The position numbers were made by a program, and so were the translations under genes. A stretch of 64,000 bases of DNA, from positions 14,146 through 78,145 of IMG/VR virus record IMGVR_UViG_2974642717_000001; one strand, 5' to 3'. Below, piece by piece: positions 1-64,000 of the stretch. How positions within the stretch are numbered: position 1 is the stretch's first letter; each line of letters starts with the position of its first letter. Source of the stretch: a virus. Lineage: Duplodnaviria; Heunggongvirae; Uroviricota; Caudoviricetes; Schitoviridae. Below the pieces are notes generated by a model. The model did not search any database. It saw nothing but the letters and a program-made list of their open reading frames with translations, and was not told the DNA's origin.

Positions 1-13
1 TGAAACTCAAGAA

Positions 14-2131
14 ATGGAGTTAGCGATGTATGAGGTAGAAATAGACACTGGGTGGTCAAATGCTCCCTCTGTTTCTGACTTAAAACAGGATTGGTTAGAT
101 GCCAAACCTTCTAAAGATATGCACACCGCTAATGTTCAGAGGTGGTTAGACAACCTGAATGTAACCGGTAATGCTAAACCTGATTGCAACCCTAACCGTT
201 CAAGTATTCAACCTAAAGTAATACGTAAGAATAATGAATGGAGATACCCAGCACTATCTGAACCATTCCTATCAACTAATGATATGTTCTCCCTTACTCC
301 ACGTACATTTGAAGATGCTGAGGCAGCTAGACAAAATGAATTGATCCTCAACTATCAGTTCTATTCTCAACTGAATAAAGTAAAGTTTATCGACGAGTTT
401 GTACGCACTGCTGTAGATGAGGGTACGGTGTTTGTACGTGTAGGTTGGGAATCGGAGGAGGAAGAGGTAGAGACTGAAGTTCCAGTATATGAGATGCGTC
501 CTGCTCAGACTCCTGAACAGATGGCTGCACTGCAACACTTTACTCAGTTACCTCCATCACATGTACCGGATGAATGGAGAGAAGCCCTACAGATTTCACA
601 GGAGTTTGGTGTACCAACTGCTGCGGTACAAGTAGATGTACGTATCGAGACAGAGAGCAAGTTAGTAAAGAACCAACCGACTATTGAAGTGGTTGATTAC
701 AATAACTTAGTAATTGATCCTTCATGTAACGGTGACTTAGACCAAGCTAAGTTTGCTGTGTATACTTTCGAAACATCCAAAGCTGAACTAGAAGCAGCAG
801 GTGTATACAAGAACTTGGATCAGATCATGATTAACTCAAGCTCTGTACTTAATGCAGCAGACAGTGATTATGATTCAAATGATGATAGTTCTTTCCAGTT
901 TAAAGATGAGCCACGTAAACGAATAGTAGCTTATGAGTATTGGGGTTACTGGGATATCAATGATACTGGTGAGGTAGAACCTATTGTTGCTACTTGGGTT
1001 GGTGATACATTAATTCGTCTGGAAGAGAACCCGTACCCAGATAAGAAGATTCCTTTTGTAAGTGCTCAGTACTTACCCGTACGTAAATCTTTATATGGTG
1101 AACCTGATGGTGAACTACTAGAAGATAACCAGAAGATTGTTGGTGCTGTTACTCGAGGTATGATTGATATCATGGCACGAAGTGCAAACGGTCAGGTTGG
1201 TATGCGTAAGGATATGCTTGATGTTGTTAACCGTCGTAAGTTTGCTAATGGTGAAGACTATGAGTTCAACCAAACAGTAGATCCTCGACAAGGTGTACAC
1301 ATGCACCAGTTTGCTGAGATTCCACAGTCAGCTCAGTTTATGATTCAGTTACAACAGAATGAAGCAGAGACTATGACAGGTGTACGTCCATATGGTGCAA
1401 CAGTAGATGGTATGAGTACAGCAGCTGAAGTACGTGGTGTATTAGATGCAGCATCTAAACGTGAGACTGCAATCCTACGTAGATTGAGTTCAGCTATTGA
1501 AAAGATTGGCCAGAAGATCATCTCAATGAACCAAGAGTTCTTAGAAGATGAAGAGATCATTCGAGTTACTAATGAAAAGTTTATTGCTATTAAGCGGGAA
1601 GACCTTGCAGGACAGTACGATTTAGTATTAGATATATCAACTGTTGAAGAGGACAACTCTAAAGCACAAGAACTAGCATTCATGTTACAGACTGTAGGTC
1701 CTAATACAGATCCTAAGATGGTGTACATGATTATGGCTGACATTGCAGACTTACGTAAGATGCCTGACTTAGCTAAGCGTCTACGTGACTACCAACCTGA
1801 ACCTGATCCTGTACAACAGATGATGCAACAGATGGAACTGCAGAAGATGCAATTAGAGAACTCTAAAATACAACTTGAAATTGCTAAGCTACAATCAGAT
1901 ACTGGCCTTCAAGATGCTAAGACCGGTGAGACTGTTGCTAAGACAAATAACATTGAAGCTGATACAGATCTTAAGAACTTGGAGTACGTAGAGAATGAAT
2001 TAGGCGTACAACATGAGCGAGATATGCAGAAGCAAGGAGCACAGGCTCAAGCTAACTTACAGCGCGATGTGATGATGGAAGCTATTAAAACTAGCCAAAC
2101 GGATTCTAAGCCTGTAGAATCTAACACTTAA
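14..2131 (+). CDS. putative portal protein (N4 gp59-like position)
   Basis: 705-aa ORF opening the +-strand structural module; followed by a small gene, an acidic scaffold-like gene and the major capsid gene (canonical portal-scaffold-capsid order). No motif verified by eye. Confidence 0.5.
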   Translation: MELAMYEVEIDTGWSNAPSVSDLKQDWLDAKPSKDMHTANVQRWLDNLNVTGNAKPDCNPNRSSIQPKVIRKNNEWRYPALSEPFLSTNDMFSLTPRTFEDAEAARQNELILNYQFYSQLNKVKFIDEFVRTAVDEGTVFVRVGWESEEEEVETEVPVYEMRPAQTPEQMAALQHFTQLPPSHVPDEWREALQISQEFGVPTAAVQVDVRIETESKLVKNQPTIEVVDYNNLVIDPSCNGDLDQAKFAVYTFETSKAELEAAGVYKNLDQIMINSSSVLNAADSDYDSNDDSSFQFKDEPRKRIVAYEYWGYWDINDTGEVEPIVATWVGDTLIRLEENPYPDKKIPFVSAQYLPVRKSLYGEPDGELLEDNQKIVGAVTRGMIDIMARSANGQVGMRKDMLDVVNRRKFANGEDYEFNQTVDPRQGVHMHQFAEIPQSAQFMIQLQQNEAETMTGVRPYGATVDGMSTAAEVRGVLDAASKRETAILRRLSSAIEKIGQKIISMNQEFLEDEEIIRVTNEKFIAIKREDLAGQYDLVLDISTVEEDNSKAQELAFMLQTVGPNTDPKMVYMIMADIADLRKMPDLAKRLRDYQPEPDPVQQMMQQMELQKMQLENSKIQLEIAKLQSDTGLQDAKTGETVAKTNNIEADTDLKNLEYVENELGVQHERDMQKQGAQAQANLQRDVMMEAIKTSQTDSKPVESNT

Positions 2132-2140
2132 ACCGAATAA

Positions 2141-2159
2141 CCCCTCTATACTGGAGGGG
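2141..2159 (+). terminator. weak hairpin after portal gene (CCCCTC-7 nt-GAGGGG)
   Basis: Inverted repeat seen directly. T-run is poor, so more likely an attenuator or RNA structure than a strong terminator. Confidence 0.3.
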
Positions 2160-2194
2160 TATCACTTATTAACTCAGACCCCTAGGAGACACCT

Positions 2195-2533
2195 ATGTCA
2201 GATATTCAACAAATCGAACTTACTAAAGAACAAGCAGAGCAATCAGTAAAACTAATGGAACGACTAGATCGTTTAAATAAGAATCGTGACTTTAAAGCAA
2301 TCATCGAAGATGAACTTTTTGACTCTTATTCCAAGTCCCTTGTGTTGCTACTATCAGATCCTTCAATGCAAGAAGATGTAGTACAAAAGGACCTTATCCT
2401 TGATATGCAAATGATCGGACGCTTCCGTCAATTCTTATCAGGCGTATTCCAGAAAGGCCGTCTAGCAGAGAAAACTCTTGAAGACACAACACGCCAATTG
2501 GAAGAACTACGAGCAGAAGGTGGAGATGAGTAA
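2195..2533 (+). CDS. hypothetical protein, 112 aa
   Basis: ORF with upstream GGAG; stop overlaps the next start (ATGA at 2530-2533). Confidence 0.5.
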   Translation: MSDIQQIELTKEQAEQSVKLMERLDRLNKNRDFKAIIEDELFDSYSKSLVLLLSDPSMQEDVVQKDLILDMQMIGRFRQFLSGVFQKGRLAEKTLEDTTRQLEELRAEGGDE

Positions 2534-3648
2534 TGAGTGAATTGAACGAGGGCCTAGAGCCCTCTTCTGCCGTTGAGCAGGATGATTTTCTAAGTATGTC
2601 GGATGACGACATTCTTAATATGCCTTTTCCTGAGGCTGAGGTTCACGACGAGGCTCCTGCCGAGGAGTTAGAACCGGAAGCCGAAGAGGATGAACTAGAA
2701 CTAGATACTGAAGAAGAGTTTGAAGATGAAGAAGAAGTAGATGAACCGGATGTATTCGGTGAAGCTGATACTGAAACTGAAGACGAACCTGAAGTTGAAC
2801 AGGAAGAAGAAGATACTAATGAAGTAGAAGAGTCTTCTGATTACAAATCTAAGTATGATGAATTGATGTCCCCATTACGAGCTAATGGTAAAGATGTCGA
2901 GATCAAGACACCAGATGATTTACGTCGTTTGGCTCAAATGGGTATTGGTTACAATGCACGTATGGCTGAGATCAAACCGCTACGTAAGATCGGTAAAATG
3001 CTAGAGAATGCTGGTTTATTAGAAGAATCTAAAATAAACTTCCTAATTGACTTGTCAAAAAACAATCCAGATGCTATTAATAAGCTCGTTCACCAGAGTG
3101 GTATTAACCCTCTTGATATTGAACCTGAGAATTCGGACGGCTATAAACCGAATACTTACACTGTAGACGACAGCCAATTAGATCTCGACGAAGCACTGAC
3201 TAATCTAGAACAGTCACCTTCAGGACAGAAAGTAATTGATGTGGTAAGCACTAAGTGGGACAGAGCCTCTAGAGAGATTCTCGTTAGCAATCCTTCAATG
3301 ATGCAAGGACTACAAGCACACATGGACAACGGTATCTACGATCAAGTAGTTGCAGAAGTCGAACGTGAGCGTATGTTCAATCGCATCCCTGCAGGAGTGT
3401 CTGATCTTGACGCATACAACCATATCGGTAATCAGATGAATGCCGCAGGTGTTTTCAATAAACAACCAGCTGCCCCTTCTTCTCCTAAACCTAATGTGGC
3501 TGCAAAGCCGAAAGATACAAAACGTAAAACTCGCAGAAAAGCTGCTGCTTCGACTCGAAGTAAAGCTACATCAACACAAGTTCCTCAGGACATTCTGAAT
3601 ATGTCAGATGCCGACTTTGAGAAGAACTTGATGTCTAAATATATCTAA
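2533..3648 (+). CDS. scaffold-like protein (extremely acidic N-terminal half, basic C-terminus)
   Basis: D/E-rich low-complexity N-terminal region and Lys/Arg-rich C-terminal tail; sits immediately upstream of the capsid gene. Confidence 0.4.
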   Translation: MSELNEGLEPSSAVEQDDFLSMSDDDILNMPFPEAEVHDEAPAEELEPEAEEDELELDTEEEFEDEEEVDEPDVFGEADTETEDEPEVEQEEEDTNEVEESSDYKSKYDELMSPLRANGKDVEIKTPDDLRRLAQMGIGYNARMAEIKPLRKIGKMLENAGLLEESKINFLIDLSKNNPDAINKLVHQSGINPLDIEPENSDGYKPNTYTVDDSQLDLDEALTNLEQSPSGQKVIDVVSTKWDRASREILVSNPSMMQGLQAHMDNGIYDQVVAEVERERMFNRIPAGVSDLDAYNHIGNQMNAAGVFNKQPAAPSSPKPNVAAKPKDTKRKTRRKAAASTRSKATSTQVPQDILNMSDADFEKNLMSKYI

Positions 3649-3659
3649 GGAGATAAAAC

Positions 3660-5108
3660 ATGGCTGTAGAAGTTCCAAACACAGGTCCATATAATGTGGA
3701 TCAACGCAAATACGGTAATGGTCAGGACAGTTCAATCGGTCCTCAAATCCGTACTGATTACTTTAAAAAGAAAGCACTGATTGAAGTAGTTAAAGACGCT
3801 GTATTCTCACCACTAGCTGATGCTGAAGCGATGCCTAAGCACTTTGGTAAGACTATTAAACGTTTCCACTACCTACCATTGCTAGATGACCGTAACACGA
3901 ATGACCAAGGTATCGATGCTACTGGTGCTGCTGTAAACCAAGGCGTAACAATTCAAATCGCTTGGGCTGGCGCAGGTAAGTACACTTTTGTACCGGGTCA
4001 AATGCATGGCCAAACTGTTAAAGGTGAAGGCGTAGATGCTGCTGCTGCTCTTACAGACGCACAAGCTAAAGCATTCTCTGTACTAAAAGAAATGGGTTTC
4101 GCTGAAGTTGACTATGCAACTGCTAAAGCTGCTGCAGAAACTGCTGGTTTCTTTGTAGATGAGTCTGCGTCTTACCCAGTAACTGGTAACCTATATGGTT
4201 CAAGCAAAGACGTTGGTACGATCTCTGCTAAACTACCTGTTCTTTCTGAGCACGGTGGTCGTGTAAACCGAGTTGGTTTCCGTCGTATTGAGATTGAAGG
4301 TTCTATTGAGAAGTTCGGCTTCTTCGATGAGTACACTCAAGAGTCTCTAGACTTCGATTCTGATGAAGAACTAGAAATGCATGTACACCGTGAAATGCTT
4401 CGTGGTGCTAATGAAATCACTGAAGATATGATCCAAATGGACCTTATCATGGGTGCTGGTGTTGTGATGTTCGCTGGTGACGCTACTGCTGATGCAGAGA
4501 TGTCTCCTGAAGGTGCTGAAGCTGATGAAGTAACTTACGATGACTTCGTTAAACTAGGTATCGAGATGTTTAATAACCGTACACCTAAGCAAACTAAGAT
4601 GATTGCAGGTTCTCGTATGATCGATACTCGCGTAATCGATGGTGGTTGGGTAATGTTTGTAGGTTCTGAATTGATCCCTACACTTCGTCGTCTAACTGAC
4701 TACTTCGGTGATAAAGCTCTTATCGAGACTAAGCACTACGCTGATGCAGGTTCGGTACTTAAAGGTGAAATCGGTTCTATCGATCACTTCCGTATCGTTG
4801 TAGCACAAGAGATGCAACACTTCGAAGGTGCTGGTGCAGCTGTAGGTACTAACCCGGGTTACCGTGAAACTGGTGGTAACTACGATGTTTACCCAATGCT
4901 AGTTGTTGGTGAAGGCTCATTCACTACTATCGGTTTCCAAACTGATGGTAAAGGTGTTAAGTTTAAGATCCAACACCAGAAACCGGGTAAAGGCGACAAG
5001 CATGACCCATTCGGTGAGACTGGCTTCATGTCAATCAAATGGTACTACGGTTCTATGATCCTACGTCCAGAACGTTTGGCACTAATCAAAACAGTTGCTC
5101 GCTGGTAA
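3660..5108 (+). CDS. major capsid protein (putative)
   Basis: 482 aa; strong SD AAGGAGAT before the ATG; highly biased codon usage; strong terminator directly downstream; position after the scaffold-like gene. Confidence 0.6.
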
Positions 5109-5125
5109 TCAGAGCTAATTAAGTG

Positions 5126-5149
5126 AGACCTCCTACGGGAGGTCTTTTG
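5126..5149 (+). terminator. rho-independent terminator after capsid gene
   Basis: AGACCTCC-tacg-GGAGGTCT followed by TTTT; a second GGGGTATACCCC palindrome follows at 5155-5166. Confidence 0.7.
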
Positions 5150-5194
5150 ACTGAGGGGTATACCCCCATAAACTTTTAAATAGAGAGATACACT

Positions 5195-5746
5195 ATGACA
5201 GACACAAACGATGATCTAAAACTACAAGCACTAAAAAAGAAAGCAGATATGCTGGGCCTCACATACCACCCTTCAATCGGTATGGATAAACTAAAAGCTA
5301 AGGTGGACGAAAAGATGGCAGAGAACCCTGATAAAGATCCTGTAAGTGATGGTGCTATTAAAGTACTAGACCAAGGCGGTGAAGCAGAGATGAAACGTCG
5401 AGAAGCTTCTAAACTTGTACGTGTAGTTATTAACTCACGAGATCCAAATAAGAAAGACTGGCCGGGTGAGATCTTCTCTGTAGGTAACCGTACTGCTGGC
5501 TTCTATAAGAAGTACATTCCTTATGGTACTGAGTGGCACGTACCACAAATCATTTTCAACACCATTCGAGATAAAAAGGTACAAGTATTTGTATCATCTA
5601 CAGACTCGAAAGGTCGTAAGATTAAAGTTCCTAAGATTATCCCTGCATACTCTTATGAAGTTCTTAACCCACTAACAGCAGAAGAGCTAGCTGACCTAGC
5701 TAAAGCACAACAAGCTTCTGGCCGTTTAGAGGATGGTAACGAGTAA
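5195..5746 (+). CDS. virion-module hypothetical protein, 183 aa
   Basis: ORF with SD; lies between the capsid terminator and the next structural gene. Confidence 0.45.
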   Translation: MTDTNDDLKLQALKKKADMLGLTYHPSIGMDKLKAKVDEKMAENPDKDPVSDGAIKVLDQGGEAEMKRREASKLVRVVINSRDPNKKDWPGEIFSVGNRTAGFYKKYIPYGTEWHVPQIIFNTIRDKKVQVFVSSTDSKGRKIKVPKIIPAYSYEVLNPLTAEELADLAKAQQASGRLEDGNE

Positions 5747-6480
5747 TGGCAGATGTAGACTTCTCTGAGATTACAGATGGATGCCCTGAAGGTCAGGGCG
5801 TTTTTGATCAGATGATGAAATCCGTCAAGGCGCATTTAAAAGAAGAGTATGATGCACAACGTATCCGAGGTTCTGAATATACTCAGGTTTACCTCAATGG
5901 TCTCCAAACTGCTATGGGTCAATCGATTCAATGGCAACTAGGTGCAGAGATCGCTAAGAACCAAGCACTACTAATTAGTGCTCAGATTGAAGGTCAAGAG
6001 AAGCAGAATGAATTGATTGCTGCTCAAGTTGCTCTAGCAGAACAACAACTACTTAACCTACAACAAGACCTTGTTAACGCTAAGGTACAAGAAGACATTC
6101 TTACTACTCAGAATGATACAGCTGAATACCAATTAGCTAATATCCTTCCTGCACAGAAAGAGAAGACAGAAAGTGAAGCTGCTATCCTTGCTCAGAAGAT
6201 TATTACTGAGGAAGCTCAAACCAAGGATGTTACTTCTCAAGGACCAGTTACTGGTATCATGGGTCGTCAACGTGATCTATACGAGAATCAAGCTGAAGGC
6301 TTTATTCGAGATGGTGAGCAGAAAGCTGCACGTATCCTATCTGATGTGTGGGGCATTAACTACAGTGCCGATGTAGCTGCAGAAGCTACACCAGATAACG
6401 TAGCTAAAACCAACATGGATAGTATGTTAGGTGAGTTACGATCTAAGGCAGGATTAGGCAACTATACGCCATTCCCTTAG
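5746..6480 (+). CDS. coiled-coil structural protein, 244 aa
   Basis: Q/E/A-rich heptad-like sequence; ATGA overlap with the upstream gene. Confidence 0.45.
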   Translation: MADVDFSEITDGCPEGQGVFDQMMKSVKAHLKEEYDAQRIRGSEYTQVYLNGLQTAMGQSIQWQLGAEIAKNQALLISAQIEGQEKQNELIAAQVALAEQQLLNLQQDLVNAKVQEDILTTQNDTAEYQLANILPAQKEKTESEAAILAQKIITEEAQTKDVTSQGPVTGIMGRQRDLYENQAEGFIRDGEQKAARILSDVWGINYSADVAAEATPDNVAKTNMDSMLGELRSKAGLGNYTPFP

Positions 6481-6511
6481 AATGGTAATTAAAGGTCGAT
6501 GAACTAATGGA

Positions 6512-6537
6512 GGAAGGGGGCGAAAGCCTCCTTTTTT
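6512..6537 (+). terminator. rho-independent terminator (GGGGGC-GAAA-GCCTCC + T6)
   Basis: GNRA-type tetraloop hairpin with one G-U wobble, followed by TTTTTT. Confidence 0.6.
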
Positions 6538-6543
6538 ATATCT

Positions 6544-8565
6544 ATGGGAAAATACGCAACATCGGTAGCCTCATATGCTACCAACATAAATGATATAACA
6601 GGGAATCCCACTAAGAACACGATTGCATCTATATGTCATAAAAGAGAAGTAGGCGATCATAAGTCGGTTAACTCCTCACTACTTGAGTCCATGCATAACG
6701 GATTGGCCGTAAAGGTTAACTCTGGTATTAAGTATGGCAGGGAGGAGTATGTATACGGACTGCCTGAAGGTTATATAGTAACAGCAGATATTGATGTCAG
6801 TGTGGTCCAAGAAGTAATATCCGAAGAGTTAGGTACTGAGGTCAACATTGATGTTGCTTTTATAGCTGAACCTGATCCAGATTACTTTGCTCGGTGGCAT
6901 TCGTATAATAACTGGGGTGGTGATCCTTTAACCGGTCACATGACTGATCCTCCTGTTGATGGGGATGATGTTAGAATTGTAGAGTCTGCATGGACTAGCT
7001 ACGGTCAACTAGAAATTCTGGTTGGTTACGAGCAAAGTGACGGTCAATTCAAGAATGAAACATTCATTGTATGGCCCCCAACAAATGTAAACCTAAAAGA
7101 GCAGTACTACCACGTAATATACACCCGAGAAGATACCATCTTCCCTACTAGTGACTTTTGGATTTACGAGTTAGGTACCGATACCATTCCTGAACTCGAG
7201 GTGGAAGTGGAGGATACCCTAGACAGCCCTTTCTTACCTGTGGTTCCAGTAAGGGAGAACAATATAAACTTAGGTCCTGAATCCAAAGATGGTGAATTTA
7301 TATATGATGAGGATGGTCAGAAGATAGTACCGGATACAGAGCTATACCGAACCAGTGTAAAGCTATGTGAGAAGTTTAGGATAGGTTTTGATGATATATC
7401 CCGTGAGATTACCGGCAACCCCGATGTAGCTAGTATTGACCACGCGTACATTATTTTTGGTATCGATATACGCTCGGACACTAAACCAGGTAAGACCTTC
7501 TTATTCGACTTCTTTGAGAAGTTAGCCTTTAGTACTATAGGCGCTTCCGAGATTGAAGTAAGGGATGCTCAGTACTATAAGATACGTATAATATTTGATT
7601 CATGTACATCTATGGATGAGGTGGGCGACTTAGACGAAGTAGAGGTCGAATATTCAGGCAATACTATGTACCTACGTGCCCCACTAGAACCGGGTATGTA
7701 CCGTGAAATTACCGTAGTAAATCCAATACACGTTAACTATGTGTACAAGGCCCATACTGTCGTAACCACATTGGCAGATAGTGCGGATGAAGAAAACTAT
7801 AATTTCATTGTACCCTTAGAGTATTTTATTGCTCAGTCTGCAGGATCTTTGTTTGATAGGGAAAGGTTGTATGTGGAGGCAGCTAAGATAGTATTTAACT
7901 GCTATGAAAGGAAGAAACTTAAGTGGTACCAGAGTGGGTGGTTTAAGATAGTTTTGGTTGTGGTAGCTATCGTGGTAACAGTATTTACAGGGGCAGGTGG
8001 TGCCTTCGTGGCAGCACTAGAGGCAGGTATAACAGCTACTGTATTGTACTTGGTACAAGCAGTCTTAATATCTACTCTAATAAAGTATGGCTTCCAGATG
8101 CTGGTGGATGTGTTGGGAGTAGAAATAGGTATATTATTAGCTGTAATAGCCGCTGTAGCGTCTTTCATGGTAGGTGATACAACTGGCATACTTAGCGCAG
8201 AAAACCTTATGACAGCGTCCTCAGGCTTTATAGTGGGAGCAGATGCTTCCCTATCAGCAGACATGGAAAAGTTAGCTAAGGAGATGGCAGCATGGACAGA
8301 TGAAGCTCAGAGATTAGATGACGAGTTGAATGAAGCTTTTGAAGAGCTAGATACAGACACTTTCTTTAATGTATATGACTTCATCAATGCAGGTAACATA
8401 TTCGTACCTAATGAGGTTCCTGAAGAATACTTCAATAGAACCATTCATACAGGTAACATTGGTGTAGGTACTCTGTCTGTACCTGAGAACTATGTAGACA
8501 ATGCTTTGACGTTACCTACAGTTAGCCGCTTTATGGGGTATGAGGATACAGAGGATGGCGTTTAG
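6544..8565 (+). CDS. virion-module protein with four C-terminal transmembrane helices; codon usage foreign to its neighbours
   Basis: 673 aa. Hydrophobic stretches at aa ~455-540 (FKIVLVVVAIVVTVF..., ITATVLYLVQAVLISTLI..., IGILLAVIAAVASFMVG). Frequent ATA, AGG/AGA and GGG/GGA codons that are almost absent from adjacent late genes. Confidence 0.5.
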   Translation: MGKYATSVASYATNINDITGNPTKNTIASICHKREVGDHKSVNSSLLESMHNGLAVKVNSGIKYGREEYVYGLPEGYIVTADIDVSVVQEVISEELGTEVNIDVAFIAEPDPDYFARWHSYNNWGGDPLTGHMTDPPVDGDDVRIVESAWTSYGQLEILVGYEQSDGQFKNETFIVWPPTNVNLKEQYYHVIYTREDTIFPTSDFWIYELGTDTIPELEVEVEDTLDSPFLPVVPVRENNINLGPESKDGEFIYDEDGQKIVPDTELYRTSVKLCEKFRIGFDDISREITGNPDVASIDHAYIIFGIDIRSDTKPGKTFLFDFFEKLAFSTIGASEIEVRDAQYYKIRIIFDSCTSMDEVGDLDEVEVEYSGNTMYLRAPLEPGMYREITVVNPIHVNYVYKAHTVVTTLADSADEENYNFIVPLEYFIAQSAGSLFDRERLYVEAAKIVFNCYERKKLKWYQSGWFKIVLVVVAIVVTVFTGAGGAFVAALEAGITATVLYLVQAVLISTLIKYGFQMLVDVLGVEIGILLAVIAAVASFMVGDTTGILSAENLMTASSGFIVGADASLSADMEKLAKEMAAWTDEAQRLDDELNEAFEELDTDTFFNVYDFINAGNIFVPNEVPEEYFNRTIHTGNIGVGTLSVPENYVDNALTLPTVSRFMGYEDTEDGV

Positions 8566-8636
8566 AAGGTATACAGGTTAGAATCTACTACTTAACTAGT
8601 TAACTAATGTAATACAACAACTCATGAGGAAATAAT

Positions 8637-9326
8637 ATGGCAGATACAAATAATGGATTCTTTGGTGGTGTCTCTAACTGGTGGGATCAAAACTTTGTCC
8701 AACCTACAGAGGGTGCTTACCAAGGTCTCCCGGGGGTAACTCCAGCATATAAGAATAGTACGGGTGTAATCACCCCTAATGGCGCCGCTACTCCAGTAGC
8801 TGGTGGTTTTCAACCAATTGTTAATAGCAACACAGCACAGGTAGACAACTGGACACCACGTAACAATAACTTTGCTGCACCGCAAACTGCAAACTCTGTA
8901 TCTCCGGGTACACAGCCAGCACTGTTTGCACCACAGACACAAGGTGGTATTGCTACCCCGGGTACAGTGGGAACTGATCCAAGCATCTTCCAAGCTATTG
9001 GCAATCATACCGACGGTTCTTGGGTAGGTAATCCTAACATTGCAAGTGTAGGTACTAACCCTCAACAGGCAAGCTTCTTAAGTGGAGTGGGTGATACATT
9101 GAGCGGCGGTTGGGATGCTATCGGTGGAATGCAGGGACTGTCCCAAGGACTAGGTGCACTGTCGGGTATTGGTCAAACTTATATGGGCTTCCAACAGTTG
9201 GGTCTAGCAGAAGATCAATTCAACTTTACGCGTAATGCATGGCAACAGGATTACGATATGCGTCTAGCAGATTACAATCGTCAGGTATCTCGTCAGGAAG
9301 ACCGTGATGCTGCGTTAGCTCGATAA
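8637..9326 (+). CDS. Gly/Thr/Pro/Gln-rich low-complexity virion protein, 229 aa
   Basis: ORF with SD GAGGAAAT; low-complexity composition typical of internal or ejection proteins. Confidence 0.45.
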   Translation: MADTNNGFFGGVSNWWDQNFVQPTEGAYQGLPGVTPAYKNSTGVITPNGAATPVAGGFQPIVNSNTAQVDNWTPRNNNFAAPQTANSVSPGTQPALFAPQTQGGIATPGTVGTDPSIFQAIGNHTDGSWVGNPNIASVGTNPQQASFLSGVGDTLSGGWDAIGGMQGLSQGLGALSGIGQTYMGFQQLGLAEDQFNFTRNAWQQDYDMRLADYNRQVSRQEDRDAALAR

Positions 9327-9336
9327 GGAGGACATA

Positions 9337-10194
9337 ATGGCAATTACATGGCAATCAGTAAGTACACCTAACTTTAATGCGAGTAATAACTTAGCAGTTC
9401 AGGCAGGTAATACTATTACAGGTGGTATTGATCGTCTTGCTAAGTCAGCACAGGGAGTGGCTGACCGACAGAAGGCATCAACACACGCAGAGTTTCAACA
9501 TAACCTTTTAGACCTCAGTATGAATCCTGACTTGAATAAGAATGAGTTCTTGAGCCAAGCACTTCAAATGAGTAAAGAGAATAACCTTGATCCTAATCAG
9601 GCATTGAAGCAGATTGAGTCTATTCGTAATGTACGTAACACAGCAGAGCAGTTGGATGGTGGTCAGCAGTTAGAGTTTGATAACATGCAGAGTAACCTAG
9701 CTAACCTGCAACAGTTAGGGCAGCAGAACATTCAGGCACAGTTGGAAGCGTTTGACCAACGTAACCCTCAGGTACGTCAGACTGCACTAGATTTAAATAC
9801 GTTTGAAGCTGGTGGTGGTTTAGGTTCTATTTTGAATGAGATGTATGGGAGTATTGAGGGTACGGGTGACCGTGAGGAAACTTCAGATGTTTTCAACGAA
9901 GTACGTCAAGGATATGACAATGACTTTGTAGTTGCTCAGGCACTTCAAGAAGTAGGTCTAGGTGAGGTGGGTTTTATATTTGATAGTTCATTAATCAACT
10001 CGGAGAAGTTTAAGAGTGCTTTAAACTTCCACCAGAAACGTATGGATACGTACCAGAAGAATGCTGAAGCTCGGACTACTCTACAGAATGTACTTAGTAA
10101 CAAACTAAATACAGATCTGCAAAAAGGACGTAGTGACCTCGAAAAATGGAATCGTGATACTAAAGCGAGTAACTTACGTAGTTTTTCTTTCTAA
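9337..10194 (+). CDS. structural-module hypothetical protein, 285 aa
   Basis: ORF with SD AAGGAGGA; Q/N-rich. Confidence 0.45.
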   Translation: MAITWQSVSTPNFNASNNLAVQAGNTITGGIDRLAKSAQGVADRQKASTHAEFQHNLLDLSMNPDLNKNEFLSQALQMSKENNLDPNQALKQIESIRNVRNTAEQLDGGQQLEFDNMQSNLANLQQLGQQNIQAQLEAFDQRNPQVRQTALDLNTFEAGGGLGSILNEMYGSIEGTGDREETSDVFNEVRQGYDNDFVVAQALQEVGLGEVGFIFDSSLINSEKFKSALNFHQKRMDTYQKNAEARTTLQNVLSNKLNTDLQKGRSDLEKWNRDTKASNLRSFSF

Positions 10195-10246
10195 AAAAGC
10201 CATTATCCTCTAATATAGTCAGTTCTTAATTAAGAGGAAAAATACT

Positions 10247-13200
10247 ATGGCAAATATCTTTTATGGGGCCGATGCAGTTAATCAAGTTGAACTTGCGGAA
10301 GGCCCTCTTTCACCTATCGAGCGTGTGATCGTAGAGGAAGAAGGTTATGCTGATGCTCCGTACGCAGACACCAAGGGTATTACTACCACTGGGGTTGGTC
10401 AGACAGGTGACTACGCTAGCATGTCAGCTAAGGAAGCAATCGCAGACAAGACTCAACAGACACGTCAACTGATCCCAGCTTTTGATAATCTAGACGTAGA
10501 TACTCAAGCACAGTTGGTTTCAGCTATGTACCGTGGTGACCTAGGCCAAAGCCCTAAAGCACGTGCCCTATTTAATCAGGGTAAGTATGCTGAGGCGGCT
10601 GATGAGTTCCTAAACAATGACGAGTACAGAATAACTCAACACCCTGCCATCCAGAGACGTATGGAGCGTGTGGCTGATGCTATGCGTAACGCAGGAAATA
10701 CTCAGGAAGCTGCCGCAGAGTTTGAATTGCAGAACAACCCTGAAGTTACCCCTATTACTTCTCAAACCACTGTCCCTACAACAGGTGACAAGAAGATGGT
10801 TGAGCTAGAAGCAAAGAACACAGCCAAGATGGAAGAACTTGCAGTTAAGTCTGAGCAGAAGCAAATGAAAGCTGCGGGCATGACTGACGAGCAATTCAAC
10901 GCATTAGACCAATCTCTTGAGCAATACATCCAAGCAGGTGACCCGTCTGAGGCAGCCGCACGTGCAACATTCTACCTAGATGCACAACGTACACAGCAGG
11001 AGCTAAGTGCAGCAATCAATGCGCCTAAAGATGAGACAATCTTCCAAGACTTGAATAACCCTCTAGAGTTTGCAGGCAACACTCTATTATCTACAGCTAA
11101 CGCTATTGGTAATATCTTTGGTGGTTTGGCTTCTATCCCTTCAGAGATCCGTGCAGGTCTAAACTTATCTAATGTAAGTGCAGAAGACATGGCTATGTAC
11201 AACCAACTGCAAGGTCGTTCAGAAGCTGTATGGACTGATGAAGAATACAAATGGTACCAAGATAATCAAGATGCTGTTGCAGATATCCAGAAAGCTGAAG
11301 AACAGTTTGCTGTAAGTGATGCAATCAGCGGTGTAACTGGTGTACTTGAACCATATATCAATAGTGAATTAGGTGAAGACTTCGTAGCCGAAGGTAAAGA
11401 CATCTATGATGATGCCCTAGCAGGTAACTCATCTGCTGGTGAGATCGTTAATGGTCTTACTAACCTGTTCATTAATAATCCGGGTGCACTAACACAGACT
11501 ACGGTTGAATCACTTCCTTATATGATTGCAGCGGCATACAACATGCCTATGACAATGGCGTCAGGTTGGGCAAACAACCAGTCAGAAGCTATTCAAGCAT
11601 TCGAAGAAGAGAACGGTACACTTCCAACAGAGAAAGACCTAGCTAAGATCACTGCTCTTACTGGTGCTCAAGCATTAGTAGATATGGCAGGTGACCGTCT
11701 AGTAACCGGTGGTGCAGCAAACCTTAAGAAGTCTGTACAGGCTTTAACAGGTAAGAAAGTAGCAGCTAAAGGTGTAGGCGCAGCAACAGGTCGAGCAGCT
11801 GTATCAGCAGCCGGTGAGTTTGCGGCAGAAGGTGGTGCAGATGTACTAGGCCAATTAGCGGCAACAGCCGGTGAAGGTGACGTAGATGTAGGCCAAGCAG
11901 TTGGTACCGGTTTACTTGGTGCAGGCTCTGGCGGTGCTACCTCTATTGCGGTAGACGCTCCACAGGTTGTAGCGGATGCAGGTAAAGCAACAGCTAAGAC
12001 AGCACAGACAGCTACTACTAAAGTAAAAGAAGTTAAGACTAGTAAGACTTACAAAGATGCTGCTAAGACTAATGACCCCTCTGTATTGCCTAAACAAGGC
12101 GATAAAGGTTATGACGCTAAGCAGGATGTAGAAGCACGAACTGCTATGCTGGAGTCAGGTGCTCTAGAAGAATCTGTAGCTAAAGAGTCTTATAACCAAG
12201 TTATCAAAGATAACAATGCTCGTATTAAAGAGTTCCAAGAACTTAAAGCTAAATCTGATGCTGGTGACACGTCGGTTAATACCCGTGCACGTGAAGTATT
12301 TGCAGAGATCAAAGCTATTAAGCCTATTGTTGCTCGAGCTAAAGCAACACGTGCCCCTAAGAATGTACAAGCACAGGCTACTAATCTAGCAACAGCTACG
12401 ACTAACAACACGAACACAGCAGCGGCTGTTAATACTGTTCTTGGTTCTATGGCTCAAGATCCTCAAGCTATTCCAGTTGAGACTGTAAAACAGATTCTTG
12501 ATAACGAGTCTCTGAACCTTACTGCATTCCAACGTGCACGTATGAACGCTAACCTTACTACACGTACTGCAGAAGTGAGTCTTGATGACGTAAGTCGTGA
12601 GATCATCCAAGGTAGTTCAGCTAACATGGGTGTTCGTCAGTACGTAGCTGAATCACTTGCAGCAGTGGAGATTGAAGATACAGATACAGCACAGTCGTTG
12701 CTTACTGGTCTACAAGCATTCCGTTCTAGTCAAGTTAAGAAGCTAAACCGTGAAGGTAACACAGCTCGATTCACTGAAAACGTGACTAAAGAGATTCGTT
12801 ACATGGATGCAGCTATTAATGAAATCCGAATTGCACTTGGAGGTACAACTGATGCTGATACTACTATTAACGATACTGTGGCTACTGATGATGTTAGCGA
12901 TAGTGTGGATGGAGAAAATGTAGATGGTGATATTACAACTGATAATGCTGACACTGCTAGTAGCGATACTACTGTCCCTACCGAGGGAGTAGCCGAGCAA
13001 CAAGCTTCGGCTCCGTCCGAAGCGCAGGTTGCGGAGGATACGACTACTACACTTTCACCTCTTGCTGAATCTTTGCCAGCTCCTTTGGAACTTCCAGAAG
13101 ATGCTGAGATTTCTGCTGAGGACTTACACGTAGATGCTCTAATCGAGGAAGCACAAGTGCTACTTGCCGAGGGAACTACATACGATCAAACAATTGAAGC

Positions 13201-16200
13201 AATTGAACAACGTTTCGGTAAAGAGACTGCTGACTTTGTTGCTGATGGTTTGGAGTCTGAACAGGCTGAAAGCCAAGGTACTCTAGGTGAGCAACTTACT
13301 CGATCTCTAACAGAAGCTCCTGAAGAAGTAGCTTACTCTGTTGATCTGGATGCAGTTGAGAAAGTAGACGAACGCCTAACCAACCTAATTACTTCAGCTG
13401 GTTTGGCTCAATCTAGTCCACATCTGAACGATGCATTAGAAGATGTTAAAGCATCAATCCGTGCTGGCGCTACAGTAGCAGCATCAATTAAAGAGATTGT
13501 TCCTGCTTATACAGGTAAGCCGGTTAAACGTCTGAATGCTTCAGTACGTAAACTACAAGCTGACATCAACCGCGTACCTACTAACGTAGATAGCGGCATG
13601 ACAGTCGAAGAGCGTAAGTCGTGGCTACAACAAGTGAACTGGGTAAAAGAGTTCTTTACTCCAACTAATCCAGACAACATCTTACAGACTAATGGCAACT
13701 TGTTTAACCAAGCTAGCTCTCGTCGTCAGATTGAGGAGTACATTGGACGACCTCTTACAGATGGTGAACTAGAACAGTTAATCGATTACAACACTCGTCG
13801 AAAGTCTTTAGCTACGGCACTAGATAAAGTATTTAGTACTGAAGGTTACACAGACAACTACGCTCTAGGCGAACGCGATGCTGAAGGTAAACTGAAAGCA
13901 CCCAAGTACAACGATATGATGCAGTACCTTGCTGAAGACGGTGAATTACCTGCTGGAGTTAAAGAAGCAATCATCTCAGCTGCGTATAACTGGATTGCTA
14001 CATCTGCAGGTGACACGCTGTTTAATGAGGACTCAGCAATGAATAGTATTCTTGGTGAGACTAATGGTGATGCACACATCCACCGCGATGTACGTAACAT
14101 CCTGCAAGGTGTTGGTACAACACGTACTACAATCCTACAGTCATTAGGCAAAGACGTAATGAGCACGATTGGTATCTCTGGTACACGTAATGCACCGGGC
14201 AACGTTAACTCTAAGTTAGAGACTTCACTTGGCCAATTTACTCTTGAAGTTATGAAGCAAGCAGGTGTTGTTAAACAAACACAACTGTCGAAAGAAGATA
14301 TGGCAACGCTTAACCGTTTCTCTAAAGACGATGCAGGTGTTAGCCCTAACATCCGATTCATCAAAGCAGCTACAAACAAGGAAGGTAAACTACACACTAA
14401 ATTGAATGATGTGGTTCAACTTACTAAAGAAGCTCGTATCTCTGCACGTGAAACAGGTACACCGGCAGCATGGACACAGATGTTTGGTATTCAATCTCGT
14501 CAGGTATTCCCTGAGTTTGAGAAGCCTACCGAAGTAGCAACTAAAGTAACTGGCACTAACCGTGATGTACCACGCAAGACACAAGAAGTTCTAGCTAAGC
14601 ATAATGCACGCGAACACTTCCTTAAAGGTGATCTTACAGCTATGGCTCAAACAATGGCTGAGGAAGCTTCTGATGAGTTTATGAAGTTACTTGGTGTAAC
14701 AGACCCTGATTCAGTTCACGTCTCTCGTCGTGATGCACAGGACGCAGATAACCGTAATATCGAACGTGTATGGGGTAACTTTGATGAGTTCTACCGTCAG
14801 AACCTAGAAGTAGGTCTTGATCAACCACACTACTACACACATAACGTGTGGAAGAATGGTCGTTTTGGTATTGCACAGAATATGGTTAACCCTCAGGGTG
14901 ACAAGATTCACCGCGCATTCATTAAACAGAAAGGTTGGGATGTAGAGCTAGATCCAAACAACGTAGAACAGATGTCACAGTTCTGGGCTGCTATGGATGA
15001 AGAGTTAGGTTTTGATAATCGTAATGACATGCCCCGTTATATACAAGAAGCTGCGAACATTGTACGTGGATTCCTTGAGACAGATACATTCGAAGATGGT
15101 GATATCGAGACTCTATCAGCAATCATCCGTAATGAGCTTGGTGGTGCTTCTAACACAGCAATGCTGAAACTAGATGCAATCATGCATATCGCACGTCATG
15201 ACATCGCGGTAGATACTAATGAAACTTTCCAATCAGAAATGTTCATGGAAATCGATGGTAAGACAAACGGTATCATTATCTCACTGATTCAGTATGGTGC
15301 AGCAGCAACAGGTATTGATTTGCTTAATTTAGTTGGTATGGGTGGTCTATACGGAGAAGGGGATATCCGTAACTTTAATGACTTTAAGAAGGCAGGTAAT
15401 CTAGATGCGTACAACAAGTTAGCTAAAGATTGGATTAAGAATCTAAAACTTACTTACACAGGGGCGGACACAACAGCAATGTTCAAACTGTTTGGTCTAA
15501 TTGATGAGAAAGGTAATGCAGTACCTAAACAGGAACGTAACCTAGCGAAGAACCCACTAATGGTAATCTTCTATGGTTCAGGTGAGAACGCGGTTAAGCA
15601 ATCTCTAGGTTCAGCATTCACTGAAGTGGTAATGGATAAATTGGAAGCAGCTGGTCAAGCCGGCGATCTTCAAGCGTACAATGACATCCGTGACGAACTG
15701 AACAAGATTGTTCCTCATGCACTTCCAGAAGTAACACAGGCGAGCCAAATCTTAGAAACAGATCTAAGTAATGCTACCCTTGCTAAACTGGAAGAGACAG
15801 TAGGGGAAGTGTTCGGTTCAACTGCATACGCAGAAGTTCAGGCTCAGTACCCAGAGTACATGAAGCGTCGTGACCAAGTTCGTGATGTATATGACTCAAT
15901 GTACCGTCGCCATGCAGCGCTACGTGAGAAGTTAATCGAGAAGCGTAAAGCAGAGCTAGTAGCACTAGGTCAATTGTCTAACTTAGAGGATATGGCTAAG
16001 CACGAGTACCGCGCTATTGATGATCGAATTGCAGCAGTCGGTCCACACTTTAACTCTCACTCTACTAAGGGTGGTCCAGTTGAAGAGTCGATTGATCCAA
16101 GCAAGACTAAGACAGAGGTTGATACTAAGACACGTGTACAAGCTAAATACGGTAACAAAGAACAGAAGGTAACTTCTGAAGGTACTAAGCGTGTACCGGC

Positions 16201-19200
16201 AGCACCGGGTGTTGGTGCAGGTCCAATGAGTATTCACAGTGCAGATGCTTCAATCATGCGTGAAACGTATGATAACGACATTGACTCTATTGGTGTTCAC
16301 GATGCTAACTTAATCGGTATTACCGATGCTAAGAAGCTGGGACAAGTACAGAACAAAGCTTTTGAGACTGTTACACGTGAGACGAGTGTACTAGTAGAAA
16401 CTCTTAAAGCATTCCGTAACTCTGACCAGACTTACACATCAATCATCAAGGAAGAAGGTTTAAACCGTACTGAATTAGATAGTGCGGCAAATGGTTTAGA
16501 TACTCCAATTGAACCTACTGTTATCCGTGAACGTCTACTTGATCTAGTAGATTCTACTAAAGCAGCAGGCCGAGTGAAGGATGAGATGTGGCAGAACACT
16601 CGTTATGTACATCAATACGCTGACCATAATGGCGTCTCAGCGCATGAGTCTAACACTAAGAAGTGGGAACGCTTCCAGTACGTTAAGTCTGGTGATGCTA
16701 AGTCTGTAGCTGCGAATGCAGCGGAAGACGTTGTTACAGAATCATTAGGATCTAGTCAAGGTATCGACTTTGCAGAGGCAAGTGATTCTAACAACTATGA
16801 TAACTCAGTAGACGTTGACCTAACTAACGTTGGTGAAGTATTCGAATCATTGCCGGCAACAGGCGGTAAGATTGAGAACGATGTACATAAAGAGACTCTA
16901 CGTGGAATGGTCTTCAACCTAACCAACAAACTGTCAGTACCGTTTGGTTTCCATATGCGTGAGAAAGAAGATGTTCCTAACTACGGTGTAGCAACACAGT
17001 CTGACATTTACCTAACTACGTTAGCTAATGGCGCACCTGAAACATCAGGCATCTTGGCTCAAGGTATTCGTATGAGTCCAGAAGAGATCATGGCACACGA
17101 ACTGAATCACTTAGTATTTGCAGAAGGTTTTAAAACAGATTCACGTTACCGTCGTCAATTTGAACGTATCTTCAACGCTGTGAAAGCTGAGGCTACCCCG
17201 GATATCTTCCTAGAGAACCCGGTTAACCCTACGGCCGCAGAGCAAGAAGCTGCTCAGAAGCATTTTGACTACATCTTCAACAACAAAGATGGTAACAGCC
17301 TTGAAGAGTTTGGTGCATTTGCTACTACTAATGAGAAGCTAATCGACTTTACCAACACAATCACAGTTAAGCCGGAGAAGTGGGTACAAGGTGATAGCCC
17401 TTACGAGATTATGGTTAACATCCTTTCCCGTATTGTGGATGCTTTCAATGCTCGTATCTTACACCTTTCGGATATTAGCAACGATAAGAAGCTATTCGCT
17501 CTTATGGATGGTATGAACCGTATTACAGGTAAGAAGCAGAACGGTATTATTGAAGCAGCGCAGAGTGCAGCAGCTATGGCACAACAAGTAATGCAGATTC
17601 CTTCAGCGATGATTGAAGGGGCAGCACGTAAGTTGGCGGCAGTACCAGTGTTCAAAGACAGTCGTTACGCAACAGTACGTATACTGTCGGAAGCAGTACG
17701 TAAAGGTAACTCTGGTCGTGACCTGAACCAAGCAATGTTAGATCACCTTAACTTGATGCGCGACATCACTACCGAGAATAAGTATGGGTGGTTCCAATCT
17801 ACAGCAGATGAGATGATTGGTCGTACAGTTGATAACGCTACATTCCGTGATATGGCACGTACTTCTAACGTAATGCTAGATATGGGCCGTAAGCGTGCTA
17901 AGGATGCAATGACGAAACACATTCAAAACTCTTTCACTACCCCGGTAGAAGATAGCGAATGGAATGCAATCAACAAAGTAATCCTTAAACTAGACATCGA
18001 CTCTATTTCAGATATTGGTTTAGAGAAGGTAGGTCAATTGATGAATAGTGATGCTGCACTTGAAACTGAGATTGCAGGTCTAGAGCAATTGCTTAAGACT
18101 TTCAACAACTACAACTTCTACCGCCGTCATGCAGAGAACCTAGGTTACTTCATGAATACTGGCCGTAGTATGGAAGCAGCAGCACTGTTGAATGCTCACA
18201 ATATCTCTAAAGGATACGGTGATACTAAGATGAATGTTACTGATGCAACCGCAGCTCGAGTTGAACCAATCGTAGATAAACTAGCAACGCTTTACGGTAT
18301 CAAGCATGCAGATGCTACTAACCGAAATGCAATTGCTGACCTAATCAGTCGCGATGTAGACGGTATCAATGCAGTAATTGATGCTCACCACACACTGAAA
18401 GAAGGTTCAAAGGATCAGTTCGCTTCTACACAGGAACAGAAGACACTATCTCTAAAAGGTTGGACTAAGGAAGAGTACAATGCAGCAACTGGTGTTGAAG
18501 TAGCAACTCTGGATAAACGTGAAGAACTAGAGTCTCAAGGTTACATCATGCAAGAGAATCCGATTCCTCGTGATAGTAAAGACCCTGTTCAAACTGACAT
18601 GTATATGTTCGTGGCTCCTGATGGTGCACTTGCTCCATACATGGCACAGATTGCATCTCTTACTAGTAATGTGGCTAAAGGTTCTGACACAGTGAAGGTT
18701 GAAGCTCAGTACGGTGCAGATAACCCATACGATTCAGGGTTGGTTGATGTAGGTATCATCAATAAAGGTAAAGAGGCTGCACAAGCACAGGTTCACCTGA
18801 ACCCTGTTAGTCCGGGCCCAAGTGGTAACAAGATGATTCCAATCATTTCACCGAAGGACGGTAAAGTAGTGGGTTGGCGTTATATGATGACCGAAGCTAA
18901 TCGTGATGAGATTCTTCAAAAGGATAACAACGCAGCTAACGTTCTTGGCGCCATGGCCGGTAACATCGTAGATAAGATTAAAACACAGGAAGTTAATAAA
19001 GAGTTGGTAACAGCAGCTAAAGCTCAATACGATGCAGACCTAGCTAAAGGTCGTGGTAATGCATATGTTGAGATTAGTGAGGAAGCAGAAGGTGAGTTGC
19101 TTGAGATTTGGCGTAGAATGCCTGAGGAAATGCAGAAAGAGGTTGTGAGTACGTTTGGTTCTCCGCGCATGATGGTACGTTCTGACTTGGTAGACCAGAT

Positions 19201-20281
19201 GTTCGGTTACCGTAAACCAAGTATCAATGAGTTGTTTGAGAAAGATCCTGCTGCTCGTCGTTACTGGGAGCACATGGTTGTTCAGGTACTATCTACTGTA
19301 TTACCAAAGGATACAGTACAGAAGGTTCGTAAAGCTGAAAACATCATTCAAGCAGTTGTGCAAGAGACTAAGGATATTGTTGTAGTACGTTCAATCGTAG
19401 TACCACTATTCAACGTATTCTCAAACACAATGTTCTTGATGCTTCAAGGTATCGATCCTGTAACTGCAATCCGTGGACAGGTAGAAGCGTACGTAGCCGG
19501 TAACCGTCTTGTAGCAGACATTCGTAAGAAAGATGAGCTAACTATCCAAGTAGCAGCTAAGTCTATTCAAGCGGCTACACGTACACGATTACTAGGTGAA
19601 TTAGCAGCAGTTGAAAGACGTATTGCTATCAACCCTACTAATGCTTCTTACCAAGCGGGTATGATGCCATCGGTAGTAGATGATGCAGAGACTAACGTAA
19701 ATATCTCTAACTCTCTACGTGGTCAGACTCAACGTAAGGTGAGTGCAGGTGTTGATAAAGTATTCGGTCGTATGCCGGCTCTAGTGCCAGATACAATCAA
19801 AGGTGTTCTAGGTTTGCCAGACAGTACAGCTTACCGCGCAATGAATAACTTTGTACGTAACTCTGACTTTATCGCTCGTCACGTTGTAGCTAACCATTGG
19901 GCAGCTCAACAAGCGAAAGAGCAAGGTCGTGCAGTAACGGAAGCACAGATGAATGAGCACTATGCAGAAGCAACTGAACTGTTTGTTAACTTTGATGCTC
20001 CTACTCACCGAGGCACACAGTACGCGAATGATATCGGTATTGCATGGTTCACTAAGTACTTGTTCCGTGTAAACAGGGCAGTGGCTAGAACATTCCTTAA
20101 GAACCCAGTTAAAGTATCTCTGGCAATGCTTGGTATGGAACTAGCAGGGTTTGATTCATTCTCTGATACTCCAATCGGTTCAGCTATGGTAGCAGGTCGT
20201 GATCCACTATCGACACTAGGTGACCCAGTTACCTCAGCTATCTCGGCACTAAGCCTAACAGTACCGGGCCAAGTCCTCTAA
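10247..20281 (+). CDS. virion-encapsidated RNA polymerase (N4 gp50-like vRNAP) with N-terminal T4-lysozyme-like domain
   Basis: 3344 aa. T7-like RNAP motifs: A 'EIDGKTNGIIIS' (~15251), B 'RNLAKNPLMVIFYGSGE' (~15536-15580), C 'IGVHDANL' (~16298). N-terminal ~150 aa resemble GH24/T4 lysozyme (EGYADAPYADTKGITTTGVGQ; later ...YAEAADEFLNN...QHPAIQRRMERV). Confidence 0.85.
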   Translation: MANIFYGADAVNQVELAEGPLSPIERVIVEEEGYADAPYADTKGITTTGVGQTGDYASMSAKEAIADKTQQTRQLIPAFDNLDVDTQAQLVSAMYRGDLGQSPKARALFNQGKYAEAADEFLNNDEYRITQHPAIQRRMERVADAMRNAGNTQEAAAEFELQNNPEVTPITSQTTVPTTGDKKMVELEAKNTAKMEELAVKSEQKQMKAAGMTDEQFNALDQSLEQYIQAGDPSEAAARATFYLDAQRTQQELSAAINAPKDETIFQDLNNPLEFAGNTLLSTANAIGNIFGGLASIPSEIRAGLNLSNVSAEDMAMYNQLQGRSEAVWTDEEYKWYQDNQDAVADIQKAEEQFAVSDAISGVTGVLEPYINSELGEDFVAEGKDIYDDALAGNSSAGEIVNGLTNLFINNPGALTQTTVESLPYMIAAAYNMPMTMASGWANNQSEAIQAFEEENGTLPTEKDLAKITALTGAQALVDMAGDRLVTGGAANLKKSVQALTGKKVAAKGVGAATGRAAVSAAGEFAAEGGADVLGQLAATAGEGDVDVGQAVGTGLLGAGSGGATSIAVDAPQVVADAGKATAKTAQTATTKVKEVKTSKTYKDAAKTNDPSVLPKQGDKGYDAKQDVEARTAMLESGALEESVAKESYNQVIKDNNARIKEFQELKAKSDAGDTSVNTRAREVFAEIKAIKPIVARAKATRAPKNVQAQATNLATATTNNTNTAAAVNTVLGSMAQDPQAIPVETVKQILDNESLNLTAFQRARMNANLTTRTAEVSLDDVSREIIQGSSANMGVRQYVAESLAAVEIEDTDTAQSLLTGLQAFRSSQVKKLNREGNTARFTENVTKEIRYMDAAINEIRIALGGTTDADTTINDTVATDDVSDSVDGENVDGDITTDNADTASSDTTVPTEGVAEQQASAPSEAQVAEDTTTTLSPLAESLPAPLELPEDAEISAEDLHVDALIEEAQVLLAEGTTYDQTIEAIEQRFGKETADFVADGLESEQAESQGTLGEQLTRSLTEAPEEVAYSVDLDAVEKVDERLTNLITSAGLAQSSPHLNDALEDVKASIRAGATVAASIKEIVPAYTGKPVKRLNASVRKLQADINRVPTNVDSGMTVEERKSWLQQVNWVKEFFTPTNPDNILQTNGNLFNQASSRRQIEEYIGRPLTDGELEQLIDYNTRRKSLATALDKVFSTEGYTDNYALGERDAEGKLKAPKYNDMMQYLAEDGELPAGVKEAIISAAYNWIATSAGDTLFNEDSAMNSILGETNGDAHIHRDVRNILQGVGTTRTTILQSLGKDVMSTIGISGTRNAPGNVNSKLETSLGQFTLEVMKQAGVVKQTQLSKEDMATLNRFSKDDAGVSPNIRFIKAATNKEGKLHTKLNDVVQLTKEARISARETGTPAAWTQMFGIQSRQVFPEFEKPTEVATKVTGTNRDVPRKTQEVLAKHNAREHFLKGDLTAMAQTMAEEASDEFMKLLGVTDPDSVHVSRRDAQDADNRNIERVWGNFDEFYRQNLEVGLDQPHYYTHNVWKNGRFGIAQNMVNPQGDKIHRAFIKQKGWDVELDPNNVEQMSQFWAAMDEELGFDNRNDMPRYIQEAANIVRGFLETDTFEDGDIETLSAIIRNELGGASNTAMLKLDAIMHIARHDIAVDTNETFQSEMFMEIDGKTNGIIISLIQYGAAATGIDLLNLVGMGGLYGEGDIRNFNDFKKAGNLDAYNKLAKDWIKNLKLTYTGADTTAMFKLFGLIDEKGNAVPKQERNLAKNPLMVIFYGSGENAVKQSLGSAFTEVVMDKLEAAGQAGDLQAYNDIRDELNKIVPHALPEVTQASQILETDLSNATLAKLEETVGEVFGSTAYAEVQAQYPEYMKRRDQVRDVYDSMYRRHAALREKLIEKRKAELVALGQLSNLEDMAKHEYRAIDDRIAAVGPHFNSHSTKGGPVEESIDPSKTKTEVDTKTRVQAKYGNKEQKVTSEGTKRVPAAPGVGAGPMSIHSADASIMRETYDNDIDSIGVHDANLIGITDAKKLGQVQNKAFETVTRETSVLVETLKAFRNSDQTYTSIIKEEGLNRTELDSAANGLDTPIEPTVIRERLLDLVDSTKAAGRVKDEMWQNTRYVHQYADHNGVSAHESNTKKWERFQYVKSGDAKSVAANAAEDVVTESLGSSQGIDFAEASDSNNYDNSVDVDLTNVGEVFESLPATGGKIENDVHKETLRGMVFNLTNKLSVPFGFHMREKEDVPNYGVATQSDIYLTTLANGAPETSGILAQGIRMSPEEIMAHELNHLVFAEGFKTDSRYRRQFERIFNAVKAEATPDIFLENPVNPTAAEQEAAQKHFDYIFNNKDGNSLEEFGAFATTNEKLIDFTNTITVKPEKWVQGDSPYEIMVNILSRIVDAFNARILHLSDISNDKKLFALMDGMNRITGKKQNGIIEAAQSAAAMAQQVMQIPSAMIEGAARKLAAVPVFKDSRYATVRILSEAVRKGNSGRDLNQAMLDHLNLMRDITTENKYGWFQSTADEMIGRTVDNATFRDMARTSNVMLDMGRKRAKDAMTKHIQNSFTTPVEDSEWNAINKVILKLDIDSISDIGLEKVGQLMNSDAALETEIAGLEQLLKTFNNYNFYRRHAENLGYFMNTGRSMEAAALLNAHNISKGYGDTKMNVTDATAARVEPIVDKLATLYGIKHADATNRNAIADLISRDVDGINAVIDAHHTLKEGSKDQFASTQEQKTLSLKGWTKEEYNAATGVEVATLDKREELESQGYIMQENPIPRDSKDPVQTDMYMFVAPDGALAPYMAQIASLTSNVAKGSDTVKVEAQYGADNPYDSGLVDVGIINKGKEAAQAQVHLNPVSPGPSGNKMIPIISPKDGKVVGWRYMMTEANRDEILQKDNNAANVLGAMAGNIVDKIKTQEVNKELVTAAKAQYDADLAKGRGNAYVEISEEAEGELLEIWRRMPEEMQKEVVSTFGSPRMMVRSDLVDQMFGYRKPSINELFEKDPAARRYWEHMVVQVLSTVLPKDTVQKVRKAENIIQAVVQETKDIVVVRSIVVPLFNVFSNTMFLMLQGIDPVTAIRGQVEAYVAGNRLVADIRKKDELTIQVAAKSIQAATRTRLLGELAAVERRIAINPTNASYQAGMMPSVVDDAETNVNISNSLRGQTQRKVSAGVDKVFGRMPALVPDTIKGVLGLPDSTAYRAMNNFVRNSDFIARHVVANHWAAQQAKEQGRAVTEAQMNEHYAEATELFVNFDAPTHRGTQYANDIGIAWFTKYLFRVNRAVARTFLKNPVKVSLAMLGMELAGFDSFSDTPIGSAMVAGRDPLSTLGDPVTSAISALSLTVPGQVL

Positions 20282-20290
20282 ACTCCACAT

Positions 20291-20324
20291 AAAAAAACCC
20301 TCCATAAAGGAGGGTTTATTTTTT
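20291..20324. terminator. bidirectional intrinsic terminator between convergent vRNAP gene and - strand genes
   Basis: A7-AAACCCTCC-ataaa-GGAGGGTTT-T6: perfect 9-bp stem flanked by an A-run and a T-run. Confidence 0.8.
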
Positions 20325-20405
20325 AGTATTTCTTAGTCCATGGAAGTAATTGATTTATTCCATAGGCGATTAGGCATATCCCAACTACTAACCAGAACAT
20401 AGCCA

Positions 20406-20771
20406 TTACCCGAACAGAGACTGTTTAGCAGTAGGCTCAGCTTCCGTTTCAAATGGTGCTTCGTCTTCTTCGTCAGTTACTTCTGGAATAACTTCATCTG
20501 ACGCTTCGCTTTGTAGTCCTGCCACATTTTCTGTAGTCTCTTCGCTTGGGCTTCCCGTTCCGCATGCAGCGCTGCTGCCTGTTTCCTCTCTGTTCTCCCC
20601 AAAGTGTGCCTCCACTGCAACAGCAATGCTGTCTTTACCTGAACGTTTAGCTGAGAACTCGATTGAGTCTACAATGATTGTAGGGTCTTGCTTAGCAATC
20701 AACTCGATAAGAGCTTGCTCAACGTCTGCTTGGGTTACCTTAATTTTAAGGCTCTTGATGATCTCTAACAT
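20406..20771 (-). CDS. acidic protein, 121 aa, C-terminal ...SLFG
   Basis: ORF convergent with vRNAP; D/E-rich C-terminal half; shares the terminal tetrapeptide SLFG with the adjacent SSB-like protein. Confidence 0.5.
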   Translation of the reverse strand: MLEIIKSLKIKVTQADVEQALIELIAKQDPTIIVDSIEFSAKRSGKDSIAVAVEAHFGENREETGSSAACGTGSPSEETTENVAGLQSEASDEVIPEVTDEEDEAPFETEAEPTAKQSLFG

Positions 20772-21165
20772 GTGTTTCCTTAATATGTATTTCTACTCTT
20801 GGATTGTCCTTGTCGAATCCTCCAAAAGATTGGTGTGCGTCTGTAATGTACCGCCAGTCATCGCCATCTACGTGGCCGAGTTCTACTAATGCATCTTCAA
20901 AGAACTTCTGATGTACTGAGGTATGGTTACCCAAGTCTCCCTTTCGCTTATCTTTGGAGAACCAAACATAAGTAATCTCAGGTTTAATATACTTAGGTAA
21001 CTTATCGATCTGAGGTTTCATTAATTCCTTGTAGAACTTCTTCACCTCATTCAACTCTCTGTGGTGTCCATTACGATACCAAGAAAGACTAATAGGGACA
21101 CGTTTATCCTTCTTAGTCCTTCGAGGCAGGTAAACCGCCACAGGAGCTGTGACGATATCAACCAT
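20746..21165 (-). CDS. rusA: RusA-like Holliday junction resolvase
   Basis: 139 aa. 'DLGNHTSVHQKFFEDALVELGHVDGDDWRYI' matches the RusA D-x-D-N...DAL...DD catalytic region. Confidence 0.5.
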   Translation of the reverse strand: MVDIVTAPVAVYLPRRTKKDKRVPISLSWYRNGHHRELNEVKKFYKELMKPQIDKLPKYIKPEITYVWFSKDKRKGDLGNHTSVHQKFFEDALVELGHVDGDDWRYITDAHQSFGGFDKDNPRVEIHIKETHVRDHQEP

Positions 21166-21905
21166 TAACCGAACAGGCTGCCACCAGCAGGTTTAACCGC
21201 TGCAGCTGGAGCACCAGCAGTTGGAGCACCTTTCGCTGCACCTTTAGCTTTGTTACGAACTTCGCCACGGTTCTTCTCTTCCCATGCAGTCTTGAACGTA
21301 GCTTCACGTAGACCAGCTTCAGCTTCAGTCACAGTCACTTCGAACTCTTCGTGGAAAGCTTTAACAACTTCGTTGATCTCTTTAGTCTCGCCACCCGGTG
21401 CGTACGTACCGTCTGGCTGCTGAACGTTCTTATCAACGATCTGCTTCTCAACAGCAAGGATAACGCGCTGACCAATTAGATCATCGAATACTTCACGTTG
21501 CTGAGGCACTTCTTTACGTTGAGTAAAGTCGTAGATACCTACTGCACGAGACTCAGTATCTTGCTCGAACAACGGAGTATCTGTTGCTAGTACACAGATA
21601 TCGTCTACTAGGCTGTAACCCGGTAGTGGACGCTGCTTACCGCTACGCTTATCTTCGTAGTAGTGCTTGTTGCCTTTAGCATCACCAGACGTTACCCATT
21701 GCTGAGAACGTAGCTTCTTACCATTGTCATCTTCTAGGTCGAAGTTAACACTCATTGCACCACCTTTAGAGTAGTCAACGTAAGCCATCTTGATTGTCAC
21801 TGGGTATGTATCCGTATCCCATGGACCGAAGCCACCACCACCAAGTGAATCTGTTGCTTTCTCAATTACTACTGAATCTGCTTTTAGTTTGTCAAAAATA
21901 CCCAT
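21165..21905 (-). CDS. ssb: single-stranded DNA-binding protein (N4 gp45-like), putative
   Basis: 246 aa; Gly/Ala/Pro-rich flexible C-terminal tail ending GGSLFG; synteny next to RusA and convergent with vRNAP as in N4. Confidence 0.45.
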   Translation of the reverse strand: MGIFDKLKADSVVIEKATDSLGGGGFGPWDTDTYPVTIKMAYVDYSKGGAMSVNFDLEDDNGKKLRSQQWVTSGDAKGNKHYYEDKRSGKQRPLPGYSLVDDICVLATDTPLFEQDTESRAVGIYDFTQRKEVPQQREVFDDLIGQRVILAVEKQIVDKNVQQPDGTYAPGGETKEINEVVKAFHEEFEVTVTEAEAGLREATFKTAWEEKNRGEVRNKAKGAAKGAPTAGAPAAAVKPAGGSLFG

Positions 21906-21971
21906 AGTTTATATCTCTCTTTGTTTTGGGGGGACACCTGTCCCCATTTAATTAATTAGTTTGGTTTACGC

Positions 21972-22697
21972 TTATGCGTAGTATTCTTCTAGTCGCGCAA
22001 GGACTTTGGCACAATCGTTATCGATGTAGATCTCTTTTGGACCCCACATGCCCATTGGGCTACGAATGCGCTCCTTAACTGTCTTCTTGGTTAACTGAAC
22101 TTGGAATACGTGTTTGAAGCCTAGTGCTTCTTCTTGAGGTGTGATCGTTAACAAGTCGCTCTCATTATCTTTAAGATCTTTGAGCTGGACTTTCTTAGCC
22201 GCCACAACAGTTGAGAAGTAAGCTTCTACGCCTTGGTTCATGATAGAACCTTTAACTTTTACACAAGTCTCTAGGATTGCATCTTCTGTCATCACGTCTG
22301 TAACGTGCGCTAGGAAGATAACGTTCTTAGTAGACTTAGCTACGTGCTGTTGCATCAAACGCTTAAAGTATTGTGCGTAGTCGCCCCATGCCTTCATAGT
22401 GTTTGCTGAATTAAGTACGTATAGTGATTCGTATTGATCCATCAAGAAGCTTAATGTATCGATTACGATCGTATGAATCTCTGGCATCGCCTCTGCCGCC
22501 GCAAAGCCTTCTTCGACTTGCATCGGATCAACGATCTTAAATTCTTTGAACTTGCTGCGAAACGGTAATTTCTTACCAGCCTCTGTACCTAGGTACATCA
22601 CCCCTTCAGGGTTAGGCATGTTCATTAGTGAAGCTGATTTACCTGCACCGGATTTACCACCGACGAGGAATAATTGGTCATTTACGTCATTTGACAT
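21972..22697 (-). CDS. P-loop ATPase, RecA-fold (Sak4/AAA_24-like)
   Basis: Walker A 'VGGKSGAGKS' near the N-terminus and a 'VIDTLSFL' Walker-B-like strand; 241 aa. Confidence 0.55.
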   Translation of the reverse strand: MSNDVNDQLFLVGGKSGAGKSASLMNMPNPEGVMYLGTEAGKKLPFRSKFKEFKIVDPMQVEEGFAAAEAMPEIHTIVIDTLSFLMDQYESLYVLNSANTMKAWGDYAQYFKRLMQQHVAKSTKNVIFLAHVTDVMTEDAILETCVKVKGSIMNQGVEAYFSTVVAAKKVQLKDLKDNESDLLTITPQEEALGFKHVFQVQLTKKTVKERIRSPMGMWGPKEIYIDNDCAKVLARLEEYYA

Positions 22698-22706
22698 GTG
22701 TGTTCC

Positions 22707-22913
22707 TTATGAGTTTGCGGGAGGATATTTCTCATAATCCTCCGCGCAGTCTTTATCGCAGAACCGCCCACCATCTGGTAGCTGTTCCTTACAGTTGAGG
22801 CAATAGCCTGTCGAAAGTTGTGACTTGGCAAGGTCTTTACGAGCTGCCTCAATTGAGTTATTCAGCTTTTCTTGCTGTAATTGCTCCGCCCTCTCTAAAT
22901 CACTTTCTCTCAC
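22707..22913 (-). CDS. DksA/TraR-family C4 zinc-finger protein
   Basis: 68 aa; CLNC...13 aa...CDKDC (Cys4) preceded by a coiled-coil helix. Confidence 0.5.
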   Translation of the reverse strand: MRESDLERAEQLQQEKLNNSIEAARKDLAKSQLSTGYCLNCKEQLPDGGRFCDKDCAEDYEKYPPANS

Positions 22914-22989
22914 GACAGCTCCTCCGCTAGGTCTTGGTCATAATCAGGAACCCAAATATCATCTAGATATTCTGAGGTCATTTGTAGCC

Positions 22990-25155
22990 TTATTTTTTGC
23001 TTAGTTTGTTACCCACCGACTTCATGATAGTCGAGTAGATCTCGGATAAATCCATGCTATCTTGCATCTTGCTGTTTAGAGCAATAACCGCATCCTGCAC
23101 TTCATCGTAGTCCTTACCTGAATCAACAAGCATTAATGCATACTTGATCATCTGGTTTGAACGATTACCTTTGCCGGTCTTCTGAATGAACCAACGTTCC
23201 AGATTATCGAGAGACTGGAGATCAGTCACACGCTTCTTCTGTTCGTCAGCTTTCGAAGACTTCGGAATGAACGGGAGTACGTCTAAAATCTCACCGTCAT
23301 TGTACTCATACTCGTGTTCATGGCTCATCCATTTACGAGGACGGTCACAAGTACCATCATCAACCTTGAACGGCAACCAATCATAAACATTCTGCATAAA
23401 CTCTTTGTAGTCCTCAGAGTTCAGCTCCAGCTTATAGTTAGTTGGGAACAGGATTCGGAATCGATCACCATGTTGAGTACCATCGTCATCCAGTAGTTGG
23501 TGACGTTTGGTTGTATAGAACAAACACTTATGATCTTTCAGAAGTAATTTAGCAGTTGCTAAACTAACGCCTTCATCCACATCAATACATACCATGTTGA
23601 ACCCGGGGATAATGTTATCGTCTGCGCGATGGCCATTAGTCAGGTGGTGCGCTACCCAGTGGATACCGTCTTCCTGAACAAGCTCGTGTAAGTCATCCCA
23701 TTTGTATACATGGTTCTGGTAATTGTAAGCTACATCCGTAGACATAGAGAATATCATCTCGTCAAGGTTCGTTTCATCCAGCGAATCTGCTGAGAAAAAC
23801 TCGATACCATCTACAAATGACTTCTTAATTACAATGTTGTTCTTATAGCCCCAAGCCGTTGCTAAGTTCATCTGCTCGTTCTTGAACGCAGCAGAGCCTT
23901 TGAACGTAGGTACATCTTCCAGCAAGTCAGCATATGTAACATCTGAACCCACATCAGCTAAGTACTTAGCAAGTTTGACATGGGGCTTATCACGCTTCAG
24001 CAATTCCTGGAGGGCATCCCCAGATTCTTCAACCAATTTGACTGCTTCTTCGAAGTGATTAGACTTGATGTTATGCGATCCATCTATGAATGCGTACGTG
24101 CCTGCGAGTTTAAGAGCTTTGAAGTAACGGTGTGTCATTTCAGCTCGTGCAATAGATTGCATCTCAGGCATCATCCCTGCGCGTTGAGCACAGCGCATTT
24201 CATATTCGATGATCTGGAGTGTTACCGCTTGGTCTACCAGCAGCTTCTTACCGTGATTCTGAGGCTCAGCGATCTTTTCGAGTTGGTCTGCAACATCTGA
24301 AAGGAACTTGCTGTTATTGCCGTCAGTACGACGCTTAAGAATCTCAGCTGGGTCTAGTGTTAACATGTCGTTAGTGTGGTTCTTAACAAACCCGAACAGG
24401 CAGCGACGAGCATAACCCGTAGACAGGAACGAGTAGAACTCTTCCTCAGTTTTACCGCCATCGAACAGTTTGTCAGGAGTACCAAACAACATCATGTTAG
24501 TGGGTGTACATCCGTCAATATCTTCCGAACGTACATTCTCCACAGTATTTTTAATGAGCTTTGGTTTAGTCTTACCCACATCGTATAACTCAAGGAACGA
24601 GTTAAGCACATCTGTGTTAGCGATAAGGTTAGAACCAATCTCATCCATCTCTAGGTTTACCGCACCCGTCTTGGCCATCAGTAACTTGTGGCGCATCTGC
24701 TTAACAGCAGGGGCAGTACCTTCAGAGAAAGAGAAAACGAATTTACCGAGTTTCGTAAACTCAATGTTTACATCTTCTCGTTCCTTATCAGGATCAGTGC
24801 CTTTCGTTGCCGCACGTTCCATAGCTAAGTCTTTTAGAGACTGTTCGCCAATGATAGGGAGGGTGTTCTTAAGAAAGAAATCCTTAAACTTGTGGATTAC
24901 TTGTGTTTCGATCAGGTTAGTAGAGTAGCCTTTACTAAAGCCTGATGGCGCCAAGTTAATGGCGTACATGTTGATAGGGATAGTGCCACGGTCCATTGTC
25001 TGAATCTCGGGCCTCATAGTCCCTACCACCTTAGCAAGGTAGTAAGCTATGAGTACCCGAAAAAAGAGAGGGTTATCTGATTGTGTCTTGTTACACAAAA
25101 CACTAACCAGCTTCTCCGACAAAGGATTGTGAACCATATCTTCAAATGGTTTCAT
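22990..25155 (-). CDS. DNA primase (prim-pol/PriCT-like C-terminal domain), putative
   Basis: 721 aa. C-terminal 'VCIDVDEG...YTTKRH...DRFRILFP' resembles the AEP prim-pol DxD / H / R motifs plus a PriCT-like helical tail. Confidence 0.45.
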   Translation of the reverse strand: MKPFEDMVHNPLSEKLVSVLCNKTQSDNPLFFRVLIAYYLAKVVGTMRPEIQTMDRGTIPINMYAINLAPSGFSKGYSTNLIETQVIHKFKDFFLKNTLPIIGEQSLKDLAMERAATKGTDPDKEREDVNIEFTKLGKFVFSFSEGTAPAVKQMRHKLLMAKTGAVNLEMDEIGSNLIANTDVLNSFLELYDVGKTKPKLIKNTVENVRSEDIDGCTPTNMMLFGTPDKLFDGGKTEEEFYSFLSTGYARRCLFGFVKNHTNDMLTLDPAEILKRRTDGNNSKFLSDVADQLEKIAEPQNHGKKLLVDQAVTLQIIEYEMRCAQRAGMMPEMQSIARAEMTHRYFKALKLAGTYAFIDGSHNIKSNHFEEAVKLVEESGDALQELLKRDKPHVKLAKYLADVGSDVTYADLLEDVPTFKGSAAFKNEQMNLATAWGYKNNIVIKKSFVDGIEFFSADSLDETNLDEMIFSMSTDVAYNYQNHVYKWDDLHELVQEDGIHWVAHHLTNGHRADDNIIPGFNMVCIDVDEGVSLATAKLLLKDHKCLFYTTKRHQLLDDDGTQHGDRFRILFPTNYKLELNSEDYKEFMQNVYDWLPFKVDDGTCDRPRKWMSHEHEYEYNDGEILDVLPFIPKSSKADEQKKRVTDLQSLDNLERWFIQKTGKGNRSNQMIKYALMLVDSGKDYDEVQDAVIALNSKMQDSMDLSEIYSTIMKSVGNKLSKK

Positions 25156-25166
25156 TCAATCTCCTC

Positions 25167-26042
25167 TTAACCGTCAAACCAGTCTTCGTAGTTATCAGGT
25201 AGGGTGTAACCACCGAAGTGGTAGATAAATAGGGTACGAACAGAAGCAGGGAAGTCGAAGTCAGAGCCATCGATCTTATTGCTTGTGTCCAAGTAGTAGT
25301 TGAACTTGTCGTCAACCGGCTTAGGTATTTGAGTAACACCGGCAGGAACGTAAGGTGCAGTGTTCCATTTGCAACGGTATCGGCCCATAGCAGCACAGAT
25401 CATTGCTAAGTCCACGTCATCATACGTATTATCGAATAGCTTAGGTGCTAACTCGGCAATAGTAGTGCCACGCTCAGCTTTGCTGTAGCTACTAGGATTC
25501 TTATCCATACCAATGAAGTCTTCATCGCCAAGCAATGTTAACAGTTCAATCTCGCCCACCTTTTCACGGATGAGAGATTTCAGCTGTTTGTTGATCACCA
25601 TTGGTTTATTAGAGACGAGTTCGCCTTCGTAAGGACAGTCATGAACGATCAGCCCTCGTCGAAGGGGGTCGTACTGTACCTTAATTTTGTTGCCACCGAT
25701 AGGAATATCTGTCTGTCCTAGTCGTCGGTAAGAACCGAATTGATGCTTCTTATTGCCTTTCACTTCTCCCAATCCGTAATAGATTGTAGATAGTGAACTG
25801 CTAAACATCTCGATTACTGGGAATGTCTCATCCGTCAAGAGTGTCCAGTTTCGTACAGGGGAGCGAACTTCCCAGTAGTCTGTCTGAACGGCCACACCCT
25901 TCATTAACTCCAATGAGTCCAGTAGGGTTTGAATATTGTCCTTACGCATAAGAGATTCCAGTGTGACATTCAGATGGTCCAAGTTACCCGTGAGAGGGTA
26001 AAACTTCTTTCCTCTCGGTAGAGGAGTTGTTTTCATGTCCAT
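25167..26042 (-). CDS. hypothetical protein, 291 aa
   Basis: ORF in the replication operon; ATGA-type overlap with the upstream gene. Confidence 0.5.
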   Translation of the reverse strand: MDMKTTPLPRGKKFYPLTGNLDHLNVTLESLMRKDNIQTLLDSLELMKGVAVQTDYWEVRSPVRNWTLLTDETFPVIEMFSSSLSTIYYGLGEVKGNKKHQFGSYRRLGQTDIPIGGNKIKVQYDPLRRGLIVHDCPYEGELVSNKPMVINKQLKSLIREKVGEIELLTLLGDEDFIGMDKNPSSYSKAERGTTIAELAPKLFDNTYDDVDLAMICAAMGRYRCKWNTAPYVPAGVTQIPKPVDDKFNYYLDTSNKIDGSDFDFPASVRTLFIYHFGGYTLPDNYEDWFDG

Positions 26043-27025
26043 TAGATTTTTAACTCTCCAGAGTTGATATATTTATCCTTCTGGGTACATGCATTGAAAC
26101 CGGCACAGTACATACAAGCACGCGGTGGTGGCTTGATCTCTTTGACGATACCAACTGAACCATCTTGTACAAATCTAAGATTCGCTTCCTGAGGTGTATC
26201 AAACACCTTAGTAGCTCTAACCCCCTTGGGGTTCTTATAGTATTTCCACTTGGTTCCGGTACGCCAAAGTTCCTTGTCGGTACATTCGGGAAGAGCGTTC
26301 TCTGGGAGCTGAGAGTACATGTCTATCTGGCTCAACTTACGTAGAATCCAGTTTTGTGTCCAATCAACATCCTTTAACGGGAACTCCTTCTCGACCATGT
26401 CAGCAGGAGGATAATTGTTTTGTTTGGAGCTATAGCTGTTCCAATCCTTAAAGAAGAACTGAATGGCCATAACATCCTTGGTTATGATGTCAGGCATACC
26501 CCACTTATAGATACTACCCTGCATAGAGTAGTCCTCATCCTTGTTACCGGATGTGTAGGTGTAAGTACCTGTCTGTTTGAAATCTTCTAGGCGACCATCG
26601 CCACAGAAGTCGAATTGACCGGTCACAATCCAGTCGCCCAAAGGCTTATAGAAGCGTTGCTCCATATAGACCGGGATCTGGCCGGGTTCTACCTTATCAG
26701 GGTTCAACACCACCTTGTCGATAATGTTCTGAGGGTATCCCAGAGCTTCCATCGAACCTTTGTAGTTGTTAACCCAAGCACTTTCAATAGCATCGTGTAG
26801 AGCAGTACCGCCTCGTGATGCGCTCATATGAGCAATATCTACAGGCTTAGCCATGGCGGTACCATCAGCTCTGCTAGTTAAGATGATCTGTCTGGTGCTT
26901 TTGAGTAGGGTCGTAGCTGAGATGTACTTTTTCCCATCATCGGGAGGCTGCTGATATGTATCGTTAGCCAAATACACTGCTACTGACAGAGGTATGTTTC
27001 TGTCGTTGGTGTAGGTTTTTGTCAT
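26042..27025 (-). CDS. PD-(D/E)XK exonuclease, Cas4/RecB-like with C-terminal Cys cluster
   Basis: 'QFDFCGDGRLEDFKQT' (D...E.K motif) and C-terminal 'CMYCAGFNACTQ' Cys cluster typical of Fe-S Cas4/AddB-type nucleases. Confidence 0.55.
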   Translation of the reverse strand: MTKTYTNDRNIPLSVAVYLANDTYQQPPDDGKKYISATTLLKSTRQIILTSRADGTAMAKPVDIAHMSASRGGTALHDAIESAWVNNYKGSMEALGYPQNIIDKVVLNPDKVEPGQIPVYMEQRFYKPLGDWIVTGQFDFCGDGRLEDFKQTGTYTYTSGNKDEDYSMQGSIYKWGMPDIITKDVMAIQFFFKDWNSYSSKQNNYPPADMVEKEFPLKDVDWTQNWILRKLSQIDMYSQLPENALPECTDKELWRTGTKWKYYKNPKGVRATKVFDTPQEANLRFVQDGSVGIVKEIKPPPRACMYCAGFNACTQKDKYINSGELKI

Positions 27026-27037
27026 AAAACCCCCTTA

Positions 27038-28903
27038 TTATTGGTGCTTGGCTCTTAAGGTTACTTCACGTTGCTTACCTTTATTGAAAGGTCTTGCATT
27101 AGTATTCCCAAGATACCCACACACACGTTTTGTAATCTCCATACTTGTAGGGTCAACGTTGCCACAGTGACCGCACTCAAACCCATCGGAACTAGCTTTA
27201 GCATCACCTTCCCAACCACAACTGTGACACTTATCTATAGCACAGTTCTGACCATGGTAAGGGATACCTACCTCTTCAAAGGCGTATGTCCATAAGGTAT
27301 TAAGCATAATCTTACGATTGGTAAGATCTACATTAGGTACTTCCACATAACTGATATGTCCGGAGGACGCATGTTTATGGAATGGAGACTCAAAAGAAAA
27401 CTTAGTGAATGGGGATACCTGTTCCTGTACGTCTAAGTGAAAACTATTAGTATAATATCCCTTATCAGTAACATCGGGGATCTCCCCGAACTTATCAGCA
27501 TCCAAACGACAGAATCTGTCGCATAACGACTCACTAGGAGTAGAGTACAGTCCGAACTTAACGTCTGAAGTTTTATTCCACGTGTTCGTTGCTTCACGCA
27601 GTACCTTGACCACTTGCTGCTGAAACCCATATTTAGCGGTATTCTTAAGAGCTGGTTCGCTACCTAAGATGTCGCTAAGAGCTTCTGCTGCTTCGTGCAG
27701 CCCAATGTACCCTAGTGAAACGCTGGCACGGTGATTATCAAACAACTGAAAGATGTTGTCGTCTACATTCAGTCTGCCAATTGCACCACTTTGATATAGG
27801 ATAGGGGCTACTTCAGCTTTCACCCCTCTGAGCCGGTCTACACGGAAGTCTAAGGCATCTTTTGCCAAAGCAAGACGATCGTCCAGAATGTTCCAAAACT
27901 CTTCAAGAGAGTTTGCTTGGATGGCAATTCGGGGGATATTAATGCTTGCAACGCCTAGATTGTTACGGCCGTCCCAAACCTCAACACCTTCCGAATCTTT
28001 CCACTCATGGAGGAAGCTTCGGCACCCCATAGGGGCACAACCACCACCGCTTGCTCTAAGGGCAGGCATGTTTAGTACATCAGGGTAATTACGTTTAGCT
28101 GCACATTCAATAGCGAGTTCACGAATGTCATGATAGTTAGGGTCACCTTCACGAGCGTTAACACCTTCATCAATGCAGTAGACCAACTTAGGGAAGATCG
28201 CAGTTCTTTTCTGCTTACCTAATCCATCTATTCGTTGAGTTAATATACCTTTCTGAATACTCTTAGCCTGCCAAGATGTGCCTAGACCGAAACCAAACGT
28301 AACGAATGGTGTTTGACCTTGTGAAGTGAATAAGGTGTTAACCTCGTATTCCAGTCCCTGACACGCAGAGTCTACTTCTTGATGGGTCATCTTAGTAGCA
28401 TAGGCAACAGCTTTATCCCTGCTTTCGCAGTACTGCAATCCCACAGCCAAGTGCTTCTTATAGCTCTTAGCCACGTATGGGGCCAGTATCTCGTCAATGC
28501 GGTTAATAGATACACCACCATATTGGTGACATGCTACTTGCGCAATTATCTGGGCAGTTACTGCTGCTGCGGTGGCAATAGATTTAGGCGTTTCAATTTC
28601 CGCATTACCAATCGTACAACCGTTATCCAACATATCTTTAAGATTTACTAAACAACAGTTATAGAAAGGAAGGAAAGGGCTCTCATCCAGATCATGAAAA
28701 TGAATATCCCCTGAGCGGTGACCATCGTATACGTGGGCAGGTAACATCTCCGCACCCACTTCTTTTACGACTTCACCTGCTATCATGTTTTTCATAACGG
28801 GAATACGCTCACTAGCTTTATTAGCATTATTGTGCAGTAGGGCTTTATCGGCCCCACCTAATACAATCTGCTTACTGGTTTCAATAGCACTCAATATTTC
28901 CAC
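27038..28903 (-). CDS. nrdD: anaerobic ribonucleoside-triphosphate reductase (class III)
   Basis: 621 aa. C-terminal Zn ribbon 'CHSCGWEG...CGHCG' followed by glycyl-radical motif 'RVCGYLG'. Confidence 0.85.
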   Translation of the reverse strand: MEILSAIETSKQIVLGGADKALLHNNANKASERIPVMKNMIAGEVVKEVGAEMLPAHVYDGHRSGDIHFHDLDESPFLPFYNCCLVNLKDMLDNGCTIGNAEIETPKSIATAAAVTAQIIAQVACHQYGGVSINRIDEILAPYVAKSYKKHLAVGLQYCESRDKAVAYATKMTHQEVDSACQGLEYEVNTLFTSQGQTPFVTFGFGLGTSWQAKSIQKGILTQRIDGLGKQKRTAIFPKLVYCIDEGVNAREGDPNYHDIRELAIECAAKRNYPDVLNMPALRASGGGCAPMGCRSFLHEWKDSEGVEVWDGRNNLGVASINIPRIAIQANSLEEFWNILDDRLALAKDALDFRVDRLRGVKAEVAPILYQSGAIGRLNVDDNIFQLFDNHRASVSLGYIGLHEAAEALSDILGSEPALKNTAKYGFQQQVVKVLREATNTWNKTSDVKFGLYSTPSESLCDRFCRLDADKFGEIPDVTDKGYYTNSFHLDVQEQVSPFTKFSFESPFHKHASSGHISYVEVPNVDLTNRKIMLNTLWTYAFEEVGIPYHGQNCAIDKCHSCGWEGDAKASSDGFECGHCGNVDPTSMEITKRVCGYLGNTNARPFNKGKQREVTLRAKHQ

Positions 28904-29841
28904 CCCCCCTTTAGACCACCAACTGAATAATCAGATACGCGTTGCTCAAAGAAGTTGGTATGACCATCCGCGAGTACCCAATCCAACCAAGGGAATGGGT
29001 TAGGCGCGTTGTATAGTTTCTCAAAGCCTAACTGTGTTAGACGATAATCGACCATATGACGTATGTATTGCTTGGTCTCATTGGCAGTAATACCTTCGAT
29101 TCCACCTAACTTAAATGCTTCGTCAATGAATGCATCTTCCAGATCTACGGCTAAAGCTGCCTTACGTTTAGCAACTTCACCTAGAACTCCCATATCCACA
29201 TTGGATTCAGTAGCATATGTACGGAATAACTGTGACATTCCTTCTACGTGTGCTGACTCATCCCGTAAAGACCACTCGGTGATCTTACTTAGTCCAAGCA
29301 ACTTACCATAGCGTTGGAAGTTCAATAGCATAACGAATGACCCAAATAGTGATACACCTTCATTCAGTACTGTCTGGATAACAGACTCGCACGCTTTAAG
29401 ATCACTACTCATATCGACCGTAGTCATATTATCAACCTTGTTAGCCATTTCTTCATACTCTAAAAATTCAGAGTATATGGTTTCAGGCATACCAAGAGTA
29501 TCAGTGAATAGTGCATAGGCACGTTGGTGAATACCCTCACGAGCTGCGAAAGATCCCATCATGTTACGTAATTCATTATTCTTGAAGTACGGGATGAAAT
29601 GTTCATAGTAGCACTGCCCTACCTCAGTATCCGACTGCGTAAACAATCGCATAATTTGCAGAACAAACGCTTTCTCTTCAGAAGTAATCTTGTCTGAGTT
29701 CCATTGAGCGACATCGTCACCCAATTCAATTTCATGTTCAGTCCAGTGGATCTGCTCATGTTCTTCTGCCATTTTCATGGCCCAAGGGTATCGGAATGGT
29801 TTATACGTCCCTGAATATTCTACGCATGACATTGTGTACAC
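28891..29841 (-). CDS. nrdB: ribonucleotide reductase class I small subunit (R2)
   Basis: Di-iron/tyrosyl motifs: 'AAREGIHQRAYA' (E-x-x-H + Tyr) and 'RDESAHVEG' (second E-x-x-H). Confidence 0.85.
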   Translation of the reverse strand: MYTMSCVEYSGTYKPFRYPWAMKMAEEHEQIHWTEHEIELGDDVAQWNSDKITSEEKAFVLQIMRLFTQSDTEVGQCYYEHFIPYFKNNELRNMMGSFAAREGIHQRAYALFTDTLGMPETIYSEFLEYEEMANKVDNMTTVDMSSDLKACESVIQTVLNEGVSLFGSFVMLLNFQRYGKLLGLSKITEWSLRDESAHVEGMSQLFRTYATESNVDMGVLGEVAKRKAALAVDLEDAFIDEAFKLGGIEGITANETKQYIRHMVDYRLTQLGFEKLYNAPNPFPWLDWVLADGHTNFFEQRVSDYSVGGLKGGWKY

Positions 29842-31604
29842 TCCTCATCGTCTGCTTTATCTTTAGCAACTACATCGGTAATGTTAACTTGCTTGATAGA
29901 AGTTGTACGCAGGTAGTAAAGACCTTTAAGTCTTCGCTCATATGCAGAAAGGTGAACACTGTTAACGTAGCTCTTAGGTACTTCCGCAGGGAAGCTAAGG
30001 TTTACCGACTGGCCCTGACATAAGAAATCCTGTCGGATGCCTGCCTGATCAATCACGTAGTGTTGGTCAATTTCTTCAAATGTCTTGAATACTAACTTCT
30101 CGTGGTCAGATAGATAGTCCAGATGTTGAACTGAACCTTTATTCTGAATCACTGAGGTGATCTGCTCGTCTACCCAACTTTGCTCACTCTTACCTAAGAT
30201 AGTTAGGGTGGGTGGAATGTGGGAATTAAGGAGAGCAACTAAGTATTTGTTCACTATTAAATCAGTACCTGCACGTGTTCTGTGTGCAAAAGCATTACTC
30301 TTAATAGGTTCAATACTCGCTGTAGCGTTACATATAGCACTCGAGTTAGCATTTGGAGCAATGGCAAGTAAATGAAGGTTTCGTACAACCTGACCCGCTT
30401 CCTGTGCGTCTGGACAGCTACCCTTCTCCACAGCTAACTGCTGGGAACGGGCAACCGCTGCTTCCTTGATACGGCGGAAGATCTTATAAGTTTCACGATT
30501 AGCCTCAGTAGATTCAAAAGCAATACTCTTCTGCATCAAGTAGCCGTGCCAACCCATAGCACCAATGCCAATATCGCGACTGCGCATGGCTGCGTACTTA
30601 GCTTTACTGACAGCATCTGGGGCTATATCAATGAAATATTGAAGTACATTATCCAGTAGCTCCACTAAATCTCCTACTAGGCCAGTGTTTTTCCAGTCGT
30701 CATACTTCTCTAGGTTAAGAGATGCTAGACAGCATACCGCAGTACGTTGCTCATCTGTTACCAGATGAATCTCATTACATAGATTGGAACCATGAATCTT
30801 AAGACCTAGCTTCTTTTGTACAGGGTGTAGTGCATCATTGGCAGTATCGATAAAATTCAAGAATGGTTCACCAGTACGGTGCCGAGTCTCAAGGATTGAT
30901 TCCCATAACGCACGTGCTTTAATAGTCTTGGTTACGCGCTTACTGTGAGGACACTTAAGTTCCCAGTCCCAGTCAGCATATACATGCCTCATGAAATCGT
31001 TAGTAAGGTTCACTGCATGGTGGGAGTTGAAGTTCTTGCGGTTAATATCGCCTCCTGTAGGGGTACGACTTGTAATGAACTCTTCGATATCAGGGTGACC
31101 TACATCCAAGTAAGCTGCATAGGCACCTTTACGAGTCTGTCCCTGCTTGTAAGCAGTCATGGCTCCATCAATATCGTGAATAAATGGGATAGGTCCAGGG
31201 GATTTATCTGAGACAGCTCGAACAGCGTCCCAGTGCCCACCAACACCACCACCCAGTACAGATAGCCAGCGAGTTTCTTCACCATGTTTGATTAGTCCTT
31301 CGACTGAATCAGGCACATAACTAAGAAAACAGCTAATAGGCATACCTTTGTTACCATCACCTGCATTAGACAGGATAGGCGAACTAAACATAAAGTGCAG
31401 TTGTGATACGTGATCATACAGCCGTTGTGCATGAGCATCGTCAGTAGCAAAGAACTTACAGGCACGTGCAAATGCCTCCTGTGGTGACTTTTCTTCTCCT
31501 TGCAGGTAGTAATCTACGACTAGTTTACGTCCCTGTTCGGACATAAGCTTATCGCGGTTGAGTTTGATTTCCAATGTAATCTCCTCGTTAATGAAAAAGG
31601 GCAA
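29820..31604 (-). CDS. nrdA: ribonucleotide reductase class I large subunit (R1), no ATP-cone
   Basis: 'SPILSNAGD', 'ISCFL', 'GGGVGGHW', 'KGAYAAYLDVGHPDIEEFI' and 'HGSNLCNEIHLV...AVCCLASLNL' align with E. coli NrdA catalytic motifs. Only ~70 aa precede the catalytic core. Confidence 0.9.
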   Translation of the reverse strand: MPFFINEEITLEIKLNRDKLMSEQGRKLVVDYYLQGEEKSPQEAFARACKFFATDDAHAQRLYDHVSQLHFMFSSPILSNAGDGNKGMPISCFLSYVPDSVEGLIKHGEETRWLSVLGGGVGGHWDAVRAVSDKSPGPIPFIHDIDGAMTAYKQGQTRKGAYAAYLDVGHPDIEEFITSRTPTGGDINRKNFNSHHAVNLTNDFMRHVYADWDWELKCPHSKRVTKTIKARALWESILETRHRTGEPFLNFIDTANDALHPVQKKLGLKIHGSNLCNEIHLVTDEQRTAVCCLASLNLEKYDDWKNTGLVGDLVELLDNVLQYFIDIAPDAVSKAKYAAMRSRDIGIGAMGWHGYLMQKSIAFESTEANRETYKIFRRIKEAAVARSQQLAVEKGSCPDAQEAGQVVRNLHLLAIAPNANSSAICNATASIEPIKSNAFAHRTRAGTDLIVNKYLVALLNSHIPPTLTILGKSEQSWVDEQITSVIQNKGSVQHLDYLSDHEKLVFKTFEEIDQHYVIDQAGIRQDFLCQGQSVNLSFPAEVPKSYVNSVHLSAYERRLKGLYYLRTTSIKQVNITDVVAKDKADDEECTQCHA

Positions 31605-31631
31605 CGATGTTACCCTTCTATGGTTAGGGTG

Positions 31632-31991
31632 TCAAACAACATTCCATTGGCTGTTAGTTAAATCCACAATCAATGTCTCGCTGTTATTCCACTCATAATC
31701 ATGTGATTCAACGATCTTAGCATCCTTTATTTGGTAGTAGTCCCCACTAAGGTATAGGGCAGCACGCTTGGCTTCCTCTGCAGGAGTACCGTAGTTAGCG
31801 TACATATCCCAACGGGTCTGGTGTAACACGCACATGCATCGAAACATCTCAGTCAGTCGATCATCCAGACTACCATCTTTGTCCATAGCTTTAATAGCTT
31901 CTTCACCTACGTCTTGGATGACATGTTCAGCTAACCCGCTTAGAGCATTGTAGAAGTCATTATCACCAAAGTTAATTACGAGAAAACTCAT
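31632..31991 (-). CDS. hypothetical protein, 119 aa
   Basis: ORF; 4-nt overlap with the upstream gene. Confidence 0.45.
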   Translation of the reverse strand: MSFLVINFGDNDFYNALSGLAEHVIQDVGEEAIKAMDKDGSLDDRLTEMFRCMCVLHQTRWDMYANYGTPAEEAKRAALYLSGDYYQIKDAKIVESHDYEWNNSETLIVDLTNSQWNVV

Positions 31992-32410
31992 AAGTCTTCC
32001 TCCTTAACGTACATACCATCAATCATTTTCCCACGTCGGTCTTTGATCTCTTGGTATGAAGTGTTTAAACAGTGGGCATAACCCCAACCATTACGTTCAG
32101 CCATGTTAATAGCTACAACACCCATGTCACCTAGACCATCTTTGAGAGCTGCTTGCGCGTGCTCAGCCTTCACAGGCTTGATTCGCCCAGAGTCATACAG
32201 ATCGCTAACCATATCTTGAACTTTAGCTGCGATACTCACAGCCTCTTTCTCAGGCATCTGTGCTGCAACCACCTCAATAAACTCTTCTAGGAGCTTCTTG
32301 GTTTGATTCCAGTCAGTTGTACCGTCGATAAGGTTACGGTCTTCATGCCATCGGGTAATATTTTCAATTACCTGCGGTGCAATATTGTTGTTGGGTTTAG
32401 TATTAATCAT
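31988..32410 (-). CDS. hypothetical protein (possible MazG-like NTP pyrophosphohydrolase; weak)
   Basis: Likely start is the ATG at 32410 (MINTKPNNN...), not the track start at 32527. 'LLEEFIEVVAAQ' is a helical EExxE-like segment; assignment is tentative. Confidence 0.3.
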   Translation of the reverse strand: MINTKPNNNIAPQVIENITRWHEDRNLIDGTTDWNQTKKLLEEFIEVVAAQMPEKEAVSIAAKVQDMVSDLYDSGRIKPVKAEHAQAALKDGLGDMGVVAINMAERNGWGYAHCLNTSYQEIKDRRGKMIDGMYVKEEDL

Positions 32411-32546
32411 CGTCCACCGCCTTCTTACGCTTACGCGTGTTCTTACGGTTACGTTTCTCAATCTTAGCCTGTTCTCGCTCATTGCGACGAGCTTGGTAAT
32501 CACTGTGACCCCAGTCCTCTTCGCCATAGCGTCGTTTATTTCCCAT
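32403..32546 (-). CDS. small highly basic protein (47 aa from ATG at 32546)
   Basis: Strong SD TAAGGAG 7 nt upstream of the ATG at 32546. The track ORF start at 32642 is probably an upstream artefact. Confidence 0.4.
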   Translation of the reverse strand: MGNKRRYGEEDWGHSDYQARRNEREQAKIEKRNRKNTRKRKKAVDDD

Positions 32547-32763
32547 ATCGGAACTCCTTAATAGCTTCCAAATAGTGAATTGCTTTGTCGATGTCCTCCG
32601 CACCGTTCTTACTCTTGTGACGGAGTAGGTACTTGAGGGCATTACCTTCGTAGAAATCTAACTTATTAGCGTTAATGATTTCCCAAGGTTGTAGGGCTTC
32701 ACCTTTATAGTGATCCCCACCATGTTGAACATCTAGGACGGACATGTGAGCTCCTTCCAACAA
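32536..32763 (-). CDS. DUF3310-like phage protein
   Basis: 'GGDHY...QPWEII...GNALKYLLRHKSKNGAEDIDKAIHYLE' matches the conserved DUF3310 pattern common in phage nucleotide-metabolism modules. Confidence 0.45.
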   Translation of the reverse strand: MLEGAHMSVLDVQHGGDHYKGEALQPWEIINANKLDFYEGNALKYLLRHKSKNGAEDIDKAIHYLEAIKEFRYGK

Positions 32764-33160
32764 ATCGGGTACAGGGGTTCAATCAGAGCACCAATCTCTT
32801 TTGCAAGATCTTGGATCTCCATTTGAGCGTGACTATCTGTACGCTGATTATAGAAGCGAGCAAATGCCGCTAGAGAGCCAGTCCAATACCAGTTAACTTC
32901 ACAGCCTTGTGGTAGTAGGAAACGAGCTTGTTCTTCTGCTACACCACTATCAAGCATATCTTCATAGTCTTGAATAGCTGAGTTCACCGAATCTCGGTAC
33001 GCCTTCTGTAGCTTGGCGTTGTCTGGGTGTAAACCACCACTACCTTGCTTCTTATTGTCAGCCTGAATACGGAACTCAGGTACAAAGAAGGTTGGTGTGC
33101 CACTAATGTATCGACGAGATTCCTCGTTTTCCGAGAAACCTACTTTGTGTTTAAACTTAA
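32733..33160 (-). CDS. thyX: FAD-dependent thymidylate synthase, exon 2 (approximate 5-prime boundary)
   Basis: Hand translation upstream of the track ORF gives 'FKHKVGFSENEESRRYISGTPTFFVP', the ThyX 'FRHRIASY...SxRY...YIP' region with K-H-K in place of R-H-R. C-terminal 'ARFLLPQG...GSL...RTDSHAQMEIQ' is the ThyX tail. Confidence 0.55.
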
Positions 33161-33926
33161 CCTTCTCCTGAGGGCGTTAACCTTAGGACGTTCTCTTACG
33201 AACTGCTACGTATTTCTACGCAGAAGAGACTATATCATCACCGTCATCTTCTGTTACGGTGTCCTGCGCTTCCATCGCACTTGCGATGTACTCCCCTATG
33301 GGATAGTCGTTGCACCTTCCACTTTCGTGGCTTGGCTCAGGATTGCCCACAGCACCATCTGTTTGGGGTTCCCCTGAATTCACAGGAATTAACTCTATGA
33401 ATTTCTCCATAGAACTGCTTAAACTGTATGTACAAGATTCCCTATCAAACTCTATTAATCCAGCTTGTATGAGTGAGTAGGACACTTCTTCTAATTGGCC
33501 ATGACATTTACGGTGATCCGCTTTAGTCATATGGATTAGGTTAGACTTCTCGTTGTGTAGTTTATTACCATCGATATGATGTACCACATCGTCTGCTGAT
33601 ATATCGGGGAAAGGTATTCTATGTGCTGGGACGTATTTAGTCCCATCATACACTAGATGATATCCTTGCTTAGTAATATACCCGTCCCCGTAGTTACGGG
33701 CATCGTGGCGAGCTTTCTTACCGCACTCTACACAGGTGTTATGTTCCCTAGGGGCTTGTATCCAACGTTGCTCACTGCACGTAGGGCATTCCACTAAGTA
33801 TTCATATATGATCCGGCCTTTAGCATTATGGCCTTTAATACGAGAATCTAGGTAGTTCTTAATCTTGGTCATTGTGGTTCCTTATATTTAAATATACATG
33901 GAGTATACTATAAGGATACAGTATTA
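33161..33926 (-). mobile_element. putative group I intron (or other intervening element) interrupting thyX, carrying an HNH endonuclease ORF
   Basis: ThyX exon 1 ends at stop 33924-33926 right after '...APVPIRTQ'. ThyX homology resumes ~760 nt downstream in the same orientation. The HNH ORF lies wholly inside the gap with its own start. Confidence 0.5.
33216..33872 (-). CDS. HNH homing endonuclease (intron-encoded)
   Basis: 218 aa. N-terminal Cys4 (CPTC...CVEC) and HNH core 'HHIDGNKLHNEKSNLIHMTKADHRKCHG'. Confidence 0.8.
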   Translation of the reverse strand: MTKIKNYLDSRIKGHNAKGRIIYEYLVECPTCSEQRWIQAPREHNTCVECGKKARHDARNYGDGYITKQGYHLVYDGTKYVPAHRIPFPDISADDVVHHIDGNKLHNEKSNLIHMTKADHRKCHGQLEEVSYSLIQAGLIEFDRESCTYSLSSSMEKFIELIPVNSGEPQTDGAVGNPEPSHESGRCNDYPIGEYIASAMEAQDTVTEDDGDDIVSSA

Positions 33927-34142
33927 ACAACATTGTGTGCGTATTGGTACAGGTGCACGCACTCGTACTGTAACGCTGGTATGTTGGAAAGGAGTAATAT
34001 GCCGGTGTTTAGCCAGATATTTAATAAGTCGTTCATTTTGTTCCTCCGTACGACTACTGTCGCCTTCGTTAGCAAAGGAAACCCTTGCTGCTGCTACTAC
34101 ACTAGCGTCTGAGCCCATGTAGTCAATCAGTTCTGCTTGCAT
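33927..34142 (-). CDS. thyX: FAD-dependent thymidylate synthase, exon 1
   Basis: 'VVAAARVSF...RLIKYLAKHRHITPFQHTSVTVRVRAPVPIRTQ' closely matches the ThyX N-terminal region. Confidence 0.6.
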
Positions 34143-34384
34143 TAACCCTCCAAGATTCTTTCAAGACGTAATTCAACAGGCAGTTTAACCACCTGAGATG
34201 TTTTTCGATTACATGCAAACTTACCGCCTTGATCACGGCTCATTGAGAACCCTAGAGGTGTAAACTTCATGATGTAACCTTCTACCAGCTCGTTATATTT
34301 AGGTTGGATGTAGACGACTAAGTCGCCTACCTTCACTTCCTGACCACAAGCATCTTTACGTACTTCAGTCTTTAGAGCTGTCAT
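34142..34384 (-). CDS. hypothetical protein, 80 aa
   Basis: ORF; overlapping stop/start with neighbours. Confidence 0.45.
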   Translation of the reverse strand: MTALKTEVRKDACGQEVKVGDLVVYIQPKYNELVEGYIMKFTPLGFSMSRDQGGKFACNRKTSQVVKLPVELRLERILEG

Positions 34385-34559
34385 ACACTTCCCACCCTAA
34401 TTTATTTTCATAGTATGAATTTAGGAATACGAGTAACGATGCAGGAAGTAGCACCCATAGACCAATCTGAGGTATCATTACCAACACTGCCATATAAATG
34501 GCTATGTCTATGAAGTTCCAGATAGGCTTGAACATAAATTGAACAATTTTGTTAACCAT
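34365..34559 (-). CDS. small membrane protein, 64 aa, two hydrophobic helices
   Basis: 'IAIYMAVLVMIPQIGLWVLLPASLLVFL' hydrophobic core. Confidence 0.4.
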   Translation of the reverse strand: MVNKIVQFMFKPIWNFIDIAIYMAVLVMIPQIGLWVLLPASLLVFLNSYYENKLGWEVYDSSKD

Positions 34560-34568
34560 TTCAATTCC

Positions 34569-34850
34569 TTAGTTGTCTTCTAGGATATCCGCCATCTTTC
34601 GATAGTCAGATATCAGTTTCATTTCTTTGTACAGCGCGTACATGTTTGGAGCCAGCTCTTTGAATTGCTCCTCACCTAGTTCCTCCGCAAGACTAGATAA
34701 ACTGGTAAAGCTAGTGTTCATACTTTTAGCCCGCTCGTGTTTTTGAATACGTCCAGCAGCTTGAGCTATAACAGAGTAAATATCTTGGTCATGGACACCT
34801 CCCCATATTGTGGGAGGTGGTGCACCAAATACATTATCTCCCGACGACAT
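34569..34850 (-). CDS. hypothetical protein, 93 aa
   Basis: ORF immediately downstream of the polymerase gene (overlaps it by 17 nt). Confidence 0.45.
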   Translation of the reverse strand: MSSGDNVFGAPPPTIWGGVHDQDIYSVIAQAAGRIQKHERAKSMNTSFTSLSSLAEELGEEQFKELAPNMYALYKEMKLISDYRKMADILEDN

Positions 34851-37377
34851 TCAGGATCTCCTTTCTACTTAGATTATTCTTAATGTTGATATCATCTTTC
34901 CATGAAGGGTAGAAGATATCTAACTCCGCGCCTATCTTAACGGTTGGGTGCCAGTCAAGCTCCGGCAAGCCGTGGCTCTCCATACACTCTACGAGGTTAT
35001 TGTTTAACCACTCAACTGCACCAACATCGTCTGGTAGCATCAAGTAACACGCATCATGAATCAGAGCACTGATATGAATACGGCATCGATACTCCGAGGC
35101 ATTGATTCTCTCTTGCAACATAGCAGCTGCTTTTGAGTTAACAAGACCATAAGATTGGCCTAATGCATTACCTGCTGTACGTCCCTCAGCTGCAGCCTCT
35201 TTAGGCATACGTGGTGCGCCCCATACAACATTACGAATCAGGGGAGTTCTAACTCTTAATCCGTAAGCTACGGTAACGTAACCATCTTTGTTTGCCTGCT
35301 GTAGTCTATCTTGCACCCACTTATCAGATACCTGATACATCTCGTGGTAGGAGTCCTCAATCTGCTTGGCTTCATCTCTCGAGAAACCACAGTTATTCAT
35401 GAGGGTGGTGAATGTGCCTTGATAGGTTAGAGCAAAGGTTGGAGCCTTAGACTTCTGACGAACATCCCCGAATACCTTTTCATTCTTCAGTTGGTTCACA
35501 TGGTCAGGAGTCTCAGTCATCCAATCAGGCATCTGATCTTTGAAGTAATAGTAAGCACGTAGACAGTGTCCACAGTAGCCATCTTCATAAACTTTAATCT
35601 TATTGGGATCTCTGGTCGTTAGAGCAGATACATAATCTTCGAGGGAGTTGTAATCGGCACCAGCAAATAGCTGTCCTTTAGGAGCACGGAAGCAATTCTT
35701 AATAAGCTTTGCGTAGGTACTGCCGCTAGGAATTTGCTGTAGGTTAGGTTTACTAGATGATAGTCGTCCTGAAACGGTACCGCCTAAGTTGAACCCACCG
35801 TACAATCGGTGTGTGCCATCACTAACAGGGACAGCATTGAGGAAGTTGGGCATAAACGAGGAGATTATCTTATCTACTTTAGACAAGTGAATCAGACAAC
35901 GAATAATCATTATCTTATCCTTGTCCTTTGTATGCTTCTTTAGCTTCTTGAGGGTCTTAGTTCCCGTAGCAGGCTGCTTGGTATCAGTAAGATCTAATAC
36001 CGGAAACTCCCAATGGGTGTATAGCAGTTCCTGTAATTGTTTCGGGGAACCTGGATTTAACTCAAGGTCTAAGAAGTCATCCTCCGTCTTACGCTTCACC
36101 TTACGGGTGGTGTTGTAGAGGTGTGTCTCTTGCTGTCTTCTAATCTTCAGGTAGCCTACTTCTTCGAGCTTACGTTGCAAGAACCCATAATAGGTATCAT
36201 GTAGTCGGGTCAGTCGGTTGTTAGCCTTGTGAACTGACGGCATGTGAAGTGGCATTCCTACCAACTCCATTTGCAGTATCTGTTTAGCTGCTGGCTTGAA
36301 CAGACTATCGTAAATCTCGCGCTGATCATCGGCATCAACAGTACCGTTGTGCTTGTTAAACACATACCAAGTAGATAGGCAATCCACTAGGTTGTACTTC
36401 ATTAGTTTGCCCTTTTTTATCAGGCGAATATCGTTGATGTTATCTTCAGCATAGTTACCTGCGAACTCATGGGCTTGTTCCTTCAAGCTCAGCTTATTAC
36501 CGGCACATGAATTGGTAGCGAGGTAAGTCAGAAGCTTAGTGTCATCGAAGTTCTTCGTGACAGCTTCTACCCCTTCTATCATTCCATCGTAATCTAGGTA
36601 ATCCTTCATCCACAGAGTGTAGACAAGGATTTTCAGATCGTATCCAGCGTTATGCCAGATGAGTTTACCTTTGTACTCAGTAAAGAACTGCTTGAGTAGG
36701 GCCCTCACTTCCGCGTTGTCCTCCCGTGCCCCCGGGGTATCAACAGGTTTGATTTCCATCAACTCCTGCATCTTGGACAGAGGTGCATTGTCTACGTAGT
36801 CACACATGACTACGCCACCTTCGTGCTGATTCCAAGCGAAACCAACAGTACCGATGCCTGCATCTCCAAAGAAGAGTGAGAATGTTTCTAAGTCACAACT
36901 CAATTCTGGATATTTATGTAAGCCTTTCAAGAACTTAGCAATATCAGCAACATCTTCGTGGTACTCAGAGTGCTTGATAATATCCGAACCGAGTTCGGTG
37001 AATGTACCATTCTTGTGATCATTCAAAGTCTGCAAGGACAAGGCGAGCTTATCTTTGTTCTTTGGATCATAGAATAGTGACTGGTAATTGATCCCATAGA
37101 TCACCTTAATATGTCCAAAACCCTTCCAAGCACAGTCAACCACAGACCCTAAACTAGGTTCTGCCTTAGTGAGCTTAGTCAGCTTCTTGAAATATTCGCC
37201 ATCAGCACAGTAGACTATCTTGATGGATAGGCTATCTATCGCCTTCAATAGCGTAGGGATATAGGCATTAGCAGTCTTAGCAGAAGGCTTCTTCTTACCG
37301 CCATAGTCGAGACTCAACGCTACAGTCTTGTCCCGATCTAAAGCAGGGAAGTAGTTATCTTCTATGTTGCGCTGCAC
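34834..37377 (-). CDS. DNA polymerase, family A (N4 gp39-like) with 3-prime-5-prime exonuclease domain
   Basis: Exo I 'CDLETFSLF'; motif A 'GADYNSLE'; motif B 'RQKSKAPTFALTYQG'; motif C 'LIHDACYLM'. Confidence 0.85.
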   Translation of the reverse strand: MQRNIEDNYFPALDRDKTVALSLDYGGKKKPSAKTANAYIPTLLKAIDSLSIKIVYCADGEYFKKLTKLTKAEPSLGSVVDCAWKGFGHIKVIYGINYQSLFYDPKNKDKLALSLQTLNDHKNGTFTELGSDIIKHSEYHEDVADIAKFLKGLHKYPELSCDLETFSLFFGDAGIGTVGFAWNQHEGGVVMCDYVDNAPLSKMQELMEIKPVDTPGAREDNAEVRALLKQFFTEYKGKLIWHNAGYDLKILVYTLWMKDYLDYDGMIEGVEAVTKNFDDTKLLTYLATNSCAGNKLSLKEQAHEFAGNYAEDNINDIRLIKKGKLMKYNLVDCLSTWYVFNKHNGTVDADDQREIYDSLFKPAAKQILQMELVGMPLHMPSVHKANNRLTRLHDTYYGFLQRKLEEVGYLKIRRQQETHLYNTTRKVKRKTEDDFLDLELNPGSPKQLQELLYTHWEFPVLDLTDTKQPATGTKTLKKLKKHTKDKDKIMIIRCLIHLSKVDKIISSFMPNFLNAVPVSDGTHRLYGGFNLGGTVSGRLSSSKPNLQQIPSGSTYAKLIKNCFRAPKGQLFAGADYNSLEDYVSALTTRDPNKIKVYEDGYCGHCLRAYYYFKDQMPDWMTETPDHVNQLKNEKVFGDVRQKSKAPTFALTYQGTFTTLMNNCGFSRDEAKQIEDSYHEMYQVSDKWVQDRLQQANKDGYVTVAYGLRVRTPLIRNVVWGAPRMPKEAAAEGRTAGNALGQSYGLVNSKAAAMLQERINASEYRCRIHISALIHDACYLMLPDDVGAVEWLNNNLVECMESHGLPELDWHPTVKIGAELDIFYPSWKDDINIKNNLSRKEILNVVGR

Positions 37378-37445
37378 TAGTGATTGCTCTTTTAGAAGTA
37401 GAGCAACTTCATACGGGCCATCAGCCCAAATAAAATGATGGATAG

Positions 37446-37709
37446 TTATTCCTCCATTAAGTGCACCATATGAGCCATCTCATGTAACTCTGCCAATGAC
37501 TCGGTTTCATGTCCTGTGTCAATCCAGTCATGTACAAGGACTGCATTCCATCTTTCAGGATCTCTAGAGATGCGGATATGCTTCGGGTCAAGTAAACGGT
37601 GAGGACCTAAGTTAGCTCTGGTTTCAATACCCATAGCAAATTTAACGTAAGAGTCTCCTTTACGTGCCATATAAAGGTGAGGGTTACTAGCCTTTAACAG
37701 TTTCCACAT
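37446..37709 (-). CDS. hypothetical protein, 87 aa
   Basis: ORF in a tightly packed operon; product ends ...MEE. Confidence 0.45.
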   Translation of the reverse strand: MWKLLKASNPHLYMARKGDSYVKFAMGIETRANLGPHRLLDPKHIRISRDPERWNAVLVHDWIDTGHETESLAELHEMAHMVHLMEE

Positions 37710-37710
37710 A

Positions 37711-37971
37711 TTACATCTCCAGTATTTGCATTAGAGAGAGTTGGTCATAACACTCTTTAAGCGTCAGACCGTCATCTACTAATTCGTAATCTTCCATATT
37801 ACGAAGGATAGTAGCATCCGTGACAGGAATCCATACAGAGGTAGGATCTATCAGGGACTCAAGTTTGAAGGTCGTAGTGTCTGGGTAAGTCCACACAGCA
37901 CGATACCTCCTCTTTTCCATGTCCACGCATAGATAACGTGCCCTTCGATACTTTATCTTGTAAAGGTCCAT
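37711..37971 (-). CDS. hypothetical protein, 86 aa
   Basis: ORF; ends ...ILEM. Confidence 0.45.
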   Translation of the reverse strand: MDLYKIKYRRARYLCVDMEKRRYRAVWTYPDTTTFKLESLIDPTSVWIPVTDATILRNMEDYELVDDGLTLKECYDQLSLMQILEM

Positions 37972-38309
37972 TACTCCTCCAGTAACTTCTCAGTTAGGCG
38001 GATGTGGATATGCTCCATTGCTTCAGCATGTTTCTGCTTCAGCTCAAGAGCTTCTGCCGGTTCATCCTCTTGCGGATTCGTGACGTATTCATCGACAAAC
38101 TGGTGCAAAGGTTTAGGTAGCAGATGATACAACTGCTTCTTGGTAGAAGCAGCCGTTAGTACATCAGCGATGTACCAGTGCATTAAGTCAACCACGTTAG
38201 CAGTGTCTTTGGTAATGCTAGTAACTAGCACTTCCATTAGGGTCTGCTTCACGTGGAATTTGTGTTGAGGTGACAGGGTATCTGACACCAAAGGTCTTAC
38301 GCGTTCCAT
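37971..38309 (-). CDS. hypothetical protein, 112 aa
   Basis: ORF; ends ...KLLEE. Confidence 0.45.
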   Translation of the reverse strand: MERVRPLVSDTLSPQHKFHVKQTLMEVLVTSITKDTANVVDLMHWYIADVLTAASTKKQLYHLLPKPLHQFVDEYVTNPQEDEPAEALELKQKHAEAMEHIHIRLTEKLLEE

Positions 38310-38324
38310 AGCAGACCCCCAGGA

Positions 38325-38585
38325 TTAGCCGATTAGTTCTTCAAGAGCTGCAACCTTACGGTTAGTAGCTTCTAGTTCGCCAGTCAGACGTTGGAATTCA
38401 GTTTCGAATACCGTCATGATAGCTTGGCCTACAGCAGCATCTTTACGTTCAACAACAAGGCTGACAGTACGAGAGCCAACAGTGATTAGCTGTGTAGCTT
38501 CTGCTTCGTTAAGCAGTGCATCAAGTAGTGCAACTTCTTCAGTAAGTTTCTTTTGTGATGCTAGTAGAACAGTTAGTTTAGACAT
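38325..38585 (-). CDS. hypothetical helical protein, 86 aa
   Basis: ORF with SD; ends ...EELIG. Confidence 0.45.
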   Translation of the reverse strand: MSKLTVLLASQKKLTEEVALLDALLNEAEATQLITVGSRTVSLVVERKDAAVGQAIMTVFETEFQRLTGELEATNRKVAALEELIG

Positions 38586-38618
38586 TATGTGTTTCCTTAT
38601 GGTTTTTAAAAAGGTGGA

Positions 38619-39815
38619 CTAGTTGTAGCCCACATCAAATTCAATTACGGTACCGAACTTCGGATTGAAGCCGTGTCCCGGTAGTTTTACCCAAATTACC
38701 GGATAGTCCGGTTCTTCAGTGATTTCTCGACACTCCAAGTCAGAGAAAACGATTAGCACTAGAGGCTTGTTCTCTTCTTTGTTGTAGTGTTCGAAGATAG
38801 GTTCAAGAGCTGTACCACCACGGCCATGGAACGTCACATCACGCAAGTCTTCGCCTTTCGCAAGGTTGTAGATCTTGTGGATCTGAGTATCACAGTCGAT
38901 GATAGACATCTTCTCAGGGTTGTTGTTTTCCATGATGTCGTCCAACTCAGTAATGAATGCTGAGAATTGGTGGTTCGACACTGAACATGAAGTATCAACA
39001 GCAGCACCGATATGGCCTAGGCTCTCAGAGAACATAGACGGCAGGTACATGCCTTGTGATTGGTAACGACGGTTAGGCTTCTTCCAAGAGAAGTCTTCTT
39101 TATCGAACGCTGCCATGTAGTTCTGTAGAATCACATTCCACGGAAGTTTAGGGTTAGTTAGACGTTCAATAGATACCGCGATGTCGCCCGGGATTGCACC
39201 GGCTTCACCTTTGATCTTAGCAGCAGTAGAGGCTTTGATGATCGCGTCTTCAACTTTACGTTGTACGTCAGCTTCATCTACCTTGCCGCCCTGTCCGTCA
39301 CCGTCTTTGTCACCACCGGGGCCAGTGCCCGCAGGAGCGAAGTCAGGTTGGAAGTTAGGATCTTGCTTATCTTGGTTCTTCATCAAGTCATCAAAGATCT
39401 TGTCAGAAGACCATTCTTTCTGGTCTTTGTACTGGTGATCAGCTAGACCGCCTTGAATCATCTTGTAACCGGCATCGATTAGCATGATGTTAATGTAGTG
39501 GTCAGTCGCCTGATTCCATACATTGAAGTTGTCTTTCTTAGTCTTGTTCATTCGCAGCATGTGCTGGAATGCAACGTGCCAAGCTTCGTGAGCTAGCAAA
39601 AAGATGCGCTCATCAGGGCTTAGTGGTTCAAAGAAATCTGGGTTAACGTATAAGTTCAAACCATCCGTACATGCAGTAGGGCATTCGTCGGTCCAGTTGA
39701 ACTTTAGACTGAAAAGAATTGTTGAGATAAAGACAGAGCCTTTAACCTGTAACAAACCGATCTTAGCTCGGTCGTATGCTTTTTGTAGTTTTGCATCTAC
39801 TTTGATAGTTTTCAT
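38619..39815 (-). CDS. vWA-domain protein with N-terminal HExxH metallopeptidase-like domain (DUF2201-VWA-like)
   Basis: 'LLAHEAWHVAFQHM' (HExxH). Internal Gly-rich linker 'GTGPGGDKDGDGQGG'. C-terminal MIDAS-like 'AAVDTSCSVS'. Confidence 0.6.
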   Translation of the reverse strand: MKTIKVDAKLQKAYDRAKIGLLQVKGSVFISTILFSLKFNWTDECPTACTDGLNLYVNPDFFEPLSPDERIFLLAHEAWHVAFQHMLRMNKTKKDNFNVWNQATDHYINIMLIDAGYKMIQGGLADHQYKDQKEWSSDKIFDDLMKNQDKQDPNFQPDFAPAGTGPGGDKDGDGQGGKVDEADVQRKVEDAIIKASTAAKIKGEAGAIPGDIAVSIERLTNPKLPWNVILQNYMAAFDKEDFSWKKPNRRYQSQGMYLPSMFSESLGHIGAAVDTSCSVSNHQFSAFITELDDIMENNNPEKMSIIDCDTQIHKIYNLAKGEDLRDVTFHGRGGTALEPIFEHYNKEENKPLVLIVFSDLECREITEEPDYPVIWVKLPGHGFNPKFGTVIEFDVGYN

Positions 39816-39817
39816 TT

Positions 39818-40051
39818 TTACTCTTCCAAAATGTTTAGTAGTTGTTGTTCCTGTTGGAACGCTTCAAGGGATTCGGCATTCTGTAGGAATGTGTAATCCG
39901 AACGGGTGTAAAAGGCATCAGCCTCTGATAGTCTTTCATGGCTAGCATGGGTTAGGCCGAAGAATCGTATCGTTTTATCTTCGTATACGCACTTGTAACG
40001 AAAGTATGATGAACCAGTTTCGTAATCAGGACGTGAATGTATTTCAACCAT
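39818..40051 (-). CDS. hypothetical protein, 77 aa
   Basis: ORF; ends ...NILEE. Confidence 0.45.
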   Translation of the reverse strand: MVEIHSRPDYETGSSYFRYKCVYEDKTIRFFGLTHASHERLSEADAFYTRSDYTFLQNAESLEAFQQEQQLLNILEE

Positions 40052-40323
40052 TATGCCTCCAATAGAGCAATCATCTTTAGCTCATTGATTGTTTGTTCGA
40101 GGTTGCCATAGTCAGTGACATTTCCGTCAGCATCTTTGCTTACGTCAACACCAAACACACACTCGTCACATTCAGTCTTGCAGTCAATAGCCCCTGACTC
40201 CCTAACGGTAGCATTGGCACTGTGTTTACACACCTCACGTTCAGCTAGGGTATCAGCGTCCATGCTTAGTAGCATTGGTTTTAACGTCTCAAGCCGTTTA
40301 ATGGTTAGTTCGATATTGGTCAT
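40051..40323 (-). CDS. small Cys-rich protein (putative zinc ribbon), 90 aa
   Basis: 'CKHS...CKTECDECVFG' cysteine cluster; ends ...ALLEA. Confidence 0.45.
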   Translation of the reverse strand: MTNIELTIKRLETLKPMLLSMDADTLAEREVCKHSANATVRESGAIDCKTECDECVFGVDVSKDADGNVTDYGNLEQTINELKMIALLEA

Positions 40324-40631
40324 ACGTCCTCCAGTAAGGCATCAACCTTCTTGATATTCAGTATTCCCATGTGCTCGACTAGGTGCATTGGTAGGTCTTT
40401 ACGCGTACGTAACTCCTTCTCCAATTCAACTAGAGCTTCATCCAAGTAACCGGCAGGTGGATTGGTCATATCAGGAGCTTCATCACTGTTAGCCCAAATG
40501 GTATGAGGGTAACGAGCTTTCCACGCCATACGTAATGCATGGAATACGTGGGAAGTAGCCATCTGGGAGACACGTTTGCCATACCCATGAGCATTCATCC
40601 ATAAGAAGTTGCCATAGTTATCTTCCATCAT
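40320..40631 (-). CDS. hypothetical protein, 103 aa
   Basis: ORF; ends ...ALLEDV. Confidence 0.45.
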   Translation of the reverse strand: MMEDNYGNFLWMNAHGYGKRVSQMATSHVFHALRMAWKARYPHTIWANSDEAPDMTNPPAGYLDEALVELEKELRTRKDLPMHLVEHMGILNIKKVDALLEDV

Positions 40632-40912
40632 TCATCCTCCAGCAGATCTGTCAGCTGTACAACTTGGATAATCTTATCCATGTCACGGTTAACCGCATCT
40701 GCTGAGATATGTCCAAAGAAACATCCCTCACAGTCATTAGCTTTAGTTACTAGACGTGGGTCCCTTGGACTATCTCCTTTACCTTGGCGACATACAGGCA
40801 CACAGAAGTGCTGCTCAAAGTAGTCCTTAGAATCTTCCGTAGCTTCATGATTGTTTATCACATGCATGAATTCGCGCACAGACTCTAGGGCTTTTAATAT
40901 ATTTACACTCAT
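40628..40912 (-). CDS. small Cys-rich protein (putative zinc ribbon), 94 aa
   Basis: 'CVPVCRQG...CEGCFFGH'; ends ...DLLEDE. Confidence 0.45.
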   Translation of the reverse strand: MSVNILKALESVREFMHVINNHEATEDSKDYFEQHFCVPVCRQGKGDSPRDPRLVTKANDCEGCFFGHISADAVNRDMDKIIQVVQLTDLLEDE

Positions 40913-40987
40913 ATTTGTACCTTGTGTTAGAATTGCCTATACCTAATTATGAGGAATTAAATATGGCACATGTGTTGAAATTATGGA

Positions 40988-41470
40988 CTAAGCTTTAGTC
41001 CAACCTTTATGACTTTTACCCTTACCCTTAGCTATTGCAGCCATATGGGAGGGGTGTAGTCGGTTATCTCTGCAGAATTTACGTAGGTTGTATACACTTA
41101 CCACGTTCCCTTGAGGATCTTTAAATGTATACTGCTTAGCACGAGACTCCACTTTATTCTCAGTGGGGGTCACGAATTTACACGTATACGGGCTGTAATG
41201 TTTTGAGCCTGCTATATGTAGCACGTCCTTATCCAGTTGTGCCCCTTCAAAGTAATTACTCCCATCACACCATGCTGCAAACACTTGGTAATCATGCCAT
41301 GCGTCACATACAGTTACGCCCTTTGCCCCATACCATCGATAGGCACGAGTCTTGGGGTTATAACACCTACCTAACATTCCCACCCAAAGTCTATAACACT
41401 TAACCTGTTTCCCTTTAACGGTTGTAGGGTAGGGGCCGGGCCCGATGAATCCTATATTACATACTGACAC
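40988..41470 (-). CDS. AP2-like DNA-binding / homing-endonuclease-associated protein, paralog 1
   Basis: Shares 'CYRLWVGMLGRCYNP...YRWYGAKGVTVCDAWHDYQVFAAW...YNLRKFCRDNRL...SHKGW' with ORFs 50421..51158 and 51845..52327. Confidence 0.45.
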   Translation of the reverse strand: MSVCNIGFIGPGPYPTTVKGKQVKCYRLWVGMLGRCYNPKTRAYRWYGAKGVTVCDAWHDYQVFAAWCDGSNYFEGAQLDKDVLHIAGSKHYSPYTCKFVTPTENKVESRAKQYTFKDPQGNVVSVYNLRKFCRDNRLHPSHMAAIAKGKGKSHKGWTKA

Positions 41471-41554
41471 GACACCTCCTTACTGGTATACTGCGCGGTT
41501 TTAGGGTGGTACTATATCGCTATAATAATATATCCCAACTCTTAAGAGGAAATT

Positions 41555-42475
41555 ATGGCATACACTAAAATTACAGCCGACGGGCTGTACCCTTTAAATA
41601 ACGATATGAATACTAGCGAAACCACCATTTATGTTGGTGAGATACCAGCAGCAACTACTATCGCAATTGGTTTTAATGATCCAGATGGGAATTGGACTCC
41701 ATTCCCCAACTCGACATTAACTTCCCACACACCACTATCTATCAGCCATGGGCATGATGTAATGCTTATCGCATTAGCGGTAGATGTGTCTGGTGAAATT
41801 AACATCAGTACCAAGAAAGAAGGTCTTGGAAGCCTTGAAGGTTTACTTAATGTTATCGCGGATAACACCCAATCACCTATTAAAGTAGATGCTCCTGTAG
41901 ACACCCCTAGTGTACGTGTACAAGGTGGATGGCTTGAAGGGTATACCAAAGCTCAGATAGATGAGTTATTACTCTTAGGTAATGCTAGGTTTAGCGCATA
42001 TACCCTTGATGGTGTGACAGTGAGTAAAGACCCATTGAACCCTACATATCTAGACGGAGTTACCCTATTTCCATCATCTAGCGCAGACTTCCAACTCATC
42101 TATAACAATGCAGGAGAGTCGTGGATCAAGAATGTATCTTCCCGCACCGTTGAAATGGTAGGTGATTCTATGTGGCAGTTGGCTCAAGGTGCAGGTAGTA
42201 CAGGTGAGTTCGTCTTATGGTCGGAGAGATCTTCAGATGATGGGGAAACTTACTTTGAAAACGACCTGTCGTTACGTAAGAAATTAATCCCTAATAACTC
42301 TGCAGACTCTGTTAGCCTACCTACAGCTGTGGGTACTTGGGCACCTGATGAGTGTATTAGGTGGGCCATGTATAATAAACAGTCCGGTGACGTTATTCTT
42401 GCTACTCCAACGGATACAGTTAACGGTAACCCTATTTCAGGTATCGCTGTATACTGGAGACTAGAAGAGATCTAG
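41555..42475 (+). CDS. hypothetical protein, 306 aa; only +-strand gene inside the - strand block
   Basis: SD AAGAGGAAAT before the ATG; uses GGG/AGG/AGA/ATA codons more than core genes; flanked by an AP2-like selfish gene and a lipoprotein gene. Confidence 0.5.
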   Translation: MAYTKITADGLYPLNNDMNTSETTIYVGEIPAATTIAIGFNDPDGNWTPFPNSTLTSHTPLSISHGHDVMLIALAVDVSGEINISTKKEGLGSLEGLLNVIADNTQSPIKVDAPVDTPSVRVQGGWLEGYTKAQIDELLLLGNARFSAYTLDGVTVSKDPLNPTYLDGVTLFPSSSADFQLIYNNAGESWIKNVSSRTVEMVGDSMWQLAQGAGSTGEFVLWSERSSDDGETYFENDLSLRKKLIPNNSADSVSLPTAVGTWAPDECIRWAMYNKQSGDVILATPTDTVNGNPISGIAVYWRLEEI

Positions 42476-42954
42476 TCCCCACCTTTACAAGCTATAAAGT
42501 TACCTAGTAACTCGCCATCATGATCGTCGTGTTTATAGGTGTACCTTAAGTTGCAGTTCTCTTGGGCCATCATATACATACCCCAGATTTGGGATGAACG
42601 CATATCAGCTGGACTAAATAAGTCAGATGTCCATCCACTGCCCTGGTCCGGGTGGGTGTGCATGTAGGCCATAGCCTCACAGTTCTTCTGTGGGGTGTTT
42701 ACTTTTGGGTCCATCGTATTAGACAAACCTCCGACCTGCATATCCGAGAAGAAGTAACCTTCATCACATTGATATATCCAACCCATTGCTTCCTGTTCAG
42801 GGGTTAGATTGTTGATAGCATCCATATGGTAGTTATACCAAGCATAAGCAGCAGAATGCTGATCTTTATGTACAATCGGTATTGTTTTATACGTAGGTAG
42901 TGGCTCACACCCTACAGTGCAGGCTGCTGCCAACAAGGCAATAAACATTTTCAT
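42472..42954 (-). CDS. lipoprotein with HxHP...SPAD (JAB/RadC-like?) motif
   Basis: Signal peptide with lipobox 'LLAAAC'; 'AYMHTHPDQGSGWTSDLFSPADM' resembles JAB/RadC-type HxH...S..D metal motifs but with non-canonical spacing. Confidence 0.4.
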   Translation of the reverse strand: MKMFIALLAAACTVGCEPLPTYKTIPIVHKDQHSAAYAWYNYHMDAINNLTPEQEAMGWIYQCDEGYFFSDMQVGGLSNTMDPKVNTPQKNCEAMAYMHTHPDQGSGWTSDLFSPADMRSSQIWGMYMMAQENCNLRYTYKHDDHDGELLGNFIACKGGD

Positions 42955-43015
42955 AATTATCCTTAGCGGAAAGACTCGGTGGCGGGATTCTTCCCGCCTC
43001 CGCAGTCTTGCAGCG

Positions 43016-43480
43016 TTATTCCATTAGTTCCATCATTCGAATGAAAGCTAGAGCTTCACCAAGAGTTTCAAAGTCACCCTTATCAATCACACCTTGATGT
43101 TCTTCCATTGATTCAAGTTCCTTCTTAATAGGATTTGCCAGATATTCCGTGATAACCTCTAAGGTATCAACAGGATCTACCCAGAATCCATACTCGGTAT
43201 CTCCTTGAATACACCATTCAAGAGTACCTTGAGCCTCTGGGTCAAACCATACAGTGAAATTACTCATAGTATCCCCCTGCATAAATAGTAAGTGGTCAGC
43301 GCGGTACTCAGCCATAATCCCTAAGTAACACTGAGCATCACGTTCAAGGTCATACGCTTCTTGTTCCATTCCTTGCTTTGCTGCGCTAACAGAAAGCTCC
43401 ATACAGTCTTGCTGCATCTCTTGAAGTATCTCAAGTGTTCTATGTGCGATCATAATGAATTCCATATAAAAAAAGCCCAC
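43016..43480 (-). CDS. acidic hypothetical protein, 154 aa
   Basis: ORF; a T-rich hairpin-like region lies downstream at ~43470-43500. Confidence 0.45.
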   Translation of the reverse strand: MGFFYMEFIMIAHRTLEILQEMQQDCMELSVSAAKQGMEQEAYDLERDAQCYLGIMAEYRADHLLFMQGDTMSNFTVWFDPEAQGTLEWCIQGDTEYGFWVDPVDTLEVITEYLANPIKKELESMEEHQGVIDKGDFETLGEALAFIRMMELME

Positions 43481-43508
43481 TATAAAGTGGGCATTTGGTT
43501 AGTTAGGT

Positions 43509-43739
43509 TTAGCCTTTGTCAGCTTTATTGACGATGTCAATCGCTTTACTATTTAAACCTACGACCACTAATAGACCCATAATAGTCATCAGTGTTACAG
43601 ACAGCGGCCATAGTAATGCACCTAACAAAACGTTAGGCCATCGCATAGGCTTTTCCATTGCTGAGTTAAGAGCCCAGAAGAACAGCGCATATAGCGCAGC
43701 CACAGTTAAGTAAATACCCATTAGTCTTCGTCTCCACAC
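43509..43739 (-). CDS. small two-TM membrane protein, 76 aa
   Basis: Two long hydrophobic helices (LTVAALYALFFWAL, LLGALLWPLSVTLMTIMGLLVVVGL). Confidence 0.45.
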   Translation of the reverse strand: MWRRRLMGIYLTVAALYALFFWALNSAMEKPMRWPNVLLGALLWPLSVTLMTIMGLLVVVGLNSKAIDIVNKADKG

Positions 43740-43924
43740 ATTGATTTAATGTTTTGACGAATCTTCTTCGCCTTCTCAGCTTCCTTAGCGAGAGTGTCCA
43801 CCTTTTCCTGCATTGCTGCGATCTTAGCTGCACTTTTCTCGTTTTTCTTTTCAGCCGCTTTCGCGAATGAAGCAGCTTGGTTTTCCAACCAAGCCATAAG
43901 AGCTAGTAATACTTTAAAGTTCAT
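43721..43924 (-). CDS. small coiled-coil protein, 67 aa
   Basis: K/E/A-rich helix; overlaps neighbours by a few nt. Confidence 0.4.
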   Translation of the reverse strand: MNFKVLLALMAWLENQAASFAKAAEKKNEKSAAKIAAMQEKVDTLAKEAEKAKKIRQNIKSMCGDED

Positions 43925-43936
43925 ACTTTGTCCTTA

Positions 43937-44878
43937 TTATTTACCCGGTAGCCACAATGCATCAGGTGTTTCGCCAATACTCATGTTTGGAACAGAACCG
44001 TTCCATTGTTTAGCGCGAACCATCTCTACTTCAATACGCTTAAGTTCAACGATTGATGGAGTAAGAGATTTAGCTAGAGTCTTGTTACCTTCAGCTGTGT
44101 TCTTCATTGCTTGAAGTTCAGCTTTAGATACAACATCGATTTCGTGTGCACGAGCGTTAGCTTTAGACTCACGTTCGAATTGGTCAGCACGAGCTAGAGC
44201 TTTACGCTCTTTCTCAATACCTTCTGCTACAGCTTCTTTAGTCTTAGACTCAGTCTGCTTTAGCTTAAGGTTATGCTGTTCAATCATATCGTCTTCAGCA
44301 CGTTGAGCTGCACGGTCAATACGATCGGCAATCTTAGCGTGAGGAAGTACAGATTGAGGCAACACTTGTACGATTTGTACGTGTGTAGCGTACTTCTGTA
44401 GCTCATCAAACAGATACTCACCAAGGCCCTGACGAGACTCAGGCAACATCAGTGTACGAGTATCTTTGATCTGTGCAGCGTAGTAGTTAGCAAGAGAGTG
44501 AACACGTTGTGTCAGCTCTTGGTCTACATAGTTCTCCACTGTACCGTACTTAGCTGCAACGACAGGAGCCGAAGTAGTTTTAAGGCGGTAGTTGATCATG
44601 ATGTCACCACGTGCCGGGGTAGCGGCATCGGCTTCAGTAGTAAGTTTGATGTTCTCAAAGTACTTCTTCTGCTGAGTAATAGGCATGATCTGTAGATCTT
44701 CAATGATTGGGATAGTCACAATCGGACCAGTACCTACAGGTACGTCTTGGATCTCACCTAGTCGAGTAAGTACACCAATCTCTTTATCATTGATGATATT
44801 GATGTTGCTTACAGCTACGCCAACAGTAGCTAGACCGAGTGCAGCAATACCTGCGATGGCAATGTGTTTCATGTTCAT
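43937..44878 (-). CDS. SPFH/band-7 (stomatin/HflC-like) membrane protein
   Basis: N-terminal TM 'IAIAGIAALGLATVGVAV'; SPFH core 'EIGVLTRLGEIQDV...PIVTIPIIEDLQIMPI...GDIMINYRLK...APVVAAKYG'; C-terminal coiled coil. Confidence 0.6.
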   Translation of the reverse strand: MNMKHIAIAGIAALGLATVGVAVSNINIINDKEIGVLTRLGEIQDVPVGTGPIVTIPIIEDLQIMPITQQKKYFENIKLTTEADAATPARGDIMINYRLKTTSAPVVAAKYGTVENYVDQELTQRVHSLANYYAAQIKDTRTLMLPESRQGLGEYLFDELQKYATHVQIVQVLPQSVLPHAKIADRIDRAAQRAEDDMIEQHNLKLKQTESKTKEAVAEGIEKERKALARADQFERESKANARAHEIDVVSKAELQAMKNTAEGNKTLAKSLTPSIVELKRIEVEMVRAKQWNGSVPNMSIGETPDALWLPGK

Positions 44879-44902
44879 TCGTTTGGTTCCTGTGTTAAAT
44901 GA

Positions 44903-45718
44903 TTAAGCGACTAACTCACCTTCGATAGCTTCTTTCTCCATTCGTTGTTTGAATGGTAGAGCCATTGAAGGATCAACAGTGTTTAGGGCAGTTACTTTTG
45001 TGCTCACATCTTCAAGCACAACCTTCTGACGTTCGATGAATACATCTAGGCCAGACTCGTCAACAGTAGACGTTAGTTTCAAGCTGCTATCAATCTCTGC
45101 GTTCAGAGCGATAACTGCTACAGCTGTCTCAGCTGACTCAAGACGAGTTTGCTTAACGCTTAGCTCGTTCTCTTTGTTCATTACGTTCTTCTCAAGTACA
45201 TCGATTGTAGCTTCGAATGTACCAAGAGATTCCAACTGAGCATTCAGACGGATCTTCTTGTTAGAGATAGCACGTTGAAGGTTTGAGCCTTTAATTTCAA
45301 GCTCACCACGCGTGTTGTCGTCAAAGGCTTTCGCCCAGTCGCCTTCCACTACGTCAAGCTCAGCTTGTAGAGATTCAATCTCATTGCTTAGCTTACCTTG
45401 GTTGTTACGCATCACAGCAAGCTGTGCTTTTTTGTCGAACAACGTTTCACGGGCATTATCAATTGCGCGTGCTTCTTGGTCGAGACCATTAGAGAAGTCT
45501 TCAAGGCGTTGTTCCTCTTCAGTCTTCTTCGGTTTCATCATCTCTTCCAGACGAGCAGCTTCTTCTTCTTTACGGCGCTTCTCAGCTTCGTCTTTCAGTC
45601 GTTTCTTCTCGTCGGTTTTACGTTGCTCTTCTGCACGTGCAAGTGCTTCAGAGTCAGCGATCATTTGTTGTTCTAGACGGTATGCGTTTGGGGTGAAGAT
45701 TTTCTTTAAAAAGCTCAT
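44903..45718 (-). CDS. long coiled-coil protein (ER/K-rich single alpha-helix plus heptad coiled coil; PspA/flotillin-C-like?)
   Basis: 271 aa, almost entirely helical. 'KTDEKKRLKDEAEKRRKEEEAARLEE' segment. Directly upstream of the SPFH gene in the same operon. Confidence 0.35.
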   Translation of the reverse strand: MSFLKKIFTPNAYRLEQQMIADSEALARAEEQRKTDEKKRLKDEAEKRRKEEEAARLEEMMKPKKTEEEQRLEDFSNGLDQEARAIDNARETLFDKKAQLAVMRNNQGKLSNEIESLQAELDVVEGDWAKAFDDNTRGELEIKGSNLQRAISNKKIRLNAQLESLGTFEATIDVLEKNVMNKENELSVKQTRLESAETAVAVIALNAEIDSSLKLTSTVDESGLDVFIERQKVVLEDVSTKVTALNTVDPSMALPFKQRMEKEAIEGELVA

Positions 45719-45752
45719 GGTACTTTTCCTATTACTATTTGATTAAATGAGT

Positions 45753-45959
45753 TTATTCTACTGGGATGATTTTAAGAGCACGCTGACCTTTGTCAGTCTC
45801 TTCTAGACCTTCGATCGTAATCTCTTGTCCAGGTTTCAGAAAGCGAAAGCCTTCCATTGTGATAACTGACTGATGAAGTAATACATCTGACTCGATACCT
45901 TCGACTTTTGCGAATCCGTAACCACGGGTTCTGTTAAACCATTCTACGACAGCTTTCAT
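45753..45959 (-). CDS. cold-shock domain protein (CspA family)
   Basis: 'KAVVEWFNRTRGYGFAKVEG' matches the CSD RNP1 motif (KGxVKWFNxxKGFGFI). Confidence 0.75.
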   Translation of the reverse strand: MKAVVEWFNRTRGYGFAKVEGIESDVLLHQSVITMEGFRFLKPGQEITIEGLEETDKGQRALKIIPVE

Positions 45960-46004
45960 TTGTTGCTCCTAATTAATATATAAAAAACGGGGCACATATG
46001 TCCC

Positions 46005-46259
46005 CTAAGATACAACACTGTACATGTTAGCCATGCGCAGTGCTTTAGCTTTGCTCTTTGAACGATATAAAGCCATTGAAGGATCTATCAATAGAAATTC
46101 ACTAGTACGTTCATTGATTTGTGTACCAACCTGATACCCTTTAGGGCTTAACACAGCTTTGGTAGGTAGGTGCAACACTGTTACACCCATGTGAGGTGAC
46201 TCGACTACCAAGTACATAGGCTTAGTCGTCAGCGAATAGGTACTTCGCGTTCTGAACAA
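46005..46259 (-). CDS. hypothetical protein, 84 aa
   Basis: ORF; overlaps the start region of the ATPase gene. Confidence 0.35.
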   Translation of the reverse strand: MFRTRSTYSLTTKPMYLVVESPHMGVTVLHLPTKAVLSPKGYQVGTQINERTSEFLLIDPSMALYRSKSKAKALRMANMYSVVS

Positions 46260-47304
46260 TCCATTTACGCATAATCGGGTCTTTCTTTACAGCAGGTGTA
46301 CGCTTAAACATGTCACGGAAACAGATAATCTGGAACTCCATGCTCATGCGCTCTACGTACTTAACAACTTGCGCCAGATCTTTCGTATCTGTCTTCGATG
46401 CGATAGTACCGCAAGTGAAGTACAGAGCCGAAGGCTCATCTGGTACATCAAGTGTGTCAGGCTTAGCCAAGATTTGTTGGAAGGTTGGTAGTTTAGAACC
46501 AATCTCACAGTAACCTAGGAAAGCACGCGCAGGACCTTCGCCTACAATACCAGCCATAGCAGGCATATGTTCAGCAGTAAGATCATTAGCTTTACCATAA
46601 CGCGACATGAAGTCCCAAGTACGAGGACAAGGGAATGTCTTATCATGGTGGTTCGGATCAAACTCGTGGAGCTTATCCGGTGCGAATGCAATGTAAGAGG
46701 TCACTCGTGAATCAACACCGGCACCAGATGCCCATGATAACCAGTCTTCATGATCAATATCCACTTCCAAGTGCATAAGACGAGACTGCATTGCAGTACC
46801 GATTTTGTTTACGATCGCACCATCGTTCTTACGGTTACCCGCACAAACAATGTGTACTTTCGGATGAAGCTTGTGCTGACCTACTTCTTTATCAAGAGCT
46901 AGCTTATAAGCAGCAGCTTGAACAGACATCGGTGCAGACGGTAGCTCATCCAAGAACAGCAACCAGCCGTCCTTACCTTTTGGCACGTCACAGCCTTCAA
47001 TCGGGAACAGATCAAATGGAGTGAATGTAGCACTACCATTTACAATTGCAGGAAGACCACTTAGATCTGTTGGATCTGAGGTGGATAGACGGTGGTCAAT
47101 TACTTCAAGGTTTAGCTCTTGAGCTACTTGACGCACGATGTCTGACTTACCAATGCCCGGGGCACCAGCAACATACGGCACCAACTTAGCGTTAAGTGCA
47201 TTTACAACGAATTTACCTGCATTCTTTAGAGTTACGATCATTACTTTATTTCCTTTTACTTTAGAGAAGACCCTTACGGGCCTAGATTTGGGTGTCCAGC
47301 GCAT
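46222..47304 (-). CDS. MoxR-type AAA+ ATPase (AAA_5/CbbQ-like)
   Basis: Walker A 'GAPGIGKSDIV'; Walker B 'LLFLDELPSAP'; ~360 aa, single AAA module. Confidence 0.7.
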   Translation of the reverse strand: MRWTPKSRPVRVFSKVKGNKVMIVTLKNAGKFVVNALNAKLVPYVAGAPGIGKSDIVRQVAQELNLEVIDHRLSTSDPTDLSGLPAIVNGSATFTPFDLFPIEGCDVPKGKDGWLLFLDELPSAPMSVQAAAYKLALDKEVGQHKLHPKVHIVCAGNRKNDGAIVNKIGTAMQSRLMHLEVDIDHEDWLSWASGAGVDSRVTSYIAFAPDKLHEFDPNHHDKTFPCPRTWDFMSRYGKANDLTAEHMPAMAGIVGEGPARAFLGYCEIGSKLPTFQQILAKPDTLDVPDEPSALYFTCGTIASKTDTKDLAQVVKYVERMSMEFQIICFRDMFKRTPAVKKDPIMRKWIVQNAKYLFADD

Positions 47305-47397
47305 TATCCCCAGCTATGCTACACCGCCCCCTTGGATATAAGCTTTCGCTACCGGCAGCAGTATTGGGATTGAACCAATCAGTCTCTGGACATTTGT

Positions 47398-47778
47398 TTA
47401 GGTTTTGTCGCGTAGAGCAATAAGCTCTTCGATAGACAGGTTACTTAGAGACTCATCTTCTTTCTGAGCGATTAACTCATTAAGCTTGTTGCGCTCTTCT
47501 TTACGTTTACGCGCGTTAGCTGCTGTATCACGCTTATCTTGACGATATGCAATGACAGCCTTCACGATTTGCAGTTTGTTAGCAGCGAAGTTACCCGCCT
47601 TTGACGCCGGTTCAATGAAGCTAACAGTGTTAGCCTCGCTTTCCTCATGTAGACGGACAGCAACATCATTGACTTGAGTCAGTGGCATTTGGAACAGATC
47701 TTCCAGAGTCACATCACCTTTAGCAGAGGCAAAGCGAAAACGCTCAGCCAATGCTACCATTAGTAGTTTTTCCATCAT
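47398..47778 (-). CDS. hypothetical protein, 126 aa, K/R-rich helical
   Basis: ORF between the ATPase and the large gene. Confidence 0.45.
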   Translation of the reverse strand: MMEKLLMVALAERFRFASAKGDVTLEDLFQMPLTQVNDVAVRLHEESEANTVSFIEPASKAGNFAANKLQIVKAVIAYRQDKRDTAANARKRKEERNKLNELIAQKEDESLSNLSIEELIALRDKT

Positions 47779-47784
47779 GGTTCC

Positions 47785-49764
47785 TTAGAATTTGATGTTG
47801 TACAGACGACCATCAGCACGAACAAGTAGTTCATCGCGCTTAGTAGCAGAGAAGCCTAGGCCACTTGCTTGGTCAGTGGTGTGTGGAGCTTTCAACTTAG
47901 CACCTAGGTGTTCGAATACCTTACGGTCTTCATGTAGATCACCATGTAGGAACTCGTTGTACAGACCACGTGCTTGGTCAGGGTTCACACAGTTCTCCAG
48001 TACGAAGAAGTAGTGCTTATTGCCAACCGCGTTATCATCCCAGAAGTTAGGACTGAGCATGCTCATCGTAACTTTATGGAACTGATTAGTAGTGATACCC
48101 CAATGCTCAACACCTGGAGCAGCCTTACCGCTCTGAGAGTTGTTGATAGAGAACTTGCCATCTTTCAATGTAACTGTAGCTACATCGATAGTGCCAGTAC
48201 CGCGAGGGATATTACCTGAGAACGAATGGATCTGACCTTCAAACTCAATCTCTGCTTCCCAGTCAGCATTACCTTCACCTGAGTAATCATGGATCTTGAA
48301 TTTGTATTCGCCATTACGCATGCGCGTAACGTCAGGCCAAGTGATGTTCTCAACAGCTACGTTGTTACCCGGGCTTTGGATATCTACATCCAATTCACCG
48401 CCCATTGAATCACGACGATTACTGAAGTAAATATGGCCAGACGGACTATGTGCGTGAGCATCTAAGTCACGAGCATATTGGTTGTTCTCATTCCAACGGA
48501 TAGAGAAACGTAGATCGCCATCGATCTTACCGCCTTTAGCTTTAACTTGCTGGGCCATGGTAGAGTCAGTAACTTCACCATTGTAAGTCCAAGAGAAGTT
48601 GTTATCCCATTTCAGGATACCCGGTGCGTCAGCATTAACTGGAGCCACAAGACTGAATAGGTTACCGGTATGTTTACGGTCGAACTGAGCTTCAAGAGAT
48701 GAGGTCTTGTTCAGTACAGTCGCTACAAAGTCAGCAATGTTAATCTCAGTTGCTTTCGATGGATCAACGCTAGCGTTCGCAGTGCTACCAGCCAGTACAT
48801 CAAATGCACCAAGAGACTCTTTAACTGAACGGTCTGCATGCAGTACGTTGTTAATAGTTAAGTCATCAGTCTTAGCGAATCGACGCATCAGACTATCTTG
48901 GATACCAAGGACTGCTACGCGATCGTGAGCAGCTTTAATCATTTTAGGTGTAACTAATGCTTTGCTACGTTTGTAGTTAGCAGGAGCTACGCGAGCTTCA
49001 TATTTGCCTACTGCTGTCTCAAGATCATCGCCTTTAGCCATATCGACTAGAAGTGAACCGATTACAGTAGAACGGATGTTACCAGAGTGACCAATCTTAA
49101 GGGCTGTCTCCCACAGATATGCTTCTTTATCATCAGCTTTGCTGTATGCATCTTGCAAAGCAAGTAAAAGTTGTAGCTTACCCTTATGTTCATCGCCACG
49201 GTATAGAGTGCTAGACACTACCATCTCATAAATTGAGCTGATATGGTCGCCATCTAGTTCAGTGATTGAACGCTCAATGCCTTGCTTCATGTCACGGAAT
49301 TCACCGCGCATACGAGCACGATCATTGTGAGCATATTCACTAGGGAATTTGTAATGGAAGTGATTCCAAGTGATACCTTCATCATAGTTAGCAACTGATG
49401 TAGCTTGGCTCACCATGCAGTTGTCTACGTACAGCTTAGTATCGATGTTGCGAGAACGTACATACGCTGCCATAGCATCAGCTACAGCTTGGTAAGCAGG
49501 CTCAGATACTTTGATGTCCCAGATGGTCATCAACTTACCGTTGTTGTAAGCTACTGTGCCACCAACCTTACGGATGAATGACTTACAGCAGTTACAGTCA
49601 TGTTCAGTACGCTCACGGTAGATAGGGTTAGTACCTTCCGGGAATGATGCTAGGTACGTATCAAAGATCTCATCTTTGTCTACTTCAACAGTAAGTGCGT
49701 GGCCTAGTTTAAGCATTGCGTTTAGTTGCTTGGTAATTGCTTGTGCGAATGGTTTGAAGTTCAT
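47785..49764 (-). CDS. large hypothetical protein, 659 aa
   Basis: Long ORF with SD; contains 'HDCNCCKSF' Cys cluster; function not recognisable by eye. Confidence 0.5.
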   Translation of the reverse strand: MNFKPFAQAITKQLNAMLKLGHALTVEVDKDEIFDTYLASFPEGTNPIYRERTEHDCNCCKSFIRKVGGTVAYNNGKLMTIWDIKVSEPAYQAVADAMAAYVRSRNIDTKLYVDNCMVSQATSVANYDEGITWNHFHYKFPSEYAHNDRARMRGEFRDMKQGIERSITELDGDHISSIYEMVVSSTLYRGDEHKGKLQLLLALQDAYSKADDKEAYLWETALKIGHSGNIRSTVIGSLLVDMAKGDDLETAVGKYEARVAPANYKRSKALVTPKMIKAAHDRVAVLGIQDSLMRRFAKTDDLTINNVLHADRSVKESLGAFDVLAGSTANASVDPSKATEINIADFVATVLNKTSSLEAQFDRKHTGNLFSLVAPVNADAPGILKWDNNFSWTYNGEVTDSTMAQQVKAKGGKIDGDLRFSIRWNENNQYARDLDAHAHSPSGHIYFSNRRDSMGGELDVDIQSPGNNVAVENITWPDVTRMRNGEYKFKIHDYSGEGNADWEAEIEFEGQIHSFSGNIPRGTGTIDVATVTLKDGKFSINNSQSGKAAPGVEHWGITTNQFHKVTMSMLSPNFWDDNAVGNKHYFFVLENCVNPDQARGLYNEFLHGDLHEDRKVFEHLGAKLKAPHTTDQASGLGFSATKRDELLVRADGRLYNIKF

Positions 49765-50012
49765 TACTTATCTTCCAGTAGTTCGTTAAGTGCGATGCAG
49801 TCCCAATCGTCCTGCGTTAGATCTCGAGCCTTCTCGAGTAGTTCCCAGTCTGCTTTATCAATAAAGTAGTGGTCTAGGCAATGAATAATGACATCATTGT
49901 CACTATCAATTTCAAATGTAACGTTGTCTTCGTTAGCGATGCAGTCTCCGTTAGCATCAGACAGTGTGTACAGATTAATATCTGCTTCAACAGTTATTGT
50001 GTGTTGTGCCAT
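49764..50012 (-). CDS. acidic hypothetical protein, 82 aa
   Basis: ORF; ends ...NELLEDK. Confidence 0.45.
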   Translation of the reverse strand: MAQHTITVEADINLYTLSDANGDCIANEDNVTFEIDSDNDVIIHCLDHYFIDKADWELLEKARDLTQDDWDCIALNELLEDK

Positions 50013-50403
50013 GCTCCTGTTCCTTTATTGACTTGATTGTACGTTCGACCATGCGAAGGATATGTGTCCATTCTACATCGTCCGTTGTGGAGACAAGTTG
50101 CTCCATTCTACCTTTGAGTTGATTGATATCGTGACGCACACCAGCTGAGTTCTCGGGGAGATAACCCTTACTATTGTCGATGCGGTCTACTGTGGGTGTT
50201 TCCACAGTCATTGGAAGCCCAGTAAGTGCACAGGTCTTACGCATACGCATGCGCTTAAACTGTGGAAACATTAGTTCAAAGTCATGACCTGCCTGTTTGG
50301 CATTGCCTGCTTTTGATACGTACTTCTTACTGAGGTTGATTTCTTGATTTACCATAGCATGTTCCTTTATTTCTACATCTTGGTTTGGGAATAGGTCACC
50401 CAA
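49987..50403 (-). CDS. HNH / T4 endonuclease VII-like His-Me finger protein, possibly degenerate
   Basis: 'CALTG...PTVDRIDNSKGY...AGVRHDINQLKG' aligns with EndoVII 'C..C...HLDHDH...GLLCNLCN..G', but several Zn-ligand Cys/His are replaced. Confidence 0.3.
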   Translation of the reverse strand: MGDLFPNQDVEIKEHAMVNQEINLSKKYVSKAGNAKQAGHDFELMFPQFKRMRMRKTCALTGLPMTVETPTVDRIDNSKGYLPENSAGVRHDINQLKGRMEQLVSTTDDVEWTHILRMVERTIKSIKEQEHGTTHNNC

Positions 50404-50420
50404 TGGATGAGCTATAACTA

Positions 50421-51230
50421 TTAACCTCGACGAATGTGTGTACGAACCGAAGCTGTACCAGATTGAATTTCACGTGCATCCGCTAACCAGCGATAATGCG
50501 TACGCTCACTTACTTCCATCAGTTCACGTAATGCTTTACGGTCACCTTTAGGAGTCAGTGCAAAGAAATCAGCATATGCTAATTTGAACTCCAGTGGAGC
50601 ACGGATAGCACCAGATGGATATGTGTACTCATCTTTTAGCTGTTGCTTTAACGCGCTAGCTAGACGGACACGGACGATACCAGCACGAGGCTTAGTACCT
50701 TTGGCTTGCTTCACTGAAGAGCCTGCGAATAGATCAAGTTGGTTTGTTTTTAGTACTGTTTTCATAAGCTTTACTCTAGGGTTAGTTTTTCTCCAGCCTT
50801 TATGAGACTGGCGTTTACCGGAATTCACATGTCGCATGCCACCCGGGTCAAGGTTATTGTCCCTACAGAACTTCTGCAAGTTATAAACCTGCACATGTTC
50901 ACCAGTAGGGGAGATGAAATCGTAGTGCTTTGACTTTGCGATTTCGGAATTCTTTTGAGGAGTTAGGAACACACAATTAGCAGCTGAGTATATCTTGCCG
51001 CCCTTGAGGTCTTTATCTAAGCACGCACCTTCTTGGTAGTTGGCTTCGAACCATTCAGCAAATACTTGGAAGTCATGCCAGTCACTATGGATTGTGACAC
51101 CCTTTGCCCCGTACCGACAATACTCTTTACACTTCGGGTTGTAGCATCGATTGATCATCTGATACCAACGCGCATAAGCAGGTGTTTGCTTACGCCCATC
51201 CTTAGTAGAGTGAATGCCTTTACTGTTGAA
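50421..51230 (-). CDS. AP2-like paralog 2 with extra C-terminal HTH domain; no in-frame ATG before the conserved N-terminus
   Basis: Frame is open upstream to a TAG at ~51231 and encodes 'YGVGFNSKG...YARWYQMINRCYNP', homologous to the other paralogs, with GGAGG just upstream. The only ATG is at 51158. The C-terminus adds 'RKALRELMEVSERTHYRWLADA' (HTH-like). Confidence 0.4.
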   Translation of the reverse strand, partial: FNSKGIHSTKDGRKQTPAYARWYQMINRCYNPKCKEYCRYGAKGVTIHSDWHDFQVFAEWFEANYQEGACLDKDLKGGKIYSAANCVFLTPQKNSEIAKSKHYDFISPTGEHVQVYNLQKFCRDNNLDPGGMRHVNSGKRQSHKGWRKTNPRVKLMKTVLKTNQLDLFAGSSVKQAKGTKPRAGIVRVRLASALKQQLKDEYTYPSGAIRAPLEFKLAYADFFALTPKGDRKALRELMEVSERTHYRWLADAREIQSGTASVRTHIRRG

Positions 51231-51424
51231 GCCTACTCCGTAAATTAGTGTACTGATATTAGCCTCCTATAATGAGTTTCCTTTTACACTTGTGTGTTTT
51301 TGGTACAGCCATATTCAATGTCTGTGTCAGTGATTCGTGACGGTAGTGACAGATTCTCAATTCGAACCCGTCAACCACCGATAGTGATGAGCCTAACAAT
51401 AACAGACTAATCATTTAAAATTCC

Positions 51425-51841
51425 TTAATCGTCGGACAGTAGATCTTCTAGTTTCAGTTCTTCCACTGTGCGCGTTTCAACAGTCACCTGATCTTCAGGT
51501 GGAGTTAGGTTTTTGATAAGAGAGGTCACGCCCTCTGATGTCTTAAAGAACACCCGATTGGCATTACGAAATGAACATACGTCCCAATCTTTATGACGAC
51601 TGGTCTCTCTCAGAAACCATTCAGTCTCTCGAAGTCCCCACAGTGCATATACTCGCACCGCGTAACGTTGTGAACCGTCAATTTTGTCAGTAACAATCAC
51701 CGGCTTATACACTAGACCATAACGCTTATGGTTCATCTGACTATCTGGCTTCCCACACGAGTGGAACATCAACATACACAGATACGCGAATAGCGCAATT
51801 ACTGGTGCTGCAACTAACACCGCTACAAATAGATTACTCAT
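51425..51841 (-). CDS. membrane-anchored protein, 138 aa (N-terminal TM helix)
   Basis: 'LFVAVLVAAPVIALFAYLCMLMF' N-terminal anchor. Confidence 0.45.
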   Translation of the reverse strand: MSNLFVAVLVAAPVIALFAYLCMLMFHSCGKPDSQMNHKRYGLVYKPVIVTDKIDGSQRYAVRVYALWGLRETEWFLRETSRHKDWDVCSFRNANRVFFKTSEGVTSLIKNLTPPEDQVTVETRTVEELKLEDLLSDD

Positions 51842-51844
51842 AGA

Positions 51845-52327
51845 CTACTTTTTCCATCCTTTACATGATTTACGCTGACCGCGCATAACTTGTCTAATAT
51901 TAGCCCTGTCTAAGTTATTCTCACGACAGAACTCTTTAAGGTTGTATCCGCTAACAACGCTACCGTCTGGGGCTGTTAACGTAAACTCCATAGCATTAGC
52001 ATCGGCAATGTTATCCAATGCTGGTACAAAGCTACAGCCGCTAGGTCCATAGACCATATTACCTTTCACCTTTAAATCTTTATCTAAGTGGTAACCCTCT
52101 ACATAGTGTTGGTCTGCCCATGCAGCGAATGCTTGATAGTCATGCCACTCATCGCACACAATTACGCCTTTAGCTCCGTAGCGAACGTAATCTTTACATG
52201 TATCAACGTAGCAGCGTCTAAGCATTGCCTTCCATATGCTGTAGCATCTGACAGGTTTGTTGTCTGCTCGTGATGGGTATTCGCCTCCACTATTGTAGCC
52301 AATCCCACACACTGTTCTTTTTGGCAT
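51845..52327 (-). CDS. AP2-like DNA-binding / homing-endonuclease-associated protein, paralog 3
   Basis: 'RCYSIWKAMLRRCY...YVRYGAKGVIVCDEWHDYQAFAAW...YNLKEFCRENNL...SCKGW'. Confidence 0.45.
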   Translation of the reverse strand: MPKRTVCGIGYNSGGEYPSRADNKPVRCYSIWKAMLRRCYVDTCKDYVRYGAKGVIVCDEWHDYQAFAAWADQHYVEGYHLDKDLKVKGNMVYGPSGCSFVPALDNIADANAMEFTLTAPDGSVVSGYNLKEFCRENNLDRANIRQVMRGQRKSCKGWKK

Positions 52328-52446
52328 GGACTATCTTACCTCCGTCTATTCCCATAAGCTCTTCTAGAAGCTTTTCCATCCCTTCCTAGAATTCCTCTAG
52401 AAATCCACTAGTGAGCGAAGCGAATGCTTTTGATCTTTGTGTGCTC

Positions 52447-52474
52447 TTAAAAGAAAAAGGAGCCCGAAGGCTCC
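52447..52474 (-). terminator. rho-independent terminator ending an early transcription unit
   Basis: On the - strand: GGAGCC-ttcg-GGCTCC followed by TTTTTCTTTT. Confidence 0.7.
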
Positions 52475-52476
52475 AG

Positions 52477-52719
52477 TTAATCTTCCATGAGTATCAACAT
52501 ATCTATGAAGGCTTTCGCCTTAGTATATGTAGGTTCAACACCTAACAACGCACCCCTAGTTGTCATGGCGTCTATTGAGTTGGGATGTGCAGTCATGCTT
52601 TTAGCACCTCTACATAGCCACGCTCTTTGGGGTGTAGCTACTTCGACTATGCCGTAGTATCTCTCATCTGCTTTTGATTGGTAGATCTTAAACATCCAGT
52701 AATGCCTCCATCTTTGCAA
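52477..52719 (-). CDS. early-region small protein, 80 aa
   Basis: ORF; ends ...LILMED. Confidence 0.4.
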   Translation of the reverse strand: MQRWRHYWMFKIYQSKADERYYGIVEVATPQRAWLCRGAKSMTAHPNSIDAMTTRGALLGVEPTYTKAKAFIDMLILMED

Positions 52720-52915
52720 AGCCTTTAGCCTTAGCGAGTGACTTAGAGCGGTAGATACACTGAATTAGTTCTAGTGCTAAAGCACCTTCGAACTGTTTCA
52801 GGTAGTGAGCAGGAGTTGCCTCCAGTTCCCAATCACTGTACTGATCTTTGATGTAGATCTCATTGCCTCTGAGGATGCAATACTCGTTGTCTTCATTCTT
52901 GTATACTTTATACAT
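52688..52915 (-). CDS. early-region small protein, 75 aa
   Basis: ORF; translationally coupled; ends ...EALLDV. Confidence 0.4.
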   Translation of the reverse strand: MYKVYKNEDNEYCILRGNEIYIKDQYSDWELEATPAHYLKQFEGALALELIQCIYRSKSLAKAKGFAKMEALLDV

Positions 52916-53216
52916 TGTCCATTAACTCCAACATTTGAATGTAGTCACGTACATCCTTCAGTGTCCTGAAATAGCCGTGATGTTCCACTACCTTATGTAG
53001 TGTGAGTATCTGATTCTCTGGTATGCCTGAAGCATAGTTCTCTGCGTAGTGACCAAAGTTGTTAGGTCCTACAGTGCCATGATTGATCAGTGGGTTTAAC
53101 CAGTCTGATCTAGGTACACGTGCTACCTTATTGCTTGAGGAGATAATCACCCAAGTGGTCTTGGTTTTAACGTATTGGGACAAGCCCTCTACTAACATGA
53201 ATCTTGCGTTATGCAT
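52908..53216 (-). CDS. early-region small protein (start revised to ATG at 53216)
   Basis: ATG at 53216 (MHNARFML...) lies within an ATGCATAA overlap with the upstream stop; ends ...LELMDNV. Confidence 0.4.
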   Translation of the reverse strand: MHNARFMLVEGLSQYVKTKTTWVIISSSNKVARVPRSDWLNPLINHGTVGPNNFGHYAENYASGIPENQILTLHKVVEHHGYFRTLKDVRDYIQMLELMDNV

Positions 53217-53475
53217 TGAGTAAGTGCTCCATTTCATAGTGGTGGTAAACTTCAGCGAATGTATCGTATTCACCTACCCATACAAGGGTATCTACTGAAA
53301 TTTTCTTCAAGGCTGCACGGAATTCTTCAATAGAATCATCCCAATCCGCCATGCTCCAGTGATGTAGTTCATAACTTAGTGAGTTTGGTTTGGTATCAAG
53401 CCACATAAACTTAGTATCAATGACCACACAGTAGCGATCATCACCGATGTCTTGCCATAGTTCGTATTGCATCAT
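53209..53475 (-). CDS. early-region small protein, 88 aa
   Basis: ORF; ends ...HLLNA. Confidence 0.4.
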   Translation of the reverse strand: MMQYELWQDIGDDRYCVVIDTKFMWLDTKPNSLSYELHHWSMADWDDSIEEFRAALKKISVDTLVWVGEYDTFAEVYHHYEMEHLLNA

Positions 53476-53729
53476 TGCTCCAATAACATTGTCATTTGAA
53501 TGTGGTTGTATGCTTCATCTAAGGTAGTTTCCACCAACTCTAGTTGAGGATTCTCACCACTTGTGATGAACTCATATAGGTCAGTAGAACCTTGCTCTGT
53601 GATCTCAAAGTAAGGTAGATCTGGTATGCCCTCGTCGTTCCAGATCTTGAAGTCGTCATTCTCATCTACAAGCATCCAGCCCATTCCAAACTCTTTGAAT
53701 GGTGGTAGTCGGTATAATTGTACTCTCAT
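53472..53729 (-). CDS. early-region small protein, 85 aa
   Basis: ORF; ends ...MLLEQ. Confidence 0.4.
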   Translation of the reverse strand: MRVQLYRLPPFKEFGMGWMLVDENDDFKIWNDEGIPDLPYFEITEQGSTDLYEFITSGENPQLELVETTLDEAYNHIQMTMLLEQ

Positions 53730-53777
53730 ATCTTATCCTTAAAGTAGGGCACACGAGGTGCCCCATTAGTTAATTAT

Positions 53778-53975
53778 TTAGGGTAGACATATAAATATGC
53801 CTAATGCTAAGACTAACCCGAAAAGGGTTCCCATTAGGAAATGCCCCGCCTTATCCACAAGAGTCACTTTATTTTCAATTACTTTATTTCCTTGAATGTA
53901 AACATCCTTGTCCGTGACTACTACGGTACGTGCGCCTAGCTGTACTGTTATATTATTCATTGTAATCCTTAGCAA
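53778..53975 (-). CDS. small membrane protein, 65 aa (C-terminal TM)
   Basis: 'LMGTLFGLVLALGIFICL' hydrophobic tail. Confidence 0.4.
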   Translation of the reverse strand: MLRITMNNITVQLGARTVVVTDKDVYIQGNKVIENKVTLVDKAGHFLMGTLFGLVLALGIFICLP

Positions 53976-55183
53976 ATTGGGTATTCAGCTTTACGAATAT
54001 GTGCAGCCATTTCAGTCTTAGTTAGACCATTACGTACATTCTCATACACTTCGTCTTCGCCAGTTAGATCACTGAAGATAGAGCTAAGTAGGTCAGACTC
54101 TGCAAGTTCAGCTAAGATCTCACGGTAGTGCTCACGCATAGACTGTACGTGGTTAGGTAGACACTTGAACGCGTCATGAATAGTGATTAGCTCGAATGAA
54201 CTGCGGCTAAGCACATCGTTGATCACCTTGTTAGCGCGGTAGATCTCTTCATAGCTCACAGTATCAATGTCCTGCTCACATGCAGTACGAAGGCTCATAG
54301 CTGCACTTAGGTCGATTGGATCTAGTGGCTTAGTGTTCAACATCAATGCAATCTGACACTTGTCAGCGATAGCACGTAGGTCATGACCAGTCACGTTCTC
54401 GAATGCAGTGTAGTTACAACGTCTGTGCATCTCACGTACCATGTACGCATCGATAGAGTGAACTACGTTAGCAGCTAGCATTACAGCATGGTCACGAGTA
54501 CCAATCTCTTTGAACTCATGGTAATACGTATGCTTAAGCTCATCAATGTAGATCTCTTCCATACGAGAGTTAACTACACGAATGATTACCTTGAAGCCAT
54601 CAGGCAGAGTCCACGTGTACTCTTCGGCTTCTGGGTCCCACACTTCAATCAGGTCGTTACGTAGCTCGTAAGCCCCTTTCAGTTTCTTACCACACATGTA
54701 GTAGAACTCATCCAGTAGCTCCGATGCTTGGCCTAATTCTTTCTCTGGTTCAGCTGTAGAGCCGTAGAAGTATGTCATTAGAGCATTCTTAGCCATCTTA
54801 CGTGTTAGGTCACATGCTGACTTAAGACCAGCGAGGATAGCTTTGAATGCCTCGGTGTAGCAGTCGTAACGTTTGCTAGGGTCAATCAGGTTAGTCCATA
54901 GACCACCAGTGTAACAACCAGTCAATGCTGACATGATCTGTACACCTGATGTAGTTGAATCGAACTCAACCAAGTGACCTGATGCTTTACCAGCTTGTGC
55001 ATCACGGATAGCCATCACTGACTTCATGAATGCAATTGGTTCATCTGCATCCATTACCATCTCTTCCAGCTTATCCAAGTTCTTCTCGGTGAATGCTAGA
55101 CGTGTCTCGAACTCATCTTTATCAAGGCCGAAGTTGTTTGCTACATCGATGAATAGAGCTTGCTTACCATTTAACTTGATCAT
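53969..55183 (-). CDS. phage RNA polymerase II, catalytic (C-terminal-type) subunit, T7-like (N4 gp16-like)
   Basis: Motif A 'DSTTSGVQIMSAL'; motif B 'RKMAKNALMTYFYGS'; motif C 'ITIHDAF'. Confidence 0.8.
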   Translation of the reverse strand: MIKLNGKQALFIDVANNFGLDKDEFETRLAFTEKNLDKLEEMVMDADEPIAFMKSVMAIRDAQAGKASGHLVEFDSTTSGVQIMSALTGCYTGGLWTNLIDPSKRYDCYTEAFKAILAGLKSACDLTRKMAKNALMTYFYGSTAEPEKELGQASELLDEFYYMCGKKLKGAYELRNDLIEVWDPEAEEYTWTLPDGFKVIIRVVNSRMEEIYIDELKHTYYHEFKEIGTRDHAVMLAANVVHSIDAYMVREMHRRCNYTAFENVTGHDLRAIADKCQIALMLNTKPLDPIDLSAAMSLRTACEQDIDTVSYEEIYRANKVINDVLSRSSFELITIHDAFKCLPNHVQSMREHYREILAELAESDLLSSIFSDLTGEDEVYENVRNGLTKTEMAAHIRKAEYPIC

Positions 55184-55194
55184 AATACTTTCCT

Positions 55195-55377
55195 TTACTT
55201 TTGTAGGTTTGGGTGACGTTGAAGGATATAACCTTTAAGGATTTGATAGTTGTACATAGCTTCTGCACAAGTAATGTTAGGTCGGTGGTCTAATAGCTGT
55301 TGGCAGAATTGTTCAGTGAATCCATCTACCATAATTTCTATATCTGATTCTGTTTCAGAACCTAACTGACTAGCCAT
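55195..55377 (-). CDS. early-region small protein, 60 aa
   Basis: ORF with SD-like GGAAAG; a hairpin promoter candidate lies 47 nt upstream. Confidence 0.4.
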   Translation of the reverse strand: MASQLGSETESDIEIMVDGFTEQFCQQLLDHRPNITCAEAMYNYQILKGYILQRHPNLQK

Positions 55378-55423
55378 AATACTTTCCTATTTATGGGAGA
55401 GGTGCCACCATGACACCTCTTTA

Positions 55424-55436
55424 AACACGTAGTGTT
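55424..55436 (-). promoter_or_regulatory. vRNAP hairpin-promoter candidate (AACAC-GTA-GTGTT)
   Basis: C-GTA-G (GNA-type) mini-hairpin on the template (+) strand; same motif as six other early intergenic sites; 47 nt from the downstream ATG. Confidence 0.5.
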
Positions 55437-55438
55437 GA

Positions 55439-55663
55439 TTAACCCTCTAACAGGGCTTCCATCTTAGCTTCCACTTCTAGGTCTTTAGCACACTGAAGTA
55501 GTTCAGCATGGCTATGGCTTGAGTAGTGAACAAACCAGTTAGCTAGATTGACTGGATTGATATAGTTATACCATTCCTTTTCGTATATCTGGAACACACC
55601 CTTGCGAGTGTGCTCTTCCATACGTCGTTTCATTAGACGAATCTCATGAGTCTTCATCTTCAA
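55439..55663 (-). CDS. early-region small protein, 74 aa
   Basis: ORF; ends ...EALLEG. Confidence 0.4.
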   Translation of the reverse strand: MKMKTHEIRLMKRRMEEHTRKGVFQIYEKEWYNYINPVNLANWFVHYSSHSHAELLQCAKDLEVEAKMEALLEG

Positions 55664-55862
55664 GAATCTCCATTAGTCTTTGCTCTTGATTGATTGGGTA
55701 TGACTCCAATGTGCGTACATCCCATGACATCTGGTAGTAGTCACAATCCTCGTTCTTACACGAGATAGAGCTGTAGTCATTGTTCACACCGTTCTCACGT
55801 TTATGTAGCATGTCACCCTCACAGTTAGGGCATCGGTATTTCTTTTGGTTTGGTTCAATCAT
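55644..55862 (-). CDS. small Cys4 zinc-ribbon protein, 72 aa
   Basis: 'CPNCEG...CKNEDCDY'; ends ...EILEDEDS. Confidence 0.4.
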   Translation of the reverse strand: MIEPNQKKYRCPNCEGDMLHKRENGVNNDYSSISCKNEDCDYYQMSWDVRTLESYPINQEQRLMEILEDEDS

Positions 55863-56079
55863 TCATTAATGTCTCCATCTTTAGTTCAACAAACAGCTCT
55901 TTCACAGTTTCAGCAGAGCATACATATATTTCTCCACCCTCTTCATGGTGGCCGGCTAAACACCACCAGTTGTCAGGGTTAGCCATTACAGTGACTAGAT
56001 CTTTATCCACAAGCCAACCTTTGCCATCATACTTAAGCAAGTAGCTTGAGCCATTACGGATTGAATATGCATCAATCAT
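55855..56079 (-). CDS. early-region small protein, 74 aa
   Basis: ORF; ends ...ETLMND. Confidence 0.4.
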   Translation of the reverse strand: MIDAYSIRNGSSYLLKYDGKGWLVDKDLVTVMANPDNWWCLAGHHEEGGEIYVCSAETVKELFVELKMETLMND

Positions 56080-56327
56080 TCAGTCACCTCTAACATCTTA
56101 ACCATTGGTAATATCTTCTCGAGAGTCTGGTAACGAGCATCCCAACCGATGAACATACACTTACCGCATGCCTCCAGTTGCTGCCGGCCATACTTACAGT
56201 GAGTGCACATAGTCTGAGTACTGTCGTTCTCATTATTGACCATGAGTTGATTGTTATCATCCTCACGGCCTATTTGTATCAACCACTCAATCATCTCTGA
56301 TGCTGTTGGTTCAGTATTATCACTCAT
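56076..56327 (-). CDS. early-region small Cys-containing protein, 83 aa
   Basis: 'CTHCKYG...CGKC'; ends ...KMLEVTE. Confidence 0.4.
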   Translation of the reverse strand: MSDNTEPTASEMIEWLIQIGREDDNNQLMVNNENDSTQTMCTHCKYGRQQLEACGKCMFIGWDARYQTLEKILPMVKMLEVTE

Positions 56328-56502
56328 CTATTAGCTTCCTCATACGAATGTAATCGATACGTTCTTCCATAAGCTTAATCTTATGGGGATTCTTGTATGT
56401 CTTCAGTCGGTCTAACAACACGCTCAATGAACGGTCAAAGCCATGCACTAGAGCTTGTTGATAGGTCTTCTCGAATGACTTCTGGTCTTTATTACTACTC
56501 AT
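56320..56502 (-). CDS. early-region small protein, 60 aa
   Basis: ORF; ends ...KLIDE. Confidence 0.4.
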   Translation of the reverse strand: MSSNKDQKSFEKTYQQALVHGFDRSLSVLLDRLKTYKNPHKIKLMEERIDYIRMRKLIDE

Positions 56503-56737
56503 CCATCAGTTTCTCCATCTTGTGATGTGCTACCACATCTTTCCAACCACGTCCCAATGCCAGTGGGCATCGGCTACATGTCCATTCACACTTAAGCTTA
56601 GTAGGCTCACCACCACCCTGAATGATGAGCAGCATTGGGATGTAGTCATACTCACCACCTCTGTGCTCAACTTTCTTGAGGTCATTATGTTTAGTCAAAT
56701 CGATTAGTCGATTGATTGCAGTGTTCTTATCATTCAT
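56495..56737 (-). CDS. early-region small protein (start revised to ATG at 56737, 80 aa)
   Basis: ATG at 56737 (MNDKNTAINR...) overlaps the upstream TGA (AATGAATGA); contains 'CEWTCSRC'. Confidence 0.4.
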   Translation of the reverse strand: MNDKNTAINRLIDLTKHNDLKKVEHRGGEYDYIPMLLIIQGGGEPTKLKCEWTCSRCPLALGRGWKDVVAHHKMEKLMDE

Positions 56738-56963
56738 TGAGTAGCATCTCCAGCTTGAGTTCATTGAGTGAATCACCTTCAGCAACAGTCTCAATGTTGA
56801 GCTGTATGTTAGGGTCTTCGCCTCTATAGTCACGGTTATGGACGTGGAAAGTATGTGATTCCAGAGCTTTCTCAATTGTGGTGCTCCACTTACCTCTAGT
56901 CTTATCACTCACAACAATCCAAGTGAGATCAGGATCATCAAGGTCTTTAATCAGTTTAAGCAT
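56730..56963 (-). CDS. early-region small protein, 77 aa
   Basis: ORF; ends ...EMLLNE. Confidence 0.4.
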   Translation of the reverse strand: MLKLIKDLDDPDLTWIVVSDKTRGKWSTTIEKALESHTFHVHNRDYRGEDPNIQLNIETVAEGDSLNELKLEMLLNE

Positions 56964-56964
56964 A

Positions 56965-57225
56965 TTAGTTCTCCAGTACTGAGAGCAGTAGTAGCTCTTC
57001 TAAGGTTTCTGCCTCAAACATTAAGGCTTTTGGTTCATGCAGGTTCTTTATACGTGCATGCTCTACACCAAATGGATCATCCTTAAATGTGATCCGTTTA
57101 TTTTGAACATGTTCTACAGCTTCCACAGGAGAGTTTGCCCACGAATAGGCATCTTCTCTCGTGTTAACTGCGTACACATCTCCATTGGTACGCAATTGCC
57201 ACATATTAGTCTTCCAATAGTTCAT
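56965..57225 (-). CDS. early-region small protein (start revised to ATG at 57225, 86 aa)
   Basis: ATG at 57225 (MNYWKTNMWQL...); the track start at 57354 overlaps the upstream gene by 149 nt. Confidence 0.35.
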   Translation of the reverse strand: MNYWKTNMWQLRTNGDVYAVNTREDAYSWANSPVEAVEHVQNKRITFKDDPFGVEHARIKNLHEPKALMFEAETLEELLLLSVLEN

Positions 57226-57472
57226 ATGTTTTAAGTAGGTTGACCAAGTCAGTCTTGGCCATATCATCCTCGAATGGACAAGCATCACAATTGATGCCTG
57301 TACATGCAGTAGACTCGCACAAGTCTTTGCGCCTAGTCTGTTCAAGGACTGCAATGAGCCCTTTGAGTCTAGAATCCATCAACCACCTCTTTGTTATGTA
57401 GTTCAACGATGCTCTTACGGAACACATCGCCTTGAGTGTTAGCATGGTAGCCAGATGCATACTTACGACCAC
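57206..57472 (-). CDS. early-region small Cys-rich protein, 88 aa
   Basis: 'CESTACTGINCDACPFE'; ends ...YELLED. Confidence 0.4.
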   Translation of the reverse strand: MVVSMHLATMLTLKAMCSVRASLNYITKRWLMDSRLKGLIAVLEQTRRKDLCESTACTGINCDACPFEDDMAKTDLVNLLKTYELLED

Positions 57473-58301
57473 GCTTATCAGGCTTGTGAGTCAAGTAGAA
57501 GCGGTTACCATTCTTAACCAAGTAAGCATACACATCAGCTGAGTCACGCATGAACTTGTCATACTGCTCTTTACGCTTAGGGTCACGCTTAAGCTCAACC
57601 TGTAGTTTCTTAGGGATCAACAGTGAATCAGTGATACCTTTCAACATCTCAATACTCAAGCTCATGGCTACACCATTAGCAATGTTAAGAGTATCAAGAC
57701 AGATATCACCATCATGATGATTAAACTTACCTAAGATCAATGACTTATCTTCACCAGTAAGCAATGGGTTGCTACGGTTATGAGTCAAGTGAGCAGGCTT
57801 ACACACCATTGGTGGTAAGAACATAGCACGTTGCATCAACTGAGCTGTTGTATCACTCACTTCCCAAGGGTTAGTGATGTAGTAATACTCTTCAGTGATC
57901 ATCTGACCAGTCTCTTCATCCTCATCATCGTACGACACGTACTCGATGTCGAATAGATCTGCATCGGCAAGAACCACTAACACACGGTTAGCTAGTTCAA
58001 TAGCATCAGCCTTATCATCACGCTCAAACAAGTGTGACAACTGACCAGCTAACGCACTGATCAACTCACGTCGCTCATCCAATGCCATTACTAACAACAT
58101 AGCCTCATGTACTACTAGACTTGGTTCATCACCTAAGTCAATATCATGCTGAGCACTCCAACGATACAGCGCCATAGAAGCCTCAAACATGGCCTCCATT
58201 ACTTCACCGTCACGTGCAATCTCACCCTCTAAACGAGTGCGAATGCCTGCTTTGCTTAACGATAGTTCAGTAGCTGTTTGTACATCAACGATATTAGTCA
58301 T
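57369..58301 (-). CDS. phage RNA polymerase II, N-terminal-type subunit, T7-like (N4 gp15-like)
   Basis: 'FYLTHKPDKRGRKYASGYHANTQGDVFRKSIVELHNKE' aligns with T7 RNAP 'IWFPYNMDWRGRVYAVSMFNPQGNDMTKGLLTLAKGK'. Confidence 0.6.
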   Translation of the reverse strand: MTNIVDVQTATELSLSKAGIRTRLEGEIARDGEVMEAMFEASMALYRWSAQHDIDLGDEPSLVVHEAMLLVMALDERRELISALAGQLSHLFERDDKADAIELANRVLVVLADADLFDIEYVSYDDEDEETGQMITEEYYYITNPWEVSDTTAQLMQRAMFLPPMVCKPAHLTHNRSNPLLTGEDKSLILGKFNHHDGDICLDTLNIANGVAMSLSIEMLKGITDSLLIPKKLQVELKRDPKRKEQYDKFMRDSADVYAYLVKNGNRFYLTHKPDKRGRKYASGYHANTQGDVFRKSIVELHNKEVVDGF

Positions 58302-58303
58302 AA

Positions 58304-58540
58304 CTATTTCTCCATTAAATGAATCATTTTAAGGGTATTTAAATCTTCGTACTCACCAAGTAGTTCTATCGGATATTCAGTATGCATATCCTTAGGGTAC
58401 TTATCCTTCTTCCACACGTAGTGTAGGTCTAGCTCCATGTCACCTATTGAGTACCAACATGCGTAGTTACCTCGGACAACATAGTAAGGGACATTGACAA
58501 TATCACCCTCTTCAGTAACCTCTTTATATATCTTCCACAT
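58304..58540 (-). CDS. early-region small protein (start revised to ATG at 58540)
   Basis: MWKIYKEV... start overlaps the upstream TGA (AAATGATATG); ends ...HLMEK. Confidence 0.4.
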   Translation of the reverse strand: MWKIYKEVTEEGDIVNVPYYVVRGNYACWYSIGDMELDLHYVWKKDKYPKDMHTEYPIELLGEYEDLNTLKMIHLMEK

Positions 58541-58541
58541 A

Positions 58542-58793
58542 TCATTTCTCCAGTAATAACAGTAACTTAATCTCTTCAACAGTATCAGCTTCAGCTTTCA
58601 ACTCATAACGTTGAGTCATATACTTTAGCTCAACTGGATCTTCTACATCAGTTGGGAACATATTCTCTCGATAACACTCATCATCAGTTGCACACCAGTA
58701 TGACCAGTGAGTGATGTAACCATCATCACCCACTTTCAACAACATCCAAGGAGTGAATATATCCTTAGCGTCATAGATCATTACATATCTCAT
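58542..58793 (-). CDS. early-region small protein, 83 aa
   Basis: Ends ...LLLLLEK; CTGGAGAAA supplies the SD for the next gene. Confidence 0.4.
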   Translation of the reverse strand: MRYVMIYDAKDIFTPWMLLKVGDDGYITHWSYWCATDDECYRENMFPTDVEDPVELKYMTQRYELKAEADTVEEIKLLLLLEK

Positions 58794-59044
58794 TACGACT
58801 CCAATAGCTCAATCAGCTTGAGCTGTTCAATTGCTTGATTAACAACGCGTAGATGATCAGCATCATTCAGTATCATGTTGAGTTCAGGGTACTGCTTCTC
58901 ATACGATGAAGGAGTAACTTGATCACCTGAGTCAAAGTTAGTACCAGATACTATGTATGTACCATCACGTGTGATCTCTTTCTTGTTATCCAGATCAATA
59001 AAGTCACGGATACCAATCAACACCATCATTAGTTCTTGGTTCAT
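58793..59044 (-). CDS. early-region small protein, 83 aa
   Basis: ORF; ends ...LIELLES. Confidence 0.4.
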   Translation of the reverse strand: MNQELMMVLIGIRDFIDLDNKKEITRDGTYIVSGTNFDSGDQVTPSSYEKQYPELNMILNDADHLRVVNQAIEQLKLIELLES

Positions 59045-59045
59045 A

Positions 59046-59315
59046 TTAACCTTCCATTAGTTTAGCCATAGGCATGTAGTTCTCAATTAACAACAGACGT
59101 TCAGCCCACATAGGCATACACTTAGCCATTGCCTTACGTGTCTTAACACTCAACAGGTATCTATTACCATCACCCTCTTGCCATGAGTAGTGATTATCAC
59201 GCATCATGAAGCGTTGTATCTGATACTCAAGAGCTCTGCGTTCACACTCAAGCTGATGCACACTCATGTTGTACATCTTCTCAACGAATAGTTTGTTATG
59301 TTGGTTCGGTATCAT
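59046..59315 (-). CDS. early-region small protein, 89 aa
   Basis: ORF; ends ...AKLMEG. Confidence 0.4.
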   Translation of the reverse strand: MIPNQHNKLFVEKMYNMSVHQLECERRALEYQIQRFMMRDNHYSWQEGDGNRYLLSVKTRKAMAKCMPMWAERLLLIENYMPMAKLMEG

Positions 59316-59316
59316 G

Positions 59317-59625
59317 TTAACTCTCCAGTAGCATTATTAGTTTAAGTTCGTCCAAGGTGTTACCCTCGGCTATCAGGTTATAAGCACCTATCTCACGAAT
59401 AGCTTGGTAGTTCTTTACCATAGGTGTCTCCGCGAATGCGTCCTCTACAGTCTCACACCAAATGGTGGGATTACATCTGTAGTGATACTCATCCTCTGGT
59501 TTAGGTAGTCGTTGCACCTCACCCACTGTCCTGAAGTACATATCATCAGCTGGGTCTTGCCATAGTCTATGCATGATAGAACTTCTCATGACATGGCGTA
59601 TCGCCTTGTTTAATAAGAGTGGCAC
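59317..59625 (-). CDS. early-region small protein, 102 aa
   Basis: Ends ...LIMLLES (CTG GAG AGT TAA C ATG: SD embedded in the last codons). Confidence 0.4.
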   Translation of the reverse strand: MPLLLNKAIRHVMRSSIMHRLWQDPADDMYFRTVGEVQRLPKPEDEYHYRCNPTIWCETVEDAFAETPMVKNYQAIREIGAYNLIAEGNTLDELKLIMLLES

Positions 59626-59754
59626 AGTACACCTCGTAAGGGATATTGCCTTGGATACACATTTTAATCATTGCTAAGTGTTGTTCGTTATTCATGGTGG
59701 TTTACCTATCTATTTAAAAAGAGTGGCACACCCTAAGGCATGCCACATATCACG

Positions 59755-60027
59755 TTAAGCGAACTTAACTTCACCTTTGGGTGCATTATCAACCACATGC
59801 ACAGTACCAACGAGTTTGAACTCAACAGCATCAGTACCAGCTTCATCAGCTGCCATTTGAGCATTGATCATCATCTCATGGATATGCTTCTCAAGGTGCA
59901 TAGCCATATCTTTAGGAAGACGATGTTGATTGCCAGCAGCATCTACAACCTCAAGACGCAAGAATGCATCAGCAGGTTTGAAGTTAGAGTTACCAGCAGT
60001 ACGAGGAGTTGAAGTTTTACGAGCCAT
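59755..60027 (-). CDS. early protein, 91 aa from ATG at 60027
   Basis: The ATG at 60027 (MARKTSTPR...) is 49 nt downstream of a hairpin promoter candidate; the track start at 60099 runs through the promoter. Confidence 0.45.
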   Translation of the reverse strand: MARKTSTPRTAGNSNFKPADAFLRLEVVDAAGNQHRLPKDMAMHLEKHIHEMMINAQMAADEAGTDAVEFKLVGTVHVVDNAPKGEVKFA

Positions 60028-60075
60028 AATTGTATACCTATAAATTGAATTGGGGATGCAACAGCGCATCATTTT

Positions 60076-60090
60076 AAGCACGTAGTGCTT
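60076..60090 (-). promoter_or_regulatory. vRNAP hairpin-promoter candidate (AAGCAC-GTA-GTGCTT)
   Basis: 6-bp stem, GTA loop, flanked on the left by ATTTTA; 49 nt from the ATG at 60027. Confidence 0.55.
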
Positions 60091-60188
60091 GGAAACCATC
60101 TATCTTGATAGAGGTAAGTGATTTAATACGTAGGACATGCTCTTGATCTTTGTGTCAAAGAGGAACACTCCGAAGAGTGTTCACATGT

Positions 60189-60704
60189 TTATTTGATACG
60201 AGTAGCTTCTTTGATTGCTTGCTTGAACTCATACTTAACAAGTGAGTATTCGTAGTAAGTCTTGATGTTATCAAGCGTACTGTCACCATCACATAGGATT
60301 CCACCATCACTACCTTGATAGCACTGAAGGTTCTCATCCCATTGATATTTCACTTGGTTCTCGGCATCCACATCCCATTTGAATGAGTACACATCACCAG
60401 CTGCTAGTGAGTTCTCACCAGAGCCTTGAGAGTAGACAACAGTAGTTGAGTCTGAGTACTTAACAGAGTCTATTAGACCTGTTGTTGCACGTATGTCTAA
60501 CGACACTAAGCCATTACATTCATTAACCTCAAATACATATGTACGAGTACCTAGATACTCATGGTACGTATTATTAACTGAGCAATGCTCAACAGGAGTT
60601 ACTACTACATCATCGCTTGGAGTAGAAGGAGTTGAGCTACCACCACCTCCACCACCACAACCAATAAGAGCTAGAGACATTACCATTGCAATTAAATATT
60701 TCAT
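60189..60704 (-). CDS. early lipoprotein with poly-Gly linker (start at ATG 60704)
   Basis: 'MKYLIAMVMSLALIGCGGGGGGSSTPSTP': signal peptide + lipobox LIGC + Gly6; SD AAGGAAG. Confidence 0.5.
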   Translation of the reverse strand: MKYLIAMVMSLALIGCGGGGGGSSTPSTPSDDVVVTPVEHCSVNNTYHEYLGTRTYVFEVNECNGLVSLDIRATTGLIDSVKYSDSTTVVYSQGSGENSLAAGDVYSFKWDVDAENQVKYQWDENLQCYQGSDGGILCDGDSTLDNIKTYYEYSLVKYEFKQAIKEATRIK

Positions 60705-60750
60705 TGTATCTTCCTTTAAAAGAGTTAGGGACAGCACATACCATCCCTTT

Positions 60751-60765
60751 AATCACGTAGTGATT
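60751..60765 (-). promoter_or_regulatory. vRNAP hairpin-promoter candidate (AATCAC-GTA-GTGATT)
   Basis: Identical 15-mer also at 61339-61353; preceded by CTTTA; 47 nt from the ATG at 60704. Confidence 0.55.
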
Positions 60766-60853
60766 GTATTACTTACTAGATTGTTTCTTAGCATCTTCAA
60801 TAGCTTTCTTAAGCTTAAGGAGAGCATCTTTACTATAGTTATTTAACATAGTA

Positions 60854-61105
60854 TTACCTTAATAGTAGTTCTAGTTTAGCTTCAGCAGCTACAGTCTGTA
60901 GGTTAGTACCTTCAGTTACTAGACGAAGATCCCAACGGCTAATAATATCTTCAACATTACGGTCTTCTGAGCGGAAGAACTCTGGATTCTTCTGTAGGGT
61001 AGCATCCACACTTTCATAAGCGTGGATTTTATTCCCATGTTGTAGCCAGATATCATCATCACGGTCTATGTAGATGGAGTACATATTAGTCCTGTAGTGC
61101 TTCAA
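60854..61105 (-). CDS. early-region small protein, 83 aa
   Basis: ORF; ends ...LELLLR. Confidence 0.4.
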   Translation of the reverse strand: MKHYRTNMYSIYIDRDDDIWLQHGNKIHAYESVDATLQKNPEFFRSEDRNVEDIISRWDLRLVTEGTNLQTVAAEAKLELLLR

Positions 61106-61292
61106 GCACAGATTTCTTAGTTAGACCAAACTTACGTGATACAACAGTAAGTTGCTTTTGATTACCTGACTGAGCAGTATCACCACCAACACCATATACA
61201 CTTACAGTGATACCACCATTACGTAGTGCTTGTACACGTACTTCTTGGTTAGCTGAGTTAGTCATGCGGATTACTTTAGGAGAGATAGACAT
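61086..61292 (-). CDS. early-region small protein, 68 aa
   Basis: SD AAGGTAAT; hairpin promoter candidate 47 nt upstream. Confidence 0.45.
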   Translation of the reverse strand: MSISPKVIRMTNSANQEVRVQALRNGGITVSVYGVGGDTAQSGNQKQLTVVSRKFGLTKKSVLEALQD

Positions 61293-61338
61293 AGTTATTA
61301 CCTTTATAGTTTAAGTGAGCACGATTGCTCTATCATTT

Positions 61339-61353
61339 TAATCACGTAGTGAT
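61339..61353 (-). promoter_or_regulatory. vRNAP hairpin-promoter candidate (AATCAC-GTA-GTGATT)
   Basis: Preceded by CATTTTA as at 60751; 47 nt from the ATG at 61292. Confidence 0.55.
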
Positions 61354-61397
61354 TGCCTTTAAAAAACAAATGCACACCCTCTCGGATGTGCAATGTA

Positions 61398-61622
61398 TTA
61401 GTGCTGACGCTTGTTGAATGATGACAGTAGGTTGTTCTCATTCATCACGTCCCAATTGGTAGTACCAAGAGCTTCACTAATGTAGTCAAACTCTTGTTCA
61501 TCGTAGTTACAATCTAACTCACGACTCATACCACTCCCACTGAAATAGCTACTGAACAGGTCTTGCAGTTCAGCGTAGTATTCAGGAGTGATAGACTGAG
61601 GAGCAACAGATAGTAGTGCCAT
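61398..61622 (-). CDS. early-region small protein (start revised to ATG at 61622, 75 aa)
   Basis: SD AAGGTAA precedes the ATG at 61622 (MALLSVAPQ...); the track start at 61733 runs through the promoter hairpin. Confidence 0.4.
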   Translation of the reverse strand: MALLSVAPQSITPEYYAELQDLFSSYFSGSGMSRELDCNYDEQEFDYISEALGTTNWDVMNENNLLSSFNKRQH

Positions 61623-61658
61623 GTTATTTACCTTTAGGTTGATTGGATTGTTCTTCTT

Positions 61659-61673
61659 TAGCACGTAGTGCTC
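61659..61673 (-). promoter_or_regulatory. vRNAP hairpin-promoter candidate (TAGCAC-GTA-GTGCTC)
   Basis: 5-bp stem AGCAC/GTGCT with GTA loop; 37 nt from the ATG at 61622. Confidence 0.45.
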
Positions 61674-61814
61674 GCTCTTCCATCTGTTGACAAGCTTGAT
61701 CATTGACATGCTTGAAGTATGTAGCACCATCAAAGATGATGTGACACATGATACGGAACAGGTTGTAAGGTAGTTTAATCAGTAGCCAGATGTTCATCAG
61801 CATAGGAGTATTCT

Positions 61815-62162
61815 CTATTTAGTTAAGGTCTTGAGGGATTCTGGGGACATATTGTCTAGAAGGAACTGCATTTGTACCCACTGGTTTAGTTCTTCAATGC
61901 TATCGAAGTCACCAATGATATGTATATGCTCATCATCAGTGATATGACCACCATCAACAAACATACGTTGATATGCATCATTAGCTAACTCTTGCTTGCT
62001 ACTAACATGAACACATACGAAGTATGAGCTATTGATAGCAGTTTGAGCTTTTTCAACATTCTCAACTAAACTACCTACCCATTGGAAATGGTCGTATTCA
62101 GTAAGTAATGCTAGGCTTGGTTTACCAACATTAATGTATACAGCGTATAGACGTAGCTTCAT
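61815..62162 (-). CDS. early-region protein, 115 aa
   Basis: ORF downstream of an AT-rich inverted-repeat intergenic region. Confidence 0.45.
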   Translation of the reverse strand: MKLRLYAVYINVGKPSLALLTEYDHFQWVGSLVENVEKAQTAINSSYFVCVHVSSKQELANDAYQRMFVDGGHITDDEHIHIIGDFDSIEELNQWVQMQFLLDNMSPESLKTLTK

Positions 62163-62202
62163 AGTTTATAACCTTAGGGATATTTTGGAGGTTAAACATT
62201 AG

Positions 62203-62234
62203 TATAGATATAGCCATTATTAGCTATATCTATA
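62203..62234. repeat. perfect 12-bp inverted repeat TATAGATATAGC-8 nt-GCTATATCTATA in an AT-rich intergenic region, plus two GTATTAGTATA direct repeats (62235-62245, 62267-62277)
   Basis: Read directly from the sequence; the 127-nt non-coding gap 62163-62289. Confidence 0.7.
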
Positions 62235-62289
62235 GTATTAGTATATAGGTGCAATAGGTAAGAGAAGTATTAGTATACTTCTATAGAAG

Positions 62290-62601
62290 TTACTTGTTCT
62301 TGAAGTAGATGTCTTCATCAACTACACATACTCTATCTATTAGTGCAATGTCTTGTCTCTCAATGCCTTGTGATACAAGGTGTGCAATACATTTAGCATC
62401 TTCTCTATAGTTCTCTAGTTCAGTCATGAATAGCTCATAAGTGTATAGACCTGATGTAATAGCACCTATTACACATAGGATAGTTACTAGAGCAGTGATG
62501 TATTCAATACGAGTAAGGTTTAGTTTAGGCATAGGATATTCCAATGTAGTGTAAGGGTTAAGGATGCAACACAGTTGCAATGAATAGCAGTGATATACCA
62601 C
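62290..62601 (-). CDS. early membrane protein (TM helix ITALVTILCVIGAITSGLY); start GTG 62601 or ATG 62532
   Basis: ORF; hydrophobic helix; start ambiguous. Confidence 0.4.
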   Translation of the reverse strand: MVYHCYSLQLCCILNPYTTLEYPMPKLNLTRIEYITALVTILCVIGAITSGLYTYELFMTELENYREDAKCIAHLVSQGIERQDIALIDRVCVVDEDIYFKNK

Positions 62602-62615
62602 TAATCTACTACCTT

Positions 62616-62630
62616 ACTCACGTAGTGAGT
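62616..62630 (-). promoter_or_regulatory. vRNAP hairpin-promoter candidate (ACTCAC-GTA-GTGAGT)
   Basis: 6-bp stem with GTA loop, between a terminator/(TTGTG)4 repeat and the next gene. Confidence 0.45.
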
Positions 62631-62656
62631 GCTCTTTCCTACCCTATCTGTCTTCT

Positions 62657-62676
62657 TGTGTTGTGTTGTGTTGTGT
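62657..62676. repeat. (TTGTG)x4 tandem pentanucleotide repeat
   Basis: Four perfect tandem copies between the terminator at ~62681-62715 and the promoter hairpin at 62616. Confidence 0.8.
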
Positions 62677-62680
62677 AGAA

Positions 62681-62715
62681 AGAAAAAAGGGTGAAGCAGC
62701 CCTAAGGCTACTTCT
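62681..62715 (-). terminator. intrinsic terminator after gene 62708..62896
   Basis: - strand RNA: GAAGUAGCC-UAG-GGCUGCUUC (9 bp, one G-U) followed by ACCC + UUUUUUCUUU. Confidence 0.55.
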
Positions 62716-62896
62716 CTTCTTTGTCTAGTTCTAGCTCTGATGCGTCTAGGTCTAAGTCTTCTAACGTATCGTTGAGTAGCTTAGTTGAATGTGCTTGACC
62801 AACCTTAGCTAGGTTGTCCATGCCTACCATGGTACGCTCTGCTACTGTGCCGATCATGAATAGTGCACGGAATAGTTGACCGATTGATGCGAACAT
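62708..62896 (-). CDS. early-region small protein, 62 aa
   Basis: First gene downstream of the 62937 hairpin promoter candidate (41 nt spacing). Confidence 0.45.
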   Translation of the reverse strand: MFASIGQLFRALFMIGTVAERTMVGMDNLAKVGQAHSTKLLNDTLEDLDLDASELELDKEEK

Positions 62897-62936
62897 AATG
62901 TTATACCTTTAGTTATTATGACGTAATTGTCATGTT

Positions 62937-62951
62937 AATCCCGTAGGGATT
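62937..62951 (-). promoter_or_regulatory. vRNAP hairpin-promoter candidate, variant stem (AATCCC-GTA-GGGATT)
   Basis: Same C-GTA-G loop and TTAAT left flank but a different stem sequence; 41 nt upstream of the ATG at 62896. Confidence 0.45.
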
Positions 62952-62966
62952 GCTCTTGATCTTATA

Positions 62967-62976
62967 GGGGGGGGGG
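62967..62976. repeat. G10 homopolymer tract
   Basis: TATAGGGGGGGGGGTCTT read directly; intergenic, between a terminator and the first early promoter. Confidence 0.9.
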
Positions 62977-63054
62977 TCTTCTCTTTTAAAAGGATCAAGG
63001 AGTATAGTACTACTCTCGTACCTAATTATTAAAAATTTCAAAATACCTGCGGGT

Positions 63055-63080
63055 ACAAAAAAGCCTCCATTTTCGGAGGC
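63055..63080 (-). terminator. intrinsic terminator after gene 63101..63439
   Basis: - strand: GCCTCC-gaaaat-GGAGGC followed by TTTTTTGT. Confidence 0.7.
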
Positions 63081-63100
63081 TAGTTAGTAAGTAATATTTA

Positions 63101-63439
63101 CTATTCTTCTGTTGGTTCTTCTTTAACCTCTTCCTTTTTCTTTCGTGGTTTACGTTTCTTCTTAACTTCTGTCTCGATAGCTTCTTCTCGCTTATCAATG
63201 ACACCATCTTTGTTTAGGTCTTTGGCTTCATCTACTGATTCAAATAGAGCATGGAATGCCTTTGGATCGTAGTAGTTGATCTTACCAGAGTCAGTCTTTA
63301 CGACTACTTGGCCTAGTGCAGGACGTAGGTGTACTTGTCGTTTACGTAGTGCTGATAGGAACCATACAGGTGCTGCTTCGTTACCTCCGTATACAAATGC
63401 TTCTACTTCTGTTGGTTTAGCACGGTATGTTTTACTCAT
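63101..63439 (-). CDS. hypothetical protein with Lys/Glu-rich C-terminal tail, 112 aa
   Basis: ORF immediately downstream of the ClpP-like gene (ATG/TAA adjacent). Confidence 0.45.
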   Translation of the reverse strand: MSKTYRAKPTEVEAFVYGGNEAAPVWFLSALRKRQVHLRPALGQVVVKTDSGKINYYDPKAFHALFESVDEAKDLNKDGVIDKREEAIETEVKKKRKPRKKKEEVKEEPTEE

Positions 63440-64000
63440 TTATTTCTCCTCGTAGTAGGTTTTAGATACAAGAGCTTTCGTCTCGTTAGCTGAGAACCAT
63501 AGATCTGTACCGTCCATTAGGCGTTCCACATCTCGTTCATCTAGGTACTTTGAGTAGATGTCAGCGTAGACTTCGTTCATGTATTTCTTTTGATACTCCA
63601 TCTGTTTCTCTGTATCGGAGCCTTTACCTACTATACCACCTGATTCACGGTGAAGCATTAGCGAGCCAAACTTACCTACTTGTTTGTTCTTACAAGCTAG
63701 GAAGATTAGGGAGCCTGCTGAGAAACCATCACCTACTAGGCGTGCTGTTACGTTACCTTTACATTGTTCGATTGCATCGATTAGGTGTACTGCTGTGTCT
63801 AAACGACCACCTGGGGTATTGATTGTTACTAGTACCTTGTCGCCTTTACGTGCTTGACGGAGGATTTCAAATTCACGACTGTAGTCACTAGGCTGTTCAA
63901 TAGCCTCTAGTAAGTCGATGTACCCTACACGGTAATCACCATGGTCGGTGAATAGTGGAATGTCTTTAGCTGGTGCTTTTGGAATTAGTAGATCGATCAT
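63440..64000 (-). CDS. ClpP-like serine protease (S14 family); start at or beyond window edge
   Basis: 'TINTPGGRLDTAVHLIDAIEQCKGNVTARLVGDGFSAGSLIFLAC' aligns with ClpP 'INSPGG...G.AASMG..LL.AG' around the catalytic Ser. Confidence 0.6.
   Translation of the reverse strand: MIDLLIPKAPAKDIPLFTDHGDYRVGYIDLLEAIEQPSDYSREFEILRQARKGDKVLVTINTPGGRLDTAVHLIDAIEQCKGNVTARLVGDGFSAGSLIFLACKNKQVGKFGSLMLHRESGGIVGKGSDTEKQMEYQKKYMNEVYADIYSKYLDERDVERLMDGTDLWFSANETKALVSKTYYEEK

Follow-up and report, generated by a model that had tools for sequence, protein, structure and literature searches.

Why do two core genes of N4-like phages, one encoding a MoxR-like AAA+ ATPase and the other a vWA-type protein, lie far apart in a small group of marine Vibrio phages, and what might the ~6.4-kb accessory block that splits them contribute to infection? 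The question is raised by a stretch of 64,000 nucleotides from a member of the Schitoviridae (hereafter the window), whose island region is identical (100%) to bases 52745-61545 of Vibrio phage vB_VspP_pVa5 (KX889068.2). Unless stated otherwise, all features described here are located on the minus strand. The upstream boundary of the island is the core ATPase gene (46222..47241; a 339-aa CDS in GenBank), the product of which belongs to PHROG 1297 ('ATPase'; E=5e-126), is 40% identical to N4 gp24, and gives weak matches to the Pfam families AAA_5 and bpMoxR. The downstream boundary, likewise a core gene (38619..39815), encodes a DUF2201_N metallopeptidase-like plus VWA-like protein (DUF2201_N, E=4e-42; DUF2201, E=2.4e-24) that is 35.5% identical to N4 gp25 and 90-91% identical to its counterparts in the relatives; a terminator scan placed a terminator-like hairpin at the end of this gene (38614..38633).

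The two flanking genes are orthologues of the gp24-gp25 pair of N4, which is adjacent in that phage (168-bp gap), as are the corresponding genes of Vibrio phages D491 and 1.238.A. All 77 IMG/VR N4-like loci compared keep the ATPase and vWA genes on the same strand and in the same order, with a median ORF gap of 482 nt; the gap is below 50 nt in 25 of these loci and below 1 kb in 61, and while the junction measures 0 to 4 kb in 75 of them, it exceeds 4 kb (~6 kb) in two Pontosvirinae genomes only. The observation of the initial annotation of this DNA, that ~6.4 kb of other genes separates these normal partners, holds, and in contrast to N4 the two genes of the pVa5 clade reside in separate transcription units. 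The island is a clade-specific accessory block in a naturally variable ATPase/vWA junction of marine-Vibrio N4-like phages. Gene-for-gene conservation extends over three genera and a metagenomic relative (Nahantvirus, Dorisvirus; locus L014), and among 80 IMG/VR N4-like loci the genes of the island have homologues in the Pontosvirinae only; VBP32, a member of the Fuhrmanvirinae, possesses an island variant of different gene content. Hence, the accessory status that had been proposed for the block holds at the level of the family, but within its clade the block is core rather than strain-specific. Neither did the island turn out to be core in all N4-like phages nor did the SPFH fold discussed below prove to be missing, the two outcomes that had been named as telling against the original proposal.

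The island consists of three parts. An upstream transcription unit runs in the order ATPase, 61-aa ORF, cold-shock gene (Csp), CC271, SPFH, cc67 and TM70 to a conserved terminator, and its first gene is probably that of the ATPase; the middle part holds the genes for a 145-aa protein and a lipoprotein, which converge with a single plus-strand gene; the downstream unit comprises a strain-specific HNH insertion, four coupled mini-genes and the vWA gene. Every ORF listed previously was found on the strand given for it, and a number of start codons were revised on the basis of GenBank coordinates, homologue lengths and the upstream sequence. The ATPase probably starts at 47241 rather than at 47304, as homologues match the longer ORF (46222-47304) from around residue 17-32 onwards, and an 84-aa ORF with a TTG start is more likely a 61-aa ORF (46005-46190); with these two starts, there is hence no overlap between the island and the ATPase gene. 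TM70 was corrected to 70 aa (43509-43721), and a 154-aa ORF whose GTG start falls inside the terminator hairpin has its real start at ATG 43453.

The four small genes of the downstream unit (39818..40912; 94, 103, 90 and 77 aa) are translationally coupled as had been claimed, since their junctions overlap or abut (ATGA or TAATG), and the Cys4-like clusters noticed in two of their products are borne out by cysteines at positions 32/48/52/55 and 37/41/61/64 in the 94- and 90-aa proteins; these two proteins are weakly alike (E=7e-4). All four genes are kept in loci L002 and L003, and three of them, without the 94-aa one, were found in L014. Next to them lies a gene for an HNH-type homing-endonuclease-like protein (40988..41470; PHROG 2081, E=2.3e-59). 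It had been described as an AP2-like selfish gene; its matches are to HNH-endonuclease PHROGs (E=2e-59), and the gene is a pVa5-specific insertion, and its slot is empty of it in L002, L003 and L014. A 306-aa protein to which no function is assigned is encoded on the plus strand (41555..42475), in the same orientation as the structural/vRNAP block. In line with the earlier statement that this is the single plus-strand gene in about 44 kb, no other plus-strand ORF between 20.7 and 64 kb (~43 kb) reaches 130 aa. In VBP32 the first 115 aa of the protein are conserved; the C-terminus has diverged. A putative sigma-70-like promoter (41464..41492, plus strand; CTGACA-17-TATACT, with a TG before the -10 hexamer) lies 63 nt upstream of the gene, a consensus match only, of a kind that is less frequent in the region than in shuffled sequence. 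The convergent 160-aa predicted lipoprotein (42472..42954; PHROG 33532), for which the Shine-Dalgarno spacing favours ATG 42954, carries a LLAAAC lipobox, the previously noted HTHP...SPAD motif (HxH...SxxD) and a DUF4329-like domain whose match stays below threshold (E=4.5e-6; 27.1 bits against a cut-off of 28.6). The adjoining 145-aa acidic cytoplasmic protein (43016..43453) is conserved in relatives over its C-terminal ~85 residues only.

Of the small genes in the upstream unit, the 61-aa ORF (46005..46190), a GenBank CDS, occupies a variable slot: no homologue was detected in any compared locus, and relatives hold a 158-aa gene or an HNH-like gene at this position. The CspA-like gene recognized previously (45753..45959) encodes a 68-aa cold-shock domain protein (Pfam CSD, E=1.3e-14) with 84-87% identity to its counterparts in relatives and 68% in VBP32. 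The 67-aa cc67 protein (43721..43924; PHROG 27189, E=5.7e-34) consists of a hydrophobic N-terminus (MNFKVLLALMAWL) and a K/E/A-rich helix, and has homologues in L002, L003, L014 and VBP32. TM70 (43509..43721), annotated as a CDS in GenBank and with two hydrophobic segments in its hydropathy profile, overlaps the cc67 stop with its start by 1 nt, and its length of 213 nt is kept in the annotated relatives; a search for an NfeD-like fold had been proposed for this 2-TM mini-protein; no Pfam NfeD match, and with it no NfeD/OB domain, was found. Directly after TM70, an intrinsic-terminator hairpin (43475..43492; GCCCAC-TTTATA-GTGGGC followed by a T-run) ends the unit; it recurs in L002, L003 and L014, where its stem is longer and altered. 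The intergenic gaps in the run of CC271, SPFH and the tiny genes are 34, 24, 12 and -1 nt; together with the conserved terminator, these short gaps support a common operon for the SPFH gene, the gene of the coiled-coil protein and two tiny genes.

The central product of this unit is a 313-aa SPFH/Band-7 protein (43937..44878), which scores 36.1 bits with Pfam Band_7 (gathering cut-off, 23.6) and belongs to PHROG 200 (E=3e-41). Its N-terminal TM anchor (about residues 3-29) is followed by the SPFH alpha/beta domain, a ~90-residue helix and then another helix. In the AF2 model, the first 66 residues are of low confidence, while the core (pLDDT 78-89) displays the SPFH strands and helices followed by a helix at residues 181-271. 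A Foldseek search with this model returned SPFH-family proteins as all of its top 50 PDB matches (erlin, HflK/C, prohibitin, stomatin, flotillin, QmcA and the major vault protein; best E=1.2e-8; ~250 columns for full-length matches), and the family profile found HflK (1.5e-9) and HflC (2.3e-7) as the best PDB sequences, so that Pfam, model, fold search and profile agree on the SPFH fold inferred previously. The HflC alignment begins at HflC residue 6 and thus spans the TM segment. By profile and model, the protein appears nearest to HflK/HflC among characterised relatives; it matches neither the HflC nor the HflK equivalog of NCBIfam. Its single N-terminal TM segment is positive on the N-side and negative on the C-side, a T5-like homologue has a strongly basic N-tail ahead of this segment, and an N-in/C-out topology with the domain facing the periplasm is predicted. 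For an N4-like phage to carry an SPFH gene is nothing unusual: gp20 of N4 is itself a Band_7 protein (E=1.2e-23), phage SPFH genes are numerous, and the GenBank record of pVa5 already annotates the present one. This kind of phage protein is common, and no experiment on the function of any phage SPFH protein was found in the literature searched.

We tentatively favour, at slightly less than an even chance, the reading that the HflC-like phage SPFH protein of PHROG 200 on which the block is centred forms an inner-membrane cage. The protein would insert N-in/C-out, as HflC does, and its C-terminal coiled coil (~110 residues) would mediate oligomerisation into a cage that sits on the inner membrane of the host and faces the periplasm. 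During infection, such a cage might fence off inner-membrane clients or change how accessible they are, the obvious candidates being an FtsH-type protease and respiratory complexes. The phage protein may work as a homo-oligomer, or it may join the HflK/C cages of the host; CC271, cc67 and TM70, although co-expressed, would be at most loosely coupled accessories and not obligate subunits. HflK/C is a hetero-oligomer of two paralogues and the window contains one SPFH gene only, an observation that counts against a cage. The stabilisation of the membrane during vRNAP/genome ejection, a role put forward by the initial annotation, does not fit, because the published N4 infection programme suggests that the SPFH gene must first be transcribed from the incoming genome.

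The second large product, CC271 (44903..45718), is a 271-aa all-helical protein. As judged from its AF2 model and family alignment, a short hydrophobic motif at the N-terminus and a charged, variable linker precede a long antiparallel helical hairpin (residues 67-215) with helices of 64 and 82 residues, which is followed by shorter helices and a C-terminal MALPFKQRM motif conserved in the family. No TM segment or signal peptide was detected in CC271, and it is predicted to be cytoplasmic. The family is tiny and restricted to phages, with nine homologues among 5.8 billion proteins. The initial annotation had brought PspA/ESCRT-III into play, and it is very doubtful, in our view, that CC271 is a highly diverged member of this group that is recruited by SPFH and the small membrane proteins to the damaged inner membrane, as in the B. 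subtilis PspA-YdjG/H-YdjI system, and thereby keeps up the proton-motive force during infection or against Abi pore-formers. Vipp1/PspA structures do head the Foldseek list of the CC271 model (mean pLDDT 78, above 90 over the hairpin; 6zvr, E=3.5e-3; 8qbw; 8qbs; ~220 columns), the helix lengths and the shorter helices that follow resemble alpha1 and alpha2/3 of PspA, and the family N-termini (MGFFADLFG, MGLISALFG, MSFLKKIF) may be reminiscent of those of ESCRT-III and PspA. However, none of these matches reaches E<=1e-3, hairpins of SMC, tektin, colicin and TolC-related proteins have similar scores, the N-termini have modest hydrophobic moments, and a variable linker of ~50 residues, unlike in PspA, separates the N-terminal motif from the hairpin; the modelled fold is that of a generic long helical hairpin. 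Sequence methods lend the idea no support: the family profile, when aligned to E. coli PspA with hhalign, reached a probability of 0.8%, Pfam searches at a threshold as lenient as E<=10 gave no PspA_IM30 or Snf7 match for any of the nine family members, and an exhaustive profile search of 1.84 billion representatives returned nine clusters of phage-type relatives only. Bacterial PspA-band-7 neighbourhoods and a functional PspA-SPFH link are known (PMC11237479; PMC8581546), but YdjI is cytosolic, whereas the SPFH domain studied here is predicted to be periplasmic, where CC271 could not reach it; this opposite placement also argues against a simple two-protein complex.

The comparison of alleles bears on whether the genes form a module at all. 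The SPFH protein of pVa5 is 59% identical to that of Vp_R1 and only ~26% identical to the product of the syntenic gene in its own relatives, is of a rare sub-type with only four close relatives found, and is a clean single-gene allele replacement. cc67 exists in two allelic types, and L014 pairs a pVa5-type cc67 (85%) with a Nahant-type SPFH (27%); in the identity matrix, cc67 type and SPFH type assort independently, as do the CC271 alleles. This independent assortment and the complete lack of CC271 in Dorisvirus argue against a tightly co-adapted complex. On the other hand, CC271 and SPFH adjoin in the same order in the Schitoviridae and in Vp_R1 (Grimontviridae) and the ENA contig L013, two loci that share no other gene with the window, at 54-59% identity, a linkage that also counts in favour of the PspA-like repair reading. 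This adjacency in two unrelated Vibrio phage families, the conserved terminator and the SPFH allele replacement are new here. It is unlikely, though by no means negligible as a possibility, that the block has no joint function, in which case independent morons would have gathered in a recombination-permissive junction and the CC271-SPFH adjacency would be a hitch-hiking relic of one horizontal transfer. The family-wide variation in junction length, the gain and loss of homing-endonuclease genes at several slots, and the independent alleles suit such a history, as does the occurrence of SPFH without CC271, cc67 or TM70 in T5-like phages, Aeromonas T4-like phages, K412 and N4, and of distant CC271 relatives with no SPFH gene nearby. 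It accounts less well for the persistence of the order Csp-CC271-SPFH-cc67-TM70 and of the terminator across genera in spite of 26-87% identity among the island proteins, and for the retention of the CC271-SPFH pair in Vp_R1 and L013, in the latter despite an intervening 78-aa gene.

The replacement of SPFH types that are ~26% identical at a fixed slot, together with the two cc67 alleles, is a pattern to be expected under phage-phage or phage-host conflict, and may be read as a sign of superinfection exclusion or envelope remodelling, whereby changes made to the inner membrane and periplasm by SPFH, cc67, TM70 and the lipoprotein would keep later phages from delivering their DNA or shift the timing of lysis. 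Several products of the region are targeted to the envelope (the TM-anchored SPFH protein, the 2-TM protein, the lipoprotein), and in N4 the genes of gp20 (an SPFH lipoprotein) and gp19 (a 2-TM protein) adjoin gp18, which is annotated as a superinfection-exclusion gene similar to P22 gp17. This annotation of gp18 is by similarity only, the literature searched contained no experiment that ties SPFH proteins to exclusion, and allele swapping is also typical of neutral mosaicism in accessory regions; we consider this explanation distinctly unlikely and retain the cage model as our working proposal.

Among known systems, the phage SPFH/Band-7 'lipoprotein' families, PHROG 200 and the N4 gp20 type, share with the pVa5 protein the architecture of N-terminal anchor, SPFH domain and coiled coil, as well as a conserved C-terminus (W-x-G-x-(V/L)-P). 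The N4 gp20 type, which includes the Staphylococcus Kayvirus MbpS and 'prohibitin family' proteins, matched 702 phage records, and the pVa5-type SPFH matched 338; SPFH ORFs of T4-like phages were listed as early as 2006 (PMC1524935). gp20 of N4 possesses a lipobox Cys that the pVa5 protein lacks, and its gene is located upstream of the ATPase gene rather than between ATPase and vWA. SPFH-NfeD operons (QmcA-YbbJ, YqiK-YqiJ) resemble the island in that an SPFH gene adjoins one for a small multi-TM protein; QmcA is found among the fold and profile matches, more weakly than HflK/C (3.2e-4 versus 1.5e-9), and the 70-aa TM70 differs from the partners in these operons by its lack of an NfeD/OB domain. 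In B. subtilis, pspA-ydjGHI likewise places an SPFH gene in one operon with genes for small membrane proteins and for a protein with a helical hairpin; there the SPFH protein YdjI brings PspA to the membrane (PMC8581546), and PspA-band-7 operons recur in bacteria (PMC11237479). The pVa5 SPFH protein is TM-anchored, whereas YdjI is cytosolic, CC271 is not detectably PspA, and TM70 and cc67, which gave no relevant Pfam matches, bear no similarity to YdjG or YdjH. The FtsH-modulating SPFH cage of E. coli HflK/HflC provides the best profile matches among solved structures and is among the top fold matches (13-19% identity in fold alignments). HflC and the pVa5 protein are alike in their short N-tail, one TM segment, SPFH domain, long coiled coil and (predicted) N-in/C-out topology, but HflK/HflC is a pair, whereas the phage protein is encoded by a single gene, falls outside both equivalogs, and would bind FtsH only hypothetically.

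The segment of the window between 38600 and 47400 is 100% identical to the genome of Vibrio phage vB_VspP_pVa5 (KX889068.2; Schitoviridae, Pontosvirinae, Galateavirus), and every open reading frame listed in the initial annotation was found on the strand given there. The gene at 38619-39815 encodes a protein with Pfam DUF2201_N and DUF2201/VWA-like matches and clear vWA domains, and the product of the gene at 45753-45959 (Csp) carries a Pfam cold-shock domain. The ATPase that bounds the island on the other side matches PHROG 1297 (E=5e-126); its matches to Pfam AAA_5 and bpMoxR are weak and below the cut-offs, so that 'MoxR' is to be read as a family-level label. Several gene boundaries were corrected. 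The likely start of the ATPase is 47241, the 2-TM protein (TM70, 43509-43721) comprises 70 amino acids, an ORF of 84 codons starting with TTG more likely encodes 61 amino acids, and the '154-aa' gene begins at 43453, because the GTG previously proposed as its start falls within a terminator stem. The SPFH, CspD-like, MoxR-like, HNH and metallopeptidase-domain genes already bear these names in the GenBank record; the pVa5 genome paper makes no mention of the island genes.

Two database entries in this region deserve comment. GenBank KX889068.2 contains a two-piece 'tRNA-TERM' feature (61223..63832; window approximately 47080-49690) that extends for 2.6 kb over coding genes; ARAGORN finds neither a tRNA nor a tmRNA between 38 and 52 kb, and the feature is therefore an annotation artefact. 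In addition, PHROG 1314, RefSeq and pharokka-style annotation label the DUF2201_N/VWA-like protein an 'HNH endonuclease', both in the window (38619-39815) and in N4 (L008 11164-12306), phage D491 (L009 13105-14229) and the comparison locus L010 (13058-14188). Since Pfam reveals no HNH domain in this protein, the label looks like a propagated misannotation.

In N4, the ATPase gene (gp24) and the vWA gene (gp25) lie 168 bp apart, and their orthologues in the Vibrio phages D491 and 1.238.A are separated by about 10 bp. The 80 best IMG/VR relatives of the ATPase were surveyed together with their 10-kb flanks; 77 of these loci hold both genes, and in all 77 the vWA gene is located downstream of the ATPase gene on the same strand. 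The gap, measured stop-to-stop between the ORFs, is smaller than 50 nt in 25 of the 77 loci and smaller than 1 kb in 61; it amounts to 1-4 kb in 14 loci, and values above 4 kb are confined to the two genomes of Pontosvirinae that this collection contains. In pVa5, the distance is 6.4 kb. Homologues of the island genes were detected in the same two Pontosvirinae loci only. The ATPase-vWA junction is therefore variable throughout the family and its 6.4-kb filling is specific to a clade, which bears out the initial description of the island as accessory.

The order of the island is kept gene for gene in Nahantvirus, Dorisvirus and one metagenomic relative (L014/L015), including the single gene on the + strand. 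In Dorisvirus, the slot of the 271-amino-acid coiled-coil protein CC271 (L003 8699-9295) is occupied by a 198-amino-acid Nmad5 protein (nucleotide-modification-associated domain 5; E=1.4e-12) and a 53-amino-acid ORF, and a GIY-YIG gene is present at another place in the island. The ATPase and vWA genes are likewise separated in phage VBP32 (Fuhrmanvirinae), where the island comprises an HNH gene, Csp, an SPFH protein of 433 amino acids, a homologue of the 67-amino-acid protein cc67, the + strand gene and a homologue of s103. VPMG_00001 and VPMG_00115 (L011 11144-11311 and L012 12528-12695), located at the two ends of the VBP32 record, encode identical proteins of 55 amino acids; the deposited sequence was hence opened inside the island, with a terminal duplication, and the island continues without a break where the ends of the record join. 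Genes with a TerB (tellurite-resistance-like) domain are found in L017 (3686-4648), where they precede a distant relative of CC271 by a few genes, and close to the ATPase gene of D491 (L009 7185-7613). They add a further accessory gene of the envelope-stress type to this general part of N4-like phage genomes.

The + strand gene of the island (41464-42475, including an upstream promoter match) is the only gene in this orientation in approximately 43 kb, and the only + strand ORF of at least 130 amino acids between 20.7 and 64 kb; it shares its orientation with the structural/vRNAP block (14-20281). The sigma-70-like promoter match, with an extended -10 hexamer, is positioned 63 nt upstream of the gene. 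A scan for such promoters yields 10 matches versus 17.5 in shuffled sequence, and promoter calls are therefore not evidence. Over its first 115 residues, the encoded protein shares 72% identity with its counterpart in VBP32; the C-terminus diverges, and identity amounts to 92% in L014 and to 63% in Nahantvirus. This combination of a conserved N-terminus and a variable C-terminus recalls, by analogy, receptor-binding or fibre proteins; the protein has neither a PHROG function nor a PDB sequence match. The neighbouring predicted lipoprotein (42472-42954, - strand; N-terminus MKMFIALLAAAC...) gives a match to Pfam DUF4329 just below threshold and no match to PDB sequences; it contains an HTHP-x13-SPAD motif that we take to resemble the JAMM/MPN metalloprotease signature.

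An HNH gene (40988-41470, - strand) lies between the + strand gene and the chain of mini-genes in pVa5 only. Genes of the HNH homing-endonuclease-like type occur at other places in relatives (L003 9685-10194 in Dorisvirus; L011 2815-3291 and 8987-9469 in VBP32), in both of which an HNH-like gene directly follows the ATPase gene, in Dorisvirus ahead of Csp. These different slots fit independent selfish insertions into the island. The Cys4 clusters seen earlier in two mini-proteins (40051-40323 and 40628-40912, both - strand) are real; the proteins share a C-[DE]-[EG]-C-[VF]-F-G motif (alignment E=7e-4) and have probably arisen as paralogues that diverged from each other, with a site resembling a zinc ribbon. 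Pfam and PHROG offer no assignment for either of them. At the junctions of the coupled four-gene chain (40631/40628, 40323/40320, 40051 and 39818/39815, within 39815-40640), the ATG of the next gene overlaps or abuts the stop codon (ATGA or TAATG), and the proteins end in ...L-L-E-[DEA], with the CTGGAGG or TTGGAGG codons serving as the Shine-Dalgarno sequence of the next gene. Several small proteins encoded upstream (37446-38309) likewise end in ...LEE, ...LEM or ...MEE, and from this recurrence the C-termini of the mini-proteins appear to be constrained by the ribosome-binding site.

The SPFH fold that had been proposed for the 313-amino-acid product of 43937-44878 (- strand) is confirmed. 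Residues 28-194 match Pfam Band_7 (PF01145) with 36.1 bits (E=8.7e-9), where the gathering score is 23.6. A word-indexed search retrieved only four homologues, and a profile 13, so that the AF2 model was built from an alignment of 11 sequences; its core has pLDDT values of 78-89, and its N-terminal 66 residues are of low confidence. The model contains strands at residues 70-79, 89-99 and 167-178 and three helices; a further helix spanning residues 181-271 and a second one come after these. The top 50 Foldseek matches in the PDB are all members of the SPFH family, with about 250 aligned columns in the full-length matches: erlin1/2 scores best (1.2e-8), followed by HflK/C with FtsH (about 1e-7), and prohibitin, stomatin, flotillin, QmcA and the vault protein are also represented. 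A profile of eight phage homologues, when compared with solved chains, finds HflK (1.5e-9) and HflC (2.3e-7) as best matches. The HflC alignment begins at residue 6 and thus covers the membrane anchor predicted from the single N-terminal hydrophobic segment (residues 3-29, hydropathy 2.2). This segment is flanked by positive charges on its N-side and negative charges on its C-side, and in the T5-like homologue the N-tail is strongly basic. From these features we infer an N-in/C-out orientation like that of HflC, in which the bulk of the protein would be periplasmic. Collectively, these data show that the pVa5 SPFH protein is an HflC-like protein with a predicted transmembrane anchor and a coiled coil.

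The gene is part of a compact operon, as had been claimed: the gaps between Csp, CC271 (44903-45718), the SPFH gene, cc67 (43721-43924) and TM70, all on the - strand, are 34, 24, 12 and -1 nt, and a hairpin with a T-run directly 3' of TM70 is kept in four phages, its stem being changed and lengthened. CC271 and the SPFH gene are also adjacent, in the same order, in the Grimontviridae phage Vp_R1 and in the ENA contig L013, loci that have no other gene in common with the window; the CC271-SPFH neighbourhood is conserved across two phage families. The pVa5 SPFH protein is only 26-27% identical to its syntenic counterparts in L014, Nahantvirus and Dorisvirus and 59% identical to those of Vp_R1 and L013; the flanking CC271 (81-87%) and cc67 (85% to L014) follow the backbone, which makes the SPFH gene a clean single-gene allele replacement. 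Three of these points are unreported: the pairing of CC271 and SPFH across families, the conservation of the terminator, and the swap of the SPFH allele.

It could nevertheless be argued that these genes form no module at all. Besides the exchange of the SPFH allele, cc67 occurs in two types that are uncorrelated with the SPFH type, Dorisvirus lacks CC271, no SPFH gene is present near the distant CC271 relatives, and SPFH genes without CC271, cc67 or TM70 are found in T5-like phages, Aeromonas phages, K412 and N4. This independent assortment of the parts is evidence against a tight complex of the island proteins, as are the topologies of SPFH and CC271, which are predicted to lie on opposite sides of the membrane; the shared operon and the neighbourhood retained in two phage families speak for linkage. 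An NfeD-like partner, as envisaged in the initial annotation, was not found, no island protein matching NfeD (PF01957) at a Pfam E-value of 0.1 or below; TM70 is almost wholly hydrophobic over its 70 amino acids.

CC271 belongs to a very small family, with nine matches in 5.8 billion proteins and nine clusters in an exhaustive HMM search of its profile against 1.84 billion representatives. Its alignment displays a short conserved hydrophobic N-terminal motif of modest hydrophobic moment (0.23-0.66), a variable linker, charged or rich in proline, whose roughly 50 residues separate this motif from the helical hairpin, a strongly conserved core, and a conserved C-terminal MALPFKQRM motif; in the AF2 model, the helices 67-130 and 134-215 form this long hairpin in antiparallel arrangement (pLDDT above 90). 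The suggestion that CC271 is a PspA/ESCRT-III homologue found no support at the sequence level: none of the nine family members matches Pfam PspA_IM30 or Snf7 at E<=10, PspA and Vipp1 were not found in the PDB profile search, the exhaustive HMM search was likewise negative, and hhalign gives a probability of 0.8% against E. coli PspA. The fold does not discriminate between families, and we conclude from the model that CC271 is a generic long helical hairpin. Pfam analysis of the neighbours of its distant relatives (L017, L021) yielded nothing informative. It may be argued that the hydrophobic N-terminal membrane motif, a hairpin resembling alpha1-alpha2/3 and the conserved C-terminal peptide motif would mark CC271 as a phage-specific, extremely diverged ESCRT-III/PspA branch. 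Vibrio phages would then combine it with two mini membrane proteins and a cage of the HflC-like SPFH protein into a portable kit for repairing or remodelling the inner membrane. Such a kit would keep the infected Vibrio cell energised, for instance against membrane-depolarising abortive-infection effectors. We consider this proposal improbable.

SPFH genes are by no means rare in phages, and the novelty initially ascribed to this one, which was already annotated, was overstated. The pVa5 type corresponds to PHROG 200 ('lipoprotein') and matches 338 phage records, including T5-like, Aeromonas T4-like and Vibrio phages; the type represented by N4 gp20 matches 702, including the 'MbpS/prohibitin' genes of Staphylococcus Kayvirus. 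gp20 (L008 8057-9092; Band_7, E=1.2e-23) is encoded upstream of the ATPase gene, has a lipobox-like LTSC N-terminus, and scores 20.7 bits against the NCBIfam HflC/HflK equivalog models, whose cut-off is 134.4. It is preceded and overlapped by gp19, a 2-TM gene of 68 codons, an arrangement that may parallel the SPFH gene and TM70 of pVa5. SPFH ORFs of T4-like phages were tabulated as early as 2006 (PMC1524935), a paper from 2026 still finds it unclear why a phage should carry an SPFH gene (PMC13239085), and no functional study of phage SPFH proteins or of N4 gp19/gp20 was found in the searched literature. With SPFH/Band-7 genes in roughly a thousand sequenced phage records, N4 and T5-like viruses included, the pVa5 locus offers a compact and tractable case, in which a defined operon contains a single SPFH gene and nature provides both allele-swap variants (two types about 26% identical on otherwise near-isogenic backbones) and variants devoid of the coiled-coil partner.

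We suggest that the SPFH protein, by analogy with its structural relatives, would assemble on the inner membrane into a cage that faces the periplasm, and that this cage would regulate the access to membrane clients. Given that the nearest relatives of the protein are HflK and HflC, FtsH-type proteolysis would be the most economical guess. Alternatively, the protein could serve superinfection exclusion or envelope remodelling; gp18, next door to gp19-gp20 in N4, is annotated as a superinfection exclusion protein. Searches for defence or anti-defence labels gave only noise-level matches in PADLOC and nothing usable in NCBIfam. The stabilisation of the membrane during genome ejection, as previously envisaged, is unlikely, because the SPFH protein can be made only after transcription of its gene from the genome that is entering the cell, as follows from the N4 infection programme. 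Of the initial reading, the accessory, SPFH and co-operonic elements stand; the novelty was overstated, and the PspA and NfeD partners found no support. Should the HflC-like inner-membrane cage exist, it would show a lytic phage re-partitioning the host membrane or hijacking FtsH-type quality control; if not, the locus is simply an accessory island with well-defined limits, located in a junction that varies among Schitoviridae genomes.

When compared with known systems, the pVa5 locus departs from SPFH-NfeD operons, in which the neighbouring gene encodes an NfeD OB-fold domain, a neighbour that the pVa5 SPFH gene does not have. HflK and HflC are its nearest relatives among solved structures, but the pVa5 protein does not match the NCBIfam HflC or HflK equivalog models, and whereas the HflK/HflC system is built from two paralogous subunits, an SPFH profile identifies a single SPFH ORF in the 64-kb window.

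What the first reader, a model, noticed from the sequence alone, without database searches (positions are those of the whole stretch)
55424..62951. Seven conserved C-GTA-G mini-hairpins in early intergenic regions: candidate vRNAP promoters
The sites are 55424-55436, 60076-60090, 60751-60765, 61339-61353, 61659-61673, 62616-62630 and 62937-62951. Each is a 5-6 bp inverted repeat around a GTA loop closed by C:G; the GNA-type trinucleotide loop is the known hyper-stable DNA mini-hairpin form. Each has a T-rich/TTTAA-like left flank and lies on the template strand at a near-constant distance upstream of the first ATG of a - strand early operon (47, 49, 47 and 47 nt for four sites; 41 and 37 for two more). 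Several sit just past an intrinsic terminator. N4-family vRNAPs are known to recognise template-strand DNA hairpins with 3-nt loops. The element would therefore define this phage's early promoter code, with a loop sequence (GTA) and stem variants (CAC versus CCC) specific to it.
Basis: partly seen in the sequence, partly recalled or inferred. Interest (0 to 1): 0.6.

Follow-up and report, generated by a model that had tools for sequence, protein, structure and literature searches.

The report
Hairpin early promoters of an N4-like phage
Seven small DNA hairpins at one end of this Vibrio phage genome are almost certainly start signals for the RNA polymerase the phage injects with its DNA, a mechanism already known from phage N4 and its relatives, so the find is a sound annotation and not a new kind of element.

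Summary
The window is Vibrio phage vB_VspP_pVa5 (Schitoviridae, N4-like), record bases 14146-78145.

**Observation.** Stems are 5-6 bp and all seven lie on the + strand, which is the template for the - strand early genes. The whole 78 kb genome holds 8 such hairpins on both strands, against 0.45 expected. Seven of them lie in 7.5 kb, and six are intergenic although only 12% of that region is intergenic.

**Controls and relatives.**
- The same scan finds exactly three hairpins in N4's early region, including the published P2 sequence.
- It finds only template-strand hairpins in nine other Schitoviridae.
- Orthologous sites in phages 1.097.O and 1.025.O are 93% identical, against 69% for their flanks.

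**Reading.** These are N4-type promoters for the virion RNA polymerase (vRNAP). No transcript data exist for this phage.

- The GTA loop is not specific to pVa5. It also occurs in VBP47, pYD6-A and LUZ7, and in LUZ7 two copies sit where a paper places tandem early start sites.
- The start is more likely 13 nt from the loop centre than 11, because the template has C there in 6 of 7 sites.
- Site 5 lies inside an annotated CDS.
- A 4-bp copy at 58419 may be an eighth promoter.

**Verdict.** New member of a known kind, of modest interest.

The parts
55424..55436 (+). Hairpin site 1, AACAC-GTA-GTGTT (5 bp), loop centre 55430. It lies 9 nt past the stop of gene 0081 and upstream of 0080 and 0079 (large subunit of the phage's second RNA polymerase, RNAPII). 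Predicted +1 is about 55417.
   Evidence: Orthologous hairpins lie upstream of the RNAPII large-subunit gene in 1.097.O, 1.025.O, pYD6-A and VBP47.
60076..60090 (+). Hairpin site 2, AAGCAC-GTA-GTGCTT (6 bp), centre 60083, upstream of gene 0097. Predicted +1 is about 60070.
   Evidence: It is 18 of 18 identical to its orthologues in 1.097.O and 1.025.O over -9..+8.
60751..60765 (+). Hairpin site 3, AATCAC-GTA-GTGATT (6 bp), centre 60758, upstream of gene 0098. Predicted +1 is about 60745.
61339..61353 (+). Hairpin site 4, AATCAC-GTA-GTGATT (6 bp), centre 61347. It lies 18 nt past terminator 61392-61371 and upstream of gene 0100. Predicted +1 is about 61334.
61660..61672 (+). Hairpin site 5, AGCAC-GTA-GTGCT (5 bp), centre 61666. 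It lies inside the 3' end of annotated CDS 0102 and 44 nt upstream of the ATG of 0101. Predicted +1 is about 61653.
62616..62630 (+). Hairpin site 6, ACTCAC-GTA-GTGAGT (6 bp), centre 62623, upstream of gene 0104 (annotated ATG at 62532). The template has C at 14, not 13.
62937..62951 (+). Hairpin site 7, AATCCC-GTA-GGGATT (6 bp), centre 62944. It is the first hairpin in the direction of transcription, upstream of gene 0105. Predicted +1 is about 62931.
58414..58424 (+). Possible eighth, weaker site: ACAC-GTA-GTGT (4 bp), centre 58419. It lies inside CDS 0091, 118 nt upstream of the ATG of the RNAPII small-subunit gene. It has TT at -9/-8 and C at -13/-14 but lacks AA at -7/-6.
   Evidence: Position-weight-matrix score 16.6 bits, against 25-35 for the seven sites and 12.7 or less for background. 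It is conserved in 1.097.O and 1.025.O. Unresolved.
10247..20281 (+). Virion RNA polymerase gene (3344 aa, no cysteine), the enzyme proposed to read the hairpins.
   Evidence: E = 7e-12 to N4 vRNAP structures 3C2P and 2PO4. (zero Cys). (catalytic Asp residues align). Annotated as such in KX889068.
57369..58301 (-). RNAPII small-subunit gene (0090), an early gene that must be transcribed before RNAPII exists.
53969..55183 (-). RNAPII large-subunit gene (0079), downstream of site 1.
61371..61392 (-). Intrinsic terminator ending the unit upstream of site 4. Similar - strand terminators lie at 62693-62714, 63062-63081 and 59723-59746, and there is a palindromic one at 60163-60182.
   Evidence: 14 terminator-like sites against 3.9 expected.

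Best explanation
The seven hairpins are early promoters of the N4 type, read by the virion RNA polymerase (vRNAP, ORF 10247-20281) that pVa5 injects with its DNA.

**Inferred mechanism, by analogy with N4.**
1. After entry, negative supercoiling extrudes each inverted repeat as a cruciform.
2. On the template (+) strand the loop 5'-G-T-A-3', closed by 5'C:G3', forms the compact GNA mini-hairpin with a sheared G:A pair.
3. The complementary TAC loop is not stabilised in this way.
4. vRNAP binds the template-strand hairpin and starts RNA synthesis a fixed distance downstream. The most likely start is the conserved template C 13 nt from the loop centre, which gives transcripts that begin with G.
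5. Each transcript carries a 31-43 nt leader (about 78 nt at site 6) to a ribosome-binding site and ATG.

**Layout.** The seven promoters, with intrinsic terminators in between, divide the early region into short units. These units include both subunits of the phage's second RNA polymerase (RNAPII).

**Shown here:** the sequence, strand, position, enrichment and conservation of the hairpins, and the presence of the polymerase gene.

**Inferred:** extrusion, binding by vRNAP, the start site and the early timing.
For: **Identity.** The window is 100% identical to Vibrio phage vB_VspP_pVa5, Schitoviridae. It has a giant cysteine-free vRNAP related to N4 vRNAP structures.

**Enrichment and position.**
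- 8 C-GTA-G hairpins with stems of at least 5 bp occur in the genome, against 0.45 expected. Seven are clustered in 7.5 kb on one strand.
- CACGTAGTG occurs 8 times on the + strand and 0 times on the - strand.
- 6 of 7 sites are intergenic where intergenic DNA is 11.9% of the region.

**Orientation.** All sites have the GNA loop on the template strand.
- The three hairpins found in N4's early region show the same. One carries the published P2 template sequence, and all three lie upstream of genes a paper names as vRNAP-transcribed.
- Every C-GNA-G hairpin with a stem of at least 5 bp in the early regions of G7C, JWAlpha and PhiImVa-1 is on the template strand, with none on the other strand. 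Template-strand scans of JA-1, LUZ7, VBP47, pYD6-A, 1.097.O and 1.025.O find them too.

**Match to published N4 determinants.** N4 needs the 5'C:G3' closing pair plus 5'G and 3'A of the loop for extrusion and stability (PMC4496689). All seven sites have these.

**Experimental analogue.** LUZ7 has two C-GTA-G hairpins 32 nt apart upstream of the Drc gene. The ONT-cappable-seq paper reports two tandem early start sites 33 nt apart there, among the strongest early ones, with G starts 13-14 nt from the hairpin centre.

**Conservation.** Orthologous sites are 93% identical over -9..+8 against 69% in the flanks. Stem positions vary as Watson-Crick pairs: A:T, G:C and T:A at the fourth pair.

**Logic.** The RNAPII genes lie downstream of the hairpins, so the enzyme that reads the hairpins must exist before RNAPII does. 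Sigma-70-like sites are not enriched, 13 against 24 expected.
Against: - There are no transcript or biochemical data for this phage, and its paper does not mention promoters.
- Two of the four bases that N4 vRNAP reads specifically differ. Position -11 is T where N4 has A or G, and -8 is A (C at site 7) where N4 has G.
- Site 5 lies in an annotated CDS. Site 6 has a long leader and lacks C at 13.
- Nearest-neighbour folding energies are small, -2.5 to -4.5 kcal/mol.
- The covariation count is partly circular, because the sites were picked by their stems.
- The 4.3-kb operon 0096-0081 has no hairpin with a stem of at least 5 bp. Its expression needs read-through of terminator 59746-59723 or the weak 58419 copy.
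Confidence: 0.85

Rival explanations
1. The hairpins are promoters or loading sites for a different polymerase, either the phage RNAPII with its single-strand DNA-binding cofactor or the host RNA polymerase, and not for vRNAP.
For: LUZ7 middle promoters read by RNAPII are also hairpins, GC-rich with stems of at least 6 bp and 3-4 nt loops (PMC9163698). One weak sigma-70-like match overlaps site 4.
Against: - Both RNAPII genes lie downstream of these hairpins, so RNAPII cannot be the first enzyme to read them.
- The motif is absent from the roughly 25 kb middle region on the same strand.
- Sigma-70-like sites are fewer than in shuffles.
- The loop and closing pair match the N4 vRNAP determinants and not the LUZ7 middle type.
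Confidence: 0.06
2. The inverted repeats are double-stranded binding sites (operators) for a dimeric phage or host regulator that controls early genes.
For: A palindromic CAC-N3-GTG core is repeated in front of several transcription units.
Against: - A symmetric operator would not fix the orientation of the central GTA. All 7 sites, and all hairpins found in the related early regions, have G-N-A on the template strand relative to the direction of the genes.
- Stem bases outside CAC/GTG change as complementary pairs. That conserves structure and not sequence.
- The loop and closing pair are exactly the mini-hairpin consensus.
Confidence: 0.04
3. The element works in RNA, as a small stem-loop (loop UAC) in read-through transcripts, for example a processing or stability signal between cistrons.
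For: The sites lie between transcription units, and read-through of phage terminators is common in LUZ7.
Against: - A 5-6 bp AU-rich stem with a UAC triloop has no known special stability in RNA. The review of mini-hairpins reports the RNA version of one such hairpin, r(GCGAAAGC), to be far less stable than the DNA version (PMC13037366).
- No Rfam family matches.
- There is no U tract, so the sites are not terminators.
- The conserved T-rich flank and the C at 13 nt lie on the template strand downstream of the hairpin, as in N4 and LUZ7 promoters.
Confidence: 0.03
4. The sites are chance palindromes.
For: One further C-GTA-G hairpin lies inside the vRNAP gene (window 17018, - strand). About 0.45 per genome are expected by chance.
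Against: - 8 were observed against a maximum of 4 in 300 shuffles.
- 7 are clustered on one strand.
- They are conserved in other genera.
Confidence: 0.01

Closest known systems
Coliphage N4 early promoters P1, P2 and P3, read by N4 vRNAP
   Same: - A template-strand hairpin with a 5-7 bp stem and a 3-nt loop.
- The loop is 5'-G-N-A-3' closed by 5'C:G3'.
- An A/T-rich single-stranded spacer leads to a template C at the start.
- They lie at the genome end that carries the early genes, including the RNAPII genes.
- The phage has a giant cysteine-free virion polymerase.
   Different: - Position -11 is T, where N4 has A or G contacted by R119 and W129.
- Position -8 is A or C, where N4 has G contacted by R904.
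- The spacer is T-rich (TTTAA), where N4 has AAAA.
- The likely start is at 13 nt, not 11.
- There are seven or eight sites over 7.5 kb, against three in N4.
Pseudomonas phage LUZ7 early promoters (nine early start sites mapped by ONT-cappable-seq)
   Same: - C-GTA-G hairpins lie on the template strand. LUZ7 centres 3669 and 3701 are upstream of the Drc gene.
- Template C lies 12-14 nt from the loop centre.
- Many promoters are spread over the early region.
- Stems as short as 4 bp are accepted.
   Different: - LUZ7 stems are GC-rich (AGACC, CAGGC) and it also uses a GAA loop.
- pVa5 stems are A/T-rich with an invariant C-A-C (C-C-C once), and only GTA is seen.
- The LUZ7 loop sequences were read here from the genome. 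The paper's text as held does not spell them out, and its supplement is not held.
Early-region hairpins of Vibrio phages 1.097.O, 1.025.O and 1.026.O, VBP47, and Pseudoalteromonas phage pYD6-A
   Same: - The same C-GTA-G loop and the same -8A.
- The same TTAA-like flank and C at 13-14.
- Orthologous positions, for example upstream of the RNAPII large-subunit gene.
   Different: - VBP47 and pYD6-A mostly have GAC...GTC where pVa5 has CAC...GTG.
- They also carry N4-P2-like AAAGC-GGA-GCTTT hairpins.
- As far as the held literature shows, none of these has been described as a promoter.
GCGNAGC DNA mini-hairpins (Hirao and co-workers)
   Same: A C:G closing pair around a G-N-A loop with a sheared G:A pair. 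N may be any base (PMC13037366).
   Different: The second pair is A:T here, where the canonical unit has G:C. The stability of the CAC-GTA-GTG form has not been measured.

Membership tests
N4-type vRNAP hairpin promoter | The phage encodes a giant virion RNA polymerase of the N4 type. | tested here: met
   ORF 10247-20281 is 3344 aa. It matches N4 vRNAP structures at E = 7e-12, has zero cysteines like the N4, LUZ7, pYD6-A and JA-1 enzymes, and its catalytic Asp residues align.
N4-type vRNAP hairpin promoter | An inverted repeat that gives a 5-7 bp stem and a 3-nt loop. | tested here: met
   All seven sites have stems of 5 or 6 bp and 3-nt loops.
N4-type vRNAP hairpin promoter | On the template strand, the loop reads 5'-G-N-A-3' and is closed by 5'C:G3'. 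| tested here: met
   7 of 7 sites read C-GTA-G on the + strand, and all downstream genes are on the - strand. The requirement is taken from PMC4496689.
N4-type vRNAP hairpin promoter | Purine (A or G) at the loop centre, -11. | tested here: not met
   Position -11 is T in 7 of 7 sites. The same T occurs in LUZ7 hairpins that coincide with reported early start sites. This feature therefore defines the N4 enzyme's specificity and not the class.
N4-type vRNAP hairpin promoter | G at -8 in the stem. | tested here: not met
   Position -8 is A in 6 sites and C in 1.
N4-type vRNAP hairpin promoter | Template C at the start site, at a fixed distance from the loop (11 nt in N4, 13-14 nt in LUZ7). | tested here: met
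   C lies 13 nt from the loop centre in 6 of 7 sites and at 14 nt in site 6. C lies at 11 nt in only 3 of 7.
N4-type vRNAP hairpin promoter | Confined to the early region, upstream of early genes that include RNAPII. | tested here: met
   7 of the 8 genome-wide hairpins lie in window 55430-62944, upstream of units that contain genes 0090 and 0079.
N4-type vRNAP hairpin promoter | Rifampicin-resistant initiation by vRNAP that depends on gyrase and single-strand DNA-binding protein, on extruded or single-stranded template. | not testable with these tools
   This needs infection experiments or in vitro transcription.
Intrinsic (rho-independent) terminator | A GC-rich stem followed by a U tract on the transcribed strand. 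| tested here: not met
   On the - strand the hairpins are followed by AAA-rich sequence, not T-rich. Separate true terminators lie nearby. The scan's only hit on a hairpin is site 6 on the + strand, where there are no genes.

The most novel reading that the evidence does not exclude
The vRNAPs of the marine Pontosvirinae and Fuhrmanvirinae phages (pVa5, 1.097.O, 1.025.O, VBP47, pYD6-A) may read a hairpin code with -11T and -8A that N4 vRNAP would be expected to reject, since N4 reads a purine at -11 and G at -8. That would imply a rebuilt -11 pocket and specificity loop. It would also give naturally orthogonal pairs of hairpin promoter and polymerase for transcription from single-stranded DNA. 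The N4 contact residues R119, W129, D901 and R904 could not be aligned to pVa5, which is compatible with this idea but does not show it.
Probability: 0.45. Interest if true: 0.4.

Novelty: new member of a known kind. Interest (0 to 1): 0.25.

Why it matters
- It gives pVa5 and its Vibrio relatives a concrete early-promoter map. The genome paper and the GenBank record lack one.
- It predicts transcription start points that can be checked directly.
- It shows that the central loop base of vRNAP hairpin promoters varies by lineage. It is a purine in N4, G7C, JWAlpha, JA-1 and PhiImVa-1. It is T in pVa5-like phages, and in VBP47, pYD6-A and LUZ7 T-loop hairpins sit alongside purine-loop ones.
- This makes the specificity of the -11 pocket a tractable comparative question. 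It does not reveal a new mechanism.

Tried and rejected
- **Contact residues by sequence search.** phmmer of the pVa5 polymerase domain against solved structures aligned only the palm, chain residues 337-714. The N4 promoter-contact residues could not be read off.
- **Contact residues by alignment.** A MAFFT alignment of five full vRNAPs aligned the catalytic Asp residues cleanly. K114, R119, W129, D901 and R904 fell in gappy, unreliable columns. No conclusion was drawn.
- **Literature search for the motif.** A full-text search for CACGTAGTG and variants returned only unrelated primer and aptamer papers.
- **Papers not held.** The N4 primary papers PMC1855362, PMC2639713 and PMC317147 are not held. 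The LUZ7 supplement with start-site coordinates is not held.
- **RNA families.** An Rfam scan of 53000-64000 at E up to 1 gave only a chance snoRNA-like hit.
- **Metagenome-derived viral contigs.** An IMG/VR scan for TTAANCACGTAGTGNTT gave 33 loci. Thirty-one were single hits with chance-level complementarity at the free pair (9 of 31). Only the two Nahant phage genomes had several sites. The scan was useful as a negative control and yielded no new relatives.
- **Other candidate sites.** The CACGTAGTG copy at 30054 (centre 30058) was rejected. Its stem is broken and it lies inside the ribonucleotide reductase alpha CDS. The - strand hairpin at 17018 inside the vRNAP gene was treated as the expected chance occurrence.
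- **Covariation count.** The result is reported but given little weight, because the sites had been selected by their stems.

Full report
**Identity of the window.** Bases 55000-63100 are 100% identical to Vibrio phage vB_VspP_pVa5 (KX889068.2, record 69145-77245). This phage belongs to Schitoviridae, Pontosvirinae, Galateavirus, and infects Vibrio splendidus. A window coordinate equals the record coordinate minus 14145, and the window runs to the end of the record. All annotated genes from 53969 to 64000 are on the - strand. They include the two subunits of the phage's second RNA polymerase (RNAPII): 0079 at 53969-55183 and 0090 at 57369-58301. The vRNAP gene is ORF 10247-20281 on the + strand, 3344 aa. 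It matches the N4 vRNAP crystal structures at E = 7e-12. Like the N4, LUZ7, pYD6-A and JA-1 enzymes, it contains no cysteine.

**The observation.** All seven inverted repeats are present as described. Each reads C-GTA-G on the + strand, with a stem of 5 bp (sites 1 and 5) or 6 bp. Two counts show this is not chance.
- The 9-mer CACGTAGTG occurs 8 times, always on the + strand, against 0.53 expected.
- In the rebuilt 78,145-bp genome there are 8 C-GTA-G hairpins with stems of at least 5 bp on both strands, against a mean of 0.45 and a maximum of 4 in 300 dinucleotide-preserving shuffles.

The eighth lies at window 17018 on the - strand inside the vRNAP gene, and it is about what chance predicts. 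Six of the seven are intergenic although intergenic DNA is only 11.9% of the early region. Site 5 lies in the last codons of annotated CDS 0102. The left flank is conserved: TT at -9/-8 in 7 of 7 sites and AA at -7/-6 in 6 of 7. As single-stranded DNA every site folds into the expected hairpin, at -2.5 to -4.5 kcal/mol by nearest-neighbour rules.

**Strand and geometry.** The genes are on the - strand, so the + strand is the template, and the template carries 5'-C(-9) G(-10) T(-11) A(-12) G(-13)-3'. The N4 review states two requirements (PMC4496689). First, the 5'C:G3' closing pair and the 5'G and 3'A of the loop are needed for hairpin extrusion and stability, through a sheared G:A pair. Second, N4 vRNAP specifically reads -11A/G, -10G, -8G and +1C. 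The pVa5 sites have the closing pair, -10G and -12A. They differ in having T at -11, and at -8 they have A (C at site 7).

**Positive control.** I scanned the template strand of early regions for C-GNA-G hairpins with stems of at least 5 bp.
- In N4's first 6 kb the scan returns exactly three sites: centre 96 (GTTGC-GAA-GCAAC) upstream of gp1, centre 565 (GAAGC-GGA-GCTTC) upstream of gp2, and centre 4554 upstream of gp15.
- N4 has three known early promoters near its left end (PMC13492108), and vRNAP is reported to transcribe gp1, gp2, gp15 and gp16 (PMC13434306).
- The published P2 template oligonucleotide contains the centre-565 sequence in the orientation I used. I could not confirm the published coordinates of P1 and P3.

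**Relatives.** Template-strand scans of the early regions give the following loops.
- 1.097.O and 1.025.O: C-GTA-G.
- pYD6-A and VBP47: C-GTA-G, mostly with GAC...GTC stems, plus N4-P2-like GGA hairpins.
- LUZ7: GTA and GAA.
- JA-1, G7C, JWAlpha and PhiImVa-1: GGA or GAA only.

Where the other strand was also scanned (G7C, PhiImVa-1, JWAlpha), it held none.

In LUZ7 two GTA hairpins, centred at 3669 and 3701, lie 32 nt apart upstream of gp14, the Drc gene. The ONT-cappable-seq study describes two of the strongest early start sites as tandem, 33 nt apart, and driving Drc. It reports nine early start sites in all, stems of at least 4 bp, and G starts 13-14 nt from the hairpin centre (PMC9163698). 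The GTA loop therefore very probably already has experimental support as a vRNAP promoter loop. It is not specific to pVa5.

**Conservation.**
- Four pVa5 sites (1, 2, 4, 6) have orthologues in 1.097.O and 1.025.O, which belong to different genera. Over -9..+8 they are 93% identical, against 69% in the 50-nt flanks on each side.
- Among paralogous and orthologous sites the stem positions outside the invariant C:G change as Watson-Crick pairs. For example the fourth pair is A:T, G:C or T:A. That count is partly circular, because the sites were found by their stems.
- A less circular check used the IMG/VR scan for TTAANCACGTAGTGNTT. Its 31 single-hit loci had a complementary free pair in 9 of 31 cases, which is chance level. 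The Schitovirus loci had 6 of 6, and pVa5 has 3 of 3.

**Start site.** The template has C 13 nt from the loop centre in 6 of 7 sites (14 nt at site 6). It has C at 11 nt in only 3 of 7. Together with the LUZ7 data this favours +1 at the centre minus 13: positions 55417, 60070, 60745, 61334, 61653, about 62610, and 62931. The predicted leaders begin with G. They are 31-43 nt long (78 nt at site 6) and end in AGG/AAGG ribosome-binding sites.

**Rivals.**
- Sigma-70-like promoters are not enriched, 13 against 24.3 expected. None sits in the relevant gaps except one weak 9-of-12 match over site 4.
- A symmetric operator would not keep the central GTA in one orientation relative to transcription in every phage examined.
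- The hairpins lack a U tract on the transcribed strand. True terminators are separate elements, 14 found against 3.9 expected.
- No Rfam family matches.

**Open points.**
1. The 4.3-kb operon 0096-0081, which contains the RNAPII small subunit, has no hairpin with a stem of at least 5 bp. It must be reached by read-through of terminator 59746-59723 from site 2, or from the 4-bp copy at 58419. That copy scores 16.6 bits in a position-weight-matrix scan, against 25-35 for the seven sites and 12.7 or less for background. It is conserved in both relatives.
2. Whether the pVa5 enzyme requires T at -11 is unknown. The N4 contact residues could not be aligned.
3. No transcript data exist for this phage. 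Its genome paper does not mention promoters or hairpins.

**Verdict.** The interpretation as vRNAP early promoters is well supported by position, strand, sequence determinants, a positive control and comparison. The claim that the loop is phage-specific is wrong, and the expected start distance should be 13 nt, not 11. This is a new member of a known kind. It is useful annotation and a modest comparative lead on promoter specificity, and it is not a surprising element.

Noticed in passing
window 62967-62976: This G10 run (C10 on the coding strand) is the only G or C homopolymer of 8 or more in the 64-kb window. It lies 23-32 nt upstream of the first hairpin, site 7. N4 has a C9 run at 32-40 of its physical left end, upstream of P1. 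VBP47 has a C10 run 21-30 nt upstream of its first GTA hairpin (L008 733-742). This suggests that the physical left end of pVa5 lies between the terminator at 63062-63081 and this run, and that the GenBank record is opened elsewhere.
   Followed up: partly
window 55395-55418, 60054-60071, 60727-60748, 61317-61330, 62919-62934: At sites 1-4 and 7 a short stem-loop lies immediately downstream of the promoter hairpin and covers the predicted +1, so the transcript would begin at or within a few nt of its 5' arm. The one at site 1 (GGTG...CACC) keeps its stem, with a different loop, in 1.097.O, 1.025.O, pYD6-A and VBP47 upstream of the RNAPII large-subunit gene. It may be a 5' stabilising or regulatory RNA hairpin.
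   Followed up: partly
window 58414-58424: A 4-bp C-GTA-G copy lies inside CDS 0091, 118 nt upstream of the RNAPII small-subunit ATG. It is conserved in 1.097.O and 1.025.O. N4 and G7C have a hairpin upstream of the equivalent gene, gp15.
   Followed up: partly
window 59723-59746: A strong - strand terminator sits directly in front of the ribosome-binding site of gene 0096, with no hairpin promoter after it. The long operon 0096-0081 therefore appears to depend on terminator read-through.
   Followed up: no
window 62163-62289: The AT-rich gap between genes 0104 and 0103 has no GTA hairpin. It holds a 14-bp-stem palindrome (62203-62234) and three copies of ACTAATA. Its function is unknown.
   Followed up: no
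window 60771-60851, - strand: A possible unannotated ORF of about 26 aa (MLNNYSKDALLKLKKAIEDAKKQSSK) lies between genes 0099 and 0098. It ends just upstream of hairpin site 3 (read).
   Followed up: no
L008 centres 4265 and 1486; L005 centres 3326 and 1273: VBP47 and pYD6-A carry a second class of template-strand hairpins, AAAGC-GGA/GAA-GCTTT, which closely resembles N4 P2. These sit beside the GTA class. pVa5 has no such class in its early region.
   Followed up: no
window 10247-20281: The pVa5 vRNAP (3344 aa) contains no cysteine. Neither do the vRNAPs of N4, LUZ7, pYD6-A and JA-1. This was noted before for LUZ7 and LIT1/PEV2 (PMC3715699).
   Followed up: yes
window 17012-17024, - strand: CTAAC-GTA-GTTAG is the only other C-GTA-G hairpin with a stem of at least 5 bp in the genome. 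It lies on the template strand inside the vRNAP gene, with a CCATTAG flank that loosely resembles the promoter flank. It is probably chance, since 0.45 are expected per genome. Its conservation was not checked.
   Followed up: no
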